DNA from: Candidatus Forterrea multitransposorum CG_2015-17_Forterrea_25_41
Lineage (GTDB): Archaea > Iainarchaeota > Iainarchaeia > Iainarchaeales > CSSED10-239
Assembly: GCA_009392915.1 (NCBI GenBank)
Contig: CP045477.1
Location: forward strand, 1-64,000
Reading direction: 5' to 3'
Length of the DNA: 64,000 nucleotides
Shown here: positions 1-64,000 of the stretch, in pieces
How positions within the stretch are numbered: position 1 is the first letter of the stretch
Layout: every line of letters begins with the position of its first letter
Notes under the pieces: model-generated
What the model was told of the DNA's origin: nothing
Databases searched by the model: none
What the model saw: the letters and a program-made list of their open reading frames with translations, nothing else
Program-made: the position numbers and the translations under genes

Positions 1-1092
1 ATGCCAATTTCAAAAAAAAACATATTTTCAAATGTTAAAAACATAGAAGAGTCTATCTTTAAAGATGAACAAGTCTTTTATCCAGACTTTACTCCAGAAA
101 ACATTTTTTCAAGAGATTCACAAATTAAAGAACTTTCTTTTTCTTTAAAACCATTAATTTCAAATAAAAAAGCAAATAATTTTTTAATATATGGACCTCC
201 AGGAACAGGTAAAACTTTAACTTCAAGATTTGTTTTAGAAGAACTTATAAATTATTCTTTAAAAGTTAAATATCTATATGTTAATTGTATACAAGATAAT
301 ACAAGATTTTCTGTATTTTCAAGAATAGTTTCTTTCTTTGGAGGAATAATGCCAAGAAGAGGTCTTGCAGTTGATGAAATTTGGCAAAGAATTAAAGAAC
401 TTTTTTCAAAATCTTCTTTTTCACCAGTAATTATTTTAGATGAAATTGATAAACTTAAAAAAGAAGATCTTTCTGTACTTTTATATGATCTTTCAAGATT
501 TTCTTCAAATAATAAATATTTTACATTAATCTTAATTACAAACAATAAATCTTTTATTTTAGACTTAGATTCAAGAACCCAAAGCTCTTTATTTTTAAAA
601 GATTTAGAATTTAAAAAATATTCTTCTCAAGACCTAAAACTAATCTTAAAAGAAAGAGTTAATTATGGGCTTATTGAGAATGCAATTTCAGAAGATTTAA
701 TAGGGTATATTGCAGGATATGCAGCAATAAGAGATGGAGATGCAAGAATTGCTATTGATCTACTATATAAAGCTGCAAAGCAATCTGAAAGAGAGGGTAA
801 TTTGATGATCTCTAAAGAGGTTTTATTGTCTGTTTCAAACTTAATAGATTCTATTAAACTTAATGAAAAGATAGCTTCTCTTTCAAAAGAAGAATTTATG
901 TTTTTAAAATCTCTAAAAGAAGATCAAACAACAACAGAAGCATATTCTTCTTTAAAAGAAATTGCTCAAAGAACAAAAAGTAGATATCTTTTAAAATTTG
1001 AAAAATTAGGTTTTATTTCTTTTTCTCCAGTAAAAGAAGGAAAAGGTAATGTTAGAATAATATCTTTAAATTTTAATAAAGAATTATTATAA
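1..1092 (+). CDS. orc1: Orc1/Cdc6 family replication initiator (AAA+ ATPase with winged helix)
   Basis: Walker A GPPGTGKT, Walker B IILDEID, C-terminal winged-helix-like region. The ORF begins at the window edge, so upstream sequence and any origin are not visible. Confidence 0.9.
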   Translation: MPISKKNIFSNVKNIEESIFKDEQVFYPDFTPENIFSRDSQIKELSFSLKPLISNKKANNFLIYGPPGTGKTLTSRFVLEELINYSLKVKYLYVNCIQDNTRFSVFSRIVSFFGGIMPRRGLAVDEIWQRIKELFSKSSFSPVIILDEIDKLKKEDLSVLLYDLSRFSSNNKYFTLILITNNKSFILDLDSRTQSSLFLKDLEFKKYSSQDLKLILKERVNYGLIENAISEDLIGYIAGYAAIRDGDARIAIDLLYKAAKQSEREGNLMISKEVLLSVSNLIDSIKLNEKIASLSKEEFMFLKSLKEDQTTTEAYSSLKEIAQRTKSRYLLKFEKLGFISFSPVKEGKGNVRIISLNFNKELL

Positions 1093-1111
1093 AAAAACAG
1101 GTGATTAAATC

Positions 1112-1366
1112 ATGGGCTTTTTAAAAACTGATAAAAAAAAAGTAGAAGTTAAAGATGGAGATAAAGTAATTAAAGCTGCAGAAAAATTAGGTGTGCCTTT
1201 TAGTTGTAGAGAAGGTATTTGTGGTACTTGTAAAGTAAAGGTTGTAGATGGTTATGATAATTTAGCTGAAAAAACAAGTAATGAAGAATTTATGGATTTA
1301 AAAAAAAATGAAAGATTAATGTGTCAATGTAAACTTAAGTCAGGAGAAGTAAAAATTAAATTTTAA
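1112..1366 (+). CDS. small plant-type [2Fe-2S] ferredoxin-like protein
   Basis: Cys pattern CREGICGTCKV...CQC (C-x4-C-x2-C...C) in 84 aa. GGTGA Shine-Dalgarno-like site upstream. The 3' end overlaps the convergent OFOR beta gene. Confidence 0.7.
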   Translation: MGFLKTDKKKVEVKDGDKVIKAAEKLGVPFSCREGICGTCKVKVVDGYDNLAEKTSNEEFMDLKKNERLMCQCKLKSGEVKIKF

Positions 1367-2207
1367 TTATTTTTTTTAGTTTCTCTAAATTTCTTTTTCT
1401 TTTAAAAAGAGGATTTTTATTTTTTTGATAAACATTTTGCATTTCTTCAAAGGTTTTTTTCTTTTTAGAAATATAAATTATTCCTAAAGGCATTTTTTCA
1501 GTTTCTAAAGCTTTTAAAATTGCATTTTCTTTATTTTCTGGATTATAATCTTTTTCTAAATAATATGTGTTTTCTTTAAACCATTCAAAAGTATTTATTT
1601 TATTAAAAGTTACACATGGTTGAAGAATATCTACAATTGATAAGCCTTTATGATAAATTGCTTTTTGTAAGATTTCTTTTGTTTCTTTCAAGTCCCCTAT
1701 GTTTGCTCTAGCAACAAAAGATGCATCTAAAGAAATAGCTAGAGAAATTGGGTTTAAGGGCTCTAAAATAACCCCTGTTGTCTGAACTATAGTTTTCATT
1801 CCTTTTTTACTTGTAGGAGATGCTTGTCCTTTTGTTAAACCATAAATCATATTGTTGTGCACAATTATTGTAATATCTGGATTTCTTCTAATAGCATGTA
1901 AAAAATGATTTCCACCTTCTCCATACATATCTCCATCTCCACTTGTAACAATTACTTTTAAATCAGGATTAACAGCTTTAATAGCGGTTGCAGGAGGAAG
2001 TGATCTTCCGTGAAGTCCATTAAAAAAATTTGTATTAATATATTGTGGTGTTTTTGCCGCTTGTCCTATTCCTGAAACTAAAACTATATTTTCTGGTTTT
2101 AGTTTGGTTTCTTCTAGTACTTTTTTTAAAACTAAGTGTATTCCAAAATTTCCACATCCAGGGCACCATGCAATTTCTGTTTGGTTTGAAAAATCTATTT
2201 TGTTCAT
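1356..2207 (-). CDS. 2-oxoacid:ferredoxin oxidoreductase beta subunit (TPP-binding)
   Basis: N-terminal CPGCGNFG cluster motif and SGDGD TPP/Mg motif. Lies immediately downstream of the alpha/gamma-containing ORF. Confidence 0.9.
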   Translation of the reverse strand: MNKIDFSNQTEIAWCPGCGNFGIHLVLKKVLEETKLKPENIVLVSGIGQAAKTPQYINTNFFNGLHGRSLPPATAIKAVNPDLKVIVTSGDGDMYGEGGNHFLHAIRRNPDITIIVHNNMIYGLTKGQASPTSKKGMKTIVQTTGVILEPLNPISLAISLDASFVARANIGDLKETKEILQKAIYHKGLSIVDILQPCVTFNKINTFEWFKENTYYLEKDYNPENKENAILKALETEKMPLGIIYISKKKKTFEEMQNVYQKNKNPLFKRKRNLEKLKKIIKI

Positions 2208-2210
2208 ATT

Positions 2211-5093
2211 TTAATCTAACCTCTCTGTTATTTCTTGCATGACCTCTTCTACAAAGAATTGCAATCCATTATATTTTAATATTTTAATAACTTCTTTATT
2301 TGTTTCTTTTTTAATAAGTTCTGCAAATTGCCCTGTTGCATTTCCTTCAATAACTATTATTTTTTTTGCAGATTTAAGTAAGTCTTTTGTTCCAGGATAA
2401 ATTGGATATAATTGTTCATAATGAAGATATTTTATTTTTTTATTATCTATTTTTTCAACAGCTTCTTTAATTGTTTCAAAAGTACTTCCCCATCCAATAA
2501 TAATTATTTCATTACCTTTTCCAATAATTGTTGGCTTTAAACTTTCAAAAGTTATATCTTCTATTCTTTTTAATCTTTTTTTAACCATTTTAATTCTTAA
2601 AGAAAAATCTTCTGTAATATGTCCTGTTTGGTCATGTTCGTCACTATCCACACAAACTAAACCTTTTCCAAAGCCAGGGATTGCTCTAGGGGAAATTCCA
2701 CTTTCTGTAAAAGCATATCTTTGATAATCTTTTTTACTTTCTATAATATATTTTTCTTTATCTTCTTTTATTTCTATTTTTTCAAAAGGATAAAGATTTT
2801 CCATAAAATATTGATCTGTTAATATAAAAACAGGAATTTGGTATTTTTGAGAATCAATAAAAGCTTTGTTTGTAATCTCTACAGCACTTTTTAAATTTTT
2901 AGGAGCATATACAATTCTTGCAAATTCTCCATGTCCAGCGTGCATAACTAAATTTAAATCTTCTTGAGCTGTTCTTGTTGGAAGTCCAGTTGCAGGTCCT
3001 GGTCTTTGAGCTACATGTATGACTAATGGAGTTTCTATCATTCCTGCAAGGCTTACACCTTCACACATAAGTGCAAATCCTCCACCAGATGTGTTTGTAA
3101 GTGATCTTGCACCTGCAAAAGATGCTCCTAAACACATGTTTATTGCTGAAATTTCATCTTCTGCTTGTTCTACAATAATATCAAAATTTTCTCTTAATTT
3201 TGCTAGATTTTGTAAAACACCTGTTGATGGTGACATTGGGTATGCTGATATAAAATCACACCCTCCAGCAATTGCTCCGTATGCTATTGCTTGAGCACCT
3301 GTAAATAAATTATTTAATTTTATTTGTTTATTTTTTTTAATTTTTGGTAAATTTTTAACTATTTTTAAAATTTCTTTTCCTTTTAAAATACCTTTTTCTG
3401 CTGCTTGAATATTTTTTAAAACAATTTCTTTTCCTTTTTTTGAAAAACTTTCTTTTAGTTGTTTTATAAAATATTTTTTATTAATATTTAGTATTCCTAA
3501 AAGAGTTCCTGTTGCAACAGTGTTTGCAAAAACTTTATTTCCTATTTTTTCTGCAATTTCTTTAAAGGAAACATCAATTGTTTTATTTTTAAGCCCTAAT
3601 TTTCTAACTTCTTCTTTATTTCCAATAATAATTGTATTTTCATCAATTCTTTCTTTTAAATGTTCTATAGTATTTTTATCTAAAGCAAGTAAAATATCTA
3701 TTTTTTTTAAATTTCCTCTTCTTTCTTTTTCTGTAAGTCTAATAGATATGGTGTTAACTCCTCCTCTAACTCTTGACATATATTCAGAGTTTGAAGAAAA
3801 GTAAAAACCTTCTTCTTTAAGTATTTTAAGTAAAACATTTTGAACAGATACAAGACCTTGGCCTGCTTCTCCAGAAAGTACAATTGATAATTCTTTTTCA
3901 TCTATTTTTTTATTTTTAATTTCTTTTTTAAAAAGTTCTTTTGTTTTTTCAGTAATTATCTTTGAAAATTCATTTAATTTTTTAAAGTTTTCTTTTTTAG
4001 GAATTCCTGTTGAAATTTCTCCTAAAATAACTTCTGCTTCAAAATTATTTGTAATATTTTCAAATTCTTTAAAGGCTTCCCCACCCCATTCTTTAGATCC
4101 AATAAATCCAATAATTTTTGTTTTTGGTTTTAATTTATTTAAAGTACTAACTGTTGTTGAAACAATAGGGTGAAGCCCACCTAAAAAAGTAGGAGATGCT
4201 ATAATTAAAGTTGACGCATCTACCATTTCAATTGCAAGTTGTCCTATCTCTGTAGTTGTAAGATTATATTCTTTAACTTTATTGCCTTGGTTAATAAGTT
4301 TAGAAGTTAAATATTCAACCATTTTTTTTGTACTTCCGTGCATAGAAGTATACCCAATAATTATTTTTGGTTTGGTTTCTTTTTTTGACCAATTATAGTA
4401 TTTATCAATTATCCAATCAACATCTTGGTATATTTTTCCATGACTTGGAGCTATTATTTTTGGATTATATTCTTTTATTTTTTCTAAGTTTTTAAGAATA
4501 TAATTTCTAAAAGGCATCATTATTTCTGCATAATATCTTTTAGCAGGTAATTCTATTTCTTTTGTATCTTTAACAAATAATTCGCTTGTTGCAAGATGTG
4601 CTCCAAAAAAATCACAAGAAAACAAAATTTTATCTTCTTTTAAAAAAGTAGACATAGTTTCTGGCCAATGAACCCAAGGAGTATAAATAAATTTTAAGGT
4701 TTTATCTCCTAAGCTAATTTCTTCTAAGTCTTTAATAACTTGTATTCTTTTTTCCTCAATTACCATTTCATCTAAAAGTATTTTTTTACAAAGAGGATTA
4801 CAAATTAATTTTGCTTTTGGAAATTTATTTAAAATTATAGGTATTGATCCAGAGTGATCTTGTTCTGCATGATTAGATATAATATAATCTATATTTTTAA
4901 TATTTAATTTTTCTAAGTTTAAAATAAGTTCTTCTGTTTTTGTAATGTCAACAGTGTCTATTAAAGCTGTTTTTTTAGATCCAATTATTAAGTATGAATT
5001 GTAGCTAGTTCCATCTGGAAGATAGATTAGTTCATCAAAAAGCTTTCTATCCCAATCAATGGCTCCAACTGAATATATGTTTTTCTTAATCAT
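2211..5093 (-). CDS. fusion protein: flavodiiron protein (metallo-beta-lactamase diiron + flavodoxin) joined to OFOR gamma and alpha modules
   Basis: aa 1-240 carry FDP diiron ligands HAEQDH, VHWPE, CDFFGAH, PSHG. aa ~243-390 are flavodoxin-like (GYTSMHGSTKKM). From aa ~401, SGEAGQG marks the OFOR gamma module. From aa ~595, TGAQAIAYGAIAGGCDFISAYPMSPST marks the alpha module. Confidence 0.8.
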   Translation of the reverse strand: MIKKNIYSVGAIDWDRKLFDELIYLPDGTSYNSYLIIGSKKTALIDTVDITKTEELILNLEKLNIKNIDYIISNHAEQDHSGSIPIILNKFPKAKLICNPLCKKILLDEMVIEEKRIQVIKDLEEISLGDKTLKFIYTPWVHWPETMSTFLKEDKILFSCDFFGAHLATSELFVKDTKEIELPAKRYYAEIMMPFRNYILKNLEKIKEYNPKIIAPSHGKIYQDVDWIIDKYYNWSKKETKPKIIIGYTSMHGSTKKMVEYLTSKLINQGNKVKEYNLTTTEIGQLAIEMVDASTLIIASPTFLGGLHPIVSTTVSTLNKLKPKTKIIGFIGSKEWGGEAFKEFENITNNFEAEVILGEISTGIPKKENFKKLNEFSKIITEKTKELFKKEIKNKKIDEKELSIVLSGEAGQGLVSVQNVLLKILKEEGFYFSSNSEYMSRVRGGVNTISIRLTEKERRGNLKKIDILLALDKNTIEHLKERIDENTIIIGNKEEVRKLGLKNKTIDVSFKEIAEKIGNKVFANTVATGTLLGILNINKKYFIKQLKESFSKKGKEIVLKNIQAAEKGILKGKEILKIVKNLPKIKKNKQIKLNNLFTGAQAIAYGAIAGGCDFISAYPMSPSTGVLQNLAKLRENFDIIVEQAEDEISAINMCLGASFAGARSLTNTSGGGFALMCEGVSLAGMIETPLVIHVAQRPGPATGLPTRTAQEDLNLVMHAGHGEFARIVYAPKNLKSAVEITNKAFIDSQKYQIPVFILTDQYFMENLYPFEKIEIKEDKEKYIIESKKDYQRYAFTESGISPRAIPGFGKGLVCVDSDEHDQTGHITEDFSLRIKMVKKRLKRIEDITFESLKPTIIGKGNEIIIIGWGSTFETIKEAVEKIDNKKIKYLHYEQLYPIYPGTKDLLKSAKKIIVIEGNATGQFAELIKKETNKEVIKILKYNGLQFFVEEVMQEITERLD

Positions 5094-5159
5094 TCTAGAG
5101 TCTATATATAAAACACCTCATAATAAAAAAAAGAAAAATAGTTTTTTTAAAATAAAAAA

Positions 5160-5912
5160 CTATTCTTGGTCAACTCTTGGTGCTAAGAAATATCTAATAG
5201 CAGAAGAGCCGATTGTGTAATTAATTTCAAGTGGCATATCGTCTTTAAGTTTTAAAGTGATTATGCTTTTTGCATTCTTAATCATATTTTGTAAATAGTC
5301 TAAAGTATACATTGCTTTTGCTTTGCTTCCTGAAATTAAAAGATTATTATCATTTGCTTCAATCTCTTGTTTGAATTTCCCTTTACTACTTTGTGTTTCT
5401 AAATAAAATTTATTATTTTCAACTTTTAAAGTGATATGGGAGCTAAAAAGACTTGCATCTTTTAAACCTGCAAGTAATTGATCAGAAGAGATTTGAACTG
5501 TTACATCAAATTGTATTTTAGGAAGAGGTTGTTCTTGTTCTGATACATCTATTAAAGGGATATGGAAGCTTCTTTTTGATTTTCCAATAAGTTCTATTAA
5601 GATAAATGATTTATCATCTTTAATTTCTAAACTTAATTTATCGTCACTTGATGAGTGGTTTAAGATTTGTAAGAAATTATTTATATTTATTCCAAAAGCA
5701 ATATTTTTTTCATCATCTTTAATATCTACTAAAAATTCTTCAAATGAATCTTTTGGCATTACAAAATCAACTAAACTTATTTGTCCAGGATCTGTTGCTC
5801 TTAAAAACATTTTTTCACTATCGATTGTAAATAAACCTTCGTTTATTAATACTCCAATAGCATCCATACTTTTTTGGAATTCTTTTACATCTTTTATTAT
5901 TAATTTAATCAT
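5160..5912 (-). CDS. pcn: DNA polymerase sliding clamp PCNA
   Basis: 250 aa. The N-terminus MIKLIIKDVKEFQKSMDAIGVLINEG...LRATDPGQISLVDF...FEEF matches the archaeal PCNA pattern. Confidence 0.9.
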   Translation of the reverse strand: MIKLIIKDVKEFQKSMDAIGVLINEGLFTIDSEKMFLRATDPGQISLVDFVMPKDSFEEFLVDIKDDEKNIAFGININNFLQILNHSSSDDKLSLEIKDDKSFILIELIGKSKRSFHIPLIDVSEQEQPLPKIQFDVTVQISSDQLLAGLKDASLFSSHITLKVENNKFYLETQSSKGKFKQEIEANDNNLLISGSKAKAMYTLDYLQNMIKNAKSIITLKLKDDMPLEINYTIGSSAIRYFLAPRVDQE

Positions 5913-5976
5913 CTTTAAATCTCCCCCTTAGCTAATATATTATATAAGCGATAATATTAAAATACTAATCATTTGT

Positions 5977-6495
5977 TTATAAAACTAATAATACATAAAC
6001 CCAACCTAATATTAAAACTACTCTTATTAAAAAAGATTGATCTAATACTTTAAATAACCAAGAAAGTATTAAAATTAGAATAGTTAAAGGAAGTAGTAAT
6101 ATCTTATAAAACCACTTAAACAAAGATTGTTTCAATCTGTAGCTTTTTTTTACAGAATCAAAAATGTTATTTGCATCTTGTCTTGAAGGTATTGAAAAGA
6201 AAAGCGCTGATATTGAAACCCATATAATTAATAATTTATAAATTAAAATCATTTCTTTTTTTAAAAGCAAAATTCCTATTATGGCTATTGCAATATTAAA
6301 AAAGAACGGAAATATAGAAATTATTATATTTTTATAAGATCTAGATTCATCATGAACTACATAACCATCTGAAAAACTAAATAATTTAATTTTTCTAATC
6401 CTTACTCCTAAAATAATACATGCAAATGCATGTGCAAGTTCATGGATAGTAATTCCAATAAATAATATTTTGGAAATAAAAACATTAAGGTTCAT
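5977..6495 (-). CDS. polytopic membrane protein with HExxH motif (putative zinc metalloprotease, DUF3267-like)
   Basis: HELAH motif in the first TM helix and several hydrophobic segments. No closer family call is possible by eye. Confidence 0.4.
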   Translation of the reverse strand: MNLNVFISKILFIGITIHELAHAFACIILGVRIRKIKLFSFSDGYVVHDESRSYKNIIISIFPFFFNIAIAIIGILLLKKEMILIYKLLIIWVSISALFFSIPSRQDANNIFDSVKKSYRLKQSLFKWFYKILLLPLTILILILSWLFKVLDQSFLIRVVLILGWVYVLLVL

Positions 6496-6497
6496 AA

Positions 6498-6887
6498 TTA
6501 TTTTTTCTCAATATATATTTTTTTATTTTCTTTTCTAAAGAGGATTGTTTCTTTTTTAATTTCTCTAAAATCTACTTTAATTTCAATATTACTTTCTAAA
6601 AAATATTCTTTTTCTTCATTTGATATTTTATATTTTGAATCTATTTTTTCAATAGTCCATGTCTTTTTAGGTAATGCTTGAATCTCTTCAGAATAATTTT
6701 CTAATATTTCAGAAATATCTATATTTCCTTGTAATTTTTCAGAAAAACTTTTAATCTCTCTATTATCTATTATTTGCATATTTTTAGAATAAAGAGAGGT
6801 TGCTTGAATAATAATTAAGGAAAGCACAACTACAATAGAAAGCGATATTAAGATATACTCTAAACTAACTTGTGCTTTTTCATTCAC
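6498..6887 (-). CDS. class III signal peptide (type IV pilin-like) protein
   Basis: N-terminus MNEKAQVSLEYILISLSIVVVL: short charged leader, Q at the putative +1 position, then a hydrophobic helix. Confidence 0.5.
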   Translation of the reverse strand: MNEKAQVSLEYILISLSIVVVLSLIIIQATSLYSKNMQIIDNREIKSFSEKLQGNIDISEILENYSEEIQALPKKTWTIEKIDSKYKISNEEKEYFLESNIEIKVDFREIKKETILFRKENKKIYIEKK

Positions 6888-6901
6888 AGTTAATTTTTCC
6901 T

Positions 6902-7093
6902 TTAGTCTATTTTTTCTATTTGTTTAAACACATCATCTGCTTTGTCATCAACAGTTTTATTTGCTTTAGTTGTTGTTTTTTGTAACTGTGTTACAACTAC
7001 TAAAACTATAGCGATTATTGCAGCTATTAAAATTATCATTTCAGCAGAAATTTGTGCTTTTTGATCTTTAAATAAATATTTTAATTTATTCAT
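6902..7093 (-). CDS. small class III signal peptide pilin-like protein
   Basis: KDQKAQISAEMIILIAAIIAIVLVV, the same KAQ-x-S-x-E motif as the neighbouring gene; 63 aa. Confidence 0.5.
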   Translation of the reverse strand: MNKLKYLFKDQKAQISAEMIILIAAIIAIVLVVVTQLQKTTTKANKTVDDKADDVFKQIEKID

Positions 7094-7169
7094 AATTCTT
7101 CAAATAATTTATTGGTTATAAGATTATTTAAACCTTTTGTTCTTTATTTTTATTAAATATAATTAATAA

Positions 7170-7919
7170 ATGATTATCATGCAAAGATTAATAATTGTAA
7201 CTGGTGCAACTGGTGATTTAGGTAAAGAATATGTGAAAGTTTATTCCAAATTATCAGAAAATAAAGTTTATGCTATTTCAAGGCGAAAAGAAGACTTTCC
7301 AATAGAAGGTGTAATTTATCTTAATTGTGATTTAGAAAATAAAGATATAACTTTAAATGAAATTAATAAAATTTCTTTAGAGCACACCACTGAAATAGTA
7401 TTTATTCATCCTGTTGGAAAATTTAAGTTTGAAGAAAATGGAGACTTAATAAATAGTATTGATCAAGAAATATTTAAATCTAATTTAGATAGTTTTCATA
7501 ATGTTTTAAACCCTTTATTATTATTAAGAAAAGATAAAAATATTTTAATTAAATTAATTGCTTTTGGATCTTTAAGTGATTCTTTTAATGTACCTTGGTG
7601 GATTTCTTATAGTAAATCAAAACTTGCACTGAGAGCTGATATGAAGTCAATTTCTTTTTCTAAAAAAAATATTTGTTCTCTTTTTTTAAATTTAAGTAGT
7701 GTGAAAACTTTTAATGAACATAAAACAAGACCTTTTGCAGAAACTTCTTTTTGGCTTTCAGTTGATGAAATTGTAAAGAGATCTTTATCTATAATTGATT
7801 CTTTAAAAGAAAAATATACTGAAATTAATTTATATAATAATTCTCCTGAATATTATGAAGGTTATTACAAAGATTTTAATTTTTTAAAAGAAAAATGGTT
7901 AAAAGAAATGAAGGGCTAG
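7170..7919 (+). CDS. short-chain dehydrogenase/reductase family protein
   Basis: TGATGDLG nucleotide-binding motif and YSKSK (YxxxK) catalytic motif. Confidence 0.65.
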   Translation: MIIMQRLIIVTGATGDLGKEYVKVYSKLSENKVYAISRRKEDFPIEGVIYLNCDLENKDITLNEINKISLEHTTEIVFIHPVGKFKFEENGDLINSIDQEIFKSNLDSFHNVLNPLLLLRKDKNILIKLIAFGSLSDSFNVPWWISYSKSKLALRADMKSISFSKKNICSLFLNLSSVKTFNEHKTRPFAETSFWLSVDEIVKRSLSIIDSLKEKYTEINLYNNSPEYYEGYYKDFNFLKEKWLKEMKG

Positions 7920-7961
7920 AAGTCTTCTTTTTATTTGTTTTTATCTATAATATATATATTT

Positions 7962-10253
7962 ATGATTAAATCAATATATCTTGAAAATTGGAAAACCCAC
8001 CTTGATTCTAAGCTTTCCTTTCAAAAAGGAACAAACATACTCTTAGGTGTAATTGGTTCTGGAAAATCAAGTGTTGTTGATGCTATTTGTTATGCTTTAT
8101 ATGGTACATTTCCAACACTTTCAAACAGGAAAATAACTTTAGATGAAACTATAATGTTTAAACCTGTACAAAAAGAAAGTTTTAAGGTTATTTTAGAGCT
8201 TGTTCAAGAAAATAAATTATATTTAATAGAAAGAGAAGTATTTTCTGGAAATAAATCAAACTCTGCAAAAGTATATCTTGAAGGAAAGTTATTGGCTGGT
8301 CCTAAAAAAAGTGATGTTGATGAATTTATTTCAAAACTTTTAGGTATTGATTATAATCTTTTTATAAAAGTTGTATATTCTCAACAAAATGAAATTGATT
8401 ATTTTTTAAAAATAGCTCCTTCTAAAAGAAAAGAACAGTTTGATGATCTTTTTGGTATATCTCATTTTGAAAATATTAAAGTTTCAACAAGAGAAATTGA
8501 TAGACTTTTAAATCATGAAATTGATAAAAATGAACTTTTATTAAAACAAATAACTACTCAAATTTCAAATTATAATATAGAAGAACTTTTAGAAAAAGAA
8601 AAAGAAATAGCTGAAAAAATAACTTCTCTTGAAAAAGAAATTTTAGAAAAAGAAGTAAAAACTTTTTCTTTAAGTAAAGTAATTTCTGAAAAGAAGCTAG
8701 TTAAAGAAAAGCATGAATCCTTAACTTCTCAAATATCTTTATTTTCGTCCAGGCTTGAAGACTTTAATAAAGAATATACCTCTCTTTTAGAAAAAACTAA
8801 TCTTTCTTCTAAAGAAGAACTTGATCTCTTTGAAAAAGAGGTTTTTAAGAAAGAAAAATTCTTTAAAGAAAAACAAAATAAAAACAAAGAAACTGAGATT
8901 TTAAAAAAATCTTTAGATAACAAAATTTCTTTTTATGAAAATAATATTTTTCAAAACCAAGAAAGGATAAAAGAGCTTCTTTTAAAAATAGAAAAAGAAG
9001 AATTAACTATTCCTTTAATAGAGGAAAAGAAAAAATATCTTTTAGAAGAAATTGATTCTCTTAATATTTTAAAAATATCTTTACTTTCAAAACAAAAAGA
9101 TTTAGAAAAATCTTTTTATGAAATTTCTAAAGGCTTTTCAAACTGTCCTGTCTGTCAAACCCCTTTTACTGCAGATAAATTAACTGAAACTAAAGAGCAT
9201 ATAGATAAAGAGCTTTCAAGTCTATCTTTAAACCTAAAGGATTATTTAGAAAAAATAAAAGAAAAAGAAGATTTATTAAATCTGTTAAAAATAAAAGAAA
9301 AAACTTTAGAAAGAAATTTCTTAATTGAAAAACAAATTGAACAATTAAACAAAATAATTCTAGAAAATACTTATTTAAAAGAAAATGCCTTAACTGAAAT
9401 TAATTCTTTAGAAAAAATAGATGACTTGTCTGCTTTAGAAAAAGAAATTTTAAAAATAAAAGAGAGTCTTTCTCTTAAAAAAGAACTTTTAAAAATATCT
9501 GAAAAAATAAAAGAATACACCGAAAAAACAAAATTACAAAAAGAAGAGCTTTCAAAAATAAATTTTTCTCAAGAAGAATATCTAAATCTTTTAACAGATT
9601 ATAAAGGCTTAGAAAATAATTTCCTGCAAATAAAAGAATCCTTAACAAACTATAAATCCTTAAAAGAAAATTTAAAAAAACAATTAGAAAACCTAACCTC
9701 TCTTTCAAAACAAAAAGAAGAAGTAAGCCTTTCTTTTACAAAAATAAATAATAAAAAACAAGATCTTTCTTATTTTTTAAAAGCAATTGATAATAGCCAA
9801 CTACAGTTAAGAAAAGTTTTAATAGATAACATAAATCAAGCTCTTTCAATCATCTGGCCAAAAGTATATCCTTACAAAGATTATTTATCAGCAAGATTAA
9901 ATGCAGATAATGATTATATCTTAGAGGTCTTAACTTTAAAAAATAACTGGATAAGGGTTGAAGGTTTATTAAGTGGAGGAGAGAGGGCTTGTGCTTCACT
10001 TTCCATAAGGATTGCAATTTCTTTGATTCTTACAAAGAAATTAGGCCTTTTAATTCTTGATGAACCAACACATAATTTAGATGAAAAATCAATAGAGGCT
10101 TTATCAAATGTCTTAGAGGAAGAGCTTCCTGATCTTGTTGAGCAAATATTTATTGTGACTCATGATAATAAGCTTCTTGAAACAGTAAATGCAACTAAGT
10201 TTATAATAGAGAGAGATAAAGAAAACGATTCTGCTTCAAGAGTTAATTTTTAA
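7962..10253 (+). CDS. rad50: DNA double-strand break repair ATPase Rad50
   Basis: Walker A GVIGSGKSS, long coiled coils, zinc hook CPVCQ, signature LSGGE, Walker B LLILDEPT, H-loop VTHD. The ATG at 7962 is preferred over the upstream TTG of the ORF track. Confidence 0.9.
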   Translation: MIKSIYLENWKTHLDSKLSFQKGTNILLGVIGSGKSSVVDAICYALYGTFPTLSNRKITLDETIMFKPVQKESFKVILELVQENKLYLIEREVFSGNKSNSAKVYLEGKLLAGPKKSDVDEFISKLLGIDYNLFIKVVYSQQNEIDYFLKIAPSKRKEQFDDLFGISHFENIKVSTREIDRLLNHEIDKNELLLKQITTQISNYNIEELLEKEKEIAEKITSLEKEILEKEVKTFSLSKVISEKKLVKEKHESLTSQISLFSSRLEDFNKEYTSLLEKTNLSSKEELDLFEKEVFKKEKFFKEKQNKNKETEILKKSLDNKISFYENNIFQNQERIKELLLKIEKEELTIPLIEEKKKYLLEEIDSLNILKISLLSKQKDLEKSFYEISKGFSNCPVCQTPFTADKLTETKEHIDKELSSLSLNLKDYLEKIKEKEDLLNLLKIKEKTLERNFLIEKQIEQLNKIILENTYLKENALTEINSLEKIDDLSALEKEILKIKESLSLKKELLKISEKIKEYTEKTKLQKEELSKINFSQEEYLNLLTDYKGLENNFLQIKESLTNYKSLKENLKKQLENLTSLSKQKEEVSLSFTKINNKKQDLSYFLKAIDNSQLQLRKVLIDNINQALSIIWPKVYPYKDYLSARLNADNDYILEVLTLKNNWIRVEGLLSGGERACASLSIRIAISLILTKKLGLLILDEPTHNLDEKSIEALSNVLEEELPDLVEQIFIVTHDNKLLETVNATKFIIERDKENDSASRVNF

Positions 10254-10306
10254 ACTTTTTATTAAAAATAACCTTGTTTTTAAACATTTTTATCTATATA
10301 TTATTT

Positions 10307-11557
10307 ATGTCTTATATCCCTGATTTTCATAAGATTAAATACTTTACAGAAAAGTTTAAAGAATACTATCAAAATAATTATATCTCTTGTATATTGGATG
10401 TTTCAAAAAGAGAGTTTGGAATTGGTACTATACAATCTAAAATAAGTCAAAGACATTTATCTTTTGTATCTTTAGAAGATTTTAATAATTATTTAAGAAT
10501 TACTCCTCCTTTTTATGTTTCTTATTCAACAAGTTATTTTAAATATCCAGATAGAAGACCAATGGATAATAAAATATGGGAAGGTTCAGACATTGTTTAT
10601 GAGTTTGATTCAGATGATTATGATCTACCATGCCATGATAGACATAATACTTGGCAATGTACAAGTGAAGAATGTAATGAATGGGGTTATGGAAATTTAA
10701 CAGAATGCCCTAAATGTTTTTCAAAAACAAAGATTACAGAATGGACTTGTGATGAATGTTTAGGAAAAGCAAAAGAAGATACCTTAAGATTAGTTGATTT
10801 TTTAGAAAAAGAATTTAAATTAAATCCAGCAAGCTTTATTATTAGTTTTTCAGGTGCTAAAGGGTATCATGTAAGAATAACTGATAGAACAATAATTTCT
10901 TTATCTAAACCTGCAAGACTACAGATGATGAACTATATTTTAGCAAATGATTTAGAGCTTGAAAAATTAGGTTTTATAAAACAGAAAAAACTTTGGAAAA
11001 TACCACCTATAAAAGAAGCAGCTGGATGGTCTAAAAAGATTTTACATGGAATAATTGATATTTTTTCTTATGATGAAAAAAAGCTTATTAATTTATTTGG
11101 ACTTTCTCCAAAAAAAGCAAAACTTTTAAAGGATACAAAAGAAGATATTTTAAATAAGATGTATCATAATAATATATTAGTTGCTGATTTTTCTTCAAGT
11201 GATAAATTCTTTGAAGATGTTATAAATCATGTAATAAACAAGACTAGACTTAAAATAGACCCTCAATCATCTTCAGATATTTTTAAGATAATGAGGGTTC
11301 CAGATACTATTCATGGTGGTACTGGTTTTTTATCAACATATATTAAGACAAAAGAAGATTTAATTAATTTTGATCCTTTCAAAGATCCTGTTGTTTTAGG
11401 TACTATGGATCTAAAAAAAATAAAATTATTAAAACCAACACCTAAATTTAGAATAATTGACCAATATTATGGTCCTTATAATAAAGATGAGGTTTTAAAA
11501 CTTCCAGAAAAAGTATCAATGTTTTTAGTTCTTAAAGGGGTGGCAAATTTTGAGTGA
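10307..11557 (+). CDS. priS: DNA primase small (catalytic) subunit PriS
   Basis: Catalytic EFDSDD, GAKGYHVRI and RVPDTIHGGTG motifs, plus a Cys/His-rich zinc region. The ATG at 10307 is preferred. Confidence 0.85.
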   Translation: MSYIPDFHKIKYFTEKFKEYYQNNYISCILDVSKREFGIGTIQSKISQRHLSFVSLEDFNNYLRITPPFYVSYSTSYFKYPDRRPMDNKIWEGSDIVYEFDSDDYDLPCHDRHNTWQCTSEECNEWGYGNLTECPKCFSKTKITEWTCDECLGKAKEDTLRLVDFLEKEFKLNPASFIISFSGAKGYHVRITDRTIISLSKPARLQMMNYILANDLELEKLGFIKQKKLWKIPPIKEAAGWSKKILHGIIDIFSYDEKKLINLFGLSPKKAKLLKDTKEDILNKMYHNNILVADFSSSDKFFEDVINHVINKTRLKIDPQSSSDIFKIMRVPDTIHGGTGFLSTYIKTKEDLINFDPFKDPVVLGTMDLKKIKLLKPTPKFRIIDQYYGPYNKDEVLKLPEKVSMFLVLKGVANFE

Positions 11558-12116
11558 AGATTATAGTTTAGATTACGATGAATTAAGAAAAATTTATAGA
11601 CTTGAAACAAAGTCTCCCAAACTTACAAAATTAAATACTGATTTTTATAAGGAACTTAAAAAATTTCTTTCAGATGAAAGAAAAAAATATACTTCAGAGA
11701 TTGAAGAGTCTTTTTCTCATGCCACTATAAAAAAGTTTGAAACTTTAAAAAAAATGGTTGAAAAAATAAGAGAAATAAGAATGAAAAAATGTCTTAACCT
11801 TTGTTTAATGTATAGTAGAACAAATGATTTTGAAGAAGAAGGTTTAATTGATTTTGAAATTGATTTTGCAAAAGGTGTGATTAAATTAATTGATAAACAA
11901 ACAGAATTTTCACAAAATGTTTTTGGACTTTCTAAAAAAGCTAAAAAAATTGAAAATCAAAATCTTTGTAAAGTAAAATTTTTAGAGGAAGTTCCAACAT
12001 TTATTGGTGCTGATTTAAAGGAGTATGGTCCTTTTGAAAAAGAACAGGTTTGTGAGATTCCTGAAGATATGATTAAAATATTAGAATCAAAAAATCTTAT
12101 TAAAAAAATAGATTAA
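11550..12116 (+). CDS. probable GINS subunit (Gins51/Sld5-like)
   Basis: N-terminal pattern YDELRKIYRLE...LTKLNTDFYKELKKFL. Overlaps the priS stop codon, and priS-gins linkage is common in archaea. TTG start. Confidence 0.5.
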   Translation: MSEDYSLDYDELRKIYRLETKSPKLTKLNTDFYKELKKFLSDERKKYTSEIEESFSHATIKKFETLKKMVEKIREIRMKKCLNLCLMYSRTNDFEEEGLIDFEIDFAKGVIKLIDKQTEFSQNVFGLSKKAKKIENQNLCKVKFLEEVPTFIGADLKEYGPFEKEQVCEIPEDMIKILESKNLIKKID

Positions 12117-12132
12117 AAAGAGTTGATAATTA

Positions 12133-12897
12133 ATGGTTGATTTTCCAAATATAAACGATGTGGTAATTTGTAAAGTTACAAAAATAGCTGATTTTGGTGT
12201 TTTTGCAGAGCTTTTAGAGTATGATAATATGGAAGGGTTTGTGCATATTTCACAAATATCTTCTACATGGATAAAAAATATTCATAACCATGTAAAACAA
12301 AATCAAATAAGAGCTGCAAAAGTTTTAAAAGTTGATGAAGAAAAAAAACATATTGATATTTCTTTTAGTAGGATCACAGCTGCAGATGAAAAAAGAAAAA
12401 TTTCTGAATATAGATTATTTTTAAGATCTCAAAGTCTTTTGGGTGTAATTGCTCAAGAAATTGGTGAGTCTCAAGAAAAAATTTGGGAAGAAGTTGCAGA
12501 TCCAATTATTGAAGAAGAAAATTCTCTTTATAAAGGATTTTTAAATATCTTAAAACATGGTGGAGATTATTATTCTCAAATTGATCCTAAATATCATAAA
12601 GTTTTATTTGAAATTTTAGATAAAAATATTACTTTGAAAGATAAAGATATTTTAGGAATTATGACAATTACTTCAAGTAATTCAAATGGTTTTGAAAATA
12701 TTAAAAAAGTACTTTCTGAAGTTACTGAAAAATATCCTGACTGTAGAATAATTTATTTAGGTCCTGGAAAATATGAACTTAAAGTAACTTCTAAAGAATT
12801 TAAAACTTCTGCAAAAAAATTTGATTTAATTGTAGATGAAATTTCTAAAGGATTAAAGAAACATGCTTCTTTTGAAGTTGTTAAAAAAGATTCTTAA
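12133..12897 (+). CDS. eif2a: translation initiation factor aIF2 alpha subunit
   Basis: N-terminal S1 domain VICKVTKIADFGVFAELLEY...EGFVHISQIS; size 254 aa. Confidence 0.85.
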   Translation: MVDFPNINDVVICKVTKIADFGVFAELLEYDNMEGFVHISQISSTWIKNIHNHVKQNQIRAAKVLKVDEEKKHIDISFSRITAADEKRKISEYRLFLRSQSLLGVIAQEIGESQEKIWEEVADPIIEEENSLYKGFLNILKHGGDYYSQIDPKYHKVLFEILDKNITLKDKDILGIMTITSSNSNGFENIKKVLSEVTEKYPDCRIIYLGPGKYELKVTSKEFKTSAKKFDLIVDEISKGLKKHASFEVVKKDS

Positions 12898-12923
12898 ATA
12901 TTTATATAAAGGTGAGTTGTAAT

Positions 12924-13730
12924 ATGGTTACAGAAATAAAATTAATTAAAAACATAAAAACTTTAAAAAACCCAGTTCTTTTTGTAGGACTTCCTGGAAT
13001 TGGTTTAGTTGGAAAAATATCTGTTGATTATTTAATTAAAGAATTATCTCCAAAACCAACATTGATTGGAAAAATATTTTCTGATTCATTTCCTCCTGCA
13101 GTTCACGAAAAGAATTCTGTTTTAGAGCTTATTTATGATGAAATTTATTTATATAAAACAAAAACAAAAGATTTTTTATTTATAGCAGGCCCTGTACAAC
13201 CTCCTTTAACAAACACAATTAATAGTGATCAACATTATGAATTTTCAGAAAAAATTGCTTTATTTGCAAAAAAACATAAAATTAAGGAAATATATACTTT
13301 TGCAGGTCTTAATATAGGTGATAAAAGAATAACTTCTAAACCAAAAGTAATTTGTGTTTCTACAGACTTAAAAACTAAAGAAAATATTTTAAAAAAGAAA
13401 ATATCAAATCTTCATTTTCAAGATAAAGGACAAGATGCTTTAATCTCTGGAGTTGCAGGTTTACTTTTAGGTATTTCTTTTGAATCTTATAAAATCCCAG
13501 GTGCTTGTTTAATGGGTGAGACAAATAGTAAATTAACTTATGGAGATCCTTCTTCTGCAAAACAACTTTTAGAAGTAGTTGATTCTTTATTTAAATTAAA
13601 AATTAATTTGAAAAAAATAGATGAGAGTGCAAAAAAGATTGAAAAATCATTTAGTGAAATTTCAAAAAATTTAGAACAAATTTCTCAAAAACAAGAAGGT
13701 CCTTCAACTCAATCTAATTATATAAGATAA
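12924..13730 (+). CDS. PAC2-family proteasome assembly chaperone-like protein
   Basis: FVGLPGIGLVGKISVDYLI motif typical of archaeal PAC2 family proteins. Confidence 0.65.
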   Translation: MVTEIKLIKNIKTLKNPVLFVGLPGIGLVGKISVDYLIKELSPKPTLIGKIFSDSFPPAVHEKNSVLELIYDEIYLYKTKTKDFLFIAGPVQPPLTNTINSDQHYEFSEKIALFAKKHKIKEIYTFAGLNIGDKRITSKPKVICVSTDLKTKENILKKKISNLHFQDKGQDALISGVAGLLLGISFESYKIPGACLMGETNSKLTYGDPSSAKQLLEVVDSLFKLKINLKKIDESAKKIEKSFSEISKNLEQISQKQEGPSTQSNYIR

Positions 13731-13751
13731 TTTTTTTGGTGAAAAATAAAT

Positions 13752-15299
13752 ATGGTCTTTAAAGAAAATGAACTTGGAATTGTTGTTTCAACAATGGATT
13801 CACCTTCAACTTCAAAGATCACTTTTGTTTGTACCAAAAAAGTTTATAAAGGACAGTATGTTCAAATAGAATACTCTCAAGGTAGTTTAATTGGGCTTGT
13901 AACAGATGTATCTTCTCAGAATAGATATTTTGAAAATAATGAATCTGTAAAAGAATTTGAAAGTTCTGATTATAATATCAATGATCAATTTCCAACTAGT
14001 GATTGGGAATTTTTAATTGCAAATATAAAGCCTTTAGGGGTTCTTTCAAAAGAAAATTTTTTTGTAAGATCTACTCTTCCAGTATCTCCTGGTTCAAAAG
14101 TTTTAATTTGTGAAAAAGAAGTTTTATTTAAATTTCTTCATTTAAAAAAGAATGGACTTAATCTTGGACAAATTGAATTTCCTACTCTTCCTGTTACTTT
14201 TTGTATGGATAGACTTTTACAAAAACATTTAGCAATTTTAGCACAGTCTGGGGCAGGAAAAAGTTATTTAACCTCTGTTGTTTTAGAAGAACTTTTAGAC
14301 AGAACTAAAGAAGAAGGGCAAGTTGCAATTTTATTATTTGATGTTCATGGAGAGTATTCTCATTTTTCACACCCTATAAAAGATTCTTCTCAACATAAAG
14401 ATTATTCTTCAAAGACAATAAAGATTAATTCTTTTGAAATAAAGATTGGAGTTTCTACTCTTTCTTTAAATTTCTTTTCATCTCTTTTACCTTCTTTAAG
14501 TTCTGCACAAAAACGTGAACTTGGAAGTGTTTTAAAAAAATTAAATGAAGATAAAAAAAATGGTTTAGGTCCTTTTGATCTAAAAGACATTATTAAAGAA
14601 ATTGAAAGACAAGAAGTTAAAGAAAATGTTTCAAAACCTTTAATTAATGCTTTAGGTGAACTTTTAGATTATCATCTTTTTGCAAAAATAGATTCACCTT
14701 CAATTTTTGATATTGTAAAACCTGGAAAATTAACCATTATTGATTTATCTAGAGAGATAAATCTTAAAAAGAAACAATTAATACTTTATTATTTTGCACA
14801 TAAACTTTTTTACTCAAGAACAAATCCTTCTTTAAATGTACCTCCATTCCTTTTAGTTGTTGAAGAAGCCCATCAATTTGCTCCAGAAAGTGCAAGTAAA
14901 GATAGAGCTATGGCAAAATCAATTTTAGAAACTATTGCAAGAGAAGGTAGAAAGTTTGGATCTTGTCTTTGTTTAATTTCTCAAAGACCTGTAAAATTAT
15001 CTACCACTGTGCTTTCACAGGCAAACACACATATAATTTTAAGAATAACTAATCCTTATGACTTAAAACATATAGGAGAATCATCTGAAGGACTTGATTC
15101 TAAATCAGTAGAAATGATAACTTCTTTAAGAGTTGGAGAGGCTTTAGTTGTTGGTGAAGCTTCATCTTATCCTGTGTTTTTTAAAGTTAGAAAAAAATAT
15201 TCTCAAGATTCTCATTTAGATGTTTCTCTTTCAGGGCTTGCTAAAAATTATTTAAAAAATACTTCTAATCAAGAGAAAGATATTGAAGGCTTTTTATAG
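13752..15299 (+). CDS. herA: HerA-like (DUF87) hexameric ATPase/helicase
   Basis: Walker A AQSGAGKSY, Walker B LLVVEEAHQF, ISQRP motif, N-terminal barrel-like region. Confidence 0.8.
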   Translation: MVFKENELGIVVSTMDSPSTSKITFVCTKKVYKGQYVQIEYSQGSLIGLVTDVSSQNRYFENNESVKEFESSDYNINDQFPTSDWEFLIANIKPLGVLSKENFFVRSTLPVSPGSKVLICEKEVLFKFLHLKKNGLNLGQIEFPTLPVTFCMDRLLQKHLAILAQSGAGKSYLTSVVLEELLDRTKEEGQVAILLFDVHGEYSHFSHPIKDSSQHKDYSSKTIKINSFEIKIGVSTLSLNFFSSLLPSLSSAQKRELGSVLKKLNEDKKNGLGPFDLKDIIKEIERQEVKENVSKPLINALGELLDYHLFAKIDSPSIFDIVKPGKLTIIDLSREINLKKKQLILYYFAHKLFYSRTNPSLNVPPFLLVVEEAHQFAPESASKDRAMAKSILETIAREGRKFGSCLCLISQRPVKLSTTVLSQANTHIILRITNPYDLKHIGESSEGLDSKSVEMITSLRVGEALVVGEASSYPVFFKVRKKYSQDSHLDVSLSGLAKNYLKNTSNQEKDIEGFL

Positions 15300-15307
15300 C
15301 AAAGATG

Positions 15308-15319
15308 TTTTTATATATC
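15308..15319 (+). promoter_or_regulatory. TATA-box-like element upstream of a probably leaderless gene
   Basis: TTTTTATATATC is centred about 29 bp upstream of the ATG at 15342, with no SD-like sequence between them. Confidence 0.3.
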
Positions 15320-15341
15320 TTATGATATAATATTATATAGT

Positions 15342-15809
15342 ATGTACAAAGTATCGTGGACAGAGTTTGAAAGTCTAGCAATTGATCTTACTAAAAAGAT
15401 TAAATCTTCAAATAAAAACTTTTCATTTATAGTTGGGGTTAGTAGAGGTGGTCTTTTACTTTCAAGATTATTATCTTCAACTTTAGATTTACCTATGGGT
15501 GTAATTGCAGCAAAACATGTAGATGGAATTTATCATGTTGATAATTATATATCAACAATATATGATGTTGAAGGGGATATTCTTTTAGTTGATGATGTTA
15601 TGGATCAAGCTTCTGTTAATGTAATTTCAAAAATAAATAAAAATTATAAAAATATAAATTCTATAACTTCAGCATGTGTTTTTTATAAAGGTACAGAAAA
15701 AAGTTTTAAACCTGATTTTTATACAAGTAAAGTTGATGATTTTATAACCATTGTTTTTCCTTATCAAGAAAAATCAATTTTGAAAAATTTAGAAAACTGT
15801 GAGGATTAA
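15342..15809 (+). CDS. phosphoribosyltransferase family protein (purine PRTase-like)
   Basis: PRPP-binding-like ILLVDDVMDQAS; 155 aa. Confidence 0.6.
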   Translation: MYKVSWTEFESLAIDLTKKIKSSNKNFSFIVGVSRGGLLLSRLLSSTLDLPMGVIAAKHVDGIYHVDNYISTIYDVEGDILLVDDVMDQASVNVISKINKNYKNINSITSACVFYKGTEKSFKPDFYTSKVDDFITIVFPYQEKSILKNLENCED

Positions 15810-15817
15810 GATTAATT

Positions 15818-16279
15818 ATGAAAAAAAAAATGTCTAATAAACAAAATTTAATAATAGCTTTATTAATTATTTTAATAATTTTAGTAATATTTTTTATTGT
15901 TATATTTTCTGCAAATATTTTATATAGTAATATAAAAGAAAATAATTTAGATAATATAGATTATAATTTAACAATTTCAAAAGTAGATTTTAATTCTGAT
16001 AGGTTAGTAAATGTAGAAAATGATGTGAATTTGTCAGAATTAAATGAATTTACTTTACCAGAAAGTAAGCTTATTAATGAATATTTAATCACAAGTATAA
16101 ATATTTCTGATTTAAGAAATAAATATTCTTTTTTATTTGATGAAGCCTTAGTTTCTTCTTATGGTTATCTTCAAACAGAAAAAGGAGATTATATTTTAGA
16201 ATATAAAGATTATATTTTAGTTTTTAATAAAGATGAAAATCAAACAAAAAGTATCTGGATGATTGAATATTTAGAATAA
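15818..16279 (+). CDS. N-terminally membrane-anchored hypothetical protein
   Basis: One TM helix (LIIALLIILIILVIFFIVIF). No recognisable motifs. Confidence 0.4.
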   Translation: MKKKMSNKQNLIIALLIILIILVIFFIVIFSANILYSNIKENNLDNIDYNLTISKVDFNSDRLVNVENDVNLSELNEFTLPESKLINEYLITSINISDLRNKYSFLFDEALVSSYGYLQTEKGDYILEYKDYILVFNKDENQTKSIWMIEYLE

Positions 16280-16306
16280 TTTTAAATTTTAAAAAATGTG
16301 TTTTTT

Positions 16307-18844
16307 ATGGATGATGCAAATTTAATGCTTTTAAAAAAGAAAGTAAAAGCTATAAAACAATATAAAGGCCAAGGTACTCAACTTATAAGTCTTTATCTTC
16401 CACCTGATGCAGATAGAAGTTCTGCAACAAAACAATTAACTGATGAAATGAGTCAATCTTCAAATATTAAGAGTGCTCAGACTAGAAAAAATGTACAAGC
16501 AGCTTTAAAAAGAATTATTAATTATTTAAAACAAATTGATTTTAAACTTCCTGAAACAGGTTTAGTTTTATTTTCTGGAGATGTTTCAACTAATCCTTCT
16601 AAATCAGATGTAATTTTACTTGCAATTGCACCTCCTGTAAGACTTACAACTAAGCTTTATTGGTGTGATTCAACATTTCACATAGCTCCTTTAGAAGATA
16701 TGGCACAAACAGATGATGTTTATGGTTTAGTTGTTCTTGACAAACGAGAAGCAACAGTTGCTATTTTAAGAGGAAAATCTAAAGAAATTCTTTTTTCAGA
16801 AACCTCAAATGTTCCTGGTAAAACAAAAGCCGGGGGGCAATGTTTAAAAGATGCTTTTGTATCTTTATCTGATGGGAATTTAATAGATGTTAGTGAAATT
16901 TCTAAAAAGGATATTCTTTCTTCTATGAATTTTAAACAAAATAAATTAATTAATTCTAAGGTTTTAGATAATTGGTCAGTTTCTAAAAATAAAACATATA
17001 TTATTAAAACAAAAGCTCCTGGTACAGAAATAAAAGCTAGTGAAGATCATATATTTTTTGTTTTAACTCCAGATGGTGTTGTTGAAAAAGCTTCAAAAGA
17101 TTTAACTTTAAATGATTATTTGTTATTTCCAGAAAAATTATCTTATAAAAATAAAATTTGGTCTTTTGATACTAAAAAATATATTTCTAAATTAAATAAA
17201 CCTTCTATAAAGATACCTATAAAACTTAATAATGTATTTGCTAAATTTTTAGGTTATTTATTAGGTGATGGTTCTATTGAAACTGATAGATTAACTTTTT
17301 ATGAATCTAGAAAAGATGTTATTTTAGAATATAAAAAGTTATTTGATAAATATTTTAATGTAAATTCTTCTTTAACTTTTAGAGATTCTAAAAATTATTA
17401 TCAATTAAGAGTTAATTCAACTGCTCTTGTAAGATTAATTAAAGAAGAATTTAAGGAAATTAAAAAAGCAAGAGATTCTTTAATACCTTCTAAAATATTA
17501 ACTTCTTCTAATAAAATATTAGCTAATTTTTTAAAAGGATTTTATGATGCTGAAGGTTATATTAATACTTCTAGAAAATCAATAGATATTGGAATAAATA
17601 ATAAAAAAATTGCACAACAACTTCAATTATCATTATTAAGATTTTCAATTATTGGATCTTTACAAGAATATGATAATAAACAAAATCCTTATACAAATAA
17701 CCATAGGTTTGTGATTTCAATTTCTGATAAAGAGTCAATAGATTCTTTTGAAAAAAATATTAATTTTACTTCTTTTGAAAAGCAAAAAAAAATAAAAAAA
17801 ATTCAAAAATTAAAAACAAACATGAGTTTCTCAAGAACACTTCCTGTATATGGTAGTCAGGTTAGATCTGTTGTTACAAAACATGGTTATAATTTAGAAC
17901 TTTTCCCAAAAGTGAGTAGTTTTTTCAATAATAATAGAATGCTTAGTAAATGCTTTTTTAAAAGTTCTGTTTTAGATTATGTTAAAGATAAATCTCTTTT
18001 AAAAGATTTAATTAAATTTTATAATATGCCATTTTTTGCTGCAAAGATAAATTCTATATTTATTGAAAAAAAGAAAACAATTATGACAGACATTTCTGTT
18101 GCTAATAAATCTTTTATTGCAAATGGATTAATTGTTCATAATTCAGCACATAGATTCGAAAGACTAAGAGATAAATATGAAGAAGAGTTTTATAAGAGAG
18201 TAGGTTCTAAAGTAAATACTGCTTTTGTAGATCTTGATAATTTTAAAGGAATGATTGTTGGTGGTCCTGGACTTACTAAAAATGAATTTTTAGAAATTGG
18301 TGATTTAGACCACAGAATAAAAGATAAAGTTTTAGGAACTGTAGATACTTCTTATACAGATGAGTCAGGTATAAAAGAAGTTTTAGATAAATCTGAAGAT
18401 ATTTTAAAAGAAACTGGTTTAGTTCATGAAAGAAAATTAATTAATAAGTTTTTTGAAGACTTAGCAAAAACAGGCCTTGCAAATTATGGTTTTCAAGATG
18501 TAATTGATGCCTTAAATATTGGTAAAGCTTCAACTGTTTTAGTGTCTGAAGGTTTAGAATGGACTGTTTTAATTTTTAAATGTTTATCAGACAAATCTAG
18601 ATTTATAAAAATTGTTAAAGATAAACATGAAGTTTCTGATACTATCTCAAAATTTGAAAATTCTCCAACAGATTGTCCAGAAGGTAAAGCAGAACTTGTT
18701 GAAGAAGTTGATATATATGATTATTTTATAGATATTTCTAAAAATACAAGTGCAAAAGTTGAACTTATTTCTATTGAAACTTTAGAAGGTAAACAATTTT
18801 TTGAAACTTTTGGAGGGCTTGCAGCTTTCTTAAGATATAGGTAA
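16307..18844 (+). CDS. prf1: peptide chain release factor aRF1, interrupted by an intein
   Basis: The exteins join to ...VPGKTKAGGQ|SAHRFERLRDKY..., the canonical aRF1 GGQSxxRF region. NIKS-like SNIKSAQTR in the N-domain. Confidence 0.9.
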   Translation: MDDANLMLLKKKVKAIKQYKGQGTQLISLYLPPDADRSSATKQLTDEMSQSSNIKSAQTRKNVQAALKRIINYLKQIDFKLPETGLVLFSGDVSTNPSKSDVILLAIAPPVRLTTKLYWCDSTFHIAPLEDMAQTDDVYGLVVLDKREATVAILRGKSKEILFSETSNVPGKTKAGGQCLKDAFVSLSDGNLIDVSEISKKDILSSMNFKQNKLINSKVLDNWSVSKNKTYIIKTKAPGTEIKASEDHIFFVLTPDGVVEKASKDLTLNDYLLFPEKLSYKNKIWSFDTKKYISKLNKPSIKIPIKLNNVFAKFLGYLLGDGSIETDRLTFYESRKDVILEYKKLFDKYFNVNSSLTFRDSKNYYQLRVNSTALVRLIKEEFKEIKKARDSLIPSKILTSSNKILANFLKGFYDAEGYINTSRKSIDIGINNKKIAQQLQLSLLRFSIIGSLQEYDNKQNPYTNNHRFVISISDKESIDSFEKNINFTSFEKQKKIKKIQKLKTNMSFSRTLPVYGSQVRSVVTKHGYNLELFPKVSSFFNNNRMLSKCFFKSSVLDYVKDKSLLKDLIKFYNMPFFAAKINSIFIEKKKTIMTDISVANKSFIANGLIVHNSAHRFERLRDKYEEEFYKRVGSKVNTAFVDLDNFKGMIVGGPGLTKNEFLEIGDLDHRIKDKVLGTVDTSYTDESGIKEVLDKSEDILKETGLVHERKLINKFFEDLAKTGLANYGFQDVIDALNIGKASTVLVSEGLEWTVLIFKCLSDKSRFIKIVKDKHEVSDTISKFENSPTDCPEGKAELVEEVDIYDYFIDISKNTSAKVELISIETLEGKQFFETFGGLAAFLRYR
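16841..18142 (+). mobile_element. intein (434 aa) with LAGLIDADG homing endonuclease, inserted after the GGQ motif of aRF1
   Basis: Starts with Cys (CLKDAFVSLSDG, block A) and ends ...GLIVHN followed by Ser. LAGLIDADG blocks LGYLLGDGS and LKGFYDAEGY. In frame with the aRF1 exteins. Confidence 0.85.
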
Positions 18845-18856
18845 GGTGTTATTTTT

Positions 18857-19363
18857 TTGATAAAGACATTTAAAGCAAGAAAGATTACAAAAACTAATAT
18901 TGGTTCTAAATGTGGAATCGTAGATATTCGTAAAAGAATTCTAGAAAATAAAACTTATTCTATTTCCTATACTATAAAAGGTAAGTCTTTAGAACTTAAT
19001 TTTTTAAAACGATATCGAAAATCTAATCTTAGTGATTTTAAAAATATTTATTCTGATCTTTTAAATATTGCAAAAGAAAAAAAAGTTAAAAAAATATATA
19101 CTAGTTCTTGGGTATTTTCAGAAACTAAAGGTTTATCTGAAAGATTAGGTTTTAAACTTGTTAAGGGTACTGATAAAAAATTAAATCTAATTAAAGAAAA
19201 ATATCCTGATTATAAAATTATAGGTATTGAACAAAGATTTTCTACAGATTCAATAAATTATGGTGTAATTCCTTGTTTAGTTTTAGAAAATAAATCTTTA
19301 AAAAAAGAAGTTATAATAAATATGGATAAAAATATGCTCCCAATATATGTAAAGGAACTTTAA
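18857..19363 (+). CDS. hypothetical protein
   Basis: 168-aa ORF with a TTG start and no recognisable motifs. Confidence 0.3.
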   Translation: MIKTFKARKITKTNIGSKCGIVDIRKRILENKTYSISYTIKGKSLELNFLKRYRKSNLSDFKNIYSDLLNIAKEKKVKKIYTSSWVFSETKGLSERLGFKLVKGTDKKLNLIKEKYPDYKIIGIEQRFSTDSINYGVIPCLVLENKSLKKEVIINMDKNMLPIYVKEL

Positions 19364-19366
19364 ATT

Positions 19367-20638
19367 ATGGATTATAGATATGTTACAGATACAAAAGGTT
19401 TAGGTGGAAGAATAAAACAACTTCCACAAGATTTCATTGTTGAGGAAATTGGTTTAGATTATGAAACTTCTGTAAAATACTTGCCTGATAAAAAAATAGA
19501 AACTATTGATTGGGAAAAAATATTTGAAAATAAAGAAGAAGGAAAAGATCATTTAATTTTAGATTTAGAAAAACATAATCTTTCTACTATGCAGGCAATT
19601 TCTCAAATGTCAAGATTTTTAAGACTTTCAAAATCAAGATTTGGTTATGCTGGATTAAAAGATAAAAGATCTATTTCTTCTCAAAAAATTTCTCTTTATA
19701 ATCCTGAATTGGAAAGACTTTCAAAATTTTATTTTAAAGACATTAAAACATATAACCCTTTTTGGTCTTCTAAAAAAATAGATATTGGTGATTTAAAAGA
19801 AAATAGATTTATTATAACTATTAGACAAATAGAAGGATTATCAAAAGAAGAAATAAAAGAAATTATTGAAACAAATTTTCTTAAAATAAATCAAAAAGGA
19901 TTAATTAATTATTTTGGTGAACAAAGGTTTGGAGGAGCAAGGGAAGTTACTGCTAAAGTTGGAAAACATTTAATATTAAAAGAATATAAAAAAGCAATTA
20001 TGCTATACTTAACCTCTCCTTCTCCTTATGAAGATCAAGATTTAAAAAATGCAAGAGAAGATATTTTAAAAACAAATGATTTTAAAAAATGGGCTTCTTC
20101 TTTTCCATCTAAATCTGGTTTTGAAGTTCCTATTTTAAATCATTTAGCAATTAATCCTGAAGATTATTTAGGAGCTTTTAAATCTCTTTCAAAATCTATG
20201 CAATATTTATTTATTCATGCTTATCAATCTTATTTGTTTAATGAAATTATTAATTATAGAATTGATAAAGGTTTATTTTTAAAACCATTAGATGCTGATA
20301 ACGTTATAAATGGTGTTTTACATTTACCTTTATTTGGTTATGATTCTAAATTTTTAGATGGTAGGGCAGGAGAAATTGAAAAAGAAATTTTTAAAAGAGA
20401 AGGAATTGATTTTAGACATTTTTTTAATAAAGATTATTCTGTTCTTTCTTGTAGAGGAGACTTAAGGCCAGTTATTACTTTTCCAAAAGAATTAAAGTTA
20501 ATTTCTATAGAGGAAGATGATTTAAATCAAGAAGAAATTCCAGGATCAAAAAAAGCAACAATTTCTTTTATTTTAGATAAAGGGCAATACGCCACTGTCT
20601 TGATTAGAGAGATTATTAAAAAAGAAAATATTGGTTAA
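19367..20638 (+). CDS. truD: tRNA pseudouridine synthase TruD/Pus7 family
   Basis: GYAGLKDKRS catalytic motif and FGEQRFG motif. Confidence 0.85.
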   Translation: MDYRYVTDTKGLGGRIKQLPQDFIVEEIGLDYETSVKYLPDKKIETIDWEKIFENKEEGKDHLILDLEKHNLSTMQAISQMSRFLRLSKSRFGYAGLKDKRSISSQKISLYNPELERLSKFYFKDIKTYNPFWSSKKIDIGDLKENRFIITIRQIEGLSKEEIKEIIETNFLKINQKGLINYFGEQRFGGAREVTAKVGKHLILKEYKKAIMLYLTSPSPYEDQDLKNAREDILKTNDFKKWASSFPSKSGFEVPILNHLAINPEDYLGAFKSLSKSMQYLFIHAYQSYLFNEIINYRIDKGLFLKPLDADNVINGVLHLPLFGYDSKFLDGRAGEIEKEIFKREGIDFRHFFNKDYSVLSCRGDLRPVITFPKELKLISIEEDDLNQEEIPGSKKATISFILDKGQYATVLIREIIKKENIG

Positions 20639-20803
20639 AATAAATATATTTGTTTTTTAGTGGAAAAATAATTTATGGTCCAAAAGGAATTCAGTGGATT
20701 TATAAACCTCCATTATATCTAAAGGACATAAAAAAAAGTACTTTGGAGATTTAACTTAAAATCTAAATAATATAATAAATTGAATTGATATAAATAAAAA
20801 GGA

Positions 20804-21088
20804 GTGATGAAAAATATGAAAAAAGAAGTTTTAGAAAAACTAAATATATTATTAACTAGTGCTTTTGGTTTAGTTGCTGCTCTTGCATGGAATGATGCTA
20901 TTAAAGCTTTGTTCGTTGCTATTTTTGGACAAGCTGGAACAATAATTGCAATGTTTTTATATGCTATAGTGGTTACAATAATAGTTGTTTGGGTTACAAT
21001 GAGACTTTCTATTTTTTCTGAAAAAACTGGTGACTTAGCAAATAAAGTTGTAAGTACTGCTAAAAAACCTTTAAAGAAAAAGAAGTAA
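20804..21088 (+). CDS. small two-TM membrane protein (DUF5654-like)
   Basis: LTSAFGLVAALAWNDAIKALF pattern, lysine-rich tail. Confidence 0.45.
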   Translation: MMKNMKKEVLEKLNILLTSAFGLVAALAWNDAIKALFVAIFGQAGTIIAMFLYAIVVTIIVVWVTMRLSIFSEKTGDLANKVVSTAKKPLKKKK

Positions 21089-21126
21089 CTTATTTTTTAA
21101 AAAAAGTGAAAAAGTAAAGAAAAATT

Positions 21127-23268
21127 TTATTCTTTCTTTATTTTTTCATTTATTGTTTTTTCTTGATATTCAATTTTTAATTCTTTTAAAGTATCAAGTC
21201 CAAATTTTCCAACTAAATTAATAAATTTGTCAGTATTATTTTTAATATCGTTAGCGCTCTTTATACCATTATTAAAAAGTCTTCTAGCTCTTACTCTTCC
21301 AATATTTCTAAGTTCAACTAATGGAACAAGTTCTTGTTTAATACCATACTTAATCCTAGAAAGAAGATTTGAATATTCTTTTATAGTTATAATACTTGAT
21401 TTAGTGTGTTTTAAAAGTTCAATTGTAGAGTGACAGATCCATTCTGCTCTTGATATTAAATCTCTTATTTGTCCTGGTGTGGTATTATACTCATCAATAA
21501 TGTAGTTTTCTTCTTTTTCTTCAATCCAGTCAGCTATAAGTTTTGTTAAATATATTTTTTGTAAAAGATAAATATCTTCATAATCAAAGAAAATATTAGG
21601 TCTAATTTCTTCAAAGATTGTAAATATATTATTTTCTTTTTCTTGTTTATATTTTAAATATGGATACATTTCAGATGTGTTTGAAATAGTAAATATTTTT
21701 TCCATAATTTTAGTATCTTTATTTTTTTTAATCTCAAGATCTTTTAAAATATTATTTGCAGATAATGGATCAATGTATAAATAACATACTTTTTTACCAA
21801 GAGAAGTTATTAAAAAATCATTTTCATTTTTCTCTAAAAAACCATATTCATAGAATTCATAGACAATATCTTGTATATTTTTTCTAATTTCATGATTATC
21901 TCCATATGTGAAATAGTAAAATGTTTTTGATAAATAATTAATAAGTTCTTCTATACTTTTTAGTTCATTAACTAAAATCATAGAAAGCAAATGTCCTCTA
22001 AGAATATTTATTTTAGAAAGTTGAGAATCTATATTGGAAGGACCAGAAATAATATATGTGTTGTATATCTTTGGAATATCACTTTCTTTATTTACAACAC
22101 AAATAGCTTCTCCTTTTTTATCATATTTAGGTCTTCCTGCTCTTCCTGCCATTTGTTGAAATTCATTAACCGGTATTGGAACCATTGATCCTTCTGAAAA
22201 TCTAAACACACTATTAATAACAACTCTATATGCAGGTAAATTAATTCCTGCTGCAAGAGTTGGTGTTGCAAAAATTGCTTTAATATTTCCTTTTTTAAAA
22301 TTATTTTCAACAATTTCTCTTTGTTTATAAACAAGTCCTGCATGATGGAAAGCAGACCCCATTAAAAGAGAAAGAGAAAGTTCTTCACATTGTTTTGTAG
22401 GATTTTCTAAGGCTTCAAGAGCTTCTTTTGAAATTTGTCTTAGTTTTTTATATTCTTCTGGATTTATATGGGTTGATATTATTTTTCCATATTTTTTAGC
22501 AAACGACATTGCATTTTTTCTAGATGCACAAAAAACAATAATTTGTTTTTCTTTTTTTAAAGTGTCTCTAATGATTGATCCTAAATTAATGTTTTTAACT
22601 GCAAGAGAAGTTAAATCTTCTTTTCTATCTTCAAAATAAATAGAGTCGTTATAAAAAACCCCAGTCTCTAAAGGAACTGGCCTATAATTACTTAAAACTA
22701 GTTTTGCAGAAAGCCAATCAGATATTTCTTTTGAATTTTTAATAGTTGCAGATAAACCTAAAAGAGTAATTTCCTTGTAGTTATGTTTTAGTTGTGTTAT
22801 TATTACTTCTAAGGTAGATCCTCTGTTTGATCCAAGTTCATGTATCTCATCAATGGTTAAAAGTCCAACTTGTTTAAGCCAGGATGGCTCATGTCTTATG
22901 ATTGAATCAAATTTTTCGTATGTTAAAAATAAAACATCATAACTTTCAAGATATTTATTACTTGAATCAAGATCTCCTGTTGAGAGTGCTATTTTTACAT
23001 CAAGTTCTTTTGCAAACTTTCTTTTAGTTTCAAGATAATGTTCTGTAGTTAATGCTTTTAAAGGAGATATATATATTACTTTTTTTTTCTTATTTAAAAG
23101 ACAATCAAGCATATACATTTCAAAGACTGTTGTTTTACCTGAAGCAGTAGGTGTTGTTATGAGTGTATTTTCTCCTATGTTTTCTTTTGCTAAGATTTGC
23201 ATAGGGTTAAGTTTATCATAACCGTTAATCTTTAAGATTTTTTGAATAATTTCTTCTTTTGAATGCAT
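21127..23268 (-). CDS. hel308: Ski2-like DNA helicase Hel308
   Basis: Motifs TPTASGKT, DEIH, SAT and QMAGRAGR, with C-terminal HhH-like domains; 713 aa. Confidence 0.85.
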   Translation of the reverse strand: MHSKEEIIQKILKINGYDKLNPMQILAKENIGENTLITTPTASGKTTVFEMYMLDCLLNKKKKVIYISPLKALTTEHYLETKRKFAKELDVKIALSTGDLDSSNKYLESYDVLFLTYEKFDSIIRHEPSWLKQVGLLTIDEIHELGSNRGSTLEVIITQLKHNYKEITLLGLSATIKNSKEISDWLSAKLVLSNYRPVPLETGVFYNDSIYFEDRKEDLTSLAVKNINLGSIIRDTLKKEKQIIVFCASRKNAMSFAKKYGKIISTHINPEEYKKLRQISKEALEALENPTKQCEELSLSLLMGSAFHHAGLVYKQREIVENNFKKGNIKAIFATPTLAAGINLPAYRVVINSVFRFSEGSMVPIPVNEFQQMAGRAGRPKYDKKGEAICVVNKESDIPKIYNTYIISGPSNIDSQLSKINILRGHLLSMILVNELKSIEELINYLSKTFYYFTYGDNHEIRKNIQDIVYEFYEYGFLEKNENDFLITSLGKKVCYLYIDPLSANNILKDLEIKKNKDTKIMEKIFTISNTSEMYPYLKYKQEKENNIFTIFEEIRPNIFFDYEDIYLLQKIYLTKLIADWIEEKEENYIIDEYNTTPGQIRDLISRAEWICHSTIELLKHTKSSIITIKEYSNLLSRIKYGIKQELVPLVELRNIGRVRARRLFNNGIKSANDIKNNTDKFINLVGKFGLDTLKELKIEYQEKTINEKIKKE

Positions 23269-23405
23269 ATTTATTTTTTTAAAAAATTTATTTTTCTGTT
23301 TATATATTATTTTTTTCTTTCTATATATTATTATAAAGAAGATAATATAATACCTCTTTTTATTAATTAATTACTTTTAAAAAGATTATTATAAATAATA
23401 TATTT

Positions 23406-23609
23406 ATGGATATAAATAATAAATTATCTAAAAATCTAAAGTTAGCTTTTAAAGCATATGAAACAAGAAGTATTTCTTTATCAGAGGCAGCAGACATCGC
23501 TGGTATTTCATATAAGGATTTTTTAGATAAAATGGCTGTAAATAATGTTAAGTTTGATTTTTCAAGTATTGGAAAAGATGTGAACTATTTTGTTAAGAAA
23601 ACTAAGTAG
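23406..23609 (+). CDS. UPF0175-like small HTH protein (putative orphan antitoxin)
   Basis: SISLSEAADIAGISYKDFLDKM matches the UPF0175 pattern. No PIN/DUF3368 partner follows; the IS element starts 17 bp downstream. Confidence 0.4.
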   Translation: MDINNKLSKNLKLAFKAYETRSISLSEAADIAGISYKDFLDKMAVNNVKFDFSSIGKDVNYFVKKTK

Positions 23610-23653
23610 TTTAATCTTTTTTTATAATTGTGTTGCATAACTCTTTTTAAAAG

Positions 23654-23699
23654 TATTGTCTAACCTATTTTATTACTAGATAAAGGAGGTTAGACAATA
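23654..23699 (+). promoter_or_regulatory. 13-bp perfect stem-loop occluding the transposase SD and start codon
   Basis: TATTGTCTAACCT (23654-23666) pairs with AGGTTAGACAATA (23687-23699). The right arm covers part of GGAGG and the A of the ATG. Confidence 0.5.
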
Positions 23700-24661
23700 T
23701 GAATATTAAGAACGAAAAGATTAATAAAAGGAACTGGTCAAAGATAAATTATGGAAAAACAAGACAAATCTTGTTTTTACTAGATAAAAACATTATTTTT
23801 AGTGAAAATGAAAGACTAGTTTCCCAAAATAAAAACAAACCAGGAAGACAATTTATATATAGTGATAGAATAATAGAACTATTAATTGATCTTAAAAATT
23901 ATTTTAAATTTGATTATCGTAAACTACAGGCATTCTGCCTGTTGTTTAATAATGTTATAAAAATAAAAACACCTGACTTTACAACTATTTGTAGAAGAAT
24001 GCACAAATTAGAATTATTTCTAAAAAATATAAAAACAAAAAAAGAACCAACCTTTATAGCTATAGATGGTTCTGGACTTCAAACTACTAATCGAGGAGAA
24101 TGGCTTAGATTAATACACAAAAAAGGAAAAATAAACTTAAGAAATGGATTTGTAAAATTAGTGATTGCAACAGATGTTGCATCTGGAGAAATAACTGGAG
24201 TGTATATTTCAGATGATTCTGATTTTGAAAATAAAAGCTTATCAGATTTATTATACCAAACAATAAATAATCAAAACCAAGAAGTCAAAGGACTTCTTGG
24301 AGATGGGGCATACGATTCTTATGATAACTTTGATATGCTTGATGATATGGGAATAAAACCAATTATCAAAATCAGAAAGAATGCAATTACAACAGAACCT
24401 AATGACGATTATTTAAAAAGAAGAAGAAAACTTGGAAAAAAGAAAAAAATAAAAAGAATTGAAGTTGCAAAAAAGCAACTTAAAAATGTAGATGACTGGA
24501 AACAAAAAAATGAGTATAATAAAAGGTGGGTTGTTGAATACACGTTTAGTGTATTCAAAAGACTATTCGGACATAGTGTGTACTCTAAAAGAAAGAAATA
24601 TGTCAAAAATGAAGTAATTTCTAAAGTAAATTTGTATAATAAATTATTAAATATCAATTAA
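23699..24661 (+). CDS. DDE transposase, IS4/IS5 superfamily
   Basis: D (IAIDGSG), D (LLGDGAYDS) and an exact Y-x2-R-x3-E-x6-K signature (YNKRWVVEYTFSVFK). Confidence 0.85.
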   Translation: MNIKNEKINKRNWSKINYGKTRQILFLLDKNIIFSENERLVSQNKNKPGRQFIYSDRIIELLIDLKNYFKFDYRKLQAFCLLFNNVIKIKTPDFTTICRRMHKLELFLKNIKTKKEPTFIAIDGSGLQTTNRGEWLRLIHKKGKINLRNGFVKLVIATDVASGEITGVYISDDSDFENKSLSDLLYQTINNQNQEVKGLLGDGAYDSYDNFDMLDDMGIKPIIKIRKNAITTEPNDDYLKRRRKLGKKKKIKRIEVAKKQLKNVDDWKQKNEYNKRWVVEYTFSVFKRLFGHSVYSKRKKYVKNEVISKVNLYNKLLNIN

Positions 24662-24791
24662 GAAAAAAATAAAATGAATTAAAAAAAGAAATAAGCTAAA
24701 AATATTGTGTAAAACACAATATTTGTGCAACACAATTTTTTTTATCTTTTTTAGTTACATTTATAAATATAATCTTCTTTAATATTAGTAC

Positions 24792-24804
24792 CTTATATAT
24801 ATTA
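24792..24804 (+). promoter_or_regulatory. TATA-box-like element upstream of the DGR target gene
   Basis: CTTATATATATTA lies 15-27 bp upstream of the ATG at 24819, between the IS right end and the gene. Confidence 0.3.
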
Positions 24805-24818
24805 TACTCAGATCATTT

Positions 24819-26192
24819 ATGGCTATAGACAAAAGATTTTTTTTAGGGATAACTATTAGTAAAAAAAGAAAAGCAATTTCTCCTTTAATTGCCACTATTC
24901 TTTTAATAGTTGTTGCCGTTGCAATTATAGCTATTATTGTTTCCTGGGGAAAAGGATTTACCAATGATTCTTTAAGCAAAGCCTCTGGTCTTGAAATTTA
25001 CACTGAATCAGAAACTTCTTTTTACTTGCAAGTAAAAAATTCAATAAACGGAAGAACTGTTGTTCAATATAATCCTCCTTATAATTCTCCTCACACCTCT
25101 TTAACCATAACAGGTTATAGCCTACATGGTAACACGAATATTAATCCCATAGATCCACCAATTACAATAACTGCAAACCAAACTGCAGTTATTGATCATG
25201 GTATTTTATTTCCAGAATTAAATTTAGTTTTATATTTGGATAATGATCGAATGATTATTAAAACTGATCTTTTACAAACTATTAAATCTCCTCTTTCTTG
25301 TCCAGAAGGTTATGTTTCTGTTCCAGGAAACCACTTATATGGAACTATGAATGAAAGTGGGGGTTTTTGTGTTTCAAAATATGAGATGAAAATGGATAGA
25401 ACAGGAGATGGAATAGGAAATCTTGTAGCTGATTATCCTGATTGTAACACCGGTTCTTTAACATATAATACTTATAGTTATGAATTATGCCCTACACCAG
25501 GCACTTTAGTTTCTACTCCAGAAGGTTCTCCCATAGCAAGAATCACACAAACTGAAAGCATATCAGCCTGTGAAGCTATTGGTGGTCATTTAATAACAAA
25601 TAACGAATGGATGACCATTGTACGAAACATAGAACAAGTTCCATCTAATTGGTCAGGTGGAGCAGTTGGTGATGGCTACCTTCCAAGAGGGAATTCATCT
25701 TCTTCAGGAGCTATGGAAGGCTTTGATCAACTTTCAGGAACTACCAAAAGAACCTTGACCTTAACAAACGGAGAGGTAATTTGGGATTTAGCAGGAAATG
25801 TAAGACAATGGACCAGTGACACTATTCAAAGAAAGGACCAGCCTGATGGTTTTAATAATGTAGATGATAGTAATAATACTTCTGGTTTTAATTGGTTTGA
25901 TTATTTTAAGGGCGGTGGAGTAGATCAATATATTTATTCTGATAATTTAGGTAACACCACCTTAAAGTATAAAGATTTATTTTTATTAACTAGTAATACT
26001 TATAATGCAACAGATAATGGTGTTGGAAGGATTTATACTTATAGTGATTTTAGTGATACTAGTACAACTGAGTACGCGTTTTTGCGCGGTGGTCACTGGG
26101 GCAATGGCACTAATGCCGGGGTCTTGCACCTGGTCTTGAACAAGACTCCTGGGTCCCGGAGCATCCTCATCGGCCTGCGCTGTGTCAAGTAG
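24819..26192 (+). CDS. DGR target protein: archaeal pilin-type class III signal peptide, linker, FGE/C-type-lectin-fold domain with C-terminal variable region
   Basis: N-terminus KKRKAISPLIATILLIVVAVAIIAIIV (DUF1628-like). FGE-sulfatase-like motifs SKYEM, GGHLITNNEW, WDLAGNVRQW, RGGHW and IGLRCVK. The last ~39 codons are the VR matching the TR downstream. Confidence 0.9.
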   Translation: MAIDKRFFLGITISKKRKAISPLIATILLIVVAVAIIAIIVSWGKGFTNDSLSKASGLEIYTESETSFYLQVKNSINGRTVVQYNPPYNSPHTSLTITGYSLHGNTNINPIDPPITITANQTAVIDHGILFPELNLVLYLDNDRMIIKTDLLQTIKSPLSCPEGYVSVPGNHLYGTMNESGGFCVSKYEMKMDRTGDGIGNLVADYPDCNTGSLTYNTYSYELCPTPGTLVSTPEGSPIARITQTESISACEAIGGHLITNNEWMTIVRNIEQVPSNWSGGAVGDGYLPRGNSSSSGAMEGFDQLSGTTKRTLTLTNGEVIWDLAGNVRQWTSDTIQRKDQPDGFNNVDDSNNTSGFNWFDYFKGGGVDQYIYSDNLGNTTLKYKDLFLLTSNTYNATDNGVGRIYTYSDFSDTSTTEYAFLRGGHWGNGTNAGVLHLVLNKTPGSRSILIGLRCVK

Positions 26193-26195
26193 TTT
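26075..26195 (+). repeat. DGR variable repeat (VR)
   Basis: 121 bp aligns without gaps to 27300-27420. There are 13 mismatches, 12 of them at TR adenines. GC-rich compared with its surroundings. Confidence 0.9.
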
Positions 26196-26232
26196 TTAGA
26201 AAAAATATATTTCATCCCCAAACCATGTATTT

Positions 26233-26263
26233 AGACGGGTGAGACGGCAAGACGGCCAGACGG
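26233..26263 (+). repeat. four tandem AGACGG motifs in a GC-rich patch downstream of the VR
   Basis: AGACGGgtgAGACGGcaAGACGGccAGACGG with 9/8/8-bp spacing. No ORF covers it. Confidence 0.6.
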
Positions 26264-26362
26264 AAGAAGCCATGGCAACCTAAACGTTTCAAGATTGTTT
26301 TTGCAAAAAAATGAAAAAACGTATTTGTGAAGTTTTAAAAAAAAGAAATGAGTGTGATTTTT

Positions 26363-26396
26363 GCAAATTTTTTTGATTTTTTTCAAAAAAATTTGC
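26363..26396. other. perfect 13-bp inverted repeat (AT-rich hairpin)
   Basis: GCAAATTTTTTTG, an 8-nt loop, then CAAAAAAATTTGC, between the DGR target gene and the first Avd-like gene. Confidence 0.5.
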
Positions 26397-26498
26397 TAGC
26401 CGTTAAACCAAATGGTTTTTTAATGTAAAAATAATTTTTATAATAATTAAGTTTTAAAGAAAAAATACTTTATATCTTGGACAAACAATGTGATTTAA

Positions 26499-26885
26499 AT
26501 GAGTTTAGTTGGAAATGAAAAAGGAATTCTAAATTTTGGTGTTTACAAGGAGCTTTTCCCAATCGTTATTGAAACTTATAATTTTTTAGAAAATAATAAA
26601 TCTTTATTTAAAGTAGATTTTGTTTATACAGATACTGTTAAAAATTTAATAGATATTCTTTCTTTTCTTTCCAAAGGGTATAATAAATTTCATTCTAATG
26701 AAAAATCTTTACTTTACTCTTATTCAAGAGATTGTGTTTCTACAACCCAATCTAATCTTTTAATATTATCTGAACTTAATAAAGATCTCTCAAAAGAAAA
26801 AACCTTATATTTTTATAATCAATTTGAGGATAAAATAAAGTATTTTAATGGTTTAATAAAAAAGATTGAAGAAAATAAAAACTAG
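26499..26885 (+). CDS. divergent four-helix-bundle (Avd-like) protein
   Basis: 128 aa with predicted helical repeats that loosely parallel Avd (VYKELFPIVIETYNFL..., LLILSELNKDL..., YFNGLIKKIE). Positioned directly upstream of avd. Confidence 0.4.
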   Translation: MSLVGNEKGILNFGVYKELFPIVIETYNFLENNKSLFKVDFVYTDTVKNLIDILSFLSKGYNKFHSNEKSLLYSYSRDCVSTTQSNLLILSELNKDLSKEKTLYFYNQFEDKIKYFNGLIKKIEENKN

Positions 26886-26896
26886 GGTATATTATT

Positions 26897-27226
26897 ATGT
26901 TATTTGACTTAAAGTTATATAAAGAAACTTATAACTTTTTACTTTATATTTATCCTGAAATAAATAAATTCCCTAAATCAGATAAATATTCTTTAGGAGA
27001 GGATATTAAAAAAACAACTATTTCTTTAATGTCAAATATTGTTCTTTTTTCAAAGCATAATGAAAATACTTTAAAAGAAGCAGATAAAAACTTAGAATTA
27101 CTAAGAATATATATTAGGCTTTCTTTTGATTTAAAAATAATCTCTTTTAAAAAATATGAGGTTATTTCAAGGCAATTAAATGATATTGGTAATTTATTAG
27201 GTGGTCTTTTAAAACAAAAGATTTAA
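26897..27226 (+). CDS. avd: DGR accessory variability determinant (Avd; four-helix-bundle / 23S rRNA-IVS protein family)
   Basis: LYKETYNFLLYIYPEINKFPKSDKYSLGEDIKKTTISLMSNI matches the family pattern. 109 aa, located between the target gene and the TR. Confidence 0.8.
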   Translation: MLFDLKLYKETYNFLLYIYPEINKFPKSDKYSLGEDIKKTTISLMSNIVLFSKHNENTLKEADKNLELLRIYIRLSFDLKIISFKKYEVISRQLNDIGNLLGGLLKQKI

Positions 27227-27299
27227 ATATTTTTTCAACTAATAGTTATGTTGTTCTTTTAAATAAAAAGAATAGGGCTTTTACAGAAAAAAACAGGTG

Positions 27300-27420
27300 C
27301 GCGTTTTTGCGCGGTGGTAACTGGAACAATGGCACTAATGCCGGGGTCTTGAACCTGAACTTGAACAATACTCCTGGGAACCGGAACAACAACATCGGCC
27401 TGCGCTGTGTCAAGTAGTTT
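27300..27420 (+). repeat. DGR template repeat (TR)
   Basis: Non-coding copy of the VR, rich in AAC/AAT triplets in the VR frame (G N W N N G T N A G V L N L N L N N T P G N R N N N I G L R C V K). Lies 258 bp upstream of the RT gene. Confidence 0.9.
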
Positions 27421-27422
27421 CT

Positions 27423-27445
27423 CCTTATTATTTTTAATAATAAGG
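27423..27445 (+). other. perfect 10-bp stem-loop immediately 3' of the TR
   Basis: CCTTATTATT, loop TTT, then AATAATAAGG, followed by a T-run. Confidence 0.55.
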
Positions 27446-27678
27446 TTTTATCAGAGTTTGTATGTTTATTTTTTTATCTAAAAAAACATATAAAGCGAAT
27501 ATTTTAAAAAACTACATCTGTAAAATGTTTCCTGATTGCACATAATGTGTGCCATAAGAACTATTTTGTTTTTATGTTAAAAAATCAAATATAAAGATAA
27601 GTTATTACATTTAGTATTTTTATAGTCTGTAAAAAGAAATCTGTAATAACTCTTAACTTTAAATAAGGCTTTTTAAAA

Positions 27679-28695
27679 ATGAAATCATACAATAACCTTT
27701 GGCAAGAATTCACTTCTTTTAAAAATATTTTTAATGCCTATAAAAAAGCAAGAAAGTCCACACCAAACAAAAAGTATATCTTGCAATTTACCACAAATTT
27801 AGAAAAGGAGTTATTCTTATTACAAGATCAATTAATTTCAGAAAATTTTCAATTTTCTCCTTACAGAAGTTTTAAAGTTTATGAACCTAAAGAAAGAACA
27901 ATAAGTGCACCTATTTTCAGGGATGTTGTTGTTCAGCATGCCATAATAAACATTATTGAACCTATTTTTGATAAAACCTTTATAGATAACTCTTTTGCTT
28001 GTAGAAAAGGAAAAGGCACACATAAAGGGCTTTTTGAAATTAAAAAAGTAATTCAAACCCCAAATCATCCAAAATACTATTTAAAACAAGATGTAAAGAA
28101 ATACTTTCCTTCAGTTCATAAACCTACCTTAAAAGAAATAATTTTTAAAAGAATTAAGGATGCAAGATTACTTTCTCTAATATATAAAATAATTGATAGT
28201 TATTCTTTTGATTTAAATCAAATTCAAAAAGGTATCCCTATAGGTAATTTAACCTCTCAGTTGTTTGCAAATATTTATTTAAACCATTTAGATCAGTATG
28301 TTAAGCATTCTTTAAAAATTAAACATTATTATAGATATGTAGATGATTTTTTAATATTTTCAAACAATAAAAGAAAATTACATGTTTTTAGAAGAAAAAT
28401 AAAATTATTTTTAAGTAAAGAACTATTATTAGATGTTCCAAAAAATAAAACTTATATAAACTTAGTAAGTAAAGGAGTTGATTTTTTAGGTTATAAGGTA
28501 TTTCCTTCAAACATAAGATTAAGAAAATCAAATCTTAAAAGATTTCTTCTAAGACAAAATAAAAATAACTTTCTTCTAAAAAAAAATCAAATTTCTAAAC
28601 TTAACTATAATTTTTCTCTTTTTTCTTTTTTAGGTTATGCAAAGCATGCAAACTCTTATAATCTCTTAAGTACTTTAAATATTAATGAGTTATAG
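27679..28695 (+). CDS. DGR-type reverse transcriptase
   Basis: RT motifs SAPIFRDVVVQHAI, IPIGNLTSQLFANIYL (DGR-typical [I/L]GxxxSQ) and YVDDFLIF. 338 aa, adjacent to the TR. Confidence 0.9.
   Translation: MKSYNNLWQEFTSFKNIFNAYKKARKSTPNKKYILQFTTNLEKELFLLQDQLISENFQFSPYRSFKVYEPKERTISAPIFRDVVVQHAIINIIEPIFDKTFIDNSFACRKGKGTHKGLFEIKKVIQTPNHPKYYLKQDVKKYFPSVHKPTLKEIIFKRIKDARLLSLIYKIIDSYSFDLNQIQKGIPIGNLTSQLFANIYLNHLDQYVKHSLKIKHYYRYVDDFLIFSNNKRKLHVFRRKIKLFLSKELLLDVPKNKTYINLVSKGVDFLGYKVFPSNIRLRKSNLKRFLLRQNKNNFLLKKNQISKLNYNFSLFSFLGYAKHANSYNLLSTLNINEL
28589..28687 (+). repeat. 99-bp direct repeat, copy 1 (3' end of the RT gene)
   Basis: Identical base for base to 30138-30236. Confidence 0.9.
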
Positions 28696-28838
28696 TTTAT
28701 TTTTATTATGGGCACTTGAGCGTCTATTTTAAACTTAAATTATAATCTTTTACTAACGCACTATACCTTAATTATAATCTTCTATCAAAAGACTATATTT
28801 AAAAATGTTTTTATTATATATTATATTAGTGATAAAAT

Positions 28839-30104
28839 ATGGATAAAGCTTTTTTAAGAAACGTTGTTTCTGACCAGTATGAAGATTTAAAAGATGTTTC
28901 AAAAACAATACAAAGATATGATTCAAAAGAAATAGCGCGCTTTGTAAATAATCCTGCTATATCTATAATTTCAGGAGTAAGGCGTTGTGGTAAGTCCACT
29001 TTTTTAGAGCAGATAATAAATTTATATTATAAAAATAACTTTTATTATTTTGATTTTTCTGATGAAAGAATTGCAAAATTTGAAACTGCTGACTTTCAAA
29101 CATTATATGAGGTGTTTTTAGAAAAATTTGGAAAAAGACAGGCTTTTTTCTTTGATGAAATACAAGGAGTTCCAGAATGGAATAAATTTGTTAATAGAAT
29201 GAAAAAGATTGGGCATAAATGTTTTGTAACCGGTTCAAATTCAAATTTGTTAAGTCAAGAAATATCTACTTATCTAACAGGAAGACATATTGATAAAATC
29301 TTATTCCCTTTTTCCTTTAAAGAATATTTAACGTATAAAAATATTAATGTAGATTTAGATTCTACAAAATCAAGAACCTTAATTATTAAAGAGTTTAAAA
29401 ATTACTTTAAAATAGGTGGTTTTCCAGAGGTTGTTTTAACAAACGATACTTCAATTTTATTAAATATTTATTCTGACATAATTTCTAAAGATATAATTGA
29501 AAGATTTAGGATTAATGATGTTTCTTTATTTAAAGAATTTTGTAATTATGTAATTTCTTTATCTACGAATGAATTTACTTTTAAATCATTAAAAGATAAT
29601 TTTAATATTCAGAATATTACTACTGTTTCAAACTATCTTGATTATCTTAAATTAACTTACCTTGTTTATGAAGTTAAAAGATTTTCTTCTTCATTACAAA
29701 AATTAAATAAATATCCAAAAAAATATTATTGTATAGATAATGGTTTATTAAATAAAGTGGGTTTTGGATATTCAATAGAGGAAACTAGATTTTTAGAAAA
29801 TCAAGTTTTTATTGAACTTTGGAGAAATAATCCGCAATCTGAAATTTATTATTATAGAGATAAGGATAATAAAGAATGTGATTTTTTATTGTTAAATGAT
29901 AGAAAAGTAGTTAAGGCTATTCAAGTGTGTTTTGCTTTTAAAAAGATAGATACTAGAAAAAGAGAAATAGAAGGTTTACTATCTGCTTTAAAAGAGTTTA
30001 ATCTAAATTATGGCGAAATTATTACTTTTGAGCATAAAGAAAAATTAAAGATAGATGGAAAAGTAATAGAGATGATTCCTGTATATGAGTGGTTATTAAA
30101 ATAA
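28839..30104 (+). CDS. AAA-family ATPase (AAA_14 + DUF4143 type)
   Basis: Walker A SGVRRCGKST, Walker B FFFDEIQ; 421 aa. Sits between the two 99-bp repeat copies. Confidence 0.75.
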   Translation: MDKAFLRNVVSDQYEDLKDVSKTIQRYDSKEIARFVNNPAISIISGVRRCGKSTFLEQIINLYYKNNFYYFDFSDERIAKFETADFQTLYEVFLEKFGKRQAFFFDEIQGVPEWNKFVNRMKKIGHKCFVTGSNSNLLSQEISTYLTGRHIDKILFPFSFKEYLTYKNINVDLDSTKSRTLIIKEFKNYFKIGGFPEVVLTNDTSILLNIYSDIISKDIIERFRINDVSLFKEFCNYVISLSTNEFTFKSLKDNFNIQNITTVSNYLDYLKLTYLVYEVKRFSSSLQKLNKYPKKYYCIDNGLLNKVGFGYSIEETRFLENQVFIELWRNNPQSEIYYYRDKDNKECDFLLLNDRKVVKAIQVCFAFKKIDTRKREIEGLLSALKEFNLNYGEIITFEHKEKLKIDGKVIEMIPVYEWLLK

Positions 30105-30137
30105 TTTTTTTTAATTTTAAAAAAGGCTTTACCTTTA

Positions 30138-30236
30138 AAATTTCTAAACTTAACTATAATTTTTCTCTTTTTTCTTTTTTAGGTTATGCAAAGCATGCAA
30201 ACTCTTATAATCTCTTAAGTACTTTAAATATTAATG
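30138..30236 (+). repeat. 99-bp direct repeat, copy 2 (orphan duplicate of the RT 3' end)
   Basis: Identical to 28589-28687. It is no longer attached to an RT ORF. Confidence 0.9.
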
Positions 30237-30336
30237 GTTTTATAGTGTAGATTCTCTTTGCATTAAAAATATTGTTTTTGAAAAAAACAAAGCTTTAAAT
30301 TTTGTTTATTTATATAATATATTAGGTGAAAGCAAT

Positions 30337-30549
30337 ATGAAATATAGAGTTTTAATAGAACAAGACGAAGATGGTATCTTTGTTGCTGAATGCCCTAGTC
30401 TTCCAGGTGCAATTTCTCAAGGAAAAACAAGAGAAGAAGCAATAATAAATATTAAAGAAGCCATAAAAGGTTATCTTGAAAGTTTAAAGATAGCTAATGA
30501 ACCAATTCCTTCTCCAATATCTGAAGAAATAATTGATATTTATGGATAA
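30337..30549 (+). CDS. hicB: HicB-family antitoxin (UPF0150)
   Basis: YRVLIEQDEDGIFVAECPSLPGAISQGKTREEAIINIKEAI matches the HicB/UPF0150 pattern. Confidence 0.8.
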   Translation: MKYRVLIEQDEDGIFVAECPSLPGAISQGKTREEAIINIKEAIKGYLESLKIANEPIPSPISEEIIDIYG

Positions 30550-30766
30550 ACTGCCTATTATATCTGGTCAAGATTTAATCAAATTACTTCTAAAATTAGA
30601 TTATCAAGTTCATCATCAAACTGGATCACATATTATCTTAAGACAAAATAAAGAACCTTTTAGAAGATTAACAATTCCAAACCATAAAGAAATTTCAATA
30701 GGGACTTTAAGAGCAATTATAAGGCAAGTTGGAATAACAAGAGAAGAATTTGTTAAATTATTCTAA
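30542..30766 (+). CDS. hicA: HicA-family mRNA interferase toxin
   Basis: SGQDLIKLLLKLDY...QTGSHIILRQ...LTIPNHKEISIGTLRAIIRQ. The ATG overlaps the hicB stop (ATGGATAA). Confidence 0.85.
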   Translation: MDKLPIISGQDLIKLLLKLDYQVHHQTGSHIILRQNKEPFRRLTIPNHKEISIGTLRAIIRQVGITREEFVKLF

Positions 30767-31041
30767 ATTAAATTGTTCTTTTAATTATTATTTTTAATTT
30801 TTTTAAAGTAAAATAAATAATTTTTAACCTAATTTAAATGTTTTTAAGTAATTTATAATATTTTTTTAATTTACTACATAAAAACAAATCTTTTTAAGCA
30901 ATTCGGTCTATAATTATATTATATAAAAAATCTACTTTTATAAATATCCTATTTTTTGCGGCTGTTTTAATTATTAAAAACAGTAGTAGATAGGTTATTG
31001 ATTTTTAGTTTCTATGATTAGAAGACAAGAGGTTAATTAAC

Positions 31042-31719
31042 ATGATAAAAACAAAAGATATTATTGAAATTGATCTAATTTTAAAAGATGTAAATACTAA
31101 TGAAATTTTAGATACTACAAAAAAAGAAATTGCGAAAGAAAATAATTTAAATTTAAAAAATGAATATAAACCTTTAAATTATGTTTTTGGTACTGGAGAA
31201 CTTTTAAAAGGTATTGAAGATAATATTTCTGATTTAGAAGTTTCTAAAACAAAAACATTTGTTTTAAAAAAAGAACAAGCTTTCAAAGATAAAGACCCTA
31301 AAAAAATAGAATTAGTTTCTTTAAATGAATTTAAAAAAGAAAATGTAAGACCAGAAGTTGGTTTATTTGTAAATATTGGAAATAGATCTGGAAAAATAAT
31401 TTCTGTTTCTGGTGGAAGAGTTAAAGTTGATTTTAATCCTATTTATGCAGGAAGAGATTTAGAATATACTGTAACAATAAATAAAGTTATTTCTAAAGAT
31501 TCTGATAAACTTCCTTTACTTTTAGAAAAGGCATTTTATTTTATGCCAAAAGAACAAATTAATTTAATTTCTAAAGAAGATGAAATTGAAGTTGAAATGC
31601 CTTTAGGTGTTCCTCAAGAAATTGATTATTTTAAACAATTTTTTGCAAAACTAGTTTTTGATTCAACTAATTATGAAAATGTTAAGTTTGTTCAAAAATT
31701 AACTAAGAAAAAAGGGTGA
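31042..31719 (+). CDS. FKBP-type peptidyl-prolyl cis-trans isomerase (long archaeal type)
   Basis: YVFGTGELLKGIEDNI and VDFNPIYAGRDLEYTVTI motifs. Confidence 0.75.
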   Translation: MIKTKDIIEIDLILKDVNTNEILDTTKKEIAKENNLNLKNEYKPLNYVFGTGELLKGIEDNISDLEVSKTKTFVLKKEQAFKDKDPKKIELVSLNEFKKENVRPEVGLFVNIGNRSGKIISVSGGRVKVDFNPIYAGRDLEYTVTINKVISKDSDKLPLLLEKAFYFMPKEQINLISKEDEIEVEMPLGVPQEIDYFKQFFAKLVFDSTNYENVKFVQKLTKKKG

Positions 31720-31725
31720 ATTATT

Positions 31726-32331
31726 TTGAATGATAAAACATTAAAAACAGGTACAACAACAGTTGGAATTGTTGCAAAAGATGGTATTGTTTTAGCAGCT
31801 GATATGCAAGCTACAATGGGTAATTTAGCAGTTAATAATAATACTACTAAAATATACAAAATTAATGATTCTATTGCAATGACAATTGCAGGTTCTGTAG
31901 GGGATGCTATGGTTTTAATTAGATATCTTCAAAATCATGCAAATCTTTATGAACTTGAACATAAGAGGGCTTTAAGTACAAAATCATGTGTAACTCTTTT
32001 GTCAAATATTTTAAATTCTAGTAAAATGCTTCCGTTCTATTCTCAATTAATTCTTGCAGGAGCAGATCAAGAACTTTATTCTCTAGATATGCTTGGAGGA
32101 TTTTCAAAAGAAGATAATTTTTCATTTTCAGGTTCAGGTTCAGAACTTGCTTTAAGTGCACTTGATAAAGGTTATAAATCTAATATTTCTATTAAGGATA
32201 CTATTGAACTTGCAAAAGAAGCTATTACTTCTGCTAAGAAAAGAGATGTTTTTACTGGCGGAGATGGAATAAAAGTTGTAATTATTAAAAAAGATGGTAT
32301 TGAAGAACTACCTATTGAAAAATACAAATAG
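31726..32331 (+). CDS. psmB: proteasome beta subunit
   Basis: Propeptide followed by TGTTTVGIVAKDGIVLAAD (active-site Thr). Confidence 0.9.
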   Translation: MNDKTLKTGTTTVGIVAKDGIVLAADMQATMGNLAVNNNTTKIYKINDSIAMTIAGSVGDAMVLIRYLQNHANLYELEHKRALSTKSCVTLLSNILNSSKMLPFYSQLILAGADQELYSLDMLGGFSKEDNFSFSGSGSELALSALDKGYKSNISIKDTIELAKEAITSAKKRDVFTGGDGIKVVIIKKDGIEELPIEKYK

Positions 32332-32483
32332 TTCTTTTTTTATTTTTTTTTAAAAATTACTTTTAAATTTTTTATACTTTATAATCTTTATATTTATTTT
32401 AAATAAATTATAAAGAAAATTAATCTAAATTATACAATTAAATATATGATATTTATACTTTTTTAAAAATAATGTGAACAAAT

Positions 32484-34376
32484 ATGGACTTATTCGATAA
32501 TATTAAAAAACAAATTTCTTCTCTCTTAAATGAGAAAAAAATGTCGTTTTCAAAGATAGAACCTGAAGCTTCAGAGATTGCTATCTATACAAATGACCCT
32601 TATTCTTTTTTCAGTAATAAAACAATTGTTGGTGAAATTGCTGATAAATTTAAAAAAAGAATTAACATTAGAACTGAAAAATCATCTCTTATGGATTCAG
32701 CTGAAGCCTATAATAAAATAAAAGAAATAATTCCAGAAGATGCTGGTATTAAATCAATTGCTTTTGATGGAGTTTTTTCAGAAGTTGTAATTGAAGCAGA
32801 TAAGCCTGGTGTAGTTATTGGAAAACAAGGAGATGTTTCAAAATCAATTATAAAAGAAACAAAATGGATTCCAAAAATATTAAGAGCACCACTTGAACCT
32901 TCTGAAATAATTAAAAAAATAAGAGGGTATGCAATTAAAAATAATACTGAAAGAAGACAATTTCTAAAAGAAGTTGCAAAAAAAATATATTCTCCTCCTG
33001 TTAGTAATAAAGAATGGGTTAGAATGACAGCTCTTGGTGGTTTTAGAGAAGTTGGAAGAAGTGCTATACTTTTAGAAACTCCTGATACAAAAATACTTTT
33101 AGATTGTGGAATTAATCCTGCAGATAAAAATGAAGAAGCACCTTTCTTTGGTGTTATAAGATTTCCTTTAGATGAACTTGATGCTGTAGTAATTACACAC
33201 GCTCACATAGATCACGTAGGATTTTTACCATATCTTTTTAGAGCAGGTTATAGAGGTCCTGTATATTGTACAGAACCTACAAAAGATATTATGGCTCTTT
33301 TACTTTTAGATGCAATTTCAGTTTCTGAAAAAACAGGTAGAGAAGCTCTTTATGGAGAAGAAGATGTTAAGGAAGTTATAAAACACTGTATAACTAAAAA
33401 CTTTAGAGAAGTTACAGATATCGCTCCTGGAATAAGACTTACTTTCCATAATTCAGCACATATTTTAGGTTCTGCTTCTGCACACTTACATATAGGTGAT
33501 GGAAAACATAACTTAGTTTATTCTGCAGATATTAAATATGGTTTTACAAGATTATATAACAATATGGATGCAAATTATCCTAGAGTAGATACTTTAATTT
33601 TAGAAAGTACTTATGGTGGTAAACCATTAAATCCTTCTAGAAATAAATCAGAAGATCGTTTAATAGAAGTTTTAAATGAAACACATGATAAAGGAGGAAT
33701 TACTTTAATTCCTGTTTTTTCTGTAGGTCGTGCTCAAGAAGTTATGATTGTTTTAGAAGAATATTTTAGACGTGGAAAATTAAAAGCAGAAAATGTTTTT
33801 ATAGATGGTATGACAAGAGAAGCTTCTTTAATACATACTGTTTATCCTGAATATTTAAAAATGAATATTAAAACTAGAGTTTTACAAAATAATTCTCCAT
33901 TTTCTTCAAAACTTTTTAGATCAGTTGATTATGAAGAAAATTCTAGAGAAAATGTTTTAAATTCTCCTGGTTCAATTATTATAGCATCATCAGGTATGCT
34001 TACAGGTGGACCTTCAGTTGCATATTTTAATGAACTTGCAGATAACCCTAATAATTCTTTAGTTTTTGTTGGTTATCAAGCAAGAAATAGTTTAGGACAA
34101 AAGGTGCAAAAAGGTTTAAAATCAATGATTATTAATGATTCTAAAGGAAAAACAAAAACATTAAATGTTAATCTTAGAATTGAAACTATTGATGCCTTTT
34201 CAGGTCACGCTTATCGTCAAGAGTTACTAAATTATGTTACAAGTTTAAATCCTAAACCAAAAACAATTTTAGTAAATCACGGTGATTCTTGTCCTGAATT
34301 TGCAAGATTTGTTGCAAAGAAATTCCATATTAATACACTTTCAATTCAAAATTTAGAGAGTGTTAGATTAAGGTAA
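32484..34376 (+). CDS. beta-CASP ribonuclease aCPSF1 (KH domains + metallo-beta-lactamase)
   Basis: N-terminal KH-like region, HAHIDHVG, and beta-CASP motifs; 630 aa. Confidence 0.9.
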   Translation: MDLFDNIKKQISSLLNEKKMSFSKIEPEASEIAIYTNDPYSFFSNKTIVGEIADKFKKRINIRTEKSSLMDSAEAYNKIKEIIPEDAGIKSIAFDGVFSEVVIEADKPGVVIGKQGDVSKSIIKETKWIPKILRAPLEPSEIIKKIRGYAIKNNTERRQFLKEVAKKIYSPPVSNKEWVRMTALGGFREVGRSAILLETPDTKILLDCGINPADKNEEAPFFGVIRFPLDELDAVVITHAHIDHVGFLPYLFRAGYRGPVYCTEPTKDIMALLLLDAISVSEKTGREALYGEEDVKEVIKHCITKNFREVTDIAPGIRLTFHNSAHILGSASAHLHIGDGKHNLVYSADIKYGFTRLYNNMDANYPRVDTLILESTYGGKPLNPSRNKSEDRLIEVLNETHDKGGITLIPVFSVGRAQEVMIVLEEYFRRGKLKAENVFIDGMTREASLIHTVYPEYLKMNIKTRVLQNNSPFSSKLFRSVDYEENSRENVLNSPGSIIIASSGMLTGGPSVAYFNELADNPNNSLVFVGYQARNSLGQKVQKGLKSMIINDSKGKTKTLNVNLRIETIDAFSGHAYRQELLNYVTSLNPKPKTILVNHGDSCPEFARFVAKKFHINTLSIQNLESVRLR

Positions 34377-34382
34377 GGTATT

Positions 34383-34877
34383 ATGTATTTTGTAATAACA
34401 GGTTCTGTTGCAAGCGGTAAAACTACGCTTGCACAAGAAGTTAAAAAAAAATTTCCTTTTCAAAAGTTTTTAGTTGTTAATGATAAAGATTTTTCTAAAG
34501 AAAATAATATTGCTATCTTAAATGAAGAAACAAAAGAATATGAAATAGATACTTCACTTCTTTCAAAAAAATGTTTAGAACTTTTAAAAAAGAAAAAAAA
34601 TATTATTTTTGAAGGACATTTGTTTTGTGAAGTTTCTAAACTTTTTTTAAAAAAAATGGATTTTGTTTTTTTATTATTATCTTCTGAAAAATTATTAAGA
34701 GATAGAATGTCTGAGAGAAATTATTCTGTTTTAAAAATTGAAGAAAATATTCTTTGTCATAAGACAAGTTATTTTCAAGAAAAATTAAATTCTAAAAAAA
34801 TAGATTATATTCCTATAGAGGTTTCAAAAGACCTTAAATTAAATTTAAAAAAAATAAATAAATATTTAAAATTATAA
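34383..34877 (+). CDS. P-loop NTPase (Fap7/adenylate-kinase-like)
   Basis: MYFVITGSVASGKTT P-loop at the extreme N-terminus; 164 aa. Confidence 0.45.
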   Translation: MYFVITGSVASGKTTLAQEVKKKFPFQKFLVVNDKDFSKENNIAILNEETKEYEIDTSLLSKKCLELLKKKKNIIFEGHLFCEVSKLFLKKMDFVFLLLSSEKLLRDRMSERNYSVLKIEENILCHKTSYFQEKLNSKKIDYIPIEVSKDLKLNLKKINKYLKL

Positions 34878-34890
34878 AATGTGATAAAAA

Positions 34891-35724
34891 ATGGTTCAAG
34901 CATTAGTTTCTGCAAAAACACAAACTGTTAAAGAAATTAAAAAGAAATCTTCTATTAAAAGAAGAAATAAATTAATTGTTAAATTGATTTTAATAACTAT
35001 TGTTGCAATATTAATTGCATTGATATTAAGCAAAATAGTTGTTGAAACAAGAACTTCTTTTACAAATAATGATATTGACTTTAAATCAGTAAACTTTCAT
35101 ATACATGAAGGTTTTGAAATATTTGGAACTGATAAAAATTATTTATTAGTTTTTAATTACTATTACCAAGATACAAATTATTTATCTTCAGTAATTGATG
35201 GCCTTGTATTTTCTCAATCCATGCTTTCTGCTAAAAATAAAAATACAATTCTTTTAATTTCTGTAATTGATAATGAAAATAATCTTCTTTATTGTCAATC
35301 AAATAATGGAAATGTTTTAGAAAATATTGAACTTACAAGTGAAGAATGTTTATCTCTTTTAGATACTAATCATTCTGTAATTATGGTTAATTATCCTTTT
35401 GGAGATGTTGAAAAATCAGAAGTTGTTTTAAATTTAAATGAAAAATTATTATTAATTAATCCTAAATCAAAAGAATTTGTTTATGACTCTTTATATGTTT
35501 CTTTTAATCAAATGTATAAAGATGCTAAAATGATTGAAGATTCTTTAACAGATATTCAAAATAAATTAAGCACTTCTAAAGAAAAGTCTTTGGTTGATAA
35601 AAATATTATTGATGAAAATATTGTTGATGAAAACTTTTATGATCAAAATATTTTAATTGATGAAAATTTTTCTGATGATAATTCTTTAAACGATGATAAC
35701 TTTTCACAAGATATTAATAATTAA
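34891..35724 (+). CDS. membrane-anchored hypothetical protein with acidic D/E/N-rich C-terminal pseudo-repeats
   Basis: One TM helix (LIVKLILITIVAILIALIL). C-terminus DKNIIDENIVDENFYDQNILIDENFSDDNSLNDDNF. Confidence 0.4.
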   Translation: MVQALVSAKTQTVKEIKKKSSIKRRNKLIVKLILITIVAILIALILSKIVVETRTSFTNNDIDFKSVNFHIHEGFEIFGTDKNYLLVFNYYYQDTNYLSSVIDGLVFSQSMLSAKNKNTILLISVIDNENNLLYCQSNNGNVLENIELTSEECLSLLDTNHSVIMVNYPFGDVEKSEVVLNLNEKLLLINPKSKEFVYDSLYVSFNQMYKDAKMIEDSLTDIQNKLSTSKEKSLVDKNIIDENIVDENFYDQNILIDENFSDDNSLNDDNFSQDINN

Positions 35725-35786
35725 ATATTTTTTTAAAAATAACTTTATAAAACAATTTATATTGTTTATGTTCTATAATTATAATT

Positions 35787-37157
35787 ATGTCTTCAATAAA
35801 TCTTGATAAATCAAAAGTATCAATTTATAGAGATACTAGAAAGAAATTACTTTCTCAAATCAAACCTAGTACTTCTCAAAATATAAAAGAAAAAAGATTT
35901 ATTGATAATGTTATTAAAAAAATAGAAAAGATGCCAGGACCACATTTATCTGCTGTTTGTGCAGGTTCTTTTGGAAAAGGTACTAATTTAAAAGATACAA
36001 AAGATTTTGATGTTTTTGTAATTTATCCTCCTTCTCTTGAAAAAACAAAATTTATTGAAGAAGGTTTAATGTTAGGTCAAAAAGCTTTTAAAGGATATTT
36101 TTGGGAAAAAGCATATTCTCAACATCCTTATATAAGAGGTGTAATTGACGGACATAAAGTTGAAGTTGTGCCTGCATATAAAATAGAACCTAATGAACCT
36201 ATAATTTCTGCAGTTGATAGAACTGTTTTACATTTAATGTTTGTTTTAAAAAATATGTCTGAAACACAAAAAGATGAAACTAGACTTTTAAAATATTTTT
36301 TAAAACAAATAGGGTCTTATGGTGCAGATACTTCTGTATCTGGATTTTCTGGTTATTTATGTGAACTTTTAATTCTATTTTATGGAGATTTTATAACTGT
36401 TTTAGAGAATGCTTCAAATTGGCAATATCCTATAAAATTTACTTTACTTAAAGAACAACATGTTAACTTAGCAAGATTTTCTGAAAGCTTAGTTGTAATT
36501 GATCCTATTGATGATACTAGAAATGTAGCATCTGCTGTAAGTTTAAAACAATTAAGTTTATTTATAGCTTCTTCAAGAAAATTTTTAGAAAATCCTTCTA
36601 TTGATTTCTTTAATACTAAAGTTATTCCAAAAGTTACATATCATCAATTAATAGGGAAACTTGAAAATTTTTCACTAGTAATTGTAAGTTTTGAAGTAAA
36701 AGATATGTTAAAAGAAATTATTTGGTCTAAAGTTAAAAGTAATACTTCAAAGTTAATTACTCATTTAGAATTTTCTGATTTTGATATTTTAAAATATGAA
36801 GTTTATCATAAAGAAGGTCAAGATAGATGTTATCTTGTATTATTATTAAATACTTTAGAACTTCCTAAATTTAAAAAAATTAATGGACCTTTAGTTTCTG
36901 ATTTTAAAAGTTCTCAAAATTATTTAACTAATAATCGTTCTGTACTTGGTCCATATATTAAAGAAGATAGATGGTATGTTGTAAGAAAAAGAGATAAAAC
37001 TTCTGCAAAGGCAATAATTTTAGATTTCTCACAAGTCTTTAATTTAAAATCTAAGATTTATTCTGGAACAGAGATCAATGATTTATTTTTAGAAGATGAT
37101 GACTTATCTGAATATTTAACTGATTTTTTTATTACTAAAGAGAAATTTTTAATTTAA
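35787..37157 (+). CDS. cca: archaeal class I CCA-adding tRNA nucleotidyltransferase
   Basis: GSFGKGTNLKDTKDFDVFV nucleotidyltransferase motif; 456 aa. Confidence 0.85.
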   Translation: MSSINLDKSKVSIYRDTRKKLLSQIKPSTSQNIKEKRFIDNVIKKIEKMPGPHLSAVCAGSFGKGTNLKDTKDFDVFVIYPPSLEKTKFIEEGLMLGQKAFKGYFWEKAYSQHPYIRGVIDGHKVEVVPAYKIEPNEPIISAVDRTVLHLMFVLKNMSETQKDETRLLKYFLKQIGSYGADTSVSGFSGYLCELLILFYGDFITVLENASNWQYPIKFTLLKEQHVNLARFSESLVVIDPIDDTRNVASAVSLKQLSLFIASSRKFLENPSIDFFNTKVIPKVTYHQLIGKLENFSLVIVSFEVKDMLKEIIWSKVKSNTSKLITHLEFSDFDILKYEVYHKEGQDRCYLVLLLNTLELPKFKKINGPLVSDFKSSQNYLTNNRSVLGPYIKEDRWYVVRKRDKTSAKAIILDFSQVFNLKSKIYSGTEINDLFLEDDDLSEYLTDFFITKEKFLI

Positions 37158-37320
37158 TTTTTTTAGTTATATATAAGTTAATTATTTAATATTAATATCT
37201 TATTTTTTCCTTTTTTATCCTAAGTAATTATAATCTGGTATGTTATTTTAGATTAAGGTGTTTTTTTTTGTACACTTATTTAGGGTTAATATATATATAT
37301 TACACAAATTATAGTTATAT

Positions 37321-37497
37321 TGGATTTGAGACCTTGGAGACAAGTAGTTTCCTAAAGAATGATTTTCAGGTGAGTTTTTTCATCTAGGAGGTGGTGATAA
37401 AGTAATATGACGATAAACGACTCGAACGATAGTTAGGGAAGCAAACCCAAACCAGGTTTATATGGTAAACTGATGTGATTTGAAGGCTTCCCTATCT
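37321..37497 (+). ncRNA. candidate structured non-coding RNA of unknown class
   Basis: Locally GC-enriched sequence inside a 460-bp ORF-free gap. A perfect 9-bp pairing TAGGGAAGC/GCTTCCCTA encloses the inner hairpin GTTTA-TATGG-TAAAC. The strand is not established. Confidence 0.3.
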
Positions 37498-37617
37498 TTA
37501 ACAAATATTTTTTCTATTTCTCTAATTTTATTTAAATTCTATAAGCTTTATATATCTTTTCTATATATATTATATATATAGTACCTTTTTTTTATCAAAG
37601 ACTATATGGTAAAAAAT

Positions 37618-37699
37618 GCAGAGGTGGCGGAGTGGTCAAACGCGCCAGCCTTGAGAGCTGGAGCCTTGCGCTACACGAGTTCGAATCTCGTCCTCTGCG
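37618..37699 (+). tRNA. tRNA-Ser (anticodon UGA)
   Basis: Acceptor GCAGAGG/CCTCTGC. Anticodon stem CCAGC/GCTGG with loop CTTGAGA. Long variable arm and T-loop TTCGAAT. Confidence 0.9.
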
Positions 37700-37730
37700 C
37701 TTTATCTTTTAAAATATAGGAATTTTTATT

Positions 37731-38063
37731 ATGATTAAAGAAAACATTTCTTTTCAAGATTTTTTAAAACTTGATATAAGAATTGGAACAATTGTTGAGG
37801 CTGAAGCTGTTGAGGGTTCTGATAAATTAATAAAATTAATAATTGATTTTAAAGATTTTAAAAGACAGATTTTAGCTGGTATTAAAACAAAATATCAACC
37901 AACTGATTTATTAAACAAACAAATTCCTGTTATTGTAAATTTAGAACCTAGAAAAATGATGGGTTTTGAAAGTCAAGGAATGATCTTAGCTGTTGGAGAT
38001 AAAACTTTAGATGCTTTACTTTTACCATCTGAGCCTGTATCGGAAGGCTCGATTGTACACTAA
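37731..38063 (+). CDS. tRNA-binding domain protein (Trbp111/CsaA/EMAP-like)
   Basis: FLKLDIRIGTIVEAEAVEGSDKLIKLIIDF...GFESQGMILA matches the OB-fold tRNA-binding domain pattern. Confidence 0.8.
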   Translation: MIKENISFQDFLKLDIRIGTIVEAEAVEGSDKLIKLIIDFKDFKRQILAGIKTKYQPTDLLNKQIPVIVNLEPRKMMGFESQGMILAVGDKTLDALLLPSEPVSEGSIVH

Positions 38064-38084
38064 TTTTTTTTTAAAACTAAAAAT

Positions 38085-38166
38085 GCAGAGGTGGCGGAGT
38101 GGTCAAACGCGCAAGCCTGGAAAGCTTGAGCCTCGTGCTACGCGAGTTCGAATCTCGTCCTCTGCG
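38085..38166 (+). tRNA. tRNA-Ser (anticodon GGA)
   Basis: Acceptor, D and T arms are the same as in the first tRNA-Ser. Anticodon stem CAAGC/GCTTG with loop CTGGAAA. Confidence 0.9.
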
Positions 38167-38197
38167 CTTTTTTCTTTTTTAATTTAATATTTATTTT

Positions 38198-38286
38198 GCA
38201 GAGATGGCGGAGTGGTCAAACGCACAAGTTTCGAAAACTTGATTAAGGTTTTTTCCTTTACATGAGTTCAAATCTCATTCTCTGCG
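38198..38286 (+). tRNA. tRNA-Ser (anticodon CGA)
   Basis: Acceptor GCAGAGA/TCTCTGC. Anticodon stem CAAGT/ACTTG with loop TTCGAAA. Long variable arm AAGG-TTTTTT-CCTT and T-loop TTCAAAT. Confidence 0.85.
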
Positions 38287-38462
38287 TAGCTGGTTTCGGT
38301 CAGCTAGCACCCAATGATTTTGCGTTTGTTAACGCTTATTTAAACTTTCTTTTTAAAAGAAGTGATTTTCCCCCAAAACTTTTTTTCTTTAAAAATTGTG
38401 TTTTAAAAATTTTTAATCTATTTTATATCTATTTAAAATACTTTTGCCTCTCTTTAATATTT

Positions 38463-39584
38463 ATGACTGAAAAAATGATTGTAAATCCATACCAAGTAGA
38501 AGGAGAAGTTGATTACCAAAGACTTGTAAAAGAATTTGGTCTTCAAGAAATAACTCCTGAAATTTTAGAAAAAATAAAACAAATAACTAAAGGTCTTCAT
38601 CCAATGTTAAAGAGAAAAATCTTTTTTGCACATAGAGACCTTAACTGGGTGTTAGATGAATATCTAAAAGGAAATAAATTTTTTCTATATACAGGTTGTG
38701 GTCCATCAGGTCCAATCCATCTAGGGCATGCATTAGTATGGTATTTTACAAAATACTTACAAGATACTTTTGATGTTGAATTATATTTTCAGTTTACAGA
38801 TGATGAAAAATTTTTATACAAAGATAAACCTTATGAAGAAATACAAAAATGGGTCTATGAAAACATGCTTGATGTTATAGCTATAGGTTTTGACCCTAAA
38901 AAAACATTTTTCATAGTAGACACAAAGCATGCTGGTCTTCTTTACCCAGAGGCAATAAAGGTTGCAAAGAAATTAACTTTTTCAACAGTTAAATCTTCTT
39001 TTGGTTTTACAGATAGCAATAATGTTGGATCTATTTTTTATACCTCTATGCAAGCAGTTCCTTCTTTTTTGCCATCAGTTTTAAAAAAGAAAAACATTCC
39101 TTGCCTTATTCCTCATGCAATAGATCAAGATAATCATTTTAGAATAACAAGAGATATTTTACCAAAGCTTGGTTTTTATAAACCTGCAAGCATACAATGT
39201 TCTTTTCTTCCTCCATTAACAGGAGCTTTTGGAAAAATGAGTAGTACTGGAGAAGCTAAAGGAATATTCATGACAGACTCTCCAAAAGAGATTAAAGATA
39301 AAATAAATAAATATGCCTTCTCTGGAGGACAACCAACTTTAGAAGAACATAGAGAAAAAGGTGGAAACACAGAGATTGACATTCCTTTCCAATATTTAAA
39401 ATATCTTTTCGAAGAGGATGATGAAAAATTAGCAGAGATTGAAAAAGATTATTCTTCTGGAAAGATGTTAACTGGAGAGATTAAAAAATATTTAATTGAT
39501 AAAATAACTGCTTTCCTTTTAGCTCATCAAGAAAGAAGAAAAGATGCTCACAAGAAAATAGATGATTTTCTTTTAAAGGTTTAA
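38463..39584 (+). CDS. trpS: tryptophan--tRNA ligase (archaeal/eukaryotic type)
   Basis: VNPYQVEGEVDYQRLVKEFG N-terminus, GPSGPIHLGH (HIGH) and KMSST (KMSKS). The ATG at 38463 is used because the longer ORF-track start overlaps tRNA-Ser(CGA). Confidence 0.85.
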   Translation: MTEKMIVNPYQVEGEVDYQRLVKEFGLQEITPEILEKIKQITKGLHPMLKRKIFFAHRDLNWVLDEYLKGNKFFLYTGCGPSGPIHLGHALVWYFTKYLQDTFDVELYFQFTDDEKFLYKDKPYEEIQKWVYENMLDVIAIGFDPKKTFFIVDTKHAGLLYPEAIKVAKKLTFSTVKSSFGFTDSNNVGSIFYTSMQAVPSFLPSVLKKKNIPCLIPHAIDQDNHFRITRDILPKLGFYKPASIQCSFLPPLTGAFGKMSSTGEAKGIFMTDSPKEIKDKINKYAFSGGQPTLEEHREKGGNTEIDIPFQYLKYLFEEDDEKLAEIEKDYSSGKMLTGEIKKYLIDKITAFLLAHQERRKDAHKKIDDFLLKV

Positions 39585-39596
39585 ATTAGGTGTTTT

Positions 39597-40364
39597 ATGA
39601 ATTTATTATTTTTAGGATTAGGTAATACAGGTATTTCTATTGCCGATAGATTATCTAAAAATAATAATATATTCTATTATGATGTAGTTAAAAAAAATGT
39701 AGCTTATAAGTATTTACCTTTAACAAAGTTAAAAAAATCTAATTTTGATTATATAATAGTTACACTTTCTTCAATTTCGATATTAAACCGACTTAAATTA
39801 TGCTCTAAATATAATACTACTTATGATTTAAGAAAATATGAGTTGGTTAAAAATAAAAATAGTTTGAAAAAAATTATAAATTACCTCCCTAATTCTAAGG
39901 TAATTGTAGTTTCTAATCCTGTGGATGATATTGTTACTTTTTTATCAAAAAATACTAATTTAGATGTAATTGGTTTTGGGATTTCTTTAGATGCTTTAAG
40001 ATATTCTAATTATTTTAAACAAAAAATTAATTGTATTGGTTTACATGGTTTTTCAGTTCCTTTAAAGGTATTAAAAAGTAAAACTCATTTTTTAAAAAGT
40101 TATTCGGCGGTTGATCTAAAATTATTTAACTCTTTTAAAGTTAATGGTATTAATTATGATCTAGTATCAAAAGAATTTGAATTATTTTTTAATAAACTTA
40201 ATTCAGATAAACAAAATACATTATATTTATCTAAATATATTTCAAAAGACATTCTAGGATTAGAAAATATATCTTTATCTCTCCCTTATTTTGTAAAAAA
40301 AGGAAAAGTAGTTGGTCTTAAACAAATAAAACTAACTAGTCTTGAAAAAAATCTATTAAAATAA
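39597..40364 (+). CDS. short lactate/malate dehydrogenase-like protein
   Basis: GLGNTG Rossmann motif, VVSNPVDD, LDALRY and GLHG (catalytic His region). At 255 aa it is shorter than typical LDH/MDH. Confidence 0.45.
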   Translation: MNLLFLGLGNTGISIADRLSKNNNIFYYDVVKKNVAYKYLPLTKLKKSNFDYIIVTLSSISILNRLKLCSKYNTTYDLRKYELVKNKNSLKKIINYLPNSKVIVVSNPVDDIVTFLSKNTNLDVIGFGISLDALRYSNYFKQKINCIGLHGFSVPLKVLKSKTHFLKSYSAVDLKLFNSFKVNGINYDLVSKEFELFFNKLNSDKQNTLYLSKYISKDILGLENISLSLPYFVKKGKVVGLKQIKLTSLEKNLLK

Positions 40365-40366
40365 AA

Positions 40367-40879
40367 TTATTTTCCTAATTTTCCAGGTCTTTCAAAGACA
40401 ATTGATTTATGAGCAGAAAATCTAGTTAAGTTCATTATTAAATCTGCAAGAAGTTTTGCATATATAGGTGGAAAGTTTAAAAATTCAACAAAACCAATAA
40501 CCATTATAAAAATAACAATTACTGCAGAAAAGTTAATTACATAATATCTTCCAAAAGCAAAAAGGTTTTTCTTAGAAAAAGCTTTTACATCATTTTTAAA
40601 AACAAATTTTTTATGAAGATTAAAATTTGTAAATGTTTTTACAAAATCAGAAATAAATGTAACCCATAAGTAATTATAAGCAAGTATATTATGTAAACCA
40701 AAAATCATTAATATATCTATTATTGTTCCTGCAAGACCTAAGACTGCATATTTTAAAAATCTCTTCATTCTATACATTAAAGGAAAAGAAATTAACCAAT
40801 AATATATTTGATATACAAAATTACTTTTTTTAATAGTAATTAATGAATGTGTGAATTTATCATTTTTATCTAAAGCCAT
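40367..40879 (-). CDS. GtrA-family membrane protein
   Basis: Four TM segments; FLKYAVLGLAGTIIDI and a C-terminal HKSIVF pattern. Confidence 0.65.
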   Translation of the reverse strand: MALDKNDKFTHSLITIKKSNFVYQIYYWLISFPLMYRMKRFLKYAVLGLAGTIIDILMIFGLHNILAYNYLWVTFISDFVKTFTNFNLHKKFVFKNDVKAFSKKNLFAFGRYYVINFSAVIVIFIMVIGFVEFLNFPPIYAKLLADLIMNLTRFSAHKSIVFERPGKLGK

Positions 40880-41013
40880 ATTTTAAAAACTCTAATTAAC
40901 TATATTATATATTATTTATAACCCTTAAGTTTTAAAAAGAATAACTATTTATATCTTTTACATATATAATATATTGTTATGATTTTTTAATAACTATTAA
41001 ACTTTGATAAAAT

Positions 41014-44000
41014 ATGTCCGTAGAGAAATATAAAGCAACAAATGATAAAGATTTATTTGATGAAGTAGAATCTTCTAATAGAAAGTATGTTAATGAAGAT
41101 ACTATTAAAGATATTGAAGATAAATTAAAAAAATCAAGAGAAGAACATCCTTTAGAAGATGTTGAAAATTTTTCTGAAATTGATGATTCTGAAGATGATG
41201 ATTCTGAAGATGATGATAACTTAGATGAAGTTGATTTAGAAGAAAACTCTGAAGATGAAAATTCAGAAGATAATAATTCAGAAGATAATAATTCAGAAGA
41301 TAATAATTCAGAAGATAATAATTCAGAAGATAATAATTCAGAAGATAATAATTCAGAAGATAATAATTCTGAAGATAATGATATAGATGAAGCTGATTTA
41401 GAAGAAGACTCTGAAGATAATAATTTAGAAGAAGATAATGTTGAAAAAGACCTAAATGAAATTGATTCTAAAGAATCAGATTTAAAAGAAGATTTTACTA
41501 AAAACTCAAATATATCAAAAGAGATTACTAAAGATAAAGATATACCTGCTAAAAGTTCAGAAATTATAATTAAACCAGCACTTAAATTCTTAGAAGATTT
41601 ACAAGACCCTAATGTAGTTTATTTAGGTAGAAAAAAATCTGTTTTAAAACAATATGGAAAGATAGCTACAGCATATATAGGAAAAGTTGCTGAAAATCAA
41701 CAAGAAGGCAAACAAGTTAACATAGATGGTCTAAATCCACACGTTATTTTCTTAGATGGTGCTAGAGGAACAGGTAAGAGTTATCTTTTAGGGGTAATAG
41801 CAGAAGAGCTTGCAAGAACAAACCCATATATAGGGCAAATAGTAATTGATCCTGTAGGTGTTTTCTGGTCAATGAAATTTCCAAACAGAGATTCAAAAGA
41901 ATTAAAAATTTTAGAAGAATGGGGTTTAAAGGCAGAAGGTCTTAAAAACTTAAAAGTCTTTGTTCCAGAAGGTATAGTTTCTCAAGTTTCAAAAGATACT
42001 TATGATGACACTTTTTCAATGTTTCCTTCTCTTTTAACTCCAGAAGATTGGTGTTTAACTTTTGGTATTGAAAGATTTTCTCCATCAGGCTTACTTTTAG
42101 AAAAAACTTTAGAGTCTGTAAAGAAAGGATATGTTACAGGTGGAACAAAAGATGTTCCTGATGTTAAAAAAATATCAGCAAAAGGAAATCATTTTACTTT
42201 AGAAGATATTATTAACTGTCTTCAAAACAATTCTGAATTTCAATCTTCTCAAAAAGGTTATAAACCAGATTCTATAAGAGCTTTAGTTTCAAGATTTGAA
42301 GCTGCAAGATCTTGGGGTATATTTTCAGATTCTGGAACTCCTCTTTCAAAACTTTCAAGAGAAAATCAATTAACTGTGCTTGATACTTCTTTTTTAGATG
42401 AAAATATTACTGCTTTAGTTATTGGTATTTTAGCTAGAAGAATTCTTTCTGCAAGAAAACTTCTTGCAAGACAAGAAGCTGTTAAAAAATATGGTGATTC
42501 AACACAAAAAGCAGAAGAACTTTTAGAAATTGAAATTCCTCCAACATGGATGTATATTGATGAAGCACACACTTTAATTCCTTCTGGAAATTCTCAAACA
42601 CCAGCAACTGCAGGAATTATAGAGTATGTTAAGCAAGGAAGAAGACCTGGTTGTTCTTTAGTTTTTGCAACACAACAGCCTTCTGCAATAAACACTAAAG
42701 TTTTATCACAAGTTGATATATTAATCTCAAATAAATTAGTTTTTAATGATGATATTTCTGCAATTCAAAAAAGAATGCCTGCAATAATACCAAAGCAATA
42801 TAAAGAACCAAATTTTATAAAGACTTTGCCTTTTGCAACTGCTCTTGTAGGAGATAGATCAGAAGAAACTTCTAGAGCTTTTATTTTAAGAGCAGCACCA
42901 AGAAGATCTCAACATGAAGGTCGTGATGCAGAAACAATTAGAGAGATTCCTAAAAAAAATAAATCTGAAGTTTTAGAAATTGCTTTTAAAATGGTTTATG
43001 AAAAATTAGAAAAAACAAAAGAAATTAAAGTGTCTTTTGCAAAAGATATTTTAGATGTTATTAATATTAAATATAGAGGAACTGTTGAATATGATGAACT
43101 TTTAGAAAAACTTTTAGAAAAAAATGTTTTACTTAAAGAAGATCTTCTATATCTTAATGAAAATTTTTTCAAAGAATATAATCAAGAAGAAAAATTAGTT
43201 TCTAATGATTCCGAAAATACTGATGAAATAAATTCTTTAGATGAAAATGAGCTTGAAAATATTGAAGAAAATTTAGAACATGTTAAAAGTAGTGTTTCAA
43301 AAGTAAAAGTAAGAAATACTATTGCAGAAAGAATTTCAAAAGCAAATATTGAAGAAATTGCAAATCAAAATATTAAAAAATCTTTATTATTTAAACCAAA
43401 AGAAGAAATTTTAAATATTGTTTTAAAATATAGAACAATTTATAAAATAAGTTATAATGTTTATGATTCACAAGATTCTTTTAAGACAAATACTTGTTTT
43501 GTGGATTCTGTAACTGGTGAGTTTATACATTTTTTAAATGGAGAGTTTAAGATTTCTTCTGGTTTAAATGTTTTAGATAAAATTAATGAAGATTATTTAG
43601 AGATTCTTTATCTTTTAAATAAACAACATACTTTGTTTTCTTTAAATCAAGAAACAGATATTGAAGAAAAAGATTTAATTGAAATGATTGATTCTTTTAA
43701 AGAATTAAATTTAATTACTGTTAAAAATAATTCTGGTATAGATGTTTATAAAATAGATTCAAAAGCTTTTGATATTCCTTTTAACCCGACTATTAAAGTT
43801 CTTTCATCTTTAGATGTTTTACCTTTAAAAAAACAAGATGTTGAGTTTTTAGAATCAATAAACTATTCTTTAAATGTTATTCAAGATAATTTAAAGAAAT
43901 TATGGGGTGAAATTGAATTTACTTCTCTTCAAGAAATCTATTGGCCAATTTGGCAAATTACTTATAATAATAAAGAAGGAAATAGAGTTTTAAAAGTAGA

Positions 44001-44025
44001 TGCTGTAACAGGCAAAAAAATGTGA
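41014..44025 (+). CDS. large HerA/FtsK-like P-loop ATPase with acidic repeat N-terminus and uncharacterised C-terminal half
   Basis: Walker A LDGARGTGKSY, Walker B WMYIDEAHTL, ATQQPSAI. N-terminal (SEDNN)n low-complexity tract; 1003 aa. Confidence 0.65.
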   Translation: MSVEKYKATNDKDLFDEVESSNRKYVNEDTIKDIEDKLKKSREEHPLEDVENFSEIDDSEDDDSEDDDNLDEVDLEENSEDENSEDNNSEDNNSEDNNSEDNNSEDNNSEDNNSEDNNSEDNDIDEADLEEDSEDNNLEEDNVEKDLNEIDSKESDLKEDFTKNSNISKEITKDKDIPAKSSEIIIKPALKFLEDLQDPNVVYLGRKKSVLKQYGKIATAYIGKVAENQQEGKQVNIDGLNPHVIFLDGARGTGKSYLLGVIAEELARTNPYIGQIVIDPVGVFWSMKFPNRDSKELKILEEWGLKAEGLKNLKVFVPEGIVSQVSKDTYDDTFSMFPSLLTPEDWCLTFGIERFSPSGLLLEKTLESVKKGYVTGGTKDVPDVKKISAKGNHFTLEDIINCLQNNSEFQSSQKGYKPDSIRALVSRFEAARSWGIFSDSGTPLSKLSRENQLTVLDTSFLDENITALVIGILARRILSARKLLARQEAVKKYGDSTQKAEELLEIEIPPTWMYIDEAHTLIPSGNSQTPATAGIIEYVKQGRRPGCSLVFATQQPSAINTKVLSQVDILISNKLVFNDDISAIQKRMPAIIPKQYKEPNFIKTLPFATALVGDRSEETSRAFILRAAPRRSQHEGRDAETIREIPKKNKSEVLEIAFKMVYEKLEKTKEIKVSFAKDILDVINIKYRGTVEYDELLEKLLEKNVLLKEDLLYLNENFFKEYNQEEKLVSNDSENTDEINSLDENELENIEENLEHVKSSVSKVKVRNTIAERISKANIEEIANQNIKKSLLFKPKEEILNIVLKYRTIYKISYNVYDSQDSFKTNTCFVDSVTGEFIHFLNGEFKISSGLNVLDKINEDYLEILYLLNKQHTLFSLNQETDIEEKDLIEMIDSFKELNLITVKNNSGIDVYKIDSKAFDIPFNPTIKVLSSLDVLPLKKQDVEFLESINYSLNVIQDNLKKLWGEIEFTSLQEIYWPIWQITYNNKEGNRVLKVDAVTGKKM
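41251..41370 (+). repeat. 15-bp coding tandem repeat (GAAGATAATAATTCA), about 8 units
   Basis: Six consecutive perfect units at 41266-41355, flanked by one-mismatch units. Encodes (EDNNS)n. Confidence 0.9.
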
Positions 44026-44031
44026 TAAAGT

Positions 44032-44328
44032 ATGGTTTTAACTGAAAAAGATTTTATACAAGATACATGTAAAGCAACACCAGGATTTGAATATTATCCA
44101 AAGAAGTTCTTAGAATTAAATGTTTCAAAATTACTCCCTATATTAAAAGAAAATGATTTTTATATATCTAAAGATAATTCTCCTTTTTATCTGCATGTAA
44201 AAAAAAAAGAATTAGAAGCATCTATTTTTTCATCAGCTAAGATAATTATTAAGAATACTACTGTTGAAGAAGATGCTAGTTTATTTTTACTTGATATTTT
44301 AGTTTGTTTAAATAAAGTTATGGAATAA
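44032..44328 (+). CDS. hypothetical protein
   Basis: 98-aa ORF starting 6 bp after the large ATPase gene. No motifs recognised. Confidence 0.3.
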   Translation: MVLTEKDFIQDTCKATPGFEYYPKKFLELNVSKLLPILKENDFYISKDNSPFYLHVKKKELEASIFSSAKIIIKNTTVEEDASLFLLDILVCLNKVME

Positions 44329-45328
44329 TTTTTTTTAAAATTTTTTCCATTCTTTCAATAACTTCTCTTTTTTCTTTTTTTTCAATATATTTTTTATGTC
44401 TTTTAATTATTTCTTTTCTAGCAGCTTCTTTAATTTTCTCTTCATTTATAATTGAGCTTTTAACTGTATTTATGCCCATATCTGTAGGAGATTTATACTC
44501 GTGCATTTTATTTTTTTTTGAAATAATTTTGTTAATTATTTTTTTTAAAATTTTAAAATTTTCAATATCTCTATTATAGTTAATAGCTGTAATTCCATAT
44601 GCTTTTTTATGATAAGGGTCAATAATATTTTTATCTCCAATATCTGCTGTTGCAGCTTCATATGCAAGATTAATAGGATGATTTAAAGGAAGATTAAATA
44701 CTGGGAAAGTTTCAGATTTAAAATATCCTGAATTAATTTTATTTTTTGAATCTAAAAATATTTGTGCTAAACAAATCCCCATTTTTCCTGAATTTGCAAC
44801 TGCACCAATTACAACATTTATTTTTTTATTTGTTTGGATATATGGTTGTTCAATAAATCCTTTTTGTCCTAATATTTCATCTAAATCATTTGGATAGTCT
44901 TTAATTGTTTTTGAGAAATAAACTTTTATGTTTTTCTTTTTCATTTCTTTTTCTAAAACTTTTCCTGAATTTTCATTTTTATATCTTGTTATTACTATAT
45001 CAATTTTTTCAAATTTTTTATGCAATTTTTCAATTTCTTCTAATACTAATTTTCTAAATTCTAGATTACTATTATAATCTCTTCCATTTTCTAGATGTTT
45101 TGAATAAATACAATATATTATTCCTACATCTTTTTTTATTTTTTCAAGAATCTTTACTTTTGTATCTTTTTTATAATCTATTAATACTCTATTTGCATGA
45201 TAGTCTCTTAAAAGATGTCCTCCAAACTCAATATAGACTTTATCAAAGTTTTTAATTCTTTTTTTAATTTCATTTACTTGTAATTGAATATATTTATCTT
45301 CATCAAATGCTATTTTCTTTGTAATCAT
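44318..45328 (-). CDS. DUF1846 (UPF0371)-like protein
   Basis: N-terminus FDEDKYIQLQVNEIKKRI...EFGGHLLRDYHANRVL resembles UPF0371. It is shorter than typical family members. Confidence 0.4.
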   Translation of the reverse strand: MITKKIAFDEDKYIQLQVNEIKKRIKNFDKVYIEFGGHLLRDYHANRVLIDYKKDTKVKILEKIKKDVGIIYCIYSKHLENGRDYNSNLEFRKLVLEEIEKLHKKFEKIDIVITRYKNENSGKVLEKEMKKKNIKVYFSKTIKDYPNDLDEILGQKGFIEQPYIQTNKKINVVIGAVANSGKMGICLAQIFLDSKNKINSGYFKSETFPVFNLPLNHPINLAYEAATADIGDKNIIDPYHKKAYGITAINYNRDIENFKILKKIINKIISKKNKMHEYKSPTDMGINTVKSSIINEEKIKEAARKEIIKRHKKYIEKKEKREVIERMEKILKKIIP

Positions 45329-45422
45329 AATTATTTTTTCCTATATCTTTAATATACGATATTACTATCAAAGAGATTATAAATATTTATCTTTATAAAT
45401 GTTTTGGTTTTCTTTTTTATAT

Positions 45423-47465
45423 ATGTATCTTAATAAAAATGCTATTTCTCCATTAATAGCAAGCATTTTAATTATTGTTGTAGTTGTTGCAGTTATTGGT
45501 GTGATTCTATTATGGGGTAAAAACTTTACAAATGAAAGTTTAACTTCCACTTATACTTTTTCACAAGATAAAACTGTTTCTGATTTTGTTTGGCAAGATG
45601 ATATTACTGGTAAAAATCTTTTTATAAAAAACACACATATATCATTAAGTAAAACTATTATTGGTTATAAAATAAACAGTTCCTTAGATTATGCTTATCT
45701 TAATAAATATCATTATCTTGATGAATCTTTTTTATTATCTAAAAATTCCATTGCTCAATTAACTTTAGGTTGTGTTCCAGAAAAGAATTTTTCAATTGAA
45801 CTTTTAACAGACTCTAATGAATATATTTCTTTTCCTGTCACTTCTAAGTTTTTTGATCCTTCAGAATGTACTTTTTCTTTTTCAATAACTTCTCCTTTGG
45901 AAAATTCAATCAATGCTTTAAATTCTAGTATTTCATTTACTTCTGAAATTTTAAATTCTTCAGGTACTCCTTCTTGTACTTGGATTTCTTCAATTGATGG
46001 TACTTTTTCAACATCTTGTGATGCAACTTATTCTTCTTTATCTTCTGGTTCTCATGATATTAATTTAGTTGTTGAAGATTCTGGTGATATTTTAACACAA
46101 TCAACTTCAATTATTGTAAAAGATTCTTTAGAAAGTATTATTTCTACTCCTTCAAATTCATCAAATCATTTATTTAGTGATACAATTTCATTTAGTGGTA
46201 CTGCAGATAATAATTTTGGTTCTCACACTTGTTCTTGGACTTCTTCTTTAGATGGTTCTCTTTCAAGTGATTGTAGTTTTAGTTCTAGTTTATCTCCAGG
46301 CACACATACTATTACTTTACAAGTAACTGATTCTCTTGAAACAGCATCTTCAAATATTTCTATAGATGTTTATGCTTTATTAGTTGCTTCTGTTTCTCTT
46401 CCTGCTAATAATTCTACAAAATCTTTAGGAAGTCCTATCTCTTTTTCATCAAGCATTTCTGGAGGCGATGGATCTTATTCTTGTAGTTGGACAGATAATG
46501 GTTCTCCTTTAAGTTCTAGTTGTTCATTTAGTCATACTTATCCACAAGGAAGTTGGTCTGAATATCAAGATATGCCTCAAGGTAGAGATTATCATGATTG
46601 TGTAGGTGTTGGTGATAAACTATATTGTTTTGGAGGAGATGATTCTACTTATAATGTAGAAAGAACTACTCAAATTTATAATTCTACAACAAATACTTGG
46701 TCTTTAGGTGCAAATATGCCTGCAGATAGAGAGCTTCCAGCATGTAGTTATTATAATGGAATAATTTATTGTATAGGAGGATTTAATAGTTCTTGGGATT
46801 ATGTTAATTCAAATTATGCTTATAATATTTCTACAAATTCTTGGTCTAGTAAAACTTCTATGCCAACAGTAAGAGCTGAACATGATTGTACTGCCTTAGA
46901 TGGAAAAATTTATTGTTTTGGTGGAAATAAAGATGGTGGAGGTGCAAGTAATCTTCTTGAAATATATAATATTTCAACAAATTCTTGGTCAACAGGTACA
47001 AGTTCACCTTCAGGAAAAGCAAATCATAATTGTGAGGGTTTAAATAATAAGGTTTATTGTATTGGTGGTACAACTACTACTTTAATATATGATGTTTTAT
47101 CTGATTCATGGTCTACAGGTACAACTATCTCAACATCAAAATCATCTGGAGCTTCTGATTTATATGGTACTAAAATTTATTATGGAGGAGGTTCTTCTGC
47201 TGCACTTTTAGTTTACGATACTGTTTTAAATAGTTGGTCAACTCTTGCTAGTTTACCTTATTCTAACAGATCTTATATAGGTTGTGGAATTGCAGATAAT
47301 ACTTTTTATTGTGCAGGAGGAGATTCAAGTCAAGGTAGAGAAACATACATGGATAAATTACATGGATATTCTATAGGTGCTACAGGAACACATGAAATTG
47401 AATTAAATGTAAGTGATGGTTATGGTCAAACTGCTTCTAATACAATAAATATTAATGTTCAATAG
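45423..47465 (+). CDS. pilin-signal surface protein with PKD-like repeats and a Kelch beta-propeller
   Basis: N-terminus NAISPLIASILIIVVVVAVIGVILLWGKNFTNESL. Repeats of the form C-x-W...DG...C...G-x-H-x-I-x-L-x-V-x-D. Five to six Kelch-like blades (YCFGG/YCIGG...W). Confidence 0.7.
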   Translation: MYLNKNAISPLIASILIIVVVVAVIGVILLWGKNFTNESLTSTYTFSQDKTVSDFVWQDDITGKNLFIKNTHISLSKTIIGYKINSSLDYAYLNKYHYLDESFLLSKNSIAQLTLGCVPEKNFSIELLTDSNEYISFPVTSKFFDPSECTFSFSITSPLENSINALNSSISFTSEILNSSGTPSCTWISSIDGTFSTSCDATYSSLSSGSHDINLVVEDSGDILTQSTSIIVKDSLESIISTPSNSSNHLFSDTISFSGTADNNFGSHTCSWTSSLDGSLSSDCSFSSSLSPGTHTITLQVTDSLETASSNISIDVYALLVASVSLPANNSTKSLGSPISFSSSISGGDGSYSCSWTDNGSPLSSSCSFSHTYPQGSWSEYQDMPQGRDYHDCVGVGDKLYCFGGDDSTYNVERTTQIYNSTTNTWSLGANMPADRELPACSYYNGIIYCIGGFNSSWDYVNSNYAYNISTNSWSSKTSMPTVRAEHDCTALDGKIYCFGGNKDGGGASNLLEIYNISTNSWSTGTSSPSGKANHNCEGLNNKVYCIGGTTTTLIYDVLSDSWSTGTTISTSKSSGASDLYGTKIYYGGGSSAALLVYDTVLNSWSTLASLPYSNRSYIGCGIADNTFYCAGGDSSQGRETYMDKLHGYSIGATGTHEIELNVSDGYGQTASNTININVQ

Positions 47466-47517
47466 ACTTTATATAAAATAAATATGTTTTTAAACATTAA
47501 CTCTATATAATTATATA

Positions 47518-48375
47518 ATGAACTATAAAATTATATTTTTATTTTTAACATTAATTATATTAACTCCAGGGATTTTTTCTCATGTTAATTTATCAGTAGA
47601 TCCTTCTGTTTCAAATAATACTGTTTATTTATCAAAAAATATTTCAAAAGATGTTTTATTTAATTATACTTCAAATTATTCTTCAACAATTAATAATACT
47701 TATAGAGCTGAATATGATTTAAAAATATATTCTCAAGAACTAAAAGAAATAGATTTATCTTTATCAAAAACAGAAGAATATTTTGTTTCAGATGTCTTTT
47801 CATCTTTTGCTTTAAATATAAGAAGTTTAAATTATATTGATCAAACAATTAATTTAAGAATAAAAGTTTCAGTCTATGATTCTTTAAATAATTTGGTTGA
47901 TAGTGATTATTTATTTTTAAAAATAATTTCAAATAATTCTGAATATGAATTTTCAGAGTCTCCAATAAATAAAGTTCCAGAATATAAAGGTTATTCTTTA
48001 TCTAGAGATAAGATGATACTTTTAAATTATTTAGATAAAGATAAGATTTCAATTAAAAATCATGTAGATTATTCTTTTGTATATGATGTTAATTGTACTT
48101 CAAATAGTAAAGATCTTTCTTTAGATTTAAGATATGATGGAGATAATAAACATATTTTAGAAGTTTCAATAGCTAATAATTCTGTTCAAGAAGATTTATT
48201 TTATATATCTTGTTATGCTTTTAATAAAGATGATATTAAAGACATTAGAACAATTACTGTTAATTATTTAAATCAAGATATTAATGTTAGTGATGAAACT
48301 ATTATTGAAGAAGAAGTTATAGAAGATAACAAAATTAAAACTTTTTTTAAAAATATTTTTGAAAAATTAAAATAA
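47518..48375 (+). CDS. secreted/anchored hypothetical protein
   Basis: N-terminal signal-like helix (IIFLFLTLIILTPGIFS). Asn/Ser-rich with many N-x-S/T sequons. Confidence 0.4.
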   Translation: MNYKIIFLFLTLIILTPGIFSHVNLSVDPSVSNNTVYLSKNISKDVLFNYTSNYSSTINNTYRAEYDLKIYSQELKEIDLSLSKTEEYFVSDVFSSFALNIRSLNYIDQTINLRIKVSVYDSLNNLVDSDYLFLKIISNNSEYEFSESPINKVPEYKGYSLSRDKMILLNYLDKDKISIKNHVDYSFVYDVNCTSNSKDLSLDLRYDGDNKHILEVSIANNSVQEDLFYISCYAFNKDDIKDIRTITVNYLNQDINVSDETIIEEEVIEDNKIKTFFKNIFEKLK

Positions 48376-48383
48376 GTTTATTT

Positions 48384-48812
48384 CTAAAAACTATCTGCAA
48401 GTAAGTGTACTACAACTCCTAAAAAACCTGCAAAGAAATAAACTGGATCTAAAAAAAGTAAAGGACTTGCTGTTAATATTCCAAAAGTAAAAGAATGAAG
48501 TGGCCCTCTATGTTTAATGACAGTTAAAATAATTTCTAATAATAAAAGTATCCCTGCAATAATTAAAGCTGTTTGATCATTATTAATAATACTTATTCCT
48601 GTAAAAAATATTAATAAAAGAATAATTATTTTATCTAATTGTTTTCTTATCCATGAATTATTTTTATCAATATCTGGAAGAAGTGTGTATACTATGAATA
48701 TAAAGTATGCAATTAATATTTTTTCAATCTCAAGTTCCATTAAGTTTGAGATTACAACATATACAAAAGTAAATATAAATGTTGCAAATAGAACATGCCC
48801 TAATTTATTCAT
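48384..48812 (-). CDS. membrane-bound metal-dependent hydrolase (DUF457/YdjM-like)
   Basis: LLPDIDK and GPLHS motifs in a four-TM protein. Confidence 0.5.
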   Translation of the reverse strand: MNKLGHVLFATFIFTFVYVVISNLMELEIEKILIAYFIFIVYTLLPDIDKNNSWIRKQLDKIIILLLIFFTGISIINNDQTALIIAGILLLLEIILTVIKHRGPLHSFTFGILTASPLLFLDPVYFFAGFLGVVVHLLADSF

Positions 48813-48915
48813 TTCTAAAAAATCCTTTTTTTCTTATAATATATATACTATAGATTTATTTATAAATTCTTATCTTCTTTAATATATATTAAATATATTT
48901 TAAAATAGACTAAAA

Positions 48916-49746
48916 ATGAATGAAATAATAAGTTATATAATAATTGGTATTTTACAAGGGGTAGTTGAATGGCTTCCTATAAGTTCTCAAGGAAACTTAA
49001 TGGTTTATTTATCAAATGTTTTAAATTTATCTTCTCAATTAAGTTTAAATTATTCTATTCTTTTACACATAGGTACTCTTTTAGCAGCTATTGTTTATTT
49101 TTATAAAGAAATTAAATCTCTTTTAACTGTTAAAAATATTTCTTTACTTTTTAAATATAATTTTAAATTATTAAAAATTAAAGAAAGTAATTTAGATAAA
49201 GATTTTTCTTACTTAAGATTTATTTTTATAACAGTTATTGTAACTCTTTTAATTTCAGGTCCAATTTATTTTTTAATAAGTGATGGAATAAATAATTTCA
49301 ATATACTTTTAATAAATTTAATTATTGGTCTATTATTATTTATTACTGGTTTTTTAATATTCTTTTCAAGAAAAATATTTTCAAAAAAACCTGTTCTTTC
49401 AATAAAAAATTCTTTTCTTTTAGGTTTATTTCAAGGTTTTTCAATACTTCCAGGGTTAAGTAGAAGTGGGCTTACAACTTCTTTACTTCTTTTTAGAGGT
49501 TTTAGTCCAGAGAAAGCTTTCAGAATTAGTTTTTTAGTTTCAATTCCAACTATTTTTATTGGAGAAATAGCACTTTTAGTTTTTAATGGTTTATTTTTCT
49601 CTCCATATATTTTAATTTCAATAGTTGTTTCTTTTATTGTTGGTTATTTTACAATTGATCTTTTGATTAAATTTGCAAAGAAAATTAATTTTTCATATTT
49701 TTGTTTTATTTTAGGATTTATATATATTCTAACTTATTTTATTTAA
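48916..49746 (+). CDS. uppP: undecaprenyl-diphosphatase (UppP/BacA)
   Basis: EWLPISSQGN and PGLSRSGLT motifs; polytopic. Confidence 0.85.
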   Translation: MNEIISYIIIGILQGVVEWLPISSQGNLMVYLSNVLNLSSQLSLNYSILLHIGTLLAAIVYFYKEIKSLLTVKNISLLFKYNFKLLKIKESNLDKDFSYLRFIFITVIVTLLISGPIYFLISDGINNFNILLINLIIGLLLFITGFLIFFSRKIFSKKPVLSIKNSFLLGLFQGFSILPGLSRSGLTTSLLLFRGFSPEKAFRISFLVSIPTIFIGEIALLVFNGLFFSPYILISIVVSFIVGYFTIDLLIKFAKKINFSYFCFILGFIYILTYFI

Positions 49747-50320
49747 ATTCTAATAATATTCCTTTAATTCTTTCATATGTGATTTTAGGATCATTCAATC
49801 TTATTAGTAATTCATTTATGTGATTTTTATTATTTTTTAATTTTTTAATCAAAACATTTGTTATATTTTCTTTTTTAATTTTAGGTATTTTTTTTAAGAA
49901 TTTCGCAAAATTAATTATTATTTCTCTTGCTTCTTTTGAATTATAATTAAGAGAAACTAATGATATTATTTCTTTTGCTTTCTTAGAAGAAACTTCTTTA
50001 TTGATTAAAAACTTTAAATATATTTTTTTTTGTGCTGTAGTTAGTTTCTCTTCTTCGACAACTTTTCTTTTACTAACTTTTTTTAAGATTTCTTCTTCTT
50101 TTTTTAAACTGTTAAAAAACTGTTTTACACTAAACTTATTTTCTTCAATAGATTTTTTTATTCTTTCATAAATAATAGGATCTTTTTTAATGGTTTTTGT
50201 TAAAAGATTAATTTCGTTTATAGTTAAGTCTAGCCTATAAAGTTCAGGATATTTTTTATCCATTTTAACTAAAACTTCTTTTGTTCTTTTTAATGCTCTA
50301 TTATTTATATTTCTTGGCAT
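49739..50320 (-). CDS. lysine-rich hypothetical protein
   Basis: 193-aa ORF with no recognisable motifs. Confidence 0.3.
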   Translation of the reverse strand: MPRNINNRALKRTKEVLVKMDKKYPELYRLDLTINEINLLTKTIKKDPIIYERIKKSIEENKFSVKQFFNSLKKEEEILKKVSKRKVVEEEKLTTAQKKIYLKFLINKEVSSKKAKEIISLVSLNYNSKEAREIIINFAKFLKKIPKIKKENITNVLIKKLKNNKNHINELLIRLNDPKITYERIKGILLEFK

Positions 50321-50425
50321 GTTTAATCTTTCTTTTATTTATATTTATTTAGAAGATGTATATTCTTTTAAATGTATTCTATAATATATATATTATATAA
50401 AAATATTTCAAGGAGTGAATTAAAT

Positions 50426-50743
50426 ATGTCAGAAAATGTAACTGAATTAAATGATACTAATTTTAAAGAAACAATTACTGGAAAAGAAATTGTAGTTGTT
50501 GATTTTTGGGCTGCATGGTGTGGACCTTGTCAGATGTTTGCTTCAATTTTTGAAAATTTTGCAAAAGAAAATACTAATGTTTTTTGTGTAAAAGTTAATG
50601 TTGATGATTCTCCAAATATTTCTAAAGAATATCAAGTAATGTCAATTCCTACAATACTTTTTATAAAAAATGGAGAAGTTGTTAAAAAACAAGTAGGTGT
50701 ACTTTCTAAAGAAATTATTAAGCAAATTGTTAATGAATTATAA
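50426..50743 (+). CDS. trxA: thioredoxin
   Basis: WAAWCGPCQM active site. The ATG at 50426 is preceded by AGGAGTG. Confidence 0.9.
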   Translation: MSENVTELNDTNFKETITGKEIVVVDFWAAWCGPCQMFASIFENFAKENTNVFCVKVNVDDSPNISKEYQVMSIPTILFIKNGEVVKKQVGVLSKEIIKQIVNEL

Positions 50744-50782
50744 AATTATTTTTTTTAAAAATTTAAAAGGAGTTTATCAAAA

Positions 50783-52288
50783 ATGAAACTAGAATTAAAA
50801 ATAAAAATATTAGATATTTATGCAAATTATCCAATAGTTATTATGCATCCAAGATCATCATTAAGTTTAGGTGCACAAAATTTAGATAGATTAGAAGTTA
50901 AAAATGAAAAAATTGATACAGCTTTTGTTTTAGACACTTCAAATTCTTATGTTACAGAAAATGAATTAGGTATTTTTAAAGATACAGCAAAAGATCTAAG
51001 TTTAAACAACGGAGATAAAGTAGTTGTAAAATTACAAACACCTCCTCTTGCAACTAAATATATAATGGATAAAATAAAAAATAAAACTTTAGAAAAAGAA
51101 GAAATTGATGAAATTGTAAAATCTATAGAAAACAATTCTTTATCAGAAGTTGAATTATCTGCTTTTGTAACTGGAGTTTTCATAAATGGTCTTAATTTAG
51201 AAGAAACTAAATTTTTATGTAATTCTTTAGTTGATATTGGAGATAGAATTGATTTTGGAGAAAACATTATTTTAGATAAACATTCTATTGGTGGAATTAA
51301 TGGTAGAGTTTCAATGATATTAACTCCAATTATTGCATCTTTAGGTTATAAAATTCCAAAAACAGCGTCTAGATCAATAACTTCTGCAGCAGGTACTGCT
51401 GATGCCATGGAAGTTTTAGCTCCTGTAAGCTTTGATGTTGAAGAAATTAAAGAAATTATAAATAAAGCAGGTGGAGTTGTTGCATGGGAAGGTAAATTTG
51501 ATCTTTGTCCTGTAGATAATAAATTAATTGATATTGAACATGCTTTAGGAATTAATCCAGAAGGAATAATGATTGCATCTATTCTTTCAAAGAAAAAAAG
51601 TATAGGTTCAACTCATCTTGTAATTGATATTCCTGTTGGAAGAGATGTTAAAGTTAAAAATAAAGAAGATGGAGAACGTCTTGCAAAGAAATTTATAACT
51701 ATTAGTGAATCTTTAGGTATTAAATCTAAGGTTGTTTTAACTGATGGTGATAAACCTTGTGGGGATTTCTTTGGTCCAGCTCTTGAAGCTAAAAATGTTT
51801 TAGAACTTTTAGAAGGTAAATATCAAGACTCTGTTTTAGAGAAAGCATGTCTTCTTGCAGGTGAACTTTTAGAGCTTGTTGGAAAATCAAAAAATGGAGA
51901 AGGTTATCTTCTTGCAAAAGAAATTGTAACTTCTGGAAAAGCTTTAGATAAATTTATTGAAATTATTAAAATTCAAGGTGGAAGTATTTTAAGATCAGAA
52001 GATGTTCCAAAAGCTAAGTTTATACAAAAGATTTATTCTTCACAAGCAGGGGATGTAAATAATTTTGATGTTTCAAAAATAACTCATTTAGCAAAACTTT
52101 TAGGTGCTCCAAAAGATATTGAAGCAGGTGTTGTTTTATTCTGTCAAGTAGGAGATTCTGTACAAGTAAATGATGCTATATTAGAGTTCCATGCAAATAC
52201 AGAAGAAAAAATATCAAGAGCTATTGAGTATTTAAAAGATAATAATCCTGTTATCTTTGATAAAATGGTTTTAGAAGAGTTTGAATAA
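50783..52288 (+). CDS. AMP phosphorylase (archaeal thymidine-phosphorylase-family enzyme)
   Basis: N-terminal extra domain (LKIKILDI...PIVIMHP), DKHSIGG and SAAGTADAME motifs; 501 aa. Confidence 0.75.
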   Translation: MKLELKIKILDIYANYPIVIMHPRSSLSLGAQNLDRLEVKNEKIDTAFVLDTSNSYVTENELGIFKDTAKDLSLNNGDKVVVKLQTPPLATKYIMDKIKNKTLEKEEIDEIVKSIENNSLSEVELSAFVTGVFINGLNLEETKFLCNSLVDIGDRIDFGENIILDKHSIGGINGRVSMILTPIIASLGYKIPKTASRSITSAAGTADAMEVLAPVSFDVEEIKEIINKAGGVVAWEGKFDLCPVDNKLIDIEHALGINPEGIMIASILSKKKSIGSTHLVIDIPVGRDVKVKNKEDGERLAKKFITISESLGIKSKVVLTDGDKPCGDFFGPALEAKNVLELLEGKYQDSVLEKACLLAGELLELVGKSKNGEGYLLAKEIVTSGKALDKFIEIIKIQGGSILRSEDVPKAKFIQKIYSSQAGDVNNFDVSKITHLAKLLGAPKDIEAGVVLFCQVGDSVQVNDAILEFHANTEEKISRAIEYLKDNNPVIFDKMVLEEFE

Positions 52289-52304
52289 AACTCTTTTTCT
52301 TTTT

Positions 52305-53102
52305 TTATTTTTTAATTAAATTATATATTTTTTCAAATTCCTTTACAGATATTTGTTTTACTTTTTTAGTCTGTAATTTTTCTGGAATAAGTTTTATTTT
52401 ATCTAAAGAAATTATTTCTTTATTTTCAGAATTAGAATGTTTAAAGCTATTAACTATATCTTTATTTGGATATCTAAAAATATTTTTAATAAACTGATTA
52501 TAATTATCATCTACTTTTGTGTTCTTTTTTGGAATTATTGAAACTATTGAAGAATCAACTTTTGGTTTTGGAAAAAAAGATGCTTTTCTAATGTTTCTAA
52601 TATTTTTTATATCACTATGTGATTGTAAAAGTACACTGATTGAAACATAATTTGCAAAACCTTCATATGCAACTAATTTTTCTGCAAATTCTTTTTGTAC
52701 AACTAGACATGCTGGTTTAGTTGCTATTATCTTATCAATTATTTTTAAAGATATTGAATAAGGAATAAATCCAACAATTTTATCAAATTTAAGTTTAGAT
52801 AGATCTACTTCTAAAAAATCAGAATGGATTATTTCTAGATTTTTATCTGGATATTCTTTTTTTAAGATTTCAACCATTATTGGATCTTTTTCAATAGCAA
52901 TTACTTTTTTAAAAACTTTTAAAAGTTCTTTTGTTACAAATCCAAGTCCAGGCCCAATTTCTAGAACTGTTTCTTCTTTATTAGGTTTAATTGTTTCAAT
53001 TACTTTAGAAATAGAGTTTTTATCTATTATAAAATTTTGATCTAATTTATGGTTAGGTTTAAATCCATGAATAAGCATTAATCTATATATTTCTTTTTGC
53101 AT
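52305..53102 (-). CDS. rsmA: 16S rRNA dimethyladenosine transferase (KsgA/RsmA/Dim1)
   Basis: QNFIIDKN and VLEIGPGLGFVT SAM motifs. Confidence 0.9.
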   Translation of the reverse strand: MQKEIYRLMLIHGFKPNHKLDQNFIIDKNSISKVIETIKPNKEETVLEIGPGLGFVTKELLKVFKKVIAIEKDPIMVEILKKEYPDKNLEIIHSDFLEVDLSKLKFDKIVGFIPYSISLKIIDKIIATKPACLVVQKEFAEKLVAYEGFANYVSISVLLQSHSDIKNIRNIRKASFFPKPKVDSSIVSIIPKKNTKVDDNYNQFIKNIFRYPNKDIVNSFKHSNSENKEIISLDKIKLIPEKLQTKKVKQISVKEFEKIYNLIKK

Positions 53103-53116
53103 AATAATTAATTTTT

Positions 53117-53638
53117 TTATTTTTTAATAAGATATGGCATTGTAAATAAATTATATTTAATTTCTTCGCCACCGATGATTTCATCAATAACCCTATTTAC
53201 AACAACCTTTACAGGATCTGGCATCATTTCTATTTCTCTAATGTCATCAAAAGAAGTGAATTTACCTTTTTTCTTAATATGTTCAATGATTGCCATTCTA
53301 TGTTTTACACCTATCATTGGTAAAAGATCAAGTTGATGTCTTCTAAGACCAATTGGTTTTGCATTATTGAAAAAATTTACAAATTTATCTGAGTGTTCAG
53401 TTACAATTGTTTCAATTGCTTTGTCAAGTTCTTTTTTTCCAACATTTGATAATCTATTATAATTTATTCTTCTTACAATTAAATTTTCTGTGGAAATTTT
53501 TTCTTGAATCTTATGATTTTCTGAAGTAACAATTTCAAGTAAAGAAAAGTTAGAGCTACCAATACAGTGAATAACATCTGTTTGTTTAAATTTAATATCT
53601 TTCTTTAGTCTATCTAAAACTATTGCTTCTTTCATCAT
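53117..53638 (-). CDS. DUF655 nucleic-acid-binding protein
   Basis: RRHQLDLLPMIGVKHRMAIIEHI...FTSFDDI (HhH) pattern. Canonical position between rpoF and ksgA. Confidence 0.75.
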   Translation of the reverse strand: MMKEAIVLDRLKKDIKFKQTDVIHCIGSSNFSLLEIVTSENHKIQEKISTENLIVRRINYNRLSNVGKKELDKAIETIVTEHSDKFVNFFNNAKPIGLRRHQLDLLPMIGVKHRMAIIEHIKKKGKFTSFDDIREIEMMPDPVKVVVNRVIDEIIGGEEIKYNLFTMPYLIKK

Positions 53639-53647
53639 AAAATTTAA

Positions 53648-53971
53648 TCACTCTTTTTTGTATTTCTTTAAAATTTCTATGATTTTTTCTTTTTTATCAT
53701 CATCAATATCTTTTTCTTTTTCTAATATTAAGTTTAATTCTGTAACATTAGGCAAGATATCAGTTATTTTTGTTGCAAGTTCATCAGATAATTCTATTTC
53801 AATTAAAGCTGATTTTAACTTTTCTGCTGTTGCAGGAGTTAAACTTGCAAATAACTTTGCATGCTCGTGTGCATGTTTTTGTTCGAAATTTAATTCTTTT
53901 TCTTTTGCTTTTTCAGTTAATACTTTCTTAACTTCATTTAATGTTACGTCTTCAACATATTTATAATTCAT
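53648..53971 (-). CDS. rpoF: RNA polymerase subunit F (Rpo4/RpoF)
   Basis: Size and conserved archaeal gene order L21e-RpoF-DUF655-KsgA. Helical acidic protein. Confidence 0.6.
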   Translation of the reverse strand: MNYKYVEDVTLNEVKKVLTEKAKEKELNFEQKHAHEHAKLFASLTPATAEKLKSALIEIELSDELATKITDILPNVTELNLILEKEKDIDDDKKEKIIEILKKYKKE

Positions 53972-54288
53972 TTTTTCACCTTTTTAACTTTAGGTATTTG
54001 TTTTATAGGTTTTAAATGAACTCTTTCAGTTATAACTTTCTTTTTTAAATTTCCATCATAAATTTCCATAACTGGGGCTTTTCCTTGGAAAGAAACTAAT
54101 TTACCTGTTTTTCCTTGCATTCTTTTATGAGGAAGTCCTTGATGTTTAGAACTGTTAATGTTTATTTGGTATGTTCCACCAATTTCAACTGGTTTTAGTA
54201 CTTCATTAACTGTTGTTTTTGCTCTAACATTTCTTTTCATTAAACTTCTTGTTTTTGCTCTTTTTCCGTGTGCTTTTTTTCCTGACAT
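53968..54288 (-). CDS. rpl21e: 50S ribosomal protein L21e
   Basis: MSGKKAHGKRAKTRSLMKR... and HKRMQGKTG motifs. Confidence 0.9.
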   Translation of the reverse strand: MSGKKAHGKRAKTRSLMKRNVRAKTTVNEVLKPVEIGGTYQININSSKHQGLPHKRMQGKTGKLVSFQGKAPVMEIYDGNLKKKVITERVHLKPIKQIPKVKKVKK

Positions 54289-54527
54289 ATTTAATTACCT
54301 TTTTTTATATTTTTTAAGACTTTGAAAAATTAAGTCACTAGACTAATAAATATCAAAATCTATTAATTATTCAATATATATTAATAGAATAGATATGTTT
54401 TAAAAGAGATTCTTAGGGGAAGAGGGTTTTGAAAATTCATTTTATTTATATTCCTTTAAATACCCCTTTATAAATATTTTGCTTTATAATATATCTAAAG
54501 TGCATATATAAAAATAGGTGATTTCTT

Positions 54528-55136
54528 ATGTCTTATAAAATACAAAATTTAGTTGCATCTTCTAATCTTGAAACTACATTAGATCTTTATAATCTTGCAG
54601 CTGCAATACCTGATGTTGAATACGAACCAGAACAATTTCCAGGAGCTATATTTAAACTTAAAGAACCAAAAGTAACTTTACTTTTATTTAAGAATGGAAA
54701 ATTAATAATCTCTGGAGCTTCAAATGAAGATGATATTGTTGCAGGAATTAAAAAAGCAACAAAGTTAATTAATGAAATTCAAAAAGAAGTTAAAATTAAA
54801 AAATCAGTAAATTATACCATTGTTAATTTAGTTGCAACTTCAAATCTTAATAAACCAGTTGATTTATTCCAAGCTGCAGTAACTTTAGATGATATTGAAT
54901 ATGAACCAGAACAATTTCCTGGTGCAATAATTAGAATTCATAATCCAAAAATTACAATTCTTTTATTTAAGAATGGTAAAATGATTTGTGCTGGTGCAAA
55001 ATCAGAAGCAGATATTAAGAAAAGTATTACTGTTGTAAAGAAATTATTAAAAGACAACAATTCTGAAGGTGAAGAAAAGTTATCTTTTAAACCAGAAAAG
55101 AAAGCAATTGCAAAGAAATCAGTTAAAAAGAAATGA
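54528..55136 (+). CDS. tbp: TATA-box binding protein
   Basis: Two direct repeats, IQNLVASSNL...YEPEQFPGAIFK and IVNLVATSNL...YEPEQFPGAIIR. Lysine-rich C-terminal tail. Confidence 0.95.
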   Translation: MSYKIQNLVASSNLETTLDLYNLAAAIPDVEYEPEQFPGAIFKLKEPKVTLLLFKNGKLIISGASNEDDIVAGIKKATKLINEIQKEVKIKKSVNYTIVNLVATSNLNKPVDLFQAAVTLDDIEYEPEQFPGAIIRIHNPKITILLFKNGKMICAGAKSEADIKKSITVVKKLLKDNNSEGEEKLSFKPEKKAIAKKSVKKK

Positions 55137-55210
55137 TTTCTTTTTTTCTTATTTTTTAATAAAATATTTAAAAAGAATCTATTTATAAACTTTGTGGTTC
55201 TTATTATTTA

Positions 55211-55328
55211 TGTTAGCGGCCATAGGGATGGAGAAACACCTGGACCCTTTCCGAACCCAGAAGTTAAGTCTATTGCCGTTTTAGTTCGCTGTTAGTTCAT
55301 GCTAGTAGCGTCTTTAAAGCTGCTAACA
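55211..55328 (+). rRNA. rrf: 5S ribosomal RNA (orphan, not linked to 16S/23S)
   Basis: GCGGCCATAGG...CCGAACCCAGAAGTTAAG core. Terminal helix TGTTAGCGGC/GCTGCTAACA. Confidence 0.85.
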
Positions 55329-55537
55329 TTTAATATTTTCTATTTTATAAAAAAGAATTATTAAAAGCTATTTTTTTTAAAAATAATTTTTCTACAAGCA
55401 AAACTTATTTTTTTATAAATAATTTAGTTCTTGTTTAGATAAACTTAAATTAAATCTATTTTTTAAAATTAAATATCTTTTAATATATTTCCCTACACAT
55501 TTATTTATTATAATTATTTATTTAAGGGGAAAAATAT

Positions 55538-57490
55538 ATGATAGATACAAAAACAGAATCAAATGCATTTAATACTTTTTTTACAAAACATAAAAAAATT
55601 ATATTTATATTACTTATTTTTTTAATGGCTTTTGCTGTTAGGGGACATCTTTTAAAATATGACAATATGTTTGAATTTGATACATATTGGCACTTAAGAA
55701 TGACAGGTTATGTTCTTCAAGGAGATTTACCTGATTATGATCCATTAGGTTTCTATGCAGAAGGAGGAACTCCACTTTCAGATAGACCCTCTTTTGTATG
55801 GTATTTAACTTCATTTTTATATATTTTATTTACTCTCGGAGCTCCCTACAATAAAGCTTTACTTATGGAGTTTGCAAGGTTTTTGCCAGCAATCTTTGGT
55901 GCTTTAATCTCAGTTGCAATGTATTTTTTAGGTAAAGAAATTTATAATCGTAAAGCTGGATTTATAATGGCAATAGTTACAGCTACAATTCCTGCATTTG
56001 TTTATAGAACCATGGCTGGTTTTTATGAAGAAGATGCTTTAGGATTTTTATGGATGATTTTAGGTTTTATTTTCCTTGTTAAAGCAATAAAAAATATGCA
56101 TTCAAGAAAACAAAATATAAGATACTCTTTATTATCTGGTTTGTTTTTTGGACTTATGGCTTTTACTTGGTCTGCATTTATTTTGATACCTTTAATTATA
56201 GTTTCATTTTTAATTGCAAATTTAATATACATGGCTTATAAGAATTATTCAAATAAAGATATTGCTTTATTTTTAAAAACCATTGTAATTTCTTTTGTAA
56301 TTTTTGCAGCTTTAGCTTCAATTGCTCAACCTGGTTGGGTAAAGACTACAGGTAATTATGTAATTGATAATATACCTTTAAATAAAGAAAACATAGATAA
56401 ACTTTCAAATAATGTAACTTCAGAAACTGATGTTGTAAAAGCATCTGTTGGTGAGGAAAATACAGGAAAGCAATTTTTCTTATATAAGTATAGTTTCCTT
56501 TTATGGATTCCGTTTGTTGTACTTTTAATAATGCCACTTAATTTATTATTTTCAAAAAAGAAAGATAATTTAACTTTATTACTTTTCTTTTGGATTTTAA
56601 TAACTTTATTGATGGCTTGGTCAAAATTAAAGTTTACATTTTATTTTGGAATACCGATAGCTGTATCTGCTGGATTTTTAATTTATTTTATAAATGAATG
56701 GATTAATAAAAATTCTACAGTTTTAAGAAAAAGAGTGTTTGCAATATTTATTGGTTTAATATTATTAACATCTATTGCTGCAGGTACACATGAAGTTTAT
56801 TCTAAAGTTCCACATATTGTTGAAAAAACAGATTGGAGGGAATCAATCTTTTGGATTGCAGAAAATACGTCTCCTGATGCAAAAATATTTAACTGGTGGG
56901 ATTATGGTCACTGGATAACTTATTTTTCAGAAAGAAAGGCCAGTACTGATAATACTAATTCCAATATATCAGGTACTAGTGACTTTGGATTATTTATTTT
57001 AAGTCAAGATTTAAATTATACAGCAAATCTTATGAAAAAATATGATGCTGATTATTTTATAGCAGATAATGGTTATTTTAATAGATATGCTTCATTTGGA
57101 TCTTACGGTTTTATTACTACAAATTATCAAGACCCAAGAATTAAAAGTTATGTTTCATTTTCTTTAGATTGTTATCCTGGCTCTGTAGGTGATGGTAAAC
57201 TTGCATACAAATGTGGAGAAAATATATTTACAGAAGAAGAATTTAATTCATTTCCAACAGTCTGGAATGATAAACCAAAAGATGTAATGAATGGAGTTCC
57301 AATCTTTATGTATCGTTTAGAAGATAACTCTAAATTATTTATTTTAAATACATCTTCAAATAATTCTACATTTGCAAAAATATGGTTTAATGAAAATATT
57401 CATTCTCAATTATTTTCTTTAGCTTATGAAAATGGGGCTGTAAGAATCTATGAAGTTAATAAAGAAAAAGTGAACGAGTATGCAGAATAG
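55538..57490 (+). CDS. aglB: archaeal oligosaccharyltransferase AglB (STT3 family)
   Basis: Polytopic N-terminal domain and WWDYGHW motif. Confidence 0.9.
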   Translation: MIDTKTESNAFNTFFTKHKKIIFILLIFLMAFAVRGHLLKYDNMFEFDTYWHLRMTGYVLQGDLPDYDPLGFYAEGGTPLSDRPSFVWYLTSFLYILFTLGAPYNKALLMEFARFLPAIFGALISVAMYFLGKEIYNRKAGFIMAIVTATIPAFVYRTMAGFYEEDALGFLWMILGFIFLVKAIKNMHSRKQNIRYSLLSGLFFGLMAFTWSAFILIPLIIVSFLIANLIYMAYKNYSNKDIALFLKTIVISFVIFAALASIAQPGWVKTTGNYVIDNIPLNKENIDKLSNNVTSETDVVKASVGEENTGKQFFLYKYSFLLWIPFVVLLIMPLNLLFSKKKDNLTLLLFFWILITLLMAWSKLKFTFYFGIPIAVSAGFLIYFINEWINKNSTVLRKRVFAIFIGLILLTSIAAGTHEVYSKVPHIVEKTDWRESIFWIAENTSPDAKIFNWWDYGHWITYFSERKASTDNTNSNISGTSDFGLFILSQDLNYTANLMKKYDADYFIADNGYFNRYASFGSYGFITTNYQDPRIKSYVSFSLDCYPGSVGDGKLAYKCGENIFTEEEFNSFPTVWNDKPKDVMNGVPIFMYRLEDNSKLFILNTSSNNSTFAKIWFNENIHSQLFSLAYENGAVRIYEVNKEKVNEYAE

Positions 57491-58508
57491 TGTTTTATTC
57501 TTTATATTTTTAGGTTTTTCTTTTTTCTTTTCTTTATTTTTATCTTTATTTTTAGTTCCAATGTTTATTAAAATTATTTCTAAGACTTCATATTTAGGAA
57601 AAGATATGAATAAATACAATAAAAATTTAGTTTGTGAACTTGGAGGAGTTCCAGTTTTTTTAAGTTTTATTTTTTCAATTTTTTTAATAATGTTATTAAA
57701 TTTTGTTTTAATTTCAATTTTTAGTTTTAATTTTTCAGTAATTGATTTCATTCAGTTTAGTTTAATTATTATTGCTTTATTTTCAATCTTTTTTGTAGGA
57801 TTTATTGATGATATTTTAGGTTGGAAAAAAGGAATTAGTCAAATTCAACATTTTATATATCCTTTAGTATTTTCAATTCCTTTAATCATATATGCTTTAA
57901 TTTATGAAATTACAACTCTTTATGTTCCTTTACTAGGTGTTTTTAATGTTGGCTTACTTTATGCATTTATTCTAGTTCCAATTGCATTTACTGCAACTAC
58001 AAATCTTTTAAATTTACTTGCTGGATTTAATGGTCTTGAAGCTGGTATGGGAATTATAGTTTTTTTAACAATTTCAATTTTTTCTATTTTTCAAGGAAAC
58101 ATTACTCTTGTAATTATTTTATTTGCATGGATTGGTGCACTTTTAGGTTTTTTAAAATTTAATAAATTTCCATCTAAAATGTTTCCAGGAGATATTATTA
58201 CTTTAATTAATGGATCTTTAGTTGGAATTTCTGCAATTGTTTTAGGTTTAGAATTATTAATTGCTTTTTTAATTGTTCTTTTTATAATTGAATTTATAAT
58301 TAAAGCAAAACACAAGTTTAAAACAGAATGTTTTGGATTAATTTCAAAATCTGGAATTATAAAACCAAATCCTAAGGGTGGTTCTTTAACTCATGTAGTT
58401 TTAAGCAAAGGAAGGTTTACTGAAAAGAAATTAGTTAATGTTTTTTATATTTTACAAGGAGTAATTTCTGCAATTTCATTAATTCTTTTCTTTATTGTGT
58501 ATATTTGA
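57480..58508 (+). CDS. glycosyltransferase family 4 (polyprenol-phosphate HexNAc-1-P transferase, AglH/WecA/MraY-like)
   Basis: GFIDDILG and NLLAGFNGLEAG motifs. Overlaps the aglB stop. Confidence 0.85.
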   Translation: MQNSVLFFIFLGFSFFFSLFLSLFLVPMFIKIISKTSYLGKDMNKYNKNLVCELGGVPVFLSFIFSIFLIMLLNFVLISIFSFNFSVIDFIQFSLIIIALFSIFFVGFIDDILGWKKGISQIQHFIYPLVFSIPLIIYALIYEITTLYVPLLGVFNVGLLYAFILVPIAFTATTNLLNLLAGFNGLEAGMGIIVFLTISIFSIFQGNITLVIILFAWIGALLGFLKFNKFPSKMFPGDIITLINGSLVGISAIVLGLELLIAFLIVLFIIEFIIKAKHKFKTECFGLISKSGIIKPNPKGGSLTHVVLSKGRFTEKKLVNVFYILQGVISAISLILFFIVYI

Positions 58509-58514
58509 TGTATT

Positions 58515-59348
58515 ATGAGGTTAATTTCTTTTAATAAATTTTTAATAATTTCAAGGCCTATTCTTTTCCCACTTATTTTTATTTGTTTATTGGTTGCTTT
58601 TTTTTATACTTTTAAATCTTTTAAATTTTTAAATTTAATTGATTTAATATTTATTTTATTATTAACTTTTTTAGTTCCTTTTTTTACATTTTCAATAAAT
58701 GACCTTGGAGATTATTATTCTGATAAAAAAAATGTTAGGAAAAAAAATATTCTTTTTGGTAAATTTCAAAAAGATTTATTATTTTTTAAAGATTCAATTT
58801 ATTTATACAATTTTTTAATATTTTTAATTTTATTTATTTATTCTTTAATATTTTATAATTTAGAAACAGTAATTATTTTGTTATTACTTTTATTTTTTAT
58901 TTATTTTTATTCTGCAAAACCAATTAGATTTAAAGAAATTTTTATTTTAGATTTTTTATCAAACGGAATAATTACATTGCTTTGTTTTGCTTTAATTTAT
59001 TCTTTTAAATATTCTTTTTTTGATTTACCATTAGGAATTTATTTAATTTCTTTGGCAATTTCTTCCTATCATTTAATTGCTGCTCAATTAGATTATTCTC
59101 CAGATAAACTTGCAAATCAAAAGACAACTATAATATTAATAAATAATAGACATATAATTTATTCATTAACTTTATTACTAAATGTACCTTTATTTTTAAT
59201 TTCTTTTAATTCTATTTTTAGATATTTAGTTTATTTAAATATAATAATAATCTTAACTTTATGGTTTTTTCCAAAGATAAATAAAAAAATAGTTTTTTGT
59301 GTATTTATTATTTTTTGGACTTTTATTTGTATTTTTTATTTTATTTAA
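58515..59348 (+). CDS. UbiA-family prenyltransferase
   Basis: NDLGDYYSD (NDxxDxxxD) and a second DYSPD Asp-rich motif; polytopic. Confidence 0.7.
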   Translation: MRLISFNKFLIISRPILFPLIFICLLVAFFYTFKSFKFLNLIDLIFILLLTFLVPFFTFSINDLGDYYSDKKNVRKKNILFGKFQKDLLFFKDSIYLYNFLIFLILFIYSLIFYNLETVIILLLLLFFIYFYSAKPIRFKEIFILDFLSNGIITLLCFALIYSFKYSFFDLPLGIYLISLAISSYHLIAAQLDYSPDKLANQKTTIILINNRHIIYSLTLLLNVPLFLISFNSIFRYLVYLNIIIILTLWFFPKINKKIVFCVFIIFWTFICIFYFI

Positions 59349-60412
59349 AAATCAAATATTCTTTTTTGAAATTTCAATCCTTTTAAAATTTCTGATTTTT
59401 GCAAAATCCATTTAAGATTTAAATTTTCTTTAATATATTCAATTACTTGATTTAAATCTTCAAAAACAATTTCTTCTTTTTCTAAAGATTCTTTTATTGC
59501 TTCTCTTATAACCCAAACTCCTTTAGAATTATATTTTTCATCAATATCTCTAAGGACAATAACGCTTGCTTTTTTATTTATTTTTTTTAAATATTCTAAA
59601 ACAACTTCTCTTGCTGCATAGTATGCACCAGTTATTTGATTTGCATATTCTTTTTTAGGTGAATTTATTTCATAGTCCTGAGCAATTAAATTTCCATTAA
59701 CATACTCAAACATTTCAAAACTCCAAGAATACGGCATAAATATAACATAAAATGTGTTGTTATAAAAACTATATTTATGCATCTTAAATCTATCAATTGT
59801 TTGATTGTTTTCAACATCTTTAAAAAATTCTTTTCCTAAAATATCATCAATTGATGTTATTGACCATCTAGTAGGTACAAAAATCCTATTTTTTTTAAGA
59901 CCTAAAAGACCAATAGATAATAGTTGTTCAATCTTATATACATCATTTGTTTTATTATAATATTCAACAATTGCATCTTTTGCTTTTATTTGAGTATCTC
60001 CTGTAATTTTATCTACAGTTCTTGAAACTTTAATATTGTCTACTATTTTTATTTTTTCAAGTTCTAAAGCTTTATTATTTATTCCTGTTATTTTTTCATT
60101 AATGTTTATTTTTTTAATATTGTAATTAATTTCAACTTCAGTTTCTTTATCTGATTTTATTAAATTTTGAATTTCAATAATTTCATTTTTATTTTTAACA
60201 GCATCTATTTTAGAATAATTTTTAACTGCAAAAACTTGTTTTTGTCTATTTTTTTCAACTTCAGATATTTCACTTTTGATCCATTTTTCAGGAGTATTTG
60301 AAAAAGCTTCTTTTTTATCATTAAATATTCCTGGACCTATCATTAAGTTAGGATAATTGTTTTCATAAACTATGTTATATGGCTTTGAATAGGCTTGTTT
60401 TTTAATACTCAT
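59345..60412 (-). CDS. Nre-family (DUF650/DUF651) putative DNA repair protein
   Basis: VPTRWSITSIDD and GAYYAAREVVLEYL patterns recalled from archaeal Nre proteins. Confidence 0.5.
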   Translation of the reverse strand: MSIKKQAYSKPYNIVYENNYPNLMIGPGIFNDKKEAFSNTPEKWIKSEISEVEKNRQKQVFAVKNYSKIDAVKNKNEIIEIQNLIKSDKETEVEINYNIKKININEKITGINNKALELEKIKIVDNIKVSRTVDKITGDTQIKAKDAIVEYYNKTNDVYKIEQLLSIGLLGLKKNRIFVPTRWSITSIDDILGKEFFKDVENNQTIDRFKMHKYSFYNNTFYVIFMPYSWSFEMFEYVNGNLIAQDYEINSPKKEYANQITGAYYAAREVVLEYLKKINKKASVIVLRDIDEKYNSKGVWVIREAIKESLEKEEIVFEDLNQVIEYIKENLNLKWILQKSEILKGLKFQKRIFDF

Positions 60413-60573
60413 ACTATTTTTCTATTTTCTCTTCTTTTAACTATATATTATTTTAAGATAGGTTTATAAATTATTTTATAGATAATTAATATATTATATT
60501 TATCGTTTCGCCATAGAAACAAAATTATAAAGGATTTTATAAGACCTTTAAAAAAAAGGATAGTGATTAGTGT

Positions 60574-61053
60574 ATGTTTAAATTTTTAAGTTTATTTATT
60601 GATAAAAGCAAATCTCCTAAAATGTCAAGGAGAAATAATATTGCAATTTTTGTAGATGGTCCTAATATTTTAAGAAAAGAATTTAATGTTGATTTATCAA
60701 AAATAAGAAGATATTTACAAAAAGAAGGTGTTTTAAAAGTTGCAAGAGTATATCTTAATCAATATGCAACTGATAAGCTTATGGAAGCAGTTGTTAATTT
60801 AGGTTTTGAAACAATAATTACAGTTGGAGATGTTGATGTTGCAATGGCAGTTGATGCAACAGATATTGTTCACAATAAAGAAATAGATACTATTGTTTTT
60901 GTAACTAGAGATTCAGATTATCTTCCTGCAATTTTAAAAGCTAAAAAGCATGGAAAGAATACAATGGTTTTCTTAGTTGAAGAAGGTTCTGCAACAGCTC
61001 TTAAAAACACAGTTGATAAAGTTGTTTTCATGGACAAATTAAAATATGAATAG
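60574..61053 (+). CDS. NYN-domain (LabA-like) protein
   Basis: IAIFVDGPNI and VTRDSDYLPAI motifs. Confidence 0.75.
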   Translation: MFKFLSLFIDKSKSPKMSRRNNIAIFVDGPNILRKEFNVDLSKIRRYLQKEGVLKVARVYLNQYATDKLMEAVVNLGFETIITVGDVDVAMAVDATDIVHNKEIDTIVFVTRDSDYLPAILKAKKHGKNTMVFLVEEGSATALKNTVDKVVFMDKLKYE

Positions 61054-61056
61054 ATT

Positions 61057-61551
61057 ATGAATTTACCAATATCAAAACCAATAGTTGAAAATGTTTTCTT
61101 AGATGTAATAGATCCAGTTAAATTGTTATCTGATCTTAATCAAAAGCAATTTACTGGCTTTATTTATCTTACTATTCATTCTTTGAATAATTTTGAAGAA
61201 AATATTTTATTGTTTTTAAAAGGTAATATTTCTGGTTCTATTTATTTAAATAATACTTATAATGTTGAAATTTTTGGAAAAGAAGCATTTGATTTTTCAA
61301 TTAATAATTTAGGTTATAATGATGGGACAATAAATATTTATGAATTGTCTGCAGAACAATTAAAATTAATATTAATTTTTAATGATAAAATAAAATATGA
61401 AACAAAAATTGATGAAAAATCACTCTCTAAATTAAGTTTTAAATACAATGAAGATTTATTTAGAGAAAGATTGAAAAATAAGATTTTAAATGTTAAATTA
61501 AGAGAAGAATTATTTGACAAATTTAAAATTAATGAGTTATTAAGGTTATAA
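61057..61551 (+). CDS. hypothetical protein (first gene of a minD-linked trio)
   Basis: 164-aa ORF tightly coupled to its neighbours (gaps of 3 bp upstream and downstream). No motifs recognised. Confidence 0.3.
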   Translation: MNLPISKPIVENVFLDVIDPVKLLSDLNQKQFTGFIYLTIHSLNNFEENILLFLKGNISGSIYLNNTYNVEIFGKEAFDFSINNLGYNDGTINIYELSAEQLKLILIFNDKIKYETKIDEKSLSKLSFKYNEDLFRERLKNKILNVKLREELFDKFKINELLRL

Positions 61552-61554
61552 TTT

Positions 61555-61995
61555 ATGAAAAAAATATTATCTAGATTTCTAACAAGATTATCTACAAAAA
61601 TGTTAAATATTGATGATTTAAAAACTCCTAAAGAGTTAGAACCATTATTAGAGTATAGGCCAGTTAATTTATGTTCAAAAAACTTAGATGATTTTTTATT
61701 AAAATTAAGACATAAACATCTTGTAAATCATATAATTGTAACTGATCTTGAAGGAATAGTAATTGGTAGTACAGAAAAAGACTTAAGAGAGGGTTTTAAA
61801 AGTGCTGCAATGTATAATTATATTAATACAGAAATTAAAGAATTATCAATCATCTTAATTGAATCAAAAGGATGGAACATAATATTTAAATATAGTGACA
61901 ATGTATATTTTATTAAAGCAAATGATAGTCTTAGTAGAATAGAAGTAATGGCTATTGTAAATGATTTAGAAAATTATTTAAAAGTTATAAAGTGA
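61555..61995 (+). CDS. possible Roadblock/LC7-like small protein
   Basis: The pattern IIVTDLEGIVIGST...AAMYNYI...IILIESKGWNIIF...VYFIKAN loosely resembles Roadblock/LC7. This is a weak call. Confidence 0.3.
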   Translation: MKKILSRFLTRLSTKMLNIDDLKTPKELEPLLEYRPVNLCSKNLDDFLLKLRHKHLVNHIIVTDLEGIVIGSTEKDLREGFKSAAMYNYINTEIKELSIILIESKGWNIIFKYSDNVYFIKANDSLSRIEVMAIVNDLENYLKVIK

Positions 61996-62002
61996 AATTT
62001 AT

Positions 62003-62791
62003 ATGGGTGAAATATTAACAATTGCATCAGGAAAAGGCGGTGTTGGAAAAACAACACTAACAGCTAATTTAGGGATTGCTTTAAGTGATTTAGGTTTTAA
62101 AGTATTATTGATAGATGCAGATATTGCAATGTCAAATCTTAGTCTATTAATTGGTCTTGAAAATCCACCAATTACTTTACATGATATTTTATTAGGTTCT
62201 TCTTCAGCTCAAGATGCAGTTTATGATGGACCTAATGGAATTAAGATTATCCCTTCTGGACTTTCAATTTCTAATTATCAAAGAGTAGATGCTGAAAGAT
62301 TAATTTCTGTTGCAAAAAGTTTAATTTCAGATTTTGATTATATTTTAATTGATGCTCCTGCTGGTATTGATAAAAATGTTTTATCAGCAATTTCAGCTTC
62401 AACACAAGTTTTATTAATAACTGAACCAACATCTCCTTCTGTAGCAGATGTTTTTAAAGTTAAAATTGTTTGTGAAAGATTAAATCAAAAAGTTTTAGGA
62501 ATTGTTGTAAATAAAGTAAGTAGTACTAAGGGTGAAATTTCTGAAAAAGAAATTATGAAAATGCTTGAACTTCCAAGTTATGGAACTATACCTTACAGTG
62601 CAGACATTAGAGAGTCTTTCTTACTTAAAAAAATAAAACCTATCTTAATACATAATCCTAATAGTCCTTCTGCAAATTCTTTTAGATATATTGCAATAAG
62701 ATTATCAGGAAGAGAAGTTAAAGTTAAAGACGAAAAAAAGAAAAGTGGCTTTTTTAGTTTTTTAAAAAGATTATTTTCAAAAAAAAAATAA
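62003..62791 (+). CDS. minD: archaeal MinD/ParA-family ATPase
   Basis: Deviant Walker A SGKGGVGKTT, LLIDAD and DAPAG motifs, basic C-terminal tail. Confidence 0.85.
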   Translation: MGEILTIASGKGGVGKTTLTANLGIALSDLGFKVLLIDADIAMSNLSLLIGLENPPITLHDILLGSSSAQDAVYDGPNGIKIIPSGLSISNYQRVDAERLISVAKSLISDFDYILIDAPAGIDKNVLSAISASTQVLLITEPTSPSVADVFKVKIVCERLNQKVLGIVVNKVSSTKGEISEKEIMKMLELPSYGTIPYSADIRESFLLKKIKPILIHNPNSPSANSFRYIAIRLSGREVKVKDEKKKSGFFSFLKRLFSKKK

Positions 62792-62802
62792 GGTGATTTA
62801 AA

Positions 62803-63033
62803 ATGAGTGATTCAAAAATAACAAGACCATTTGACATGTTAAATAATGCAATAAATAAGCAAGTTTTAATACAGTTAAAAGAAAATGTTCAAGTTAGAGG
62901 TAAATTAAAAGCATTTGATGTACATATGAATATAGTTATTGAAGATGCTGAAGAAATAATTGATGGAAAGATGAAAACTAAATATGTTGAAACTTTAGTT
63001 AGAGGAGATAATATAGTTTGGATAACTGTTTAA
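62803..63033 (+). CDS. Sm-like archaeal protein (LSm/SmAP)
   Basis: Sm1/Sm2 motifs: VLIQLKENVQVRGKLKAFDVHMNIVIEDAEE and LVRGDNIVWI. Confidence 0.85.
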   Translation: MSDSKITRPFDMLNNAINKQVLIQLKENVQVRGKLKAFDVHMNIVIEDAEEIIDGKMKTKYVETLVRGDNIVWITV

Positions 63034-63054
63034 AATTTAATTTTAAAATAAGAT

Positions 63055-63999
63055 GTGTGTTATATGATATTGGCTATATTTACTAAATTTATTGAAAATT
63101 TTAATAATAATGTTAAAGATAGCCTTTATGATATAATTCCTCTTAACTATATTTTTATTTTTGTAATTATAATATTTGTTTTAGTTGCAATTTTAGTTTT
63201 CTCAACACTAATTTTACCGTTATTTAAAAAGTCTTCAAAAAGACTTTATAAAAGATATCTTTTTTTAAGAGATGAAATGAAAAGAGTAGATACTCTTTAT
63301 TCTCAAAAAAAAATTATATTTGATGAATATGTATCTTTACAGTTTCAGAATGCACAAGAATATTATCAAATTGTAAAAATATTATCTTCAGATCCAAAAT
63401 TTAAATCTAAACTTCAAAGTTACACTCTTCAGGATAATTTATCAAACCCAAAACCTCCTTCAAGAAAACCTTTAACAAAAGAAGAAAAAGATTTACAACA
63501 AATTGAAAAATTAACTTCTGTTTTAAAACCAAGAGCTAGTGATTTTACAAAAGAAGATATATATAGTGTTTTGCTTTATGAAGGTTTTGAAGAAAATATT
63601 ATTCAAAGTGTATTAAAAGCTTTAGTCTCTCAGAATGTGACCTTTTCAAAAATATCTTCTACTGAAAATAAAAAAGATTTATCTTCTTTCTTAGATAATT
63701 TAATTAAAGGAAAAGAATCTGATCTTAAAAATCAAGGTGAAACTTCTCAATCAATTTCATTTGATAAAAATAAAGAGAATGATTTCTTTAAAGAAGATTT
63801 TAAAAGAAAAGAACTTAATTTTGATAATATTAAAGATGTTGATTATACTTTTAAGGTTGAACCTGAAAAGAAAGAAAAAGTTGGTTTCTTTAAAAGACTA
63901 TTTGGAAAAAAGAAAAAACCACCTGTTAAAGCATCTATAACAGAAGTTGACAGTATCTTAAAGAATATTGAAAATGAATTAAAGACTAAAGAAATTTAA
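63055..63999 (+). CDS. membrane-anchored lysine/glutamate-rich hypothetical protein
   Basis: One TM helix (IFIFVIIIFVLVAILVFSTLILPLF). The rest is low complexity. Confidence 0.35.
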   Translation: MCYMILAIFTKFIENFNNNVKDSLYDIIPLNYIFIFVIIIFVLVAILVFSTLILPLFKKSSKRLYKRYLFLRDEMKRVDTLYSQKKIIFDEYVSLQFQNAQEYYQIVKILSSDPKFKSKLQSYTLQDNLSNPKPPSRKPLTKEEKDLQQIEKLTSVLKPRASDFTKEDIYSVLLYEGFEENIIQSVLKALVSQNVTFSKISSTENKKDLSSFLDNLIKGKESDLKNQGETSQSISFDKNKENDFFKEDFKRKELNFDNIKDVDYTFKVEPEKKEKVGFFKRLFGKKKKPPVKASITEVDSILKNIENELKTKEI

Positions 64000-64000
64000 T

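Follow-up and report, generated by a model that had tools for sequence, protein, structure and literature searches.

The stretch of DNA analysed here (the window, 64 kb) carries, in the chromosome of a DPANN archaeon, a diversity-generating retroelement (DGR), a known type of element. Its parts follow one another in the order target gene, avd2, avd, TR, structured spacer and reverse transcriptase (RT), all co-directional. Relatives whose RT identity is as low as 52% keep this order, and the chromosome is syntenic with that of L010. The genes of the cassette, the variable copy of its repeat (VR) and the template copy (TR) are located as follows.

24819 to 26192, forward strand: DGR target (variable protein) gene, an ORF of 457 aa with a predicted pilin N-terminus, a beta-sandwich stalk and a C-type-lectin/FGE-sulfatase C-terminus carrying VR
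26075 to 26195, forward strand: VR, comprising the last 39 codons of the target gene, the stop codon and 3 nt, with the mutagenised zone at 26094-26169
26499 to 26885, forward strand: avd2, divergent Avd-like protein of 128 aa, predicted four-helix bundle, pI 7.7
26897 to 27226, forward strand: avd, accessory variability determinant, 109 aa, pI 9.35
27300 to 27420, forward strand: TR, with 30 adenines, invariant across all assemblies
27679 to 28695, forward strand: DGR RT, 338 aa, motifs IGNLTSQ (residue 188) and YVDD (residue 220)

Proteins and neighbourhood of the cassette

All ORFs of the cassette are intact. The avd product matches the NF033474 DivGenRetAVD model (92.4 bits, cut-off 80) and PF22296 bAvd (E 2e-21). 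The RT matches PF00078 (E 1.5e-21), and its best solved relative is the Bordetella bRT (8ub7_A, 188 bits, E 3.7e-54, over the full length), with the group II intron RT at 1.8e-22; among the NCBIfam models, no DGR-RT-specific one matched, and the top hit was a group II intron RT model under its cut-off. Judged by sequence, we assign the enzyme to the DGR type. Directly upstream of avd in all relatives examined lies avd2, which itself has no Pfam or NCBIfam match, with neither PF05635 nor PF22296 recovered at E≤1; five of its eight orthologues match PF05635 (best E 1e-6). The AF2 model of Avd2 is a four-helix bundle (pLDDT 84) for which Foldseek returned 2rld/2gsc of the S23-IVP family (TM 0.70-0.82) and then Avd (8ub7/4dwl), at E values of only ~0.02. 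An hhalign comparison of the avd2 and avd alignments is weak (E 0.036), and a profile search of the PDB with avd2 found no match.

The target gene begins with a region matching TIGR02537 arch_flag_Nterm (24.1 bits, cut-off 20, residues 17-47), and a helix is predicted at residues 22-53; this N-terminus resembles the archaeal T4 pilus 8fk7 by phmmer (E 1.4e-3) and Foldseek (E 9e-4). By sequence and model, the target is thus predicted to be an archaeal type IV pilin-like protein with a class III signal peptide. Its C-terminal domain matches PF03781 FGE-sulfatase (29.5, cut-off 23.3). Foldseek searches with the AF2 model (pLDDT 88.8) placed the Thermus aquaticus variable protein TaqVP (5vf4, E 3e-9) and Mtd (1yu0-4) at the top, followed by FGE. 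The VRs of TaqVP and of the target share the motif RGGxWxxGxxAG...G.R; TaqVP differs in having no pilin N-terminus, and the overall TM is low (0.32-0.41) because the N-terminal halves differ.

The RT has roughly 6,900 homologues, thousands of them in MAGs of Aenigmarchaeota, Pacearchaeota, Nanoarchaeota and 'ainarchaeum'. A scan of genome contigs with the RT recovered L001 as a true relative, and the distant Legionella RT (L002) was left out. In L001, a close relative, avd2, avd and TR have apparently been lost. An IS5 element and an ATPase/HicBA block are inserted beside the cassette. A sigma-70 promoter and terminator scan was uninformative, with 26 sites against 25 expected, and the host is an archaeon.

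The repeat pair and its alleles in natural populations

VR (26075-26195) and TR (27300-27420) align over 121 nt, ungapped and with 13 mismatches, 12 of which fall at TR adenines (4 A-to-C, 4 A-to-G and 4 A-to-T). Each of the 12 sits at codon position 1 or 2 of an AAC codon in the C-terminal CLec-fold region. The lone non-adenine mismatch is a T-to-G change at codon position 3 (TR 27369, VR 26144) that turns AAT into AAG, and asparagine into lysine. Identity is unbroken over the first 19 and the last 28 nt. The first-pass annotation had described the same gap-free alignment, mismatch tally and identical ends, all of which were reproduced exactly; its translations of TR and VR check out as well, and its placement of the adenine changes mostly in AAC codons can be sharpened to all 12.

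All 30 TR adenines occupy codon positions 1 or 2 in the VR frame (nine AAC and three AAT codons); up to ~14 residues could therefore be randomised without stop codons, and these residues would lie on the ligand-binding face of the lectin fold. Of the 27 adenines that the mutable zone contains, each allele has changed about 44-59%, in agreement with the ~52% misincorporation at adenine reported for bRT-Avd (PMC7826257). The GC content of the repeat is 51%, against 24.6% for the genome. BLAST and a repeat search extend the pair by 3 nt, to 26072/27297, with one added A/G mismatch; this extension probably does not belong to the functional repeat. No second VR, remote target or other copy pair was found in the 64-kb window.

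Could the pair be a duplicated 121-bp paralogous fragment that diverged in the ordinary way, its adenine bias arising from composition or selection with no retroelement activity? The presence of a single TR/VR pair in the window, the one non-adenine mismatch and the non-coding TR copy, which could be a decayed gene fragment, would all fit such a history. The adenine bias argues strongly against it, since at least 12 of 13 mismatches at adenine, given 30 A in the 121-nt TR, has a hypergeometric P of 8e-8. An Avd and a bRT-like RT adjoin the pair, and the same architecture and bias recur in six lineages: 89 of the 94 substitutions in six independent TR/VR pairs of the RT lineage are at A, the relatives scoring 16/16, 14/14, 13/14 and 18/18-19, and partial VRs of relatives differ at A only. 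Segments at these loci that really are ordinary duplications have mismatches spread 9/9/7/11 over A/C/G/T. An even spread over the four bases, which the first-pass annotation regarded as the mark of ordinary divergence, is found neither among the relatives, where nearly all substitutions are at A, nor in a second allele of the same organism (P0002), where 16 of 19 substitutions are at TR adenines.

The comparison of independent assemblies weighs in the same direction. TR has one form in 12 assemblies, and public assemblies of the same organism, searched through exact-protein look-ups and cluster members, hold three VR alleles, on 14, 11 and 4 contigs. These assemblies are otherwise 99.8-100% identical; between L005 and the window, 18 of the 22 differences across 10.1 kb fall in the 121-nt VR, and the protein differences among alleles are all inside residues 426-451. 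A metagenome DNA scan with the VR-specific anchor GARTACGCGTTTYTGCGCGGTGGT returned only L009, an unrelated GC-rich chance match. With TR constant and VR variable, ordinary duplication is effectively refuted. The same contrast, together with the Avd and DGR-type RT genes that flank TR, bears out the direction proposed in the first-pass annotation, with 27300-27420 as the template.

Because the flanks are near-identical while the VRs differ at 18 sites, the diversifying events must be very recent. Two alleles occur together in one JGI groundwater sample (3300025844), and VR is where assemblies break in several samples and lineages, a pattern to be expected if sequences within a sample are heterogeneous. 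Activity is read here from assembled consensus alleles, three in all. That the alleles are old and the element a fossil, inactive in the sampled populations, we regard as quite improbable. The small number of alleles from ~30 contigs, each clonal at the DNA level across samples, lends it some colour, as do the apparent gene losses in L001 and the insertions beside the cassette; intact ORFs, the presence of the RT catalytic motifs and a fully A-rich TR are at odds with decay, as are flanks near zero divergence against 18 VR sites, the co-occurrence of two alleles in one sample and the breaks of assemblies at VR, and consensus assembly under-reports minor alleles. We favour, with a probability of about 0.93, a genuine and currently active DGR in a DPANN archaeon that diversifies the tip of a pilin-type surface lectin. 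Only one TR-adenine site distinguishes two of the alleles, P0001 and P0003, which replacement of a whole VR does not predict.

Non-adenine changes

Whether the asparagine-to-lysine site is fixed or polymorphic had been raised in the first-pass annotation; it is polymorphic, with lysine (AAG) in two alleles and serine (AGT, with the T kept) in the third, P0002. The T-to-G change itself stands, and the special weight given to it does not, as non-adenine changes are known and fairly common DGR variation (PMC5758913); about one DGR in four has them, and within the CPR/DPANN set they are frequent. P0002 keeps the T and carries three C-site changes of its own. Between two alleles, 4 of the 91 non-adenine VR sites differ, compared with 4 of 9977 in the flanks; the enrichment is 115-fold (Fisher P 4e-7), and non-adenine changes therefore travel with diversification. 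Each allele has 1-3 of them per 91 sites, which equals or exceeds the non-adenine error of ~0.3-1.6% reported for bRT-Avd (PMC7826257).

Two other sources were rejected. Mutation of TR is contradicted by the invariance of TR, by the AAT kept in the TRs of L010 and L012/L014 and by the T retained in P0002. Assembly or sequencing error does not account for a window allele found on 14 contigs or for P0002 DNA that is identical in 7 assemblies.

The T-to-G exception is most likely ordinary background error, neither a separate mechanism nor a TR change; it would be a by-product of the diversifying process, through low-frequency non-adenine error in reverse transcription or cDNA integration. An unlikely alternative is a spontaneous point mutation that arose in VR after homing, independent of the retroelement machinery and possibly selected for lysine, a residue unreachable from AAT by adenine changes alone. 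T-to-G is the sole non-synonymous non-adenine change seen, the three in P0002 and the one in L025 all being synonymous; the lysine form is the most widely sampled (14+4 contigs), and independent mutation is among the possible sources of non-adenine differences listed by Wu et al. (PMC5758913). The population background of ~4 per 10 kb tells against this explanation: four non-adenine differences in 91 sites exceed it 115-fold (P 4e-7), and most non-adenine changes must therefore arise with diversification. As one event, the T-to-G change cannot be assigned with certainty to RT error or to point mutation.

Homing, priming and relation to known systems

Further elements lie at the 3' end of VR, downstream of it and around TR.

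26168 to 26195, forward strand: IMH-like 3' segment, ATCGGCCTGCGCTGTGTCAAGTAGTTT, matching the TR 3' end at 27393-27420
26233 to 26263, forward strand: tandem array of AGACGG x4, period 8-9 nt, with an AT-rich TATA-like block before it at ~26198-26232
26363 to 26396, forward strand: 14-bp AT-rich palindrome, GCAAATTTTTTTGA/TCAAAAAAATTTGC, the sole stem kept in the centroid fold
27253 to 27273, forward strand: putative hairpin upstream of TR, TTCTTTT/AAAAGAA, then the conserved block AGGGCTTTTACAG, recognised by eye
27414 to 27678, forward strand: structured TR-to-RT spacer, from RNAalifold on 6 lineages

The three adenines of the IMH-like segment are unaltered in every allele, and its GC-rich block is also conserved in relatives, which agrees with the invariant, IMH-like 3' end recognised in the first-pass annotation. 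No IMH/IMH* difference was found inside the repeat, whose last 28 nt are identical and where homology stops after TAGTTT. That observation, too, had been made before and holds; the special weight placed on it does not, as identical pairs are known and fairly common in DGRs (PMC5758913). A GC cruciform of the BPP-1 type next to VR is absent from the window and present in the L016/L018 lineage only. The element accordingly departs from the BPP-1 paradigm in both IMH/IMH* asymmetry and the GC-rich inverted repeat. Identical IMH and IMH* occur in some DGRs and the inverted repeat in only 34% (PMC5758913); neither is a universal DGR requirement.

Downstream of VR, the AGACGG array has no counterpart elsewhere in the 64-kb window; shuffled sequence would be expected to give 0.07 such arrays. 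Its position is kept in related DGRs while its repeat units are lineage-specific, and no complementarity to any part of the cassette was found. The array is a candidate promoter/operator or target-site element. Relatives have a hairpin of variable sequence at the relative position of the palindrome, and the stem sequence of the hairpin upstream of TR likewise varies among lineages.

RNAalifold folded the spacer of six lineages into 56 pairs, 20 of them with compensatory changes; the paired state holds in 93% of cells, against 44-54% when slid, and 0 of 500 shuffles attain the observed values. Helix 1 joins the TR 3' end (27414-27422, GTAGTTTCT) to 27507-27515 (AAAAACTAC); it is almost invariant, with covariation backing it at one pair only. 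Hairpins follow at 27423-27445 and 27457-27466/27485-27494, with a long stem at 27599-27609/27642-27652. Rfam, searched at the gathering threshold and at E≤1, has no family for the TR flanks or the spacer. In Bordetella, pairing between TR and spacer is required for priming (PMC6182149).

The anatomy, the adenine specificity, a TR that stays constant while VR varies in natural populations, the protein folds and the RNA covariation are all observed. The mechanism that follows is drawn by analogy with the Bordetella phage DGR, and we infer where priming occurs, what avd2 does, which segment anchors homing and what biological role the system has. A transcript of avd2, avd, TR and spacer, possibly continuing into RT, would fold on itself and bring GTAGTTT, at the TR 3' end, into pairing with a conserved ACTAC block that lies ~95 nt downstream. 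At this pairing the RT, with Avd and probably also its paralogue, would self-prime and make a cDNA copy of TR with errors at roughly half of the adenines in the template. VR, the homologous 121 nt that end the target gene, would then be replaced by this cDNA, with the GC-rich invariant 3' block acting as an IMH-like homing anchor. Since IMH equals IMH* and there is no GC cruciform, neither feature would mark VR rather than TR as the recipient. One speculative reading, rather unlikely as a whole, is that this DPANN sub-lineage combines an Avd pair serving as RT cofactor, perhaps as a hetero-oligomer, with a downstream array and hairpin that mark the recipient site or control the transcript, and with integration of cDNA in short patches; the tandem heptamer/octamer array and hairpin would then stand in for the IMH/IMH* asymmetry and the GC cruciform. 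Short-patch integration is suggested by the single-site difference between P0001 and P0003 and by the elevated non-adenine changes.

The DGR of Bordetella phage BPP-1 (mtd-avd-TR-brt) has the same order of target, avd, TR and RT. The two RTs are alike over their full length and share the [I/V/L]GxxxSQ motif, the Avd proteins belong to the same family, and VR forms the 3' end of a gene for a CLec-fold protein in both, with Mtd among the top fold matches of our target. An AAC-rich TR, ~50% of adenines changed, a GC-rich invariant 3' block and a likely TR-spacer pairing complete the resemblance. The present element differs in its archaeal chromosomal rather than phage location, in its identical IMH and IMH* with no GC cruciform by VR, in the extra Avd paralogue, in a pilin-anchored surface target in place of a tail-fibre tip and in the conserved tandem-repeat array downstream of VR.

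Closer in setting are the DGRs of DPANN and CPR organisms (PMC4372165, PMC5758913, PMC8144416), with which the element shares an ultrasmall groundwater archaeon as host, a chromosomal location, one adjacent target, a CLec/FGE-type variable protein, frequent non-A-to-N changes and a poorly distinguishable IMH/IMH*. Most members of the CPR set (90%) have architecture B3, with avd on the opposite strand (Wu et al. 2018, PMC5758913), whereas the genes here are co-directional (B1-like). Two avd genes were recorded in 1 of 372 DGRs in that survey (Wu et al. 2018, PMC5758913), whereas the tandem avd2-avd is conserved across this sub-lineage. In the nanoarchaeal DGRs of DUSEL4, the IMH is TGGGGT, the IMH* is TGGAAT and the target gene contains a GRA-loop hairpin (PMC4372165); neither the pair nor the hairpin is seen here. 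Bacteroides DGRs are reported to diversify the adhesins at the tip of type V pili (bioRxiv 10.1101/2024.11.15.621889). They resemble the present system in varying the adhesive part of a pilus, and differ in the pilus, which is a bacterial type V one and not a structure with the type IV-like class III signal peptide of archaea, in the domain of life and in the RT clade.

Given a target predicted to be type IV pilin-like and to lie at the cell surface, what the system varies is most likely an adhesin displayed on a pilus, with which an ultrasmall episymbiont would bind its hosts or other ligands. The locus offers a natural archaeal example of a DGR with a constant template and three VR alleles, two of them in one groundwater sample, on an essentially identical chromosome. 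It adds a compact, conserved DGR sub-lineage with two Avd paralogues and a covariation-supported spacer RNA, and without IMH/IMH* asymmetry, which could serve as a model for cDNA priming and target choice in archaeal DGRs. The pilin-anchored target supports the view that DGRs may re-tune pilus-displayed adhesins for host contact in ultrasmall DPANN episymbionts.

Organization of the cassette and its target

The VR/TR region is a complete diversity-generating retroelement (DGR) cassette, with all of its parts co-directional:

24819–26192, target gene: pilin N-terminus, stalk and C-type-lectin domain
26075–26195, variable region (VR), at the 3′ end of the target gene
26499–26885, avd2, a 128-aa ORF: putative Avd-superfamily member, from its orthologues and predicted fold
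26897–27226, Avd: NF033474, 92 bits against a cut-off of 80
27300–27420, template region (TR): aligned to the VR; identical across assemblies
258 nt between TR and RT, spacer: predicted RNA fold across six lineages
27679–28695, reverse transcriptase (RT): DGR signature motifs, closest to bRT

The ungapped 121-nt VR/TR alignment described in the first-pass annotation was reproduced, with 13 mismatches and identical ends of 19 nt at the start and 28 nt at the finish. The adenine specificity proposed there held as well; 12 of the 13 mismatches fall at TR adenines (four A-to-C, four A-to-G and four A-to-T), each at position 1 or 2 of an AAC codon in the reading frame of the ORF that terminates at 26192. 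Given 30 adenines in the 121-nt TR, so strong a bias toward A (12 or more of 13 mismatches) has a probability of 8e-8, and every one of the 30 occupies codon position 1 or 2. The single exception was likewise recovered, a T-to-G change at 27369/26144 in a third codon position that converts AAT to AAG (N to K). At 51% GC compared with 24.6% for the window, the VR/TR repeat is the sole copy pair of its sequence within the 64 kb.

The RT carries the DGR signature IGNLTSQ together with YVDD, and its closest solved structure is the Bordetella phage bRT, matched over the full length (E 3.7e-54, compared with 1.8e-22 for group II intron RTs). The target protein begins with an archaeal class III signal/type IV pilin segment (TIGR02537 above cut-off) that also matches the Pyrobaculum pilus subunit 8fk7, continues through a beta-rich stalk and ends in an FGE-sulfatase/C-type-lectin domain; its AlphaFold model (pLDDT 88.8) most closely matches two DGR variable proteins, TaqVP (E 3e-9) and Mtd. 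The host is an archaeon; genes for a proteasome beta subunit, aCPSF1, a Hel308-like helicase and TruD lie in the window. The nearest named genomes are labelled Ca. ‘ainarchaeum’ sp., which we take to denote Iainarchaeota, a DPANN group. The TR/VR pair was correctly read, and belongs to a bona fide DGR of a DPANN-type archaeon.

A second surface protein in the window (45399–47465, 688 aa) has the archaeal pilin-type N-terminus (KNAISPLIASILIIVVVVAV...) also present in the target; by visual inspection of its translation, repeats resembling PKD and Kelch come next. It lacks a VR, and several adhesin-like proteins seem to draw on the same pilin N-terminal module. Bacterial homologues of the variable domain (P0232, P0234, P0241 and P0242) are anchored instead by the bacterial type IV pilin N_methyl motif (PF07963), whereas the window target bears the archaeal class III signal; a pilin-anchored lectin-type domain therefore occurs in both Archaea and Bacteria. 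Outside the window, an 839,632-bp public contig that also holds the window’s target carries a 47%-identical target paralogue (P0167) and an 80%-identical avd2 paralogue (P0248, locus tag GW776_00835), suggesting another DGR cassette elsewhere in the genome.

VR alleles and related loci

VR alleles were compared among loci from the many independent public assemblies that share an identical RT protein (64 index blocks). The TR was identical at every locus retrieved, while the VR occurred as three alleles: P0001, the window allele (14 contigs; 12 A and 1 T substitutions relative to TR); P0003 (4 contigs; the P0001 substitutions plus one more A-to-T, N432Y); and P0002 (at least 11 contigs; 16 of its 19 substitutions at A and 3 at C). 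Protein differences among them are confined to residues 426–451 of 457. Of the 22 nucleotide differences that separate the window from L005, a locus carrying P0002, over 10.1 kb, 18 lie within the 121-nt VR; all non-VR differences in these 10 kb cluster at 30946–30996, an intergenic, hairpin-containing stretch between hicA and FKBP where assemblies differ by four SNPs and a 1-nt indel. The three C-site changes of P0002 are real, since its DNA is the same in seven assemblies from different samples.

P0001 and P0003 have 13 substitutions in common and differ only at 26112 (TR 27337), a TR-adenine site, by A versus T, the T of P0003 also being found in the unrelated P0002. This one-site difference is not predicted by whole-VR replacement; short-patch conversion, inter-allele recombination or point mutation are possible origins. 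Both major alleles occur in one JGI sample (3300025844), on contigs breaking at the VR, and contig ends inside or just past the VR recur in this organism and its relatives (L008, L011, L012, L013, L016, L018, L027 and L028), the pattern expected from within-sample VR heterogeneity during assembly. The window DGR has evidently been recently active.

The order target–avd2–avd–TR–RT is kept in relatives down to 52% RT identity. The L010 cassette occupies the same chromosomal site, flanked by Hel308/UPF0175 genes on one side and FKBP/proteasome genes on the other. TR/VR mismatches fell at A in 16 of 16 cases in L010 and 14 of 14 in L014/L015; L025/L026 has 13 at A and one at T (T-to-C, synonymous), and L027 has 18 at A and one at the edge. 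Across six pooled TR/VR pairs, A sites account for 89 of 94 substitutions, while ordinary duplicated gene segments from the same loci, our negative control, mismatch at all four bases. Partial VRs with the same RT from different samples (L016 versus L018, L027 versus L028) show A-only differences from their own TR. In the close relative L001 (5575–5700; JAQVRT010000019.1, Ca. ‘ainarchaeum’ sp. STF1_257; ~5x coverage), avd2, avd and the TR appear to be missing, through either a VR/TR recombination deletion, which would have disabled the DGR, or an assembly collapse.

The T-to-G exception and the putative homing segment

Related TRs (L010, L012/L014) share the AAT codon and the TR itself does not vary, so the G at 26144 arose on the VR side. 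The site is polymorphic: in P0002 the codon is AGT (Ser), with the T kept. Non-A differences separating the two major alleles occur at 4 of the 91 non-A sites in the VR and at 4 of 9977 in the flanks, a 115-fold enrichment (Fisher P 4e-7); taken as a class, such changes go with diversification, not with background mutation. The single T-to-G change, the sole non-synonymous non-A change among those seen, could still be a later point mutation in the VR. Misincorporation by bRT-Avd reaches ~52% at adenines and 0.3–1.6% at the other three bases, U, C and G (PMC7826257). Of 372 curated DGRs, 23% show non-A-to-N substitutions, often several at once in the CPR/DPANN set (PMC5758913), and the limit accepted by Paul et al. 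was 2 non-A mismatches per 100 bp (PMC4372165).

As first proposed, the repeat shows no IMH/IMH* difference, the last 28 nt of VR and TR being identical, and the three adenines in this stretch are unchanged in all alleles, as expected of an IMH-like homing region. No GC hairpin adjoins the VR in the window. Wu et al. describe DGRs with identical IMH and IMH*, and a GC inverted repeat in only 34% (PMC5758913). Since published DGR variation covers both, the T-to-G exception and the missing IMH/IMH* difference are unremarkable and within known variation.

Accessory elements and genomic neighbourhood

The avd2 protein itself has no family match; five of eight orthologues match PF05635 (Avd superfamily). 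Its model is a four-helix bundle (pLDDT 84) closest in fold to the S23-IVP pentamer family (TM 0.7–0.8), then to Avd, and the protein is less basic than Avd (pI 7.7 versus 9.35). Two avd genes were reported in only 1 of 372 DGRs (PMC5758913).

Seven predicted helices in the TR-to-RT spacer, which lacks an Rfam family match, are common to six lineages. Pairing held in 93% of cells, against 44–54% with slid partners, and 20 of 56 pairs show compensatory changes; the observed values were reached by 0 of 500 shuffles. Predicted helix 1 joins the TR 3′ end (27414–27422) to the invariant AAAAACTAC block (27507–27515), and resembles the Bordetella TR-Sp pairing that positions the priming adenosine (PMC6182149). 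As it hardly varies, helix 1 is an inferred rather than a covariation-proven pair.

The interval from VR to avd2 carries a conserved block, AT-rich and TATA-like, then a tandem array of three to four short repeats (heptamer/octamer, period 7–9 nt), and a hairpin further downstream. Array position is constant across lineages and the unit is lineage-dependent: AGACGG (window 26233–26263; L010 5558–5588), TATCGG (L014 2786–2805; L016 101–129), TATCTG (L025 ~4770–4795) and TGCCGCT (L027 ~305–335). The window contains no second array of this kind in its 64 kb (shuffles predict 0.07), and nothing in the cassette is complementary to the array. It is possibly a promoter/operator or a recipient-site mark.

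Around the cassette, a direct repeat duplicates the RT gene 3′ end (28589–28696 and 30138–30246); it is perfect over 99 nt, its full 109 nt contain 2 mismatches and 1 gap, and an AAA_14/DUF4143 ATPase gene (28839–30104) lies between the copies. This gene and a HicB/HicA pair (30337–30766) are missing from the syntenic relatives L010 and L001, suggesting recent insertion, perhaps by single-crossover integration via the shared segment. An IS5-family transposase gene directly upstream of the target gene (23699–24661; NF033579, 195 bits) is also missing from both, and several assemblies end beside it, ~200 nt upstream of the target. Elsewhere, the window holds three tRNA-Ser genes (TGA, GGA and CGA) within 670 nt (37618–38287), a 15-nt tandem repeat (41167–41439, about 12 overlapping 96-nt register copies) and a 5S rRNA gene (55212–55328).

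DGRs of this type are already well documented in DPANN and CPR organisms. The conserved putative Avd paralogue, structured spacer RNA, downstream tandem array and one-site allele difference are modestly novel leads, and as such establish no departure from the known mechanism. The DGR in the window diversifies a pilin-anchored C-type-lectin surface protein.

Follow-up and report, generated by a model that had tools for sequence, protein, structure and literature searches.

Among DPANN archaea and CPR bacteria, DGRs occur unusually often, and in the largest survey archaeal and CPR DGR targets typically lacked a recognisable transmembrane segment or other conserved domain (Roux et al. 2021, PMC8144416). 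What, then, bears the variable part of such a protein? We address this for a target gene in a window of 64,000 nucleotides (the whole stretch of DNA analysed) from a small-genome, Iainarchaeota-type DPANN archaeon. The gene (24819..26192, forward strand) is an ORF of 457 aa, and its product, a modular protein of type IV pilin-like build, has an exact database match in NCBI NCT58966.1 ('hypothetical protein GW776_05680 [archaeon]'). An earlier note on this DNA had read the product as a pilin-signal protein with a diversified head; the ORF and all the motifs quoted there (KKRKAISPLIATILLIVVAVAIIAIIV, SKYEM, NNEW, GNVRQW, RGGHW and IGLRC) are present as stated, and the interpretation is supported by the present analysis. 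The protein is probably an archaeal type IV pilin stem with a C-terminally grafted, DGR-diversified C-type-lectin-fold head.

The DGR cassette and its activity

The DGR is complete, with the gene order target, 128-aa ORF, bAvd, TR and RT. The variable region (VR, 26072..26195) and the template repeat (TR, 27297..27420), both on the forward strand, form a 124-nt pair of 89% identity. Twelve of their 14 mismatches fall at TR adenines, all twelve in the first or second position of AAY/ANN codons, while the two non-adenine mismatches lie at 26074, on the repeat edge, and at 26144. The diversified codons are those of aa 426-451 (26094-26171), and an invariant 3′ stretch of the VR, CATCGGCCTGCGCTGTGTCAAGTAGTTT, is common to the TR and IMH-like. 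Read in the VR frame, the TR contains 12 AAY codons and 3 more A-first codons, and the protein variants that it allows number about 10^16, without stop codons. When made degenerate at A, the TR pattern finds just two sites in the window, the VR and the TR itself (0 expected from shuffles), and this search revealed no further target there. In a collection of metagenome contigs, which apparently does not include these contigs, the pattern has no match, even to the TR. No hairpin of the kind present in the Bordetella phage DGR occurs 3′ of the VR (DNA fold z=0.77).

The Avd accessory protein bAvd (109 aa, 26897..27226, forward strand) is identified by PF22296 (E=2.2e-21). The 128-aa ORF upstream of it (26499..26885, forward strand) is conserved within the cassette and present in every cassette copy; it has no Pfam or NCBIfam match and shows weak BLASTP similarity to Avd (E=0.008), and it may be another, divergent accessory protein of the Avd kind. 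The DGR reverse transcriptase (338 aa, 27679..28695, forward strand; RVT_1 E=1.5e-21) carries the motifs IGNLTSQLFANIYL and YVDD, with IGNLTSQ and YVDD read directly from its translation.

The DGR is active in natural populations, and change is concentrated in the VR. A sister contig differs from the window DNA at 25 positions in 7,374 bp, 18 of them inside the 124-nt VR and 7 in the other ~7.2 kb; 14 of the 18 VR differences are at TR-A positions, and three synonymous strain differences are not at adenines. At the protein level, two strain variants differ from the window protein by 10 aa (P0121) and by 1 aa (P0122), in each case exclusively within aa 426-451. The same positions stand out across 61 homologues, where column entropy is 3.24 bits at TR AAY positions and 1.14 bits at the other VR columns.

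Pilin stem and lectin-fold head

The target begins with a class III signal leader, MAIDKRFFLGITISKKRKA (aa 1-19; 24819..24875, forward strand), assigned by direct reading, by motif statistics in 82 homologues and by published criteria for archaeal prepilins, which are G, A or S at −1 and a charged residue at −2 ahead of a hydrophobic domain (PMC4371748). From the sequence, prepilin-peptidase cleavage is predicted after Ala19, where K occupies −2 and A −1, in the context ...KRK-A/ISPLIA (the slash marks the cleavage site) ahead of the hydrophobic domain; the real start codon could lie further downstream, giving a shorter leader. Among the 82 homologues with an archaeal N-terminus, −1 is A, S or G in all 82 and −2 is K or R in 81, in agreement with those criteria, and the motif [KR][AGS]/[ILV]SP stands invariant directly before the hydrophobic stretch, upstream of which the leaders are otherwise unrelated. 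The hydrophobic alpha-1 helix or H-domain that follows, ISPLIATILLIVVAVAIIAIIVSWGKGFTNDSLS (mature aa 20-53; 24876..24977, forward strand), is helical from residue 22 to 53 in the AF2 model of the protein (pLDDT 89.6, pTM 0.84) and is better conserved in the family than any other segment, with a mean column entropy of 1.0 bit vs 1.6-2.1 elsewhere. In the model, this long N-terminal helix is packed on a beta-sandwich globular pilin domain (aa 60-155; 24996..25283, forward strand), as in a pilin fold, and the whole-chain structural matches of the target include archaeal pilins.

Profile searches with this N-terminus give a mixed result. With NCBIfam TIGR02537, the profile of the archaellin/type IV pilin N-terminal domain, aa 17-47 score 24.1 bits (cut-off 20), whereas Pfam Pilin_N (DUF1628, PF07790) reaches 16.9 bits, below its cut-off of 25.2, and attains E<=0.01 for only 14 of the 61 homologues. 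The archaeal class III signal proposed earlier is supported by the lysine at −2, the alanine at −1, the hydrophobic domain beyond the cleavage site and the TIGR02537 score; on family membership the two profiles divide. The earlier description of the N-terminus as a signal was right in kind and too narrow in extent, as a full pilin-like domain of helix and beta-sandwich spans aa 20-155.

The rest of the protein (aa 160-457; 25296..26192, forward strand) is a C-type-lectin/FGE-sulfatase-fold head that carries the VR at its C-terminal end. The fold, which the earlier note had named, is borne out by Pfam FGE-sulfatase at 29.5 bits over aa 234-366 (gathering cut-off 23.3) and by structural matches that are best to DGR variable proteins, TaqVP at the top, rather than to enzymes. 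In the model, the variable residues 437, 439 and 441 alternate along one strand with the invariant Leu 436, 438 and 440. The last 200 residues contain a single Cys, C455.

Pilus machinery and the placement of the target protein

An overlapping contig, L014, is 100% identical to window positions 1-12207 and reaches beyond the left edge of the window. Two T2SSF/PilC-type platform genes, then three genes for short pilins, lie on it 3-7 kb left of the window. The short pilins (147-159 aa) have the same stem as the target, and the 159-aa one is 85% identical to it over the first 35 mature residues while their DNA is only 68% identical; this suggests that selection has acted on the protein, which co-assembly would lead one to expect. 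For these pilins and the paralogues, Pfam is largely uninformative, with Pilin_N or Arch_flagellin below threshold or absent. The earlier note had proposed searching for a prepilin peptidase and a pilus ATPase, and only the former was found. The A24 prepilin peptidase P0126 (283 aa; PF01478, Peptidase_A24; NCBI name 'prepilin peptidase [archaeon]') would belong to the same genome as the DGR because they share accession blocks (peptidase NCP79468 / NCQ07235, RT NCP79646 / NCQ07413, Kelch protein NCP79629); peptidase and RT are both also on an 839,632-bp contig. A search of ~125 kb, ~15% of the genome, comprising the window, both flanks and the peptidase surroundings, yielded no PilB/T2SSE assembly ATPase.

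The target stem is common to at least eight proteins of the genome that have different heads, so the suggestion of a reusable export or anchor module proved sound. Besides the CLec head of the target, the heads on this stem include Kelch/PKD and LamG-like ones, the latter on proteins 494 and 617 aa long. The Kelch/PKD beta-propeller protein (45423..47465, forward strand; Kelch_1 E=2.5e-35, PKD E=2.1e-8) is not a DGR target; it shares the N-terminal module as had been claimed, with 24 rather than 25 of 34 residues identical. An in-genome paralogue, P0044, has no RT or TR within 10 kb. In addition, two small proteins of 129 aa and 63 aa (6498..7093, reverse strand) have the other archaeal type of class III signal, KAQVSLEY with Gln at +1 (PF04021 Class_IIIsignal, E=3.8e-4), which indicates that the genome encodes pilins of a second class. 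The pair adjoins an M50B-like membrane peptidase (5977-6495), and the 63-aa gene is called on contig L014 at 5115-5306.

From these elements a route for the target can be proposed. The precursor would enter the membrane via its N-terminus, and the A24 prepilin peptidase of the genome would cut the basic leader off after Lys-Ala. The mature protein would then join the filament of the short pilins, as a subunit that is rare or sits at the tip, or at least stay as a pilin-like membrane anchor, and in either case the ~300-aa head would be outside the cell. Entry into the same filament seems feasible because of the 85% identity of its alpha-1 with that of the 159-aa pilin. The DGR (Avd, TR and RT) would copy the TR into cDNA, placing random bases opposite its adenines, and this cDNA would take the place of the VR. 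As many as 15 codons, in the final strands and loops of the head, would be rewritten in this way, for ~10^16 possible proteins. We infer that the target is cleaved, is incorporated into a pilus and binds a ligand, be it other cells, particles or viruses; it may serve host-cell attachment if the source archaeon is an episymbiont.

A head of ~300 aa is bulky for a filament subunit, which weighs against a modular pilin, and a rival reading that we consider unlikely, though well short of negligible, is that the class III-signal protein is processed and never enters a long pilus, its stem acting as a membrane anchor or as part of a short pseudopilus or bindosome-like scaffold and its head as a surface receptor or binding protein. 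The variety of large heads on one stem (CLec, Kelch/PKD and LamG-like) would fit this reading, as would the failure to find an assembly ATPase in the ~125 kb inspected and the position of the target gene, which lies away from the pilus locus and outside the pilus operon, with an IS element on one side and the DGR on the other. It accounts poorly for the full pilin beta-sandwich between helix and head, unlike bindosome subunits (PMC4371748), for an alpha-1 that is 85% identical in protein, and only 68% in DNA, to that of the short pilin encoded beside the platform genes, and for the helix being the most conserved part of the family. It is improbable that the N-terminus is an ordinary uncleaved signal-anchor, as in a type II membrane protein, with a likeness to pilins in hydrophobic composition only. 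Hydrophobic low-complexity helices can give spurious HMM matches, Pilin_N is under threshold, and the stem of the Kelch protein fails TIGR02537 at 12.3 bits; however, the target itself exceeds that cut-off, archaeal pilins are among its whole-chain structural matches, and the genome has an A24 peptidase. Against a mere signal-anchor also stand the invariant motif before the hydrophobic stretch in 82 homologues with otherwise unrelated leaders and the occurrence of the same head on canonical bacterial GFTLIELL prepilin and Gln+1 EppA-type N-termini.

Two further readings concern the nature of the protein as a whole. That cassette and target represent an integrated virus or mobile element, with the protein a viral receptor-binding protein like phage Mtd, is very improbable. 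Such an origin might be sought in the IS transposase, AAA_14/DUF4143 ATPase and HicAB that flank the DGR, in the locally higher GC content (0.30 vs ~0.24), in the signal-less LamG-like N-terminus of some family members, and in TaqVP, the top structural match, being described as prophage-encoded (bioRxiv 10.1101/2024.11.15.621889). We rejected it, as capsid, tail and integrase genes are absent nearby, the locus sits among housekeeping genes in every strain, and the target carries the host's own stem, common to chromosomal pilins beside platform genes. There is next to no chance that the target is an FGE/SUMF1/EgtB family enzyme, the identity given by NCBI to several homologues. Human FGE has its catalytic cysteine pair, C336/C341, in the C-terminal segment. 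The corresponding segment of the target, matched by the position of those cysteines rather than by an alignment, is the hypervariable VR and has the single C455 in place of a pair, and this identity was rejected on that count; the protein is, moreover, predicted from its sequence to be exported on a pilin stem, and its structural matches are best to DGR variable proteins. The pilin stem with a diversified head is the reading that we prefer.

A head family across archaea and CPR bacteria

Homologues of the target form one large family, with 933 matches in databases; their public names are misleading, being 'SUMF1/EgtB/PvdO family nonheme iron enzyme' at NCBI and 'flagellin-like protein' at JGI. 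The head occurs with three kinds of type IV pilin N-terminus, namely archaeal Pilin_N (82), Gln+1 QVSxE (2) and bacterial GFTLIELL (6), and some members have a LamG-like N-terminus without a signal. Species-representative genomes contain 24 full-length bacterial type IV pilin fusions, 9 of them with an RT within 6 kb, and 9 archaeal fusions, 6 of them with an RT nearby. Two CPR loci (L012 and L013) show the same cassette order of target, bAvd and RT, and at two other family loci, P0022 and P0103, a span of 7 kb around the gene contains neither an RT nor a TR. The presence of the same head on archaeal and bacterial pilin stems suggests either cross-domain transfer of the head and cassette with local replacement of the stem, or repeated convergent fusion. 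We tentatively propose a strategy common to ultrasmall archaea (DPANN) and ultrasmall bacteria (CPR), in which a homologous, DGR-reprogrammable lectin-fold head may be grafted onto whichever type IV pilin stem an organism's own machinery accepts, giving a pilus-tip adhesin rewritable within the population. The stems so used may be the archaeal Pilin_N, the archaeal Gln+1 and the bacterial N-methyl kinds, an assignment that we hold equally loosely.

Mtd is a phage tail-fibre protein, and neither it nor TvpA is known to be a pilin. Together with TaqVP (PDB 5VF4) and the archaeal AvpA, these C-type-lectin-fold DGR proteins (TvpA, 2Y3C; Mtd, 1YU0) are among the closest known systems, and the target differs from all four in that its head rides an archaeal type IV pilin stem. 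Two papers on archaeal DGR targets (PMC5006420, PMC4372165) are silent on any pilin, signal peptide or transmembrane segment, and in the DGR literature searched, leaving Paul et al. 2017 (Nat Microbiol) aside, we found no link between a DGR-diversified head and an archaeal type IV pilin. A parallel in design is offered by the Type V pili of Bacteroides, which present DGR-varied adhesins at the pilus tip and draw on many modular pilin genes per genome; in their tip adhesins BfrT, BthT and BunT, as in the target, a pilin-like N-terminal domain bears a CLec head that is rewritten by a DGR (bioRxiv 10.1101/2024.11.15.621889). Those pili, however, belong to another domain of life, and their assembly, through a lipoprotein and strand exchange, is unrelated to that of type IV pili.

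Bacterial modular pilins such as S. sanguinis PilB (vWA module) and PilC (lectin module) and ETEC CofB resemble the target in combining a class III signal, a small pilin module and a bulky C-terminal ligand-binding module; a tip location is predicted for them, with a role as adhesins, and the architecture IPR012902-IPR005532, a prepilin N-terminus with an FGE-sulfatase domain, is represented by 8 bacterial proteins in the dataset of the study that describes them (PMC8179133). Their heads are static and no DGR link was made for them, whereas the target has a hypermutated head on an archaeal stem without the N-methylation motif or Glu5. Within archaea, PilA1-6 of Haloferax volcanii, processed at RA/VS and DA/VS, likewise have a nearly identical H-domain across proteins of one genome, and in the Sulfolobus bindosome large sugar-binding proteins make use of pilin signals and of the PibD/PilB/PilC machinery, its subunits being substrate-binding proteins with an acquired pilin-type signal rather than pilins (PMC4371748). 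Unlike the target, neither is hypervariable.

The head may also be relevant to episymbiosis. The ultrasmall episymbiont TM7x (Saccharibacteria) binds its host via type IV pili and lectin-like minor pilins (PMC11623550); that study concerns a bacterial system and does not mention a DGR. CPR homologues of the target head sit on bacterial pilin N-termini. Host binding by type IV pili is shown in cultivated episymbionts, and the present locus offers a testable answer for one large family, namely that the variable head is borne by a type IV pilin. If true, a common strategy of DPANN archaea and CPR bacteria would supply the missing localisation and function for the large class of their DGR targets in which surveys saw no membrane or functional domain that could be recognised, and would open the finding or switching of hosts by episymbionts to direct molecular study.

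The target gene and its diversifying cassette

The ORF at 24819-26192 (+) is genuine, and its 457-aa translation contains all the motifs that the earlier note had quoted; the product is a 100% match to NCBI NCT58966.1, 'hypothetical protein GW776_05680 [archaeon]', and the contigs that carry it reach 839,632 bp. AT-rich overall (about 25% GC), the window is an archaeal chromosome segment whose archaeal genes include Orc1/Cdc6, PCNA, primase, aRF1, TBP and AglB. The nearest species-representative genome, 'Candidatus Iainarchaeum archaeon', shows 81% protein identity, which places the organism among the Iainarchaeota-type DPANN archaea. The aRF1 (peptide chain release factor) gene, 16298-18844, is split by an intein that includes a LAGLIDADG endonuclease, as recorded by Pfam Intein_splicing and LAGLIDADG_3 for the identical gene in L001. 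At 2211-5093 (-), a 960-aa fusion of metallo-beta-lactamase/ODP (flavodiiron-like) and pyruvate:ferredoxin oxidoreductase gamma/alpha domains adjoins the POR beta subunit gene.

The variable region (VR, 26072-26195) is 89% identical to the 124-nt template repeat (TR, 27297-27420). Of the 14 mismatches, 12 coincide with adenines of the TR and affect the first two positions of AAY codons. When each A of the TR is allowed to be any base, the resulting pattern matches only VR and TR within the window, and the 12 AAY and three A-first codons of the TR make ~10^16 stop-free proteins possible. Also downstream of the target are genes for the accessory protein bAvd (PF22296, 2e-21) and the reverse transcriptase (RT; RVT_1, 1.5e-21), the latter showing the motifs IGNLTSQ and YVDD. 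Between the target and Avd genes, every cassette copy keeps a 128-aa ORF (26499-26885) that has no family match, resembles Avd only weakly (BLASTP E=0.008), and may be a second accessory protein.

The DGR is active in nature, because strain differences concentrate in the VR (aa 426-451) and the VR of the family varies at AAY columns. The target proteins of two other strains differ by 10 and 1 residues, every one within aa 426-451, while 18 of the 25 differences between the sister contig and the window over 7,374 bp fall in the VR, 14 of them at TR-A positions. Across 61 homologues, column entropy is 3.24 bits at AAY positions versus 1.14 in the remaining VR, so the whole family is diversified at the same places. 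Non-adenine VR changes also occur: position 26144 is G in the window and T in the TR and the sister strain (N442K), and the sister-strain locus L019, with an identical TR, carries three synonymous changes at TR cytosines (26108, 26117, 26130). About 40 nt 3′ of the VR, a GC-rich island (26236-26275) in an otherwise AT-rich spacer holds the repeat GACGG four times, spaced 8-9 nt apart; folding of this island gave no significant hairpin (z=0.77).

The DGR is located in a small accessory-gene island. A ~105-nt direct repeat, 97% identical, occupies 28589-28696 and 30138-30246; its second copy is the RT gene 3′ end, just past an AAA_14/DUF4143 ATPase gene (28839-30104), an arrangement that looks as though the ATPase gene had entered at the RT end with duplication. 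The next genes after the DGR and AAA_14 are a HicB/HicA toxin-antitoxin pair (30336-30765). On the other side, an IS (DDE_Tnp_1 transposase, 23699-24661) immediately precedes the target. Two population contexts exist upstream of it (L001/L019 versus L002/L018), and a 441-kb contig, L003, stops 209 nt before the target, which suggests IS-mediated rearrangement at the DGR.

A pilin stem and a variable head

The earlier note had described the N-terminus as a pilin signal; its signal features hold, and the region as a whole is a complete pilin-like domain. The sequence runs KKRK-A up to the predicted cleavage site, with Lys at -2 and Ala at -1, and continues as ISPLIATILLIVVAVAIIAIIVSWGKGFT into a hydrophobic domain, in agreement with archaeal prepilin criteria, namely the residues at -1/-2 and a hydrophobic domain after the site (PMC4371748). 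This type of N-terminus occurs in 82 of the 120 best homologues, with A/S/G at -1 in 82/82 and K/R at -2 in 81/82, on unrelated upstream leaders. NCBIfam TIGR02537 passes its cut-off (24.1 versus 20); the Pfam Pilin_N profile proposed earlier stays below threshold (16.9 versus 25.2). The predicted model of this stem is a 32-residue helix, the best-conserved segment of the family (1.0 bit), followed by a seven-strand sandwich (aa 60-155), and the target directly matches 8fk7_A in sequence (E=1.4e-3).

In the structure model, the VR forms the last strands and loops of the C-type-lectin (CLec)/FGE-sulfatase-fold head. On strand 436-442, variable residues 437, 439 and 441 are interleaved with invariant leucines, as would be expected of one exposed face. 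The VR also contains two N-x-T glycosylation sequons (26103-26111 and 26139-26147; aa 429-431 and 441-443) whose AAY codons are mutable. The window also has the oligosaccharyltransferase gene AglB (55538-57490), so DGR mutagenesis could make or remove glycosylation sites.

Stem, head and pilus machinery beyond the target

The earlier suggestion of a reusable module is borne out, as the stem recurs in at least eight proteins. One is the Kelch/PKD protein at 45423-47465 (+), where identity is 24/34 rather than about 25/34. Two genes upstream of it is a 1003-aa HerA/DUF87-type ATPase (41014-44025) that has a long acidic repeat, (SEDNN)n, at its N-terminus. A database homologue, P0070, combines the Kelch-protein stem (identical over the stretch shown) with PKD repeats and a CLec VR; modules therefore do recombine. 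At another place in this genome, three tandem stem genes (L005 8515-13288) encode two proteins of 494 and 617 aa plus the CLec paralogue P0044. Their heads differ, whereas their stems are 97-100% identical, and at nucleotide level 89-93% over 105 nt. The C-terminus of P0044 diverges from the VR scaffold, and no RT or TR lies within 10 kb. The prepilin peptidase sought for this genome is present: a Peptidase_A24 gene (NCBI name 'prepilin peptidase [archaeon]') sits 8 kb downstream of the tandem genes, beside SRP54/FtsY. It is assigned to this genome from its accession numbers, which fall into assembly blocks that also contain the RT, the Kelch protein and one variant of the target.

The overlapping contig L014, 100% identical to window 1-12207, extends 8.6 kb beyond the left edge and carries a type IV pilus locus (L014 15542-19069; 3.3-6.9 kb left of window position 1) with two T2SSF (PilC/TadBC-type) genes, then three short pilins (147, 159 and 153 aa) that have the stem of the DGR target. 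No ATPase gene adjoins this locus, and no PilB-type ATPase was found in roughly 125 kb of genome inspected. The 159-aa pilin is a candidate major pilin. Its first 35 mature residues match those of the target at 85% protein and only 68% nucleotide identity, a pattern that speaks for selection at the protein level and against recent gene conversion. The regions 5977-7093 (-) and L014 12598-14026 together hold a second pilin class: small proteins whose class III signals are of the Gln+1 type (KAQVSLEY, KGQVSLEF) adjoin an M50B-like membrane metallopeptidase, and four further small proteins with hydrophobic N-termini cluster beside Orc1/Cdc6.

Elsewhere, the head family occurs on three type IV pilin N-termini: archaeal Pilin_N, archaeal Gln+1 (QVSxE), the type recognised by EppA in methanogens, and canonical bacterial (GFTLIELLVV). 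Among 79 loci classified in species-representative genomes, the bacterial prepilin N-terminus is found in 24 full-length ORFs, mostly from Saccharibacteria, Paceibacteria and other Patescibacteria, 9 of them with an RT within 6 kb, and the archaeal one in nine ORFs, 6 with RT. Loci from CPR and other bacterial MAGs (L035, L042, L043, L054, L066, L070, L079, L094, L095) have the CLec head on a GFTLIELL N-terminus with an RT within 6 kb, and DGR-diversified type IV pilins appear common in Patescibacteria. The CPR loci L012 and L013 have the order target, bAvd, RT seen here, and L009 retains a decayed VR/TR pair. One head on three kinds of stem, each joined independently, points to type IV pilin-type export or assembly as the functional requirement.

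A proposed role on the pilus

CLec-fold DGR targets are already known in DPANN archaea, from papers that mention neither signal nor pilin (PMC4372165, PMC5006420); Roux et al. 2021 found archaeal and CPR targets typically without recognisable TM or other domains and left the question open (PMC8144416). Bacterial modular type IV pilins are a known class of the same build (PMC8179133), whose supplementary list holds 8 proteins with a prepilin N-terminus and an FGE-sulfatase domain, with no DGR link drawn. DGR-diversified tips are described for Bacteroides Type V pili, but that pilus type is unrelated (bioRxiv 10.1101/2024.11.15.621889). The components are thus known separately (CLec DGR targets, modular type IV pilins, DGR-diversified pilus tips); their combination, a DGR linked to a type IV pilin, was found in no paper of the literature searched on DPANN, Saccharibacteria, Patescibacteria and CPR, to which Paul et al. 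2017 did not belong.

Beyond what is established, namely the cassette and its activity, both domain folds and the peptidase, platform and short-pilin genes, the A24 peptidase would cleave the precursor after Ala19, and the conserved helix would let the target enter a filament built of short pilins. By analogy with bacterial modular pilins, for which such placement has been modelled (PMC8179133), it would most plausibly be a low-abundance subunit or sit at the tip, where the DGR-varied face would bind an external ligand.

The main rival keeps the processing and drops the filament: a bindosome-like or membrane-anchored receptor, which we consider distinctly the less probable reading. An uncleaved signal anchor is unlikely beside the conserved -1/-2 residues, as is a viral protein. 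The head is also unlikely to be an enzyme, because the VR occupies the segment in which, presumably, the FGE catalytic cysteines fall, and it holds a single Cys. For a filament subunit with a diversified face, escape from pilus-binding viruses may be the purpose, on equal footing with an episymbiotic role.

Follow-up and report, generated by a model that had tools for sequence, protein, structure and literature searches.

The DGR cassette and the sequence downstream of its VR

A complete diversity-generating retroelement (DGR) spans positions 24819-28695 of the window, the whole 64,000-nt stretch of DNA that was analysed (Table 1). The cassette has the hallmarks of a DGR, namely an adenine-specific pair of template region (TR) and variable region (VR), a reverse transcriptase (RT) gene beside TR and the gene for Avd, and a VR at the 3' end of the target gene, where it makes up the final 121 nt of the ORF. 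Twelve of the 14 VR/TR mismatches fall at TR adenines, which bears out the DGR context that the original prediction had read at this locus. RT relatives encoded in DGR cassettes are 35-87% identical to the RT of the window, the target homologues include SUMF1/EgtB/PvdO family proteins assigned in the sources to Candidatus (I)ainarchaeum, and the nearest protein matches of the window are from DPANN archaeal MAGs (labelled 'archaeon' or Candidatus (I)ainarchaeum in the sources). The IMH of this DGR is identical to its IMH* over 28 nt, so that VR and TR are distinguishable only by the sequence that lies downstream of them.

The accessory ORF O128 belongs to a small family (51 cluster representatives) and is predicted by AlphaFold2 (pLDDT 82) to form four helices, for which Foldseek returned 2gsc and 2rld at TM 0.7-0.8 and also 8ub7_E and 4dwl. 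No Pfam or PDB sequence match was found for O128, and profile-profile comparison with Avd (hhalign) was negative, with no sequence homology demonstrable between the two. The predicted stem-loop directly 3' of TR is a candidate counterpart of the Avd-binding stem-loop in DGR RNA, which in other DGRs has been described at this post-TR position, at the 5' end of the spacer RNA (bioRxiv 10.1101/2023.10.23.563531). On the target side an AT-rich hairpin, starting 168 nt beyond the last position of VR/TR homology and ~100 nt beyond the repeat array described below, folds at -12.5 kcal/mol (z = -4.9), a value matched by 0 of 200 shuffles. A hairpin occupies the equivalent relative place in relatives, those of loci L006 and L007 having GC-rich tips and GAGA/GAGAA loops.

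Table 1. Features of the DGR locus (positions in the window)
Feature	Position	Strand	Evidence or remark
DGR target gene, 457 aa, with C-terminal FGE-sulfatase/C-type-lectin-like domain carrying VR	24819-26192	+	Pfam PF03781, E 7.4e-07
Variable region (VR)	26072-26195	+	124-nt direct repeat with 27297-27420, 89% identity
IMH-equivalent VR 3' end	26168-26195	+	identical to TR 3' end 27393-27420
Spacer with two A/T-rich boxes, AAAAAATATATTTC and TGTATTT, the latter immediately 5' of unit 1	26198-26232	+
Four-unit direct-repeat array (core of the finding)	26233-26263	+	uniqueness, conservation, VR specificity
GCCATGGC palindrome	26269-26276	none	present; not conserved in relatives
AT-rich hairpin, perfect 14 bp, 6-nt T-rich loop	26363-26396	none	DNA fold
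128-aa accessory ORF (O128)	26499-26885	+	predicted four-helix bundle, Avd/S23-like fold
Avd (accessory variability determinant)	26897-27226	+	Pfam bAvd PF22296, E 2.2e-21
Template region (TR)	27297-27420	+	124-nt repeat with VR
10-bp stem-loop directly 3' of TR	27423-27445	+	RNA fold, z = -1.8 only
DGR reverse transcriptase (RT)	27679-28695	+	Pfam RVT_1, E 1.5e-21

Four AGACGG hexamers at 8-9 nt spacing had been predicted downstream of VR, and all four lie exactly where they were placed, starting at 26233, 26242, 26250 and 26258 on the + strand (start-to-start spacings of 9, 8 and 8 nt) and beginning 38 nt beyond the end of VR/TR homology at 26195. They are the only copies of AGACGG on either strand of the window, in which 1.08 would be expected by chance, and they form its sole exact-hexamer chain of at least three members. 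At 26242-26267 Tandem Repeats Finder detects an array of period 8. A four-member exact-hexamer chain at 6-10 nt spacing arose in 0 of 100,000 shuffles of the surrounding 86-nt patch, shuffles that, like the per-locus ones, keep mononucleotide content only; as background, chains of at least four similar 5-mers at 6-10 nt spacing occur in ~2% of the genome's 125-nt windows. The patch itself (26205-26290, 13-98 nt past the target stop) is as GC-rich as originally described, with 47.7% GC and 67.7% within the array; the window as a whole has 24.6% and the remaining intergenic sequence 19.2%. Only 0.46% of 86-nt windows are equally GC-rich. The GCCATGGC palindrome that the original prediction had picked out is indeed present; it is not conserved in relatives and is probably incidental. 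Judged by conservation, the functional core is the 31-nt array, as neither the wider GC-rich patch nor the palindrome is conserved. The array also fits a formal G-quadruplex motif (G2-3 N6 G2 N6 G2 N6 G2).

No fold or known RNA family accounts for the region. Rfam annotates only three tRNAs and a 5S rRNA in the window and nothing at 26000-27700, and folds of 26190-26300, which the original prediction had proposed to examine, have energies no better than those of shuffles on either strand (DNA z = +0.98; RNA z = -0.20 and +0.14). RNAalifold applied to five relatives gives -4.5 kcal/mol with no covariation and no consensus structure, so a structured RNA or DNA element is ruled out and the array is best described as a linear repeat and not a hairpin of the Bordetella type. 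A scan for promoters and terminators found nothing above shuffle expectation.

The array is also unlike a coding sequence. Contrary to the earlier statement that no ORF covers the patch, a mechanical ORF list includes a minus-strand ORF of 51 aa with a TTG start (26231-26386) that overlaps it, and this overlap is what speaks for a decayed GC-rich gene or an unannotated small ORF. The ORF is unlikely to be a real gene, since the 8-9 nt unit spacing breaks the frame and the sequence after the array diverges with indels in relatives. Nor can the units be a peptide repeat, their period not being a multiple of 3. Rfam has no matching family, no conserved structure is present, and conservation is confined to the hexamer units. 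We put the probability of a gene remnant, which the original prediction had named as a refuting outcome, close to nil.

Array conservation and linkage to VR

Loci for comparison were taken from target-protein relatives in species-representative genomes and metagenomes and from contigs encoding O128; they are related to each other, and counts among them are not counts of independent events. Relatives with targets 41-80% identical to that of the window have about four units with a 7-9 nt period in the same place downstream of VR, the archaeal arrays beginning 13-58 nt after the stop and their units being separated by spacers of 1-3 nt. The array is therefore conserved in homologous DGR loci, where the original prediction had proposed to look, with the architecture kept across relatives and the unit sequence differing by lineage. 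The unit is (A/T)GACGG, four times, in L085, L160, L078, L002 and L158 (target identity 60-80%, excluding L160 and L158; L160, found via the O128 search, has a longer target with PKD hits); TATCGG, TAACGG or AATCGG, four times, in L006, L080 and L007 (58-72%); TCTGG or TCTGA, four times in L004, L082 and L081 and three times in L106 (48-53%); and of the CTGGA type, five times, in L005 (41%). L092 (43%) combines TATCTGG with three copies of ATCGG. AGACGG is the unit most divergent from the common ATCTG-type unit, so that the sameness of the element rests on position, unit number, period and intermediates such as L092, whose mixed array bridges the ATCTG type and TATCGG, with a looser connection to the AGACGG of the window. 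Two loci (L084, L105) have no clear array by the criteria used.

Substitutions are concentrated between the units. Within clades 9 of 68 unit columns are variable versus 14 of 20 spacer columns (Fisher p = 2e-6), and within the GACGG clade 1 of 24 versus 4 of 7 (p = 0.005). In an alignment of five lineages the array is the best-conserved block, with 26 of 31 columns invariant, while the flanks have 12 of 32 invariant columns just upstream (26196-26227) and 11 of 67 just downstream. The sequence between VR and the array is thus partially conserved in archaeal relatives; TATTT ahead of the array is invariant in the five lineages, and boxes resembling the two A/T-rich boxes occur in L006, L007 and L092. 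The distribution of variable columns indicates that selection is on the units, not the spacers.

This pattern bears on the possibility that the array is a neutral by-product, left as scars of imprecise cDNA integration or by replication slippage beside a hyper-recombinogenic site. Unit number does range from 3 to 7 across clades, and in L146, the locus with seven units, TR/VR homology extends into the first one to two of them, as such scars might. However, units are conserved and spacers variable, most lineages have four units, the unit of the window is unrelated to the TR flank, and the rest of the intergenic region has diverged where the array has not. We consider a neutral origin very unlikely.

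The array accompanies VR and not TR. Among the 27-28 cassettes in which both repeats were located, chains of at least three units follow VR in 19 of 28 flanks and TR in 0 of 27, and one further array in this set lies after the second VR of L146. Detection was heuristic and conservative, and several arrays visible by eye scored below threshold. A seed-free autocorrelation measure gives the same contrast, with larger values in VR flanks than in TR flanks (paired Wilcoxon p = 1.8e-5) and individually significant in 14 of 27 VR flanks versus 0 of 27 TR flanks. For the window the chain scores are 5 (VR flank) and 1 (TR flank) and the autocorrelation p values 0.003 and 0.43. Five targets that have no Avd or RT within 4-5 kb (L081, L106, L006, L007, L092) nevertheless carry arrays, which indicates that the array belongs to the target 3' end and not to the accessory operon. 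In low-GC archaeal loci with a GC-rich VR, not counting four whose VR is joined straight to the RT side, arrays are present in 12 of 14, whereas paralogues lacking a GC-rich VR have none (0 of 8). By these counts arrays occur only with live-looking VRs. An element that is non-coding, tied to VR and absent after TR fits a role in homing or target recognition.

Arrays in CPR bacteria and phages

The element extends beyond the archaea. CPR-labelled relatives carry arrays, with TATCT, AATCT, ATCTG, TTTGG and CTTGG among their units, and in these a GC hairpin with a GAA, GGA or GNRA-type loop usually follows at once. A phage set of 80 loci was assembled via RT alignment; adenine-specific TR/VR pairs were found in 68, giving 67 unique VR flanks. 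With an array defined as at least three exact trinucleotide repeats at 6-9 nt spacing, 35 of the 67 VR flanks have one versus 2 of 67 TR flanks (each with three units, and weaker). Most phage arrays begin within ~12 nt of the end of VR/TR homology. Exactly four units are present in 27 of the 35 VR arrays and five in 6, the core is CTG in 25, and the period is 7 or 8 with the consensus W-A-A-T-C-T-G-A (AATCTGA). The usual phage layout is VR, array and then a GC hairpin with a GATA, GAAA or GGTA loop, and array and hairpin occur together in Vibrio phage VP58.5 and Bacillus phage BalMu-1. In Bordetella phage BMP-1 the hairpin lies 4 nt after VR, there is no array, and IMH differs from IMH*; its absence there is a possible reason why work on the model system did not bring the array to light. 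About half of the 67 phage VR flanks have no clear array by the criteria used, and the element is not universal among DGRs. An exact-pattern scan of viral contigs for AGACGG arrays returned mostly period-9 matches, presumed to be in-frame coding repeats, and was uninformative. Across archaea, CPR bacteria and phages the array is conserved in architecture, specific to VR flanks, fixed in orientation and widespread, and four is the preferred number of units.

The wider set of units weighs against DNA structure acting by itself, with no specific protein, through slipped-strand DNA or a sense-strand G-quadruplex of two tetrads, either of which would keep the target open or pause replication, as has been proposed for the hairpin of the Bordetella system. 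Direct repeats can slip, and the array of the window matches the quadruplex pattern. Were repetition all that counted, the units should be identical to one another, yet little would hold a given unit constant within a lineage. The four G-runs are missing where the unit is TCTGA, TATCT or AATCTGA, and the patch folds at shuffle level with no consensus structure. Structure alone is, in our estimate, quite improbable.

A gene-expression signal read by a protein, either in the 3'-UTR of the target mRNA (stability or termination) or as promoter, operator or leader of the O128-avd-TR-RT operon, would suit the intergenic position of the array between target and accessory operon, and in archaeal relatives we read an A/T-rich box 23-27 nt upstream of unit 1 as TATA/BRE-like. 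Tandem short operator boxes exist elsewhere, the metboxes of MetJ being an example. However, remote targets with unrelated downstream genes have arrays (L081, L085, L106), the arrays of L004, L005, CPR bacteria and phages start right after the stop with no upstream A/T box, and the hosts include both bacteria and archaea, whose transcription machineries differ. Nor was a terminator-like site found at the array, and paralogues with no live VR have no array. Terminators follow IMH in only a minority of DGRs, according to a published survey (PMC5758913). Together these observations make an expression signal unlikely.

The CTG core brings in host replication factors, for instance primase, which might start on the lagging-strand template at the units and so place an Okazaki start beside VR. 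E. coli DnaG starts at CTG, which is the commonest phage core, and homing prefers the orientation that makes the sense strand the lagging-strand template. Against this, archaeal units are of CGG or TGG types, primase specificities differ between the bacterial hosts, and the archaeal primase is unrelated. Changes in DnaG level in E. coli had no measurable effect on homing, a result that its authors call inconclusive (PMC12875486). We regard primase sites as highly improbable.

Three more specific readings were set aside. Pairing of the array with RNA of the post-TR spacer was considered, as phage TR flanks have a conserved GYCAGAAG that is complementary to TCTGA units; arrays of AACTGA or ATCCGC keep CAGAAG all the same, with no co-variation between array unit and TR-flank motif, and CCGTCT was not found anywhere in the window. 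Back-up stop codons in three frames would suit the TGA of many phage units, but CTG is better conserved than TGA, no stop codon occurs in the archaeal TATCGG arrays, and the AGACGG array of the window has a single TGA. O128 as an Avd paralogue that reads the array was suggested by its Avd-like predicted fold, but not by profile-profile comparison, and O128 cannot be the general reader since CPR and phage arrays exist where O128 does not.

Proposed role in VR recognition

The 31-nt array is very probably a functional element linked to VR, and we think it reasonably probable that it acts in homing. The reading that we favour, with a similar degree of confidence, is that the array is the version found in this lineage of a direct-repeat element that marks VR 3' flanks and aids recognition of VR in retrohoming. 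As delineated here, the element lies on the sense strand shortly after VR/TR homology ends and comprises three or more units of 5-7 nt, most often four, repeated every 7-9 nt. With IMH and IMH* identical over 28 nt some downstream cue is needed, and it has been argued that recognition must extend downstream where the two are identical (PMC5758913). The array would help the retrohoming machinery to take VR as the recipient. The mutagenised cDNA, being antisense, would have to pair with the VR sense strand, and in that arrangement the 5' end of the paired cDNA, still attached to the particle of RNA, Avd and RT, would adjoin the sequence 3' of IMH, where the array lies. The repeated sense-strand units could then serve as a docking site for a particle made by the DGR itself, of which the Avd pentamer carrying RT and cDNA is the most plausible form; once docked, this particle would keep the cDNA in register or prevent the site from closing. 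Such a docking or address site would be used on an exposed, single-stranded sense strand; homing has been found to prefer a sense strand that serves as lagging-strand template, by a mechanism described as unknown (PMC12875486).

Hosts of array-bearing DGRs span Vibrio, Bacillus, CPR bacteria and DPANN archaea, and the reader is thus more likely to be DGR-encoded (Avd, RT or RNA) than a host factor. Avd as the reader is a tentative suggestion that we hold to be possible but not probable. In the Avd pentamer the same residues of different protomers hold flipped-out bases (bioRxiv 10.1101/2023.10.23.563531), and with its repeated identical pockets the pentamer makes a reiterated motif a plausible ligand. 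Against this, all five Avd protomers of the Bordetella structure are already contacted by the RNA stem-loop, so that a further ligand could bind only after a hand-over or on another pentamer, and the seven units of L146 are a poor fit to a simple pentamer match. A bolder version, which we judge rather unlikely, would make the array the general targeting signal of a large DGR clade, absent from the Bordetella model, with four sense-strand units and, in most relatives, the adjacent hairpin jointly engaging the five equivalent inter-protomer pockets of the Avd pentamer in the cDNA-bearing particle and docking the cDNA on the single-stranded lagging-strand template of VR. If so, each lineage would have its own address in the unit sequence, co-evolving with the DGR proteins, and transfer of that address would suffice to redirect diversification to a new gene.

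The closest known counterpart by position is the hairpin/cruciform downstream of VR in Bordetella phage BPP-1, which has a 7-10 bp GC-rich stem and a 4-nt GRNA loop lies 4-34 bp downstream of VR and is required for efficient retrohoming (Guo et al. 2011, PMC3240598). The array resembles it in lying just 3' of VR/IMH and in being absent after TR, and from its placement and surroundings it may take part in the recognition or efficiency of retrohoming. The array differs in consisting of direct repeats with no stable fold, and is not an inverted repeat; BPP-1, like BMP-1, has its hairpin 4 nt after VR and no array. The window has no GC-rich hairpin with a GRNA loop within 34 nt of VR, nor a GC hairpin with a GNRA- or GRA-type loop within ~100 nt of the array, and has instead the AT-rich hairpin at 168 nt. 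The original prediction had placed the patch at the Bordetella-equivalent position with a repeat-based architecture of its own. The tie to VR stands, with the array absent after TR and with protein binding or enhancement of homing, both suggested in the original prediction, as putative roles. But the array does not substitute for the hairpin, as most relatives, phages included, have both, with the array between VR and hairpin and directly adjoining the latter. On this comparison the array is not an archaeal replacement of the Bordetella-type hairpin.

Two further likenesses concern what might bind the array. The Avd-binding stem-loop offers a parallel in that a short single-stranded stretch and a hairpin come after both TR and VR, although that stem-loop is RNA, follows TR, is single and has no repeats. 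The TRAP 11-mer binds (G/U)AG repeats, and MetJ, a ribbon-helix-helix repressor, binds tandem palindromic 8-bp metboxes (AGACGTCT) in promoters. Their sites share with the array short units (3-8 nt), a fixed period and free spacers, a layout in which each unit would be read by one subunit or dimer, and the 8-bp period is common to array and metboxes. There is no homology to either system and no protein of this kind in the cassette, the AGACGGnn unit is non-palindromic, and the array occupies a 3' flank and not a leader or operator; no match to the ribbon-helix-helix family was found among the seven ORFs scanned (21127-30104).

A description of direct repeats after VR was not found in the open-access literature text that we searched. 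The array is probably a target-marking signal, as judged from the comparisons above. How mutagenised cDNA finds and replaces VR is described as poorly understood or unknown in papers of 2024 and 2026 (PMC12875486 among them). The known target-site rules, IMH plus hairpin, derive almost wholly from one phage in which the array is absent, and GC-rich inverted repeats were found in only 34% of DGRs in a published survey (PMC5758913). A countable array specific to VR would be an extra determinant, testable in the reconstituted DGR systems that are now available. In annotation it could set live VRs and remote targets apart from dead paralogues, and designers of retargetable DGR mutagenesis tools could draw on it. 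In the window it is the obvious candidate for what distinguishes VR from a TR with an identical IMH.

Finally, the array has a likeness to IMH/IMH*, being a cis-acting sequence at the VR 3' boundary that would contribute to the directionality between donor and recipient, with the difference that IMH lies inside TR/VR homology whereas the array lies outside it and has no TR counterpart. The units might also be repeated copies of the IMH core, which they resemble in sequence (cATCGGCc in the core, TATCGGc or AGACGGcc in the arrays), but that core codes for the conserved I/F-G-F-R-C protein terminus and the resemblance may therefore be due to chance.

Accessory ORF and cassette variation among relatives

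The 128-aa ORF (26499-26885 of the window), which lies between the AGACGG array and Avd, is predicted to form a four-helix bundle with an Avd/S23-like fold, and no sequence homology to Avd is detectable. The family is small (51 cluster representatives), and among the loci compared it is confined to archaeal cassettes, where it is always positioned directly upstream of Avd.

In four lineages (L001, L003, L079 and L087/L088) the diversified VR is fused straight to the sequence that usually follows the TR and then to the RT, and the array, 128-aa ORF, Avd and TR are all absent (junctions in the table). No TR-like repeat was found anywhere in about 10 kb of L003 and L087. An intact cassette is present in L002, which belongs to the same MAG as L003. 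The fusions represent either recombination between identical IMH and IMH* (the 3′ ends of VR and TR) or an assembly join across these same sequences. A separate truncation is found in L160-L162 (about 4790-5447), where the array, 128-aa ORF and Avd are all intact, the TR is cut off (…AACAACAACATCTCTAAAAC), and the RT gene is missing downstream of the broken TR, its place being taken by a SpoIIM-like ORF. The target of this cassette has a longer and different N-terminal part with PKD hits. The cassette may represent a DGR in decay or, alternatively, one served in trans.

The loci L158 and L159 (3676-3736), from one organism in two samples, have identical arrays and flanks and differ by a single base within the VR (…ggggcagcGtcgtcgg versus …ggggcagcCtcgtcgg), a difference consistent with ongoing diversification.

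Hairpins flanking VR and TR

A GYCAGAAG motif is conserved across the TR flanks of the phage DGR loci (L283-L362; e.g. L283 5817-5870); after it come first a stem-loop, with loops of the TACG/CAAG type, and next TCCAG. For many of these loci one fixed base separates IMH from IMH* (GCTTTTG in the VR versus GCTCTTG in the TR). Some archaeal relatives carry an additional short hairpin directly 3′ of the VR and upstream of the array (L006 and L105), and therefore the order of hairpin and array can be either way.

Genomic surroundings of the window DGR

The DDE transposase gene, situated between the archaeal helicase and the DGR target, looks like a recent insertion beside the DGR, because the corresponding gap in the syntenic locus L003 contains no ORF of at least 90 aa. 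At the other end of the DGR, the RT gene has a second copy of its final ~100 nt (28587-28690 and 30138-30238; 97% identity at the protein level), and the two copies flank an AAA_14/DUF4143 ATPase gene (28839-30104). This segment looks like an insertion of ~1.45 kb into the 3′ end of the RT, accompanied by a long target duplication; it is absent from L003, where the RT is directly followed by FKBP and proteasome genes.

Features of the window and of related loci
Feature	Locus	Position	Strand	Remark
PCNA gene	window	5160-5912	minus	one side of skew switch
Rad50/SMC-like gene	window	7935-10253		other side of skew switch
Archaeal helicase	window	21127-23268	minus
DDE transposase (DDE_Tnp_1)	window	23699-24661
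Extra post-VR hairpin	L006	646-663		AGCTGG-TTTTGG-CCAGCT
Extra post-VR hairpin	L105	5852-5870		AACTGG-TTTCGC-CCAGTT
VR-RT side junction	L001	1688
VR-RT side junction	L003	5692
VR-RT side junction	L079	1968
VR-RT side junction	L087/L088	5413

Within about 6500-8000 of the window the sign of the GC skew switches, near 7-8 kb, and genes also reverse their orientation there. Should this switch mark an origin of replication, the DGR target would be located about 18 kb from it and face outward, an arrangement in which homing is reported to be favoured in E. coli. Gene-strand bias could equally account for the change in skew. Elsewhere, three tRNA-Ser genes (anticodons TGA, GGA and CGA) cluster within 670 nt (37618-38287). 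No 16S or 23S hit was obtained within the 64-kb window, which carries a single isolated 5S rRNA gene (55212-55328).

Follow-up and report, generated by a model that had tools for sequence, protein, structure and literature searches.

A covarying and probably self-priming spacer RNA between the template repeat and the reverse transcriptase gene of an archaeal DGR

The window analyzed here, a stretch of 64,000 nt from Candidatus Forterrea multitransposorum (contig CP045477.1, forward strand), has a GC content of 24.6% and encodes archaeal host genes (FttA/aCPSF1, a proteasome subunit and an archaeal-type helicase). On its + strand lies a canonical DGR, arranged as target(VR)-Avd-like-Avd-TR-spacer-RT. 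The 457-aa target gene (24819-26192, +) matches the Pfam FGE-sulfatase / C-type-lectin-like fold (7e-07) and holds VR (26072-26195, +) inside its 3' end. VR forms a 124-nt repeat with the template repeat (TR; 27297-27420, +), from which it differs at 14 positions, 12 of them at TR adenines; the same adenine specificity is seen in relatives (e.g., 19/19 differences in locus L164 and 18/18 in L081). The gene for the accessory variability determinant, avd (109 aa; 26897-27226, +), is recognized by Pfam PF22296 bAvd (2e-21) and PF05635 (8.5e-10), and on its upstream side it adjoins a second, divergent Avd-like gene of 128 aa (26499-26885, +), which is found in every locus of the RNA family described below that has sufficient flank. 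The window copy of this second gene gave no Pfam match, while 7 of its 10 orthologues match PF05635 (best E-value 3e-07); an hhalign comparison of the 128-aa family with Avd was weak (probability 4.7%), so that the Avd-like label is founded on the Pfam matches of the orthologues and not on hhalign. The DGR reverse transcriptase (RT) gene (338 aa; 27679-28695, +; Pfam RVT_1, 1.5e-21) encodes the motif PIGNLTSQ, which shows no variation across the family alignment and includes IGNLTSQ, which we take to be a mark of DGR RTs. Several of its 6880 homologues (E <= 1e-20) come from sources named as DPANN, e.g., Pacearchaeota, Aenigmarchaeota and Nanoarchaeota. All three features by which a DGR is recognized are present at the locus: a DGR-type RT, an adenine-biased TR/VR pair with VR inside the target gene, and Avd.

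TR and the RT gene are separated by a 258-nt spacer (27421-27678), which an earlier note made from the sequence alone had described as free of open reading frames; indeed, no ORF of at least 50 aa was found in it on either strand, and the mechanically listed ORFs are 42 aa or shorter. Its predicted fold (-52.1 kcal/mol) has z = -4.28 relative to shuffled sequences, none of 200 being as good. For a comparative analysis, RT homologues were traced to their DNA, yielding 17 distinct related loci with an RT 52-78% identical to that of the window and an alignable non-coding region from avd to RT; one of these (L161) shows synteny with the window on both sides, and among viral contigs the closest RT stood at 46%. 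Covariance models of the 5' half of the spacer RNA (R1, built from six close sequences with an investigator-specified structure, and R3) matched the expected site in 18 distinct loci including the window, with a single R1 match per locus at the expected place, and their application to 255 loci revealed no additional members. The model of the 3' half (R2) found the expected site in the window and in L161 with default filters and in 16/16 other loci with filters off. The family as considered here consists of these 18 distinct members, and covariation was scored in alignments fitted to the model.

In the 5' half (alignment A6), 92.6% of cells are paired, vs. 78.6% in shuffled alignments and 43-58% when the partner strand is slid; both sides have changed in 21 of 26 pairs, and the covariation score was reached by none of 500 shuffles. 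In the 3' half (A10), the fraction of paired cells is 95.6% vs. 66.6% in shuffles, with both-side changes in 29 of 31 pairs. The earlier note had proposed a check for covariation across homologous spacers, and this check returned compensatory changes in every spacer stem across the 17 relatives. The MFE fold of the window RNA 27250-27660, with TR included, contains all helices of the comparative model and no competing long-range pairing. As the modelled pairs include 69 G-U cells vs. 18 C-A cells, the structure is that of an RNA read from the + strand. A search of 27200-27720 against Rfam gave nothing at gathering score (the best match at the E-value threshold had 21 bits vs. a cut-off of 80). 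Overall, the spacer is very likely a structured and conserved RNA, which pairs with both the 3' end of TR and a strand upstream of TR.

The former of these two pairings, referred to here as the template:primer duplex, joins the template (T) strand GTAGTTTCT (27414-27422, +), which is the 3' end of TR plus 2 nt, to the primer strand S1, AAAAACUAC (27507-27515), which together with the joint A27516-U27517 makes up the element 27507-27517 (+). This duplex (helix 1 of A6) is also present in the MFE fold and has 95.7% of cells paired, with compensatory changes in 5 of 9 pairs, as illustrated by TAATTTTT with AAAAATTAC in L002, GTAGTTCTT with AAGAACTAC in L003 and GTAGTC with GACTAC in L081. The proposal of the earlier note that the spacer is a candidate for the RNA supplying the priming site gains substance from this strand complementary to the TR 3' end (27507-27515), kept by compensation in these three loci. 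The sequence ACUACAU (27511-27517) occupies invariant or near-invariant columns in alignments A3, A4 and A6, the sole exception being a change of C27512 to U in L002.

The latter pairing, the stop duplex, starts 2 nt past the template:primer duplex, with A27516 and U27517 in between. Its S2 strand (27518-27530, +), made up of CUGUAAAA (27518-27525) and perhaps an extension (27527-27530), is supported by covariation and by the MFE fold. It pairs at 27518-27525 with the upstream (U) strand (27275-27286, +), in which TTTTACAG (27279-27286) may be extended by GGGC (27275-27278). Across the family, S2 corresponds to the 8-10 nt that follow on from the conserved motif ACUACAU (AUUACAU in L002), and the U strand lies a little way 5' of TR, after a conserved hairpin, P0, and AGG. 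In a gap-free alignment of 15 sequences (A7), the register of which was hand-set within +/- 1 nt of an anchor and may thereby be biased, 88% of cells are paired vs. 62.7% in shuffles, both sides have changed in 10/10 pairs, and 0/500 shuffles reached the covariation score. The covariants comprise TTTTACAG/CTGTAAAA, TTATACTA/TAGTATAA and ATTATCGG/CTGATAAT, as well as TTATATT/AATATAA, CTTACA/TGTAAG and CATACTG/CAGTGTG. A best-match search in single sequences gave no significance by itself in AT-rich DNA, and the stop duplex therefore attains significance only through its conserved position combined with covariation. The P0 hairpin (GTTCTTTT-AAATA-AAAAGAAT; 27253-27273, +), located upstream of TR, appears in the MFE fold, and a hairpin in the same place is visible by eye in relatives. 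RNAalifold applied to a MAFFT alignment of the P0 region returned no structure, with the arms misaligned; because of this misplacement, inspection and the MFE fold are the evidence for P0.

Two hairpins, P1 (see below) and P2, lie between the T strand and S1. P2 (27457-27494, +; helix 3 of A6) pairs 27457-27467 with 27484-27494 (11 bp) around a variable loop, with 93% of cells paired and both-side changes in 10 of 11 pairs. The 3' half of the spacer, as modelled in R2 and aligned in A10, opens with a three-way junction (27533-27587, +), also found in the MFE fold, which is composed of a closing helix (27533-27537/27583-27587; 96.5% of cells paired, both sides changed in 4/5 pairs), hairpin A (27538-27552; 86.6% and 5/6) and hairpin B (27553-27576; 95.2% and 9/9). 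It is followed by an A-rich single-stranded linker, AAAUAUAAAGAU (27588-27599, +), unpaired in the comparative model as well as in the MFE fold and A-rich in relatives. The terminal stem-loop (27600-27651, +; helix 4 of A10) corresponds to the second inverted repeat pointed out in the earlier note, in which GTTATTACA (27601-27609) indeed pairs exactly with TGTAATAAC (27642-27650); 98.9% of its cells are paired, and both sides have changed in all 11 of its pairs. Two motifs of the terminal loop are conserved, UUAGUA (27611-27616) and GAAnUCU (27636-27642); UAGUA is invariant among the true matches of A10, and the preceding U is changed in L254.

The hairpin that opens the spacer (P1, CCTTATTATT-TTT-AATAATAAGG; 27423-27445, +) was the starting observation of the earlier note, described there as a perfect stem of 10 bp, closed by a loop of 3 nt, that begins 3 nt past the end of the TR homology and is followed by a T-run. 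Each of these particulars holds: C27423-T27432 pairs exactly with A27436-G27445 around the UUU loop (T27433-T27435), the homology stops at T27420, and TTTT occupies 27446-27449. Since the TR/VR homology stops before the stem, P1 is not found beside VR. The hairpin has a free energy of -7.0 kcal/mol and 2 G-C pairs. Perfect hairpins of this type (at least 10 bp, loop of 3-8 nt) number 10 distinct ones in the window vs. 4.0 +/- 2.0 in dinucleotide shuffles; in shuffled spacers the probability of such a hairpin is 0.027 for any location and 0.0003 for one beginning in the first 8 nt. Given these chance rates and the 20% GC content of the spacer, P1 by itself is suggestive, not decisive. The caveat that AT-rich stems of this length can arise by chance stands insofar as P1 taken alone is neither dismissed nor established, and it is the conservation and covariation in 17 loci that are decisive.

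A hairpin is present at the P1 site in 18/18 family members, with stems ranging from 3 to 10 bp and that of the window being the longest. Single-sequence folds contain a simple hairpin 0-3 nt past the template strand in 14 of the 18; in L163, L003, L253 and L255 the MFE algorithm picks another pairing at this site, and a CC...GG hairpin is visible by eye. The compensatory variants (CCUUAUU/AAUAAGG, CCUUAAA/UUUAAGG, CCAAA/UUUGG, CUCUUUU/AAAAGAG and UCCUA/UAGGA) include switches from U-A to A-U in L002, L253, L081 and L255 and from C-G to U-A in L005, and the closing CC/GG is almost invariant. The count of P1 double changes returned by the tool is inflated, as some rows of the model-fitted alignment are register-shifted. 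In L164 and L165 the stem is down to 3 bp (CCU/AGG, -0.1 kcal/mol), and the same is probably true of L163, where the fold chose the other pairing.

Further information on the role of P1 comes from a sister clade (L006, L007, L013, L014, L082 and L105; RT 47-49% identical), the RNAs of which went undetected by models R1 and R3. This clade keeps the ACUACAUC-type, (A)CUACAUC primer motif (AUUACAUC in L082), both the template:primer duplex and the stop duplex (GGATTGGATTG with CAATCCAAATCC), and the terminal stem-loop with UAGUA. In contrast to the family described above, it lacks P1 and has one 5' hairpin, with a conserved CUUUACGGAG loop, at the position equivalent to that of P2; the three-way junction is replaced by a short stem-loop of 4 bp, its loop being GAAA or GCAAA (L007, L006). 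As the single 5' hairpin of the sister clade lies at the position of P2, P1 is an addition of the window lineage, and its reduction to 3 bp in L164/L165 together with its absence from the sister clade indicates that a long perfect stem is unnecessary for the mechanism. In the family, P1 is the first of six conserved, covarying stems in the non-coding RNA between TR and RT. P1 is a peripheral, length-variable and lineage-specific arm, not a priming element; the suggestion made in the earlier note, of the spacer as a structured RNA with the priming site, is supported, the predicted site being C27515/A27516. P1 abuts the template:primer duplex and probably stacks on it, and it could give an extra protein contact. 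That P1 rather than P2 makes the main Avd contact is possible but less likely than not. The idea that the second Avd-like protein binds P1 found no support, as L007 and L013 have the gene and are without P1.

Much of the length of P1 may be neutral. A corresponding alternative, in which the spacer RNA is functional and the long P1 is a neutral expansion of an AT-rich palindrome, with position and the CC/GG base being all that matters, or nothing mattering at all, is in line with the 3-10 bp range of stems in the family (longest in the window), with the sister clade lacking P1, and with the fact that 10-bp perfect AT-rich hairpins are not rare (10 in 64 kb vs. 4 expected). Nevertheless, this alternative is improbable in view of the hairpin at exactly the same junction in 18/18 members, the true compensatory switches in L002, L253, L081, L255 and L005, the almost invariant closing CC/GG, and a chance of only ~0.0003 for a hairpin to begin no more than 8 nt from the TR end.

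A different alternative, raised in the earlier note, is that P1 with its T-run constitutes a terminator or attenuator limiting read-through from avd-TR into the RT gene. It shares with rho-independent terminators a stem-loop (here a 10-bp perfect stem) followed by a T-run (TTTT); most relatives have 5-7 U within 8 nt past the hairpin, and oligo-T tracts can terminate transcription in AT-rich archaea. However, the stem differs from such terminators in its AU-richness (2 G-C pairs; -7 kcal/mol), and it was not flagged in a terminator scan; it is 3 bp long in L164 and L165. The U-tract is unconserved: the 8 nt past the hairpin contain 2 U in L005 and 1 U in L254, and in L253 the hairpin is followed, by eye, by UUAAAA. 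Moreover, the host is an archaeon encoding the termination factor FttA, and archaeal termination requires no hairpin. The strands 3' of P1 covary with TR and with the TR-upstream sequence, which would be senseless unless TR and the spacer strands are on the same RNA, and a stop at P1 would part TR from these essential cis pairing partners downstream. With a weak stem, an unconserved U-tract, a negative scan and pairing partners downstream, attenuation is very unlikely. Least of all do we expect P1 to act as a DNA cruciform or hairpin marking the repeat end, for which there is a precedent in the hairpin/cruciform downstream of the Bordetella phage VR that reportedly promotes homing and guides cDNA integration, since here the hairpin flanks TR and the VR flank is without it, the modelled helices contain many G-U pairs, workable only in + strand RNA, and P1 is embedded in a covarying RNA junction.

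The explanation that we favor, in which the spacer serves as Sp within a cis-acting, self-priming DGR RNA, draws on the comparison with the Bordetella phage DGR (BPP-1), for which cryo-EM and biochemical data are available from Handa et al. (PMC6182149; bioRxiv 10.1101/2023.10.23.563531). The RNA of BPP-1 comprises the 3' end of avd, TR and a 140-nt Sp, in which a stem-loop that binds Avd occupies Sp 3-33; Sp 47-56 is base-paired to TR 117-129, with A56 priming via its 2'-OH and two nucleotides following; Sp 59-70 pairs with the TR-upstream sequence and stops polymerization; and further 3' come a small stem-loop with adenosines that make A-minor contacts, a ring of unpaired RNA around the RT thumb and a long stem-loop that binds RT (bioRxiv 10.1101/2023.10.23.563531; PMC6182149). 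The archaeal locus shares with it (i) the gene order avd-TR-Sp-RT, (ii) a stem-loop at the Sp start (here P1, with P2 as a second candidate, and with a putative Avd role), (iii) an Sp strand paired with the TR 3' end and terminating at the (here predicted) priming site, (iv) 2 nt further on, an Sp strand pairing with the TR-upstream sequence, (v) an A-rich single strand succeeded by a long terminal stem-loop ahead of the RT gene (RT binding being putative here), and (vi) a C-A-N-C joint, C55 A56 G57 C58 in the phage and C27515 A27516 U27517 C27518 in the window. Because this register matches that of the phage Sp (C55-A56-G57-C58, then the stop duplex), C27515 and A27516 are the predicted priming nucleotides; by this analogy A27516 would have about an even chance, and C27515 is a possible but less favored candidate. 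A comparison of TR with VR in relatives did not fix the cDNA start, with no informative adenines near the TR 3' end.

Substantial differences from BPP-1 are observed as well. There is no sequence similarity between the two RNAs, neither of which has an Rfam family; the spacer is 258 nt long here vs. 140; two hairpins (P1 and P2) instead of one precede the primer strand; a 55-nt three-way junction takes the place of the 8-nt stop-element stem-loop; the upstream strand is intergenic, after P0, and not inside avd; two tandem Avd-like genes are present, in an archaeal host; and A27516 would face A27413 unpaired, whereas the phage has the pair A56:U118. Putative Avd-binding stem-loops and stop duplexes have been predicted in 207 of 278 Avd-type DGRs, including those of Nanoarchaeota and CPR, by single-sequence folding of 40 nt upstream and 100 nt downstream of TR (bioRxiv 10.1101/2023.10.23.563531), and the kind of element is therefore already known, archaeal DGRs included. 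Unlike those predictions, the present analysis is based on covariation over 18 loci, with a model spanning the entire spacer. The spacer RNA is a new family, supported by covariation, within the already known class of spacer RNAs in DGRs; it has additions particular to its lineage and does not represent a new kind of system. Some likeness also exists to the retron msr-msd, a structured RNA by the RT gene that is both template and primer, with internal 2'-OH priming at a duplex end: here, too, the structured RNA beside the RT gene would combine template and primer, priming being predicted. Retrons differ in that they lack a TR/VR pair, Avd and adenine mutagenesis, prime from a conserved G and produce multicopy msDNA, and the retron RNA families in Rfam gave no match to 27200-27720.

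We assign a probability of roughly 80% to the spacer being the Sp part of such a self-priming RNA, and priming of cDNA synthesis in cis, as in the phage, is likely by the same analogy. According to this model, an RNA extending from ~27250 (just past avd) to ~27651 (just before the RT start codon) would be transcribed from the + strand together with TR. The stop duplex (27279-27286/27518-27525) would close TR into a loop, and the TR end (27414-27422) would form the template:primer duplex with 27507-27515, thereby closing a three-way junction whose other arms are P1 and P2. The second three-way junction, the A-rich linker with its presumed role and the terminal stem-loop would follow 3' of the stop duplex. 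If the analogy to the Bordetella phage DGR holds, the RNA would be wrapped around the RT-Avd complex, with one or both 5' hairpins docking Avd and the terminal stem-loop docking RT; TR would then be copied by RT with adenine errors until the stop duplex halts copying.

To our knowledge, DGRs are the sole natural machines for targeted protein hypermutation, and we know of just one element, that of a phage, in which the mechanism has been worked out. DGRs are abundant in the tiny-genome organisms of DPANN and CPR. Covariation, and not single-sequence folding, reveals that an archaeal DGR retains the two-duplex, presumably self-priming core with a different periphery, which supports the generality of the cis-priming model. 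The analysis also provides a defined RNA (27250-27651) and nucleotides usable for reconstitution, and it gives annotators a means to recognize the non-coding part of DGRs that is missing from Rfam. A more speculative and rather doubtful extension is that DPANN archaea carry an elaborated DGR ribonucleoprotein, with the extra P1, a three-way junction in exchange for the small stop stem-loop, and a tandem pair of Avd-like proteins that might together build a mixed Avd scaffold. If this were true, the minimal architecture of the Bordetella phage would not be universal, RNA and accessory proteins would have co-evolved, and the covariance models would represent the first comparative RNA family for archaeal DGRs, with a testable candidate for the priming nucleotide in A27516 or C27515.

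A further observation in line with the model concerns L005, the only family member with a broken stop duplex. Its TR/VR pair has decayed, with 48 mismatches, 21 of which are at adenines, and the two features together are consistent with lost function.

The gene directly upstream of avd (window 26499-26885) encodes a 128-aa protein representing a second, divergent Avd-like family, as PF05635 is matched by seven of its ten orthologues (best E-value 3e-07). This gene and avd occur together in all loci with enough flanking sequence that carry the same structured RNA family of diversity-generating retroelements (DGRs), and outside this family, among ~230 other DGR loci, the 128-aa Avd-like gene was found only in the sister-clade loci L007 and L013 and in L028 and L159. 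To our knowledge, no such arrangement of two Avd-like genes in tandem has been described before.

A further hairpin, P0 (window 27253-27273), comes after the avd stop codon and before the upstream strand of the stop duplex (the pairing of sequence preceding the template repeat, TR, with the spacer); it could mark the 5' boundary of the DGR RNA or act as a signal for its processing. Inspection by eye showed a hairpin with AGG after it at the P0 position of relatives, and no formal covariation was obtained for P0.

At the related locus L003 (1377-3001), a variable repeat (VR)-like, adenine-poor sequence forming the end of a target-like ORF continues directly into the spacer RNA and then the RT gene, while the avd genes, the upstream strand and the second repeat copy are all absent from the locus. 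This arrangement looks like a deletion by VR x TR recombination, which, if true, would make L003 a dead DGR. L005 (2216-2630) is the sole family member with a non-complementary stop duplex; the upstream strand of L005 hardly differs from the one in another related locus, L255, but its spacer is different, and only 21 of the 48 mismatches in its TR/VR pair fall at adenines. L005 is probably a recombinant, decaying element.

Downstream, the final 33 RT codons are duplicated by a 99-nt perfect direct repeat (window 28589-28687 and 30138-30236), the two copies of which bracket a 1.45-kb insert containing an AAA_14/DUF4143 ATPase gene (28839-30104). The insert is absent from L161, a relative syntenic with the window on both sides, and the insertion may represent an assembly artefact; an ATPase of the same AAA_14/DUF4143 type also immediately follows the RT gene at another locus, L168. 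On its upstream side the DGR target gene is adjoined by an IS-type DDE transposase gene (window 23699-24661; DDE_Tnp_1, 4e-22), which is likewise missing from the corresponding place in L161. Elsewhere in the window, Rfam identified three tRNA genes and one 5S rRNA gene (37618-38286 and 55212-55328).
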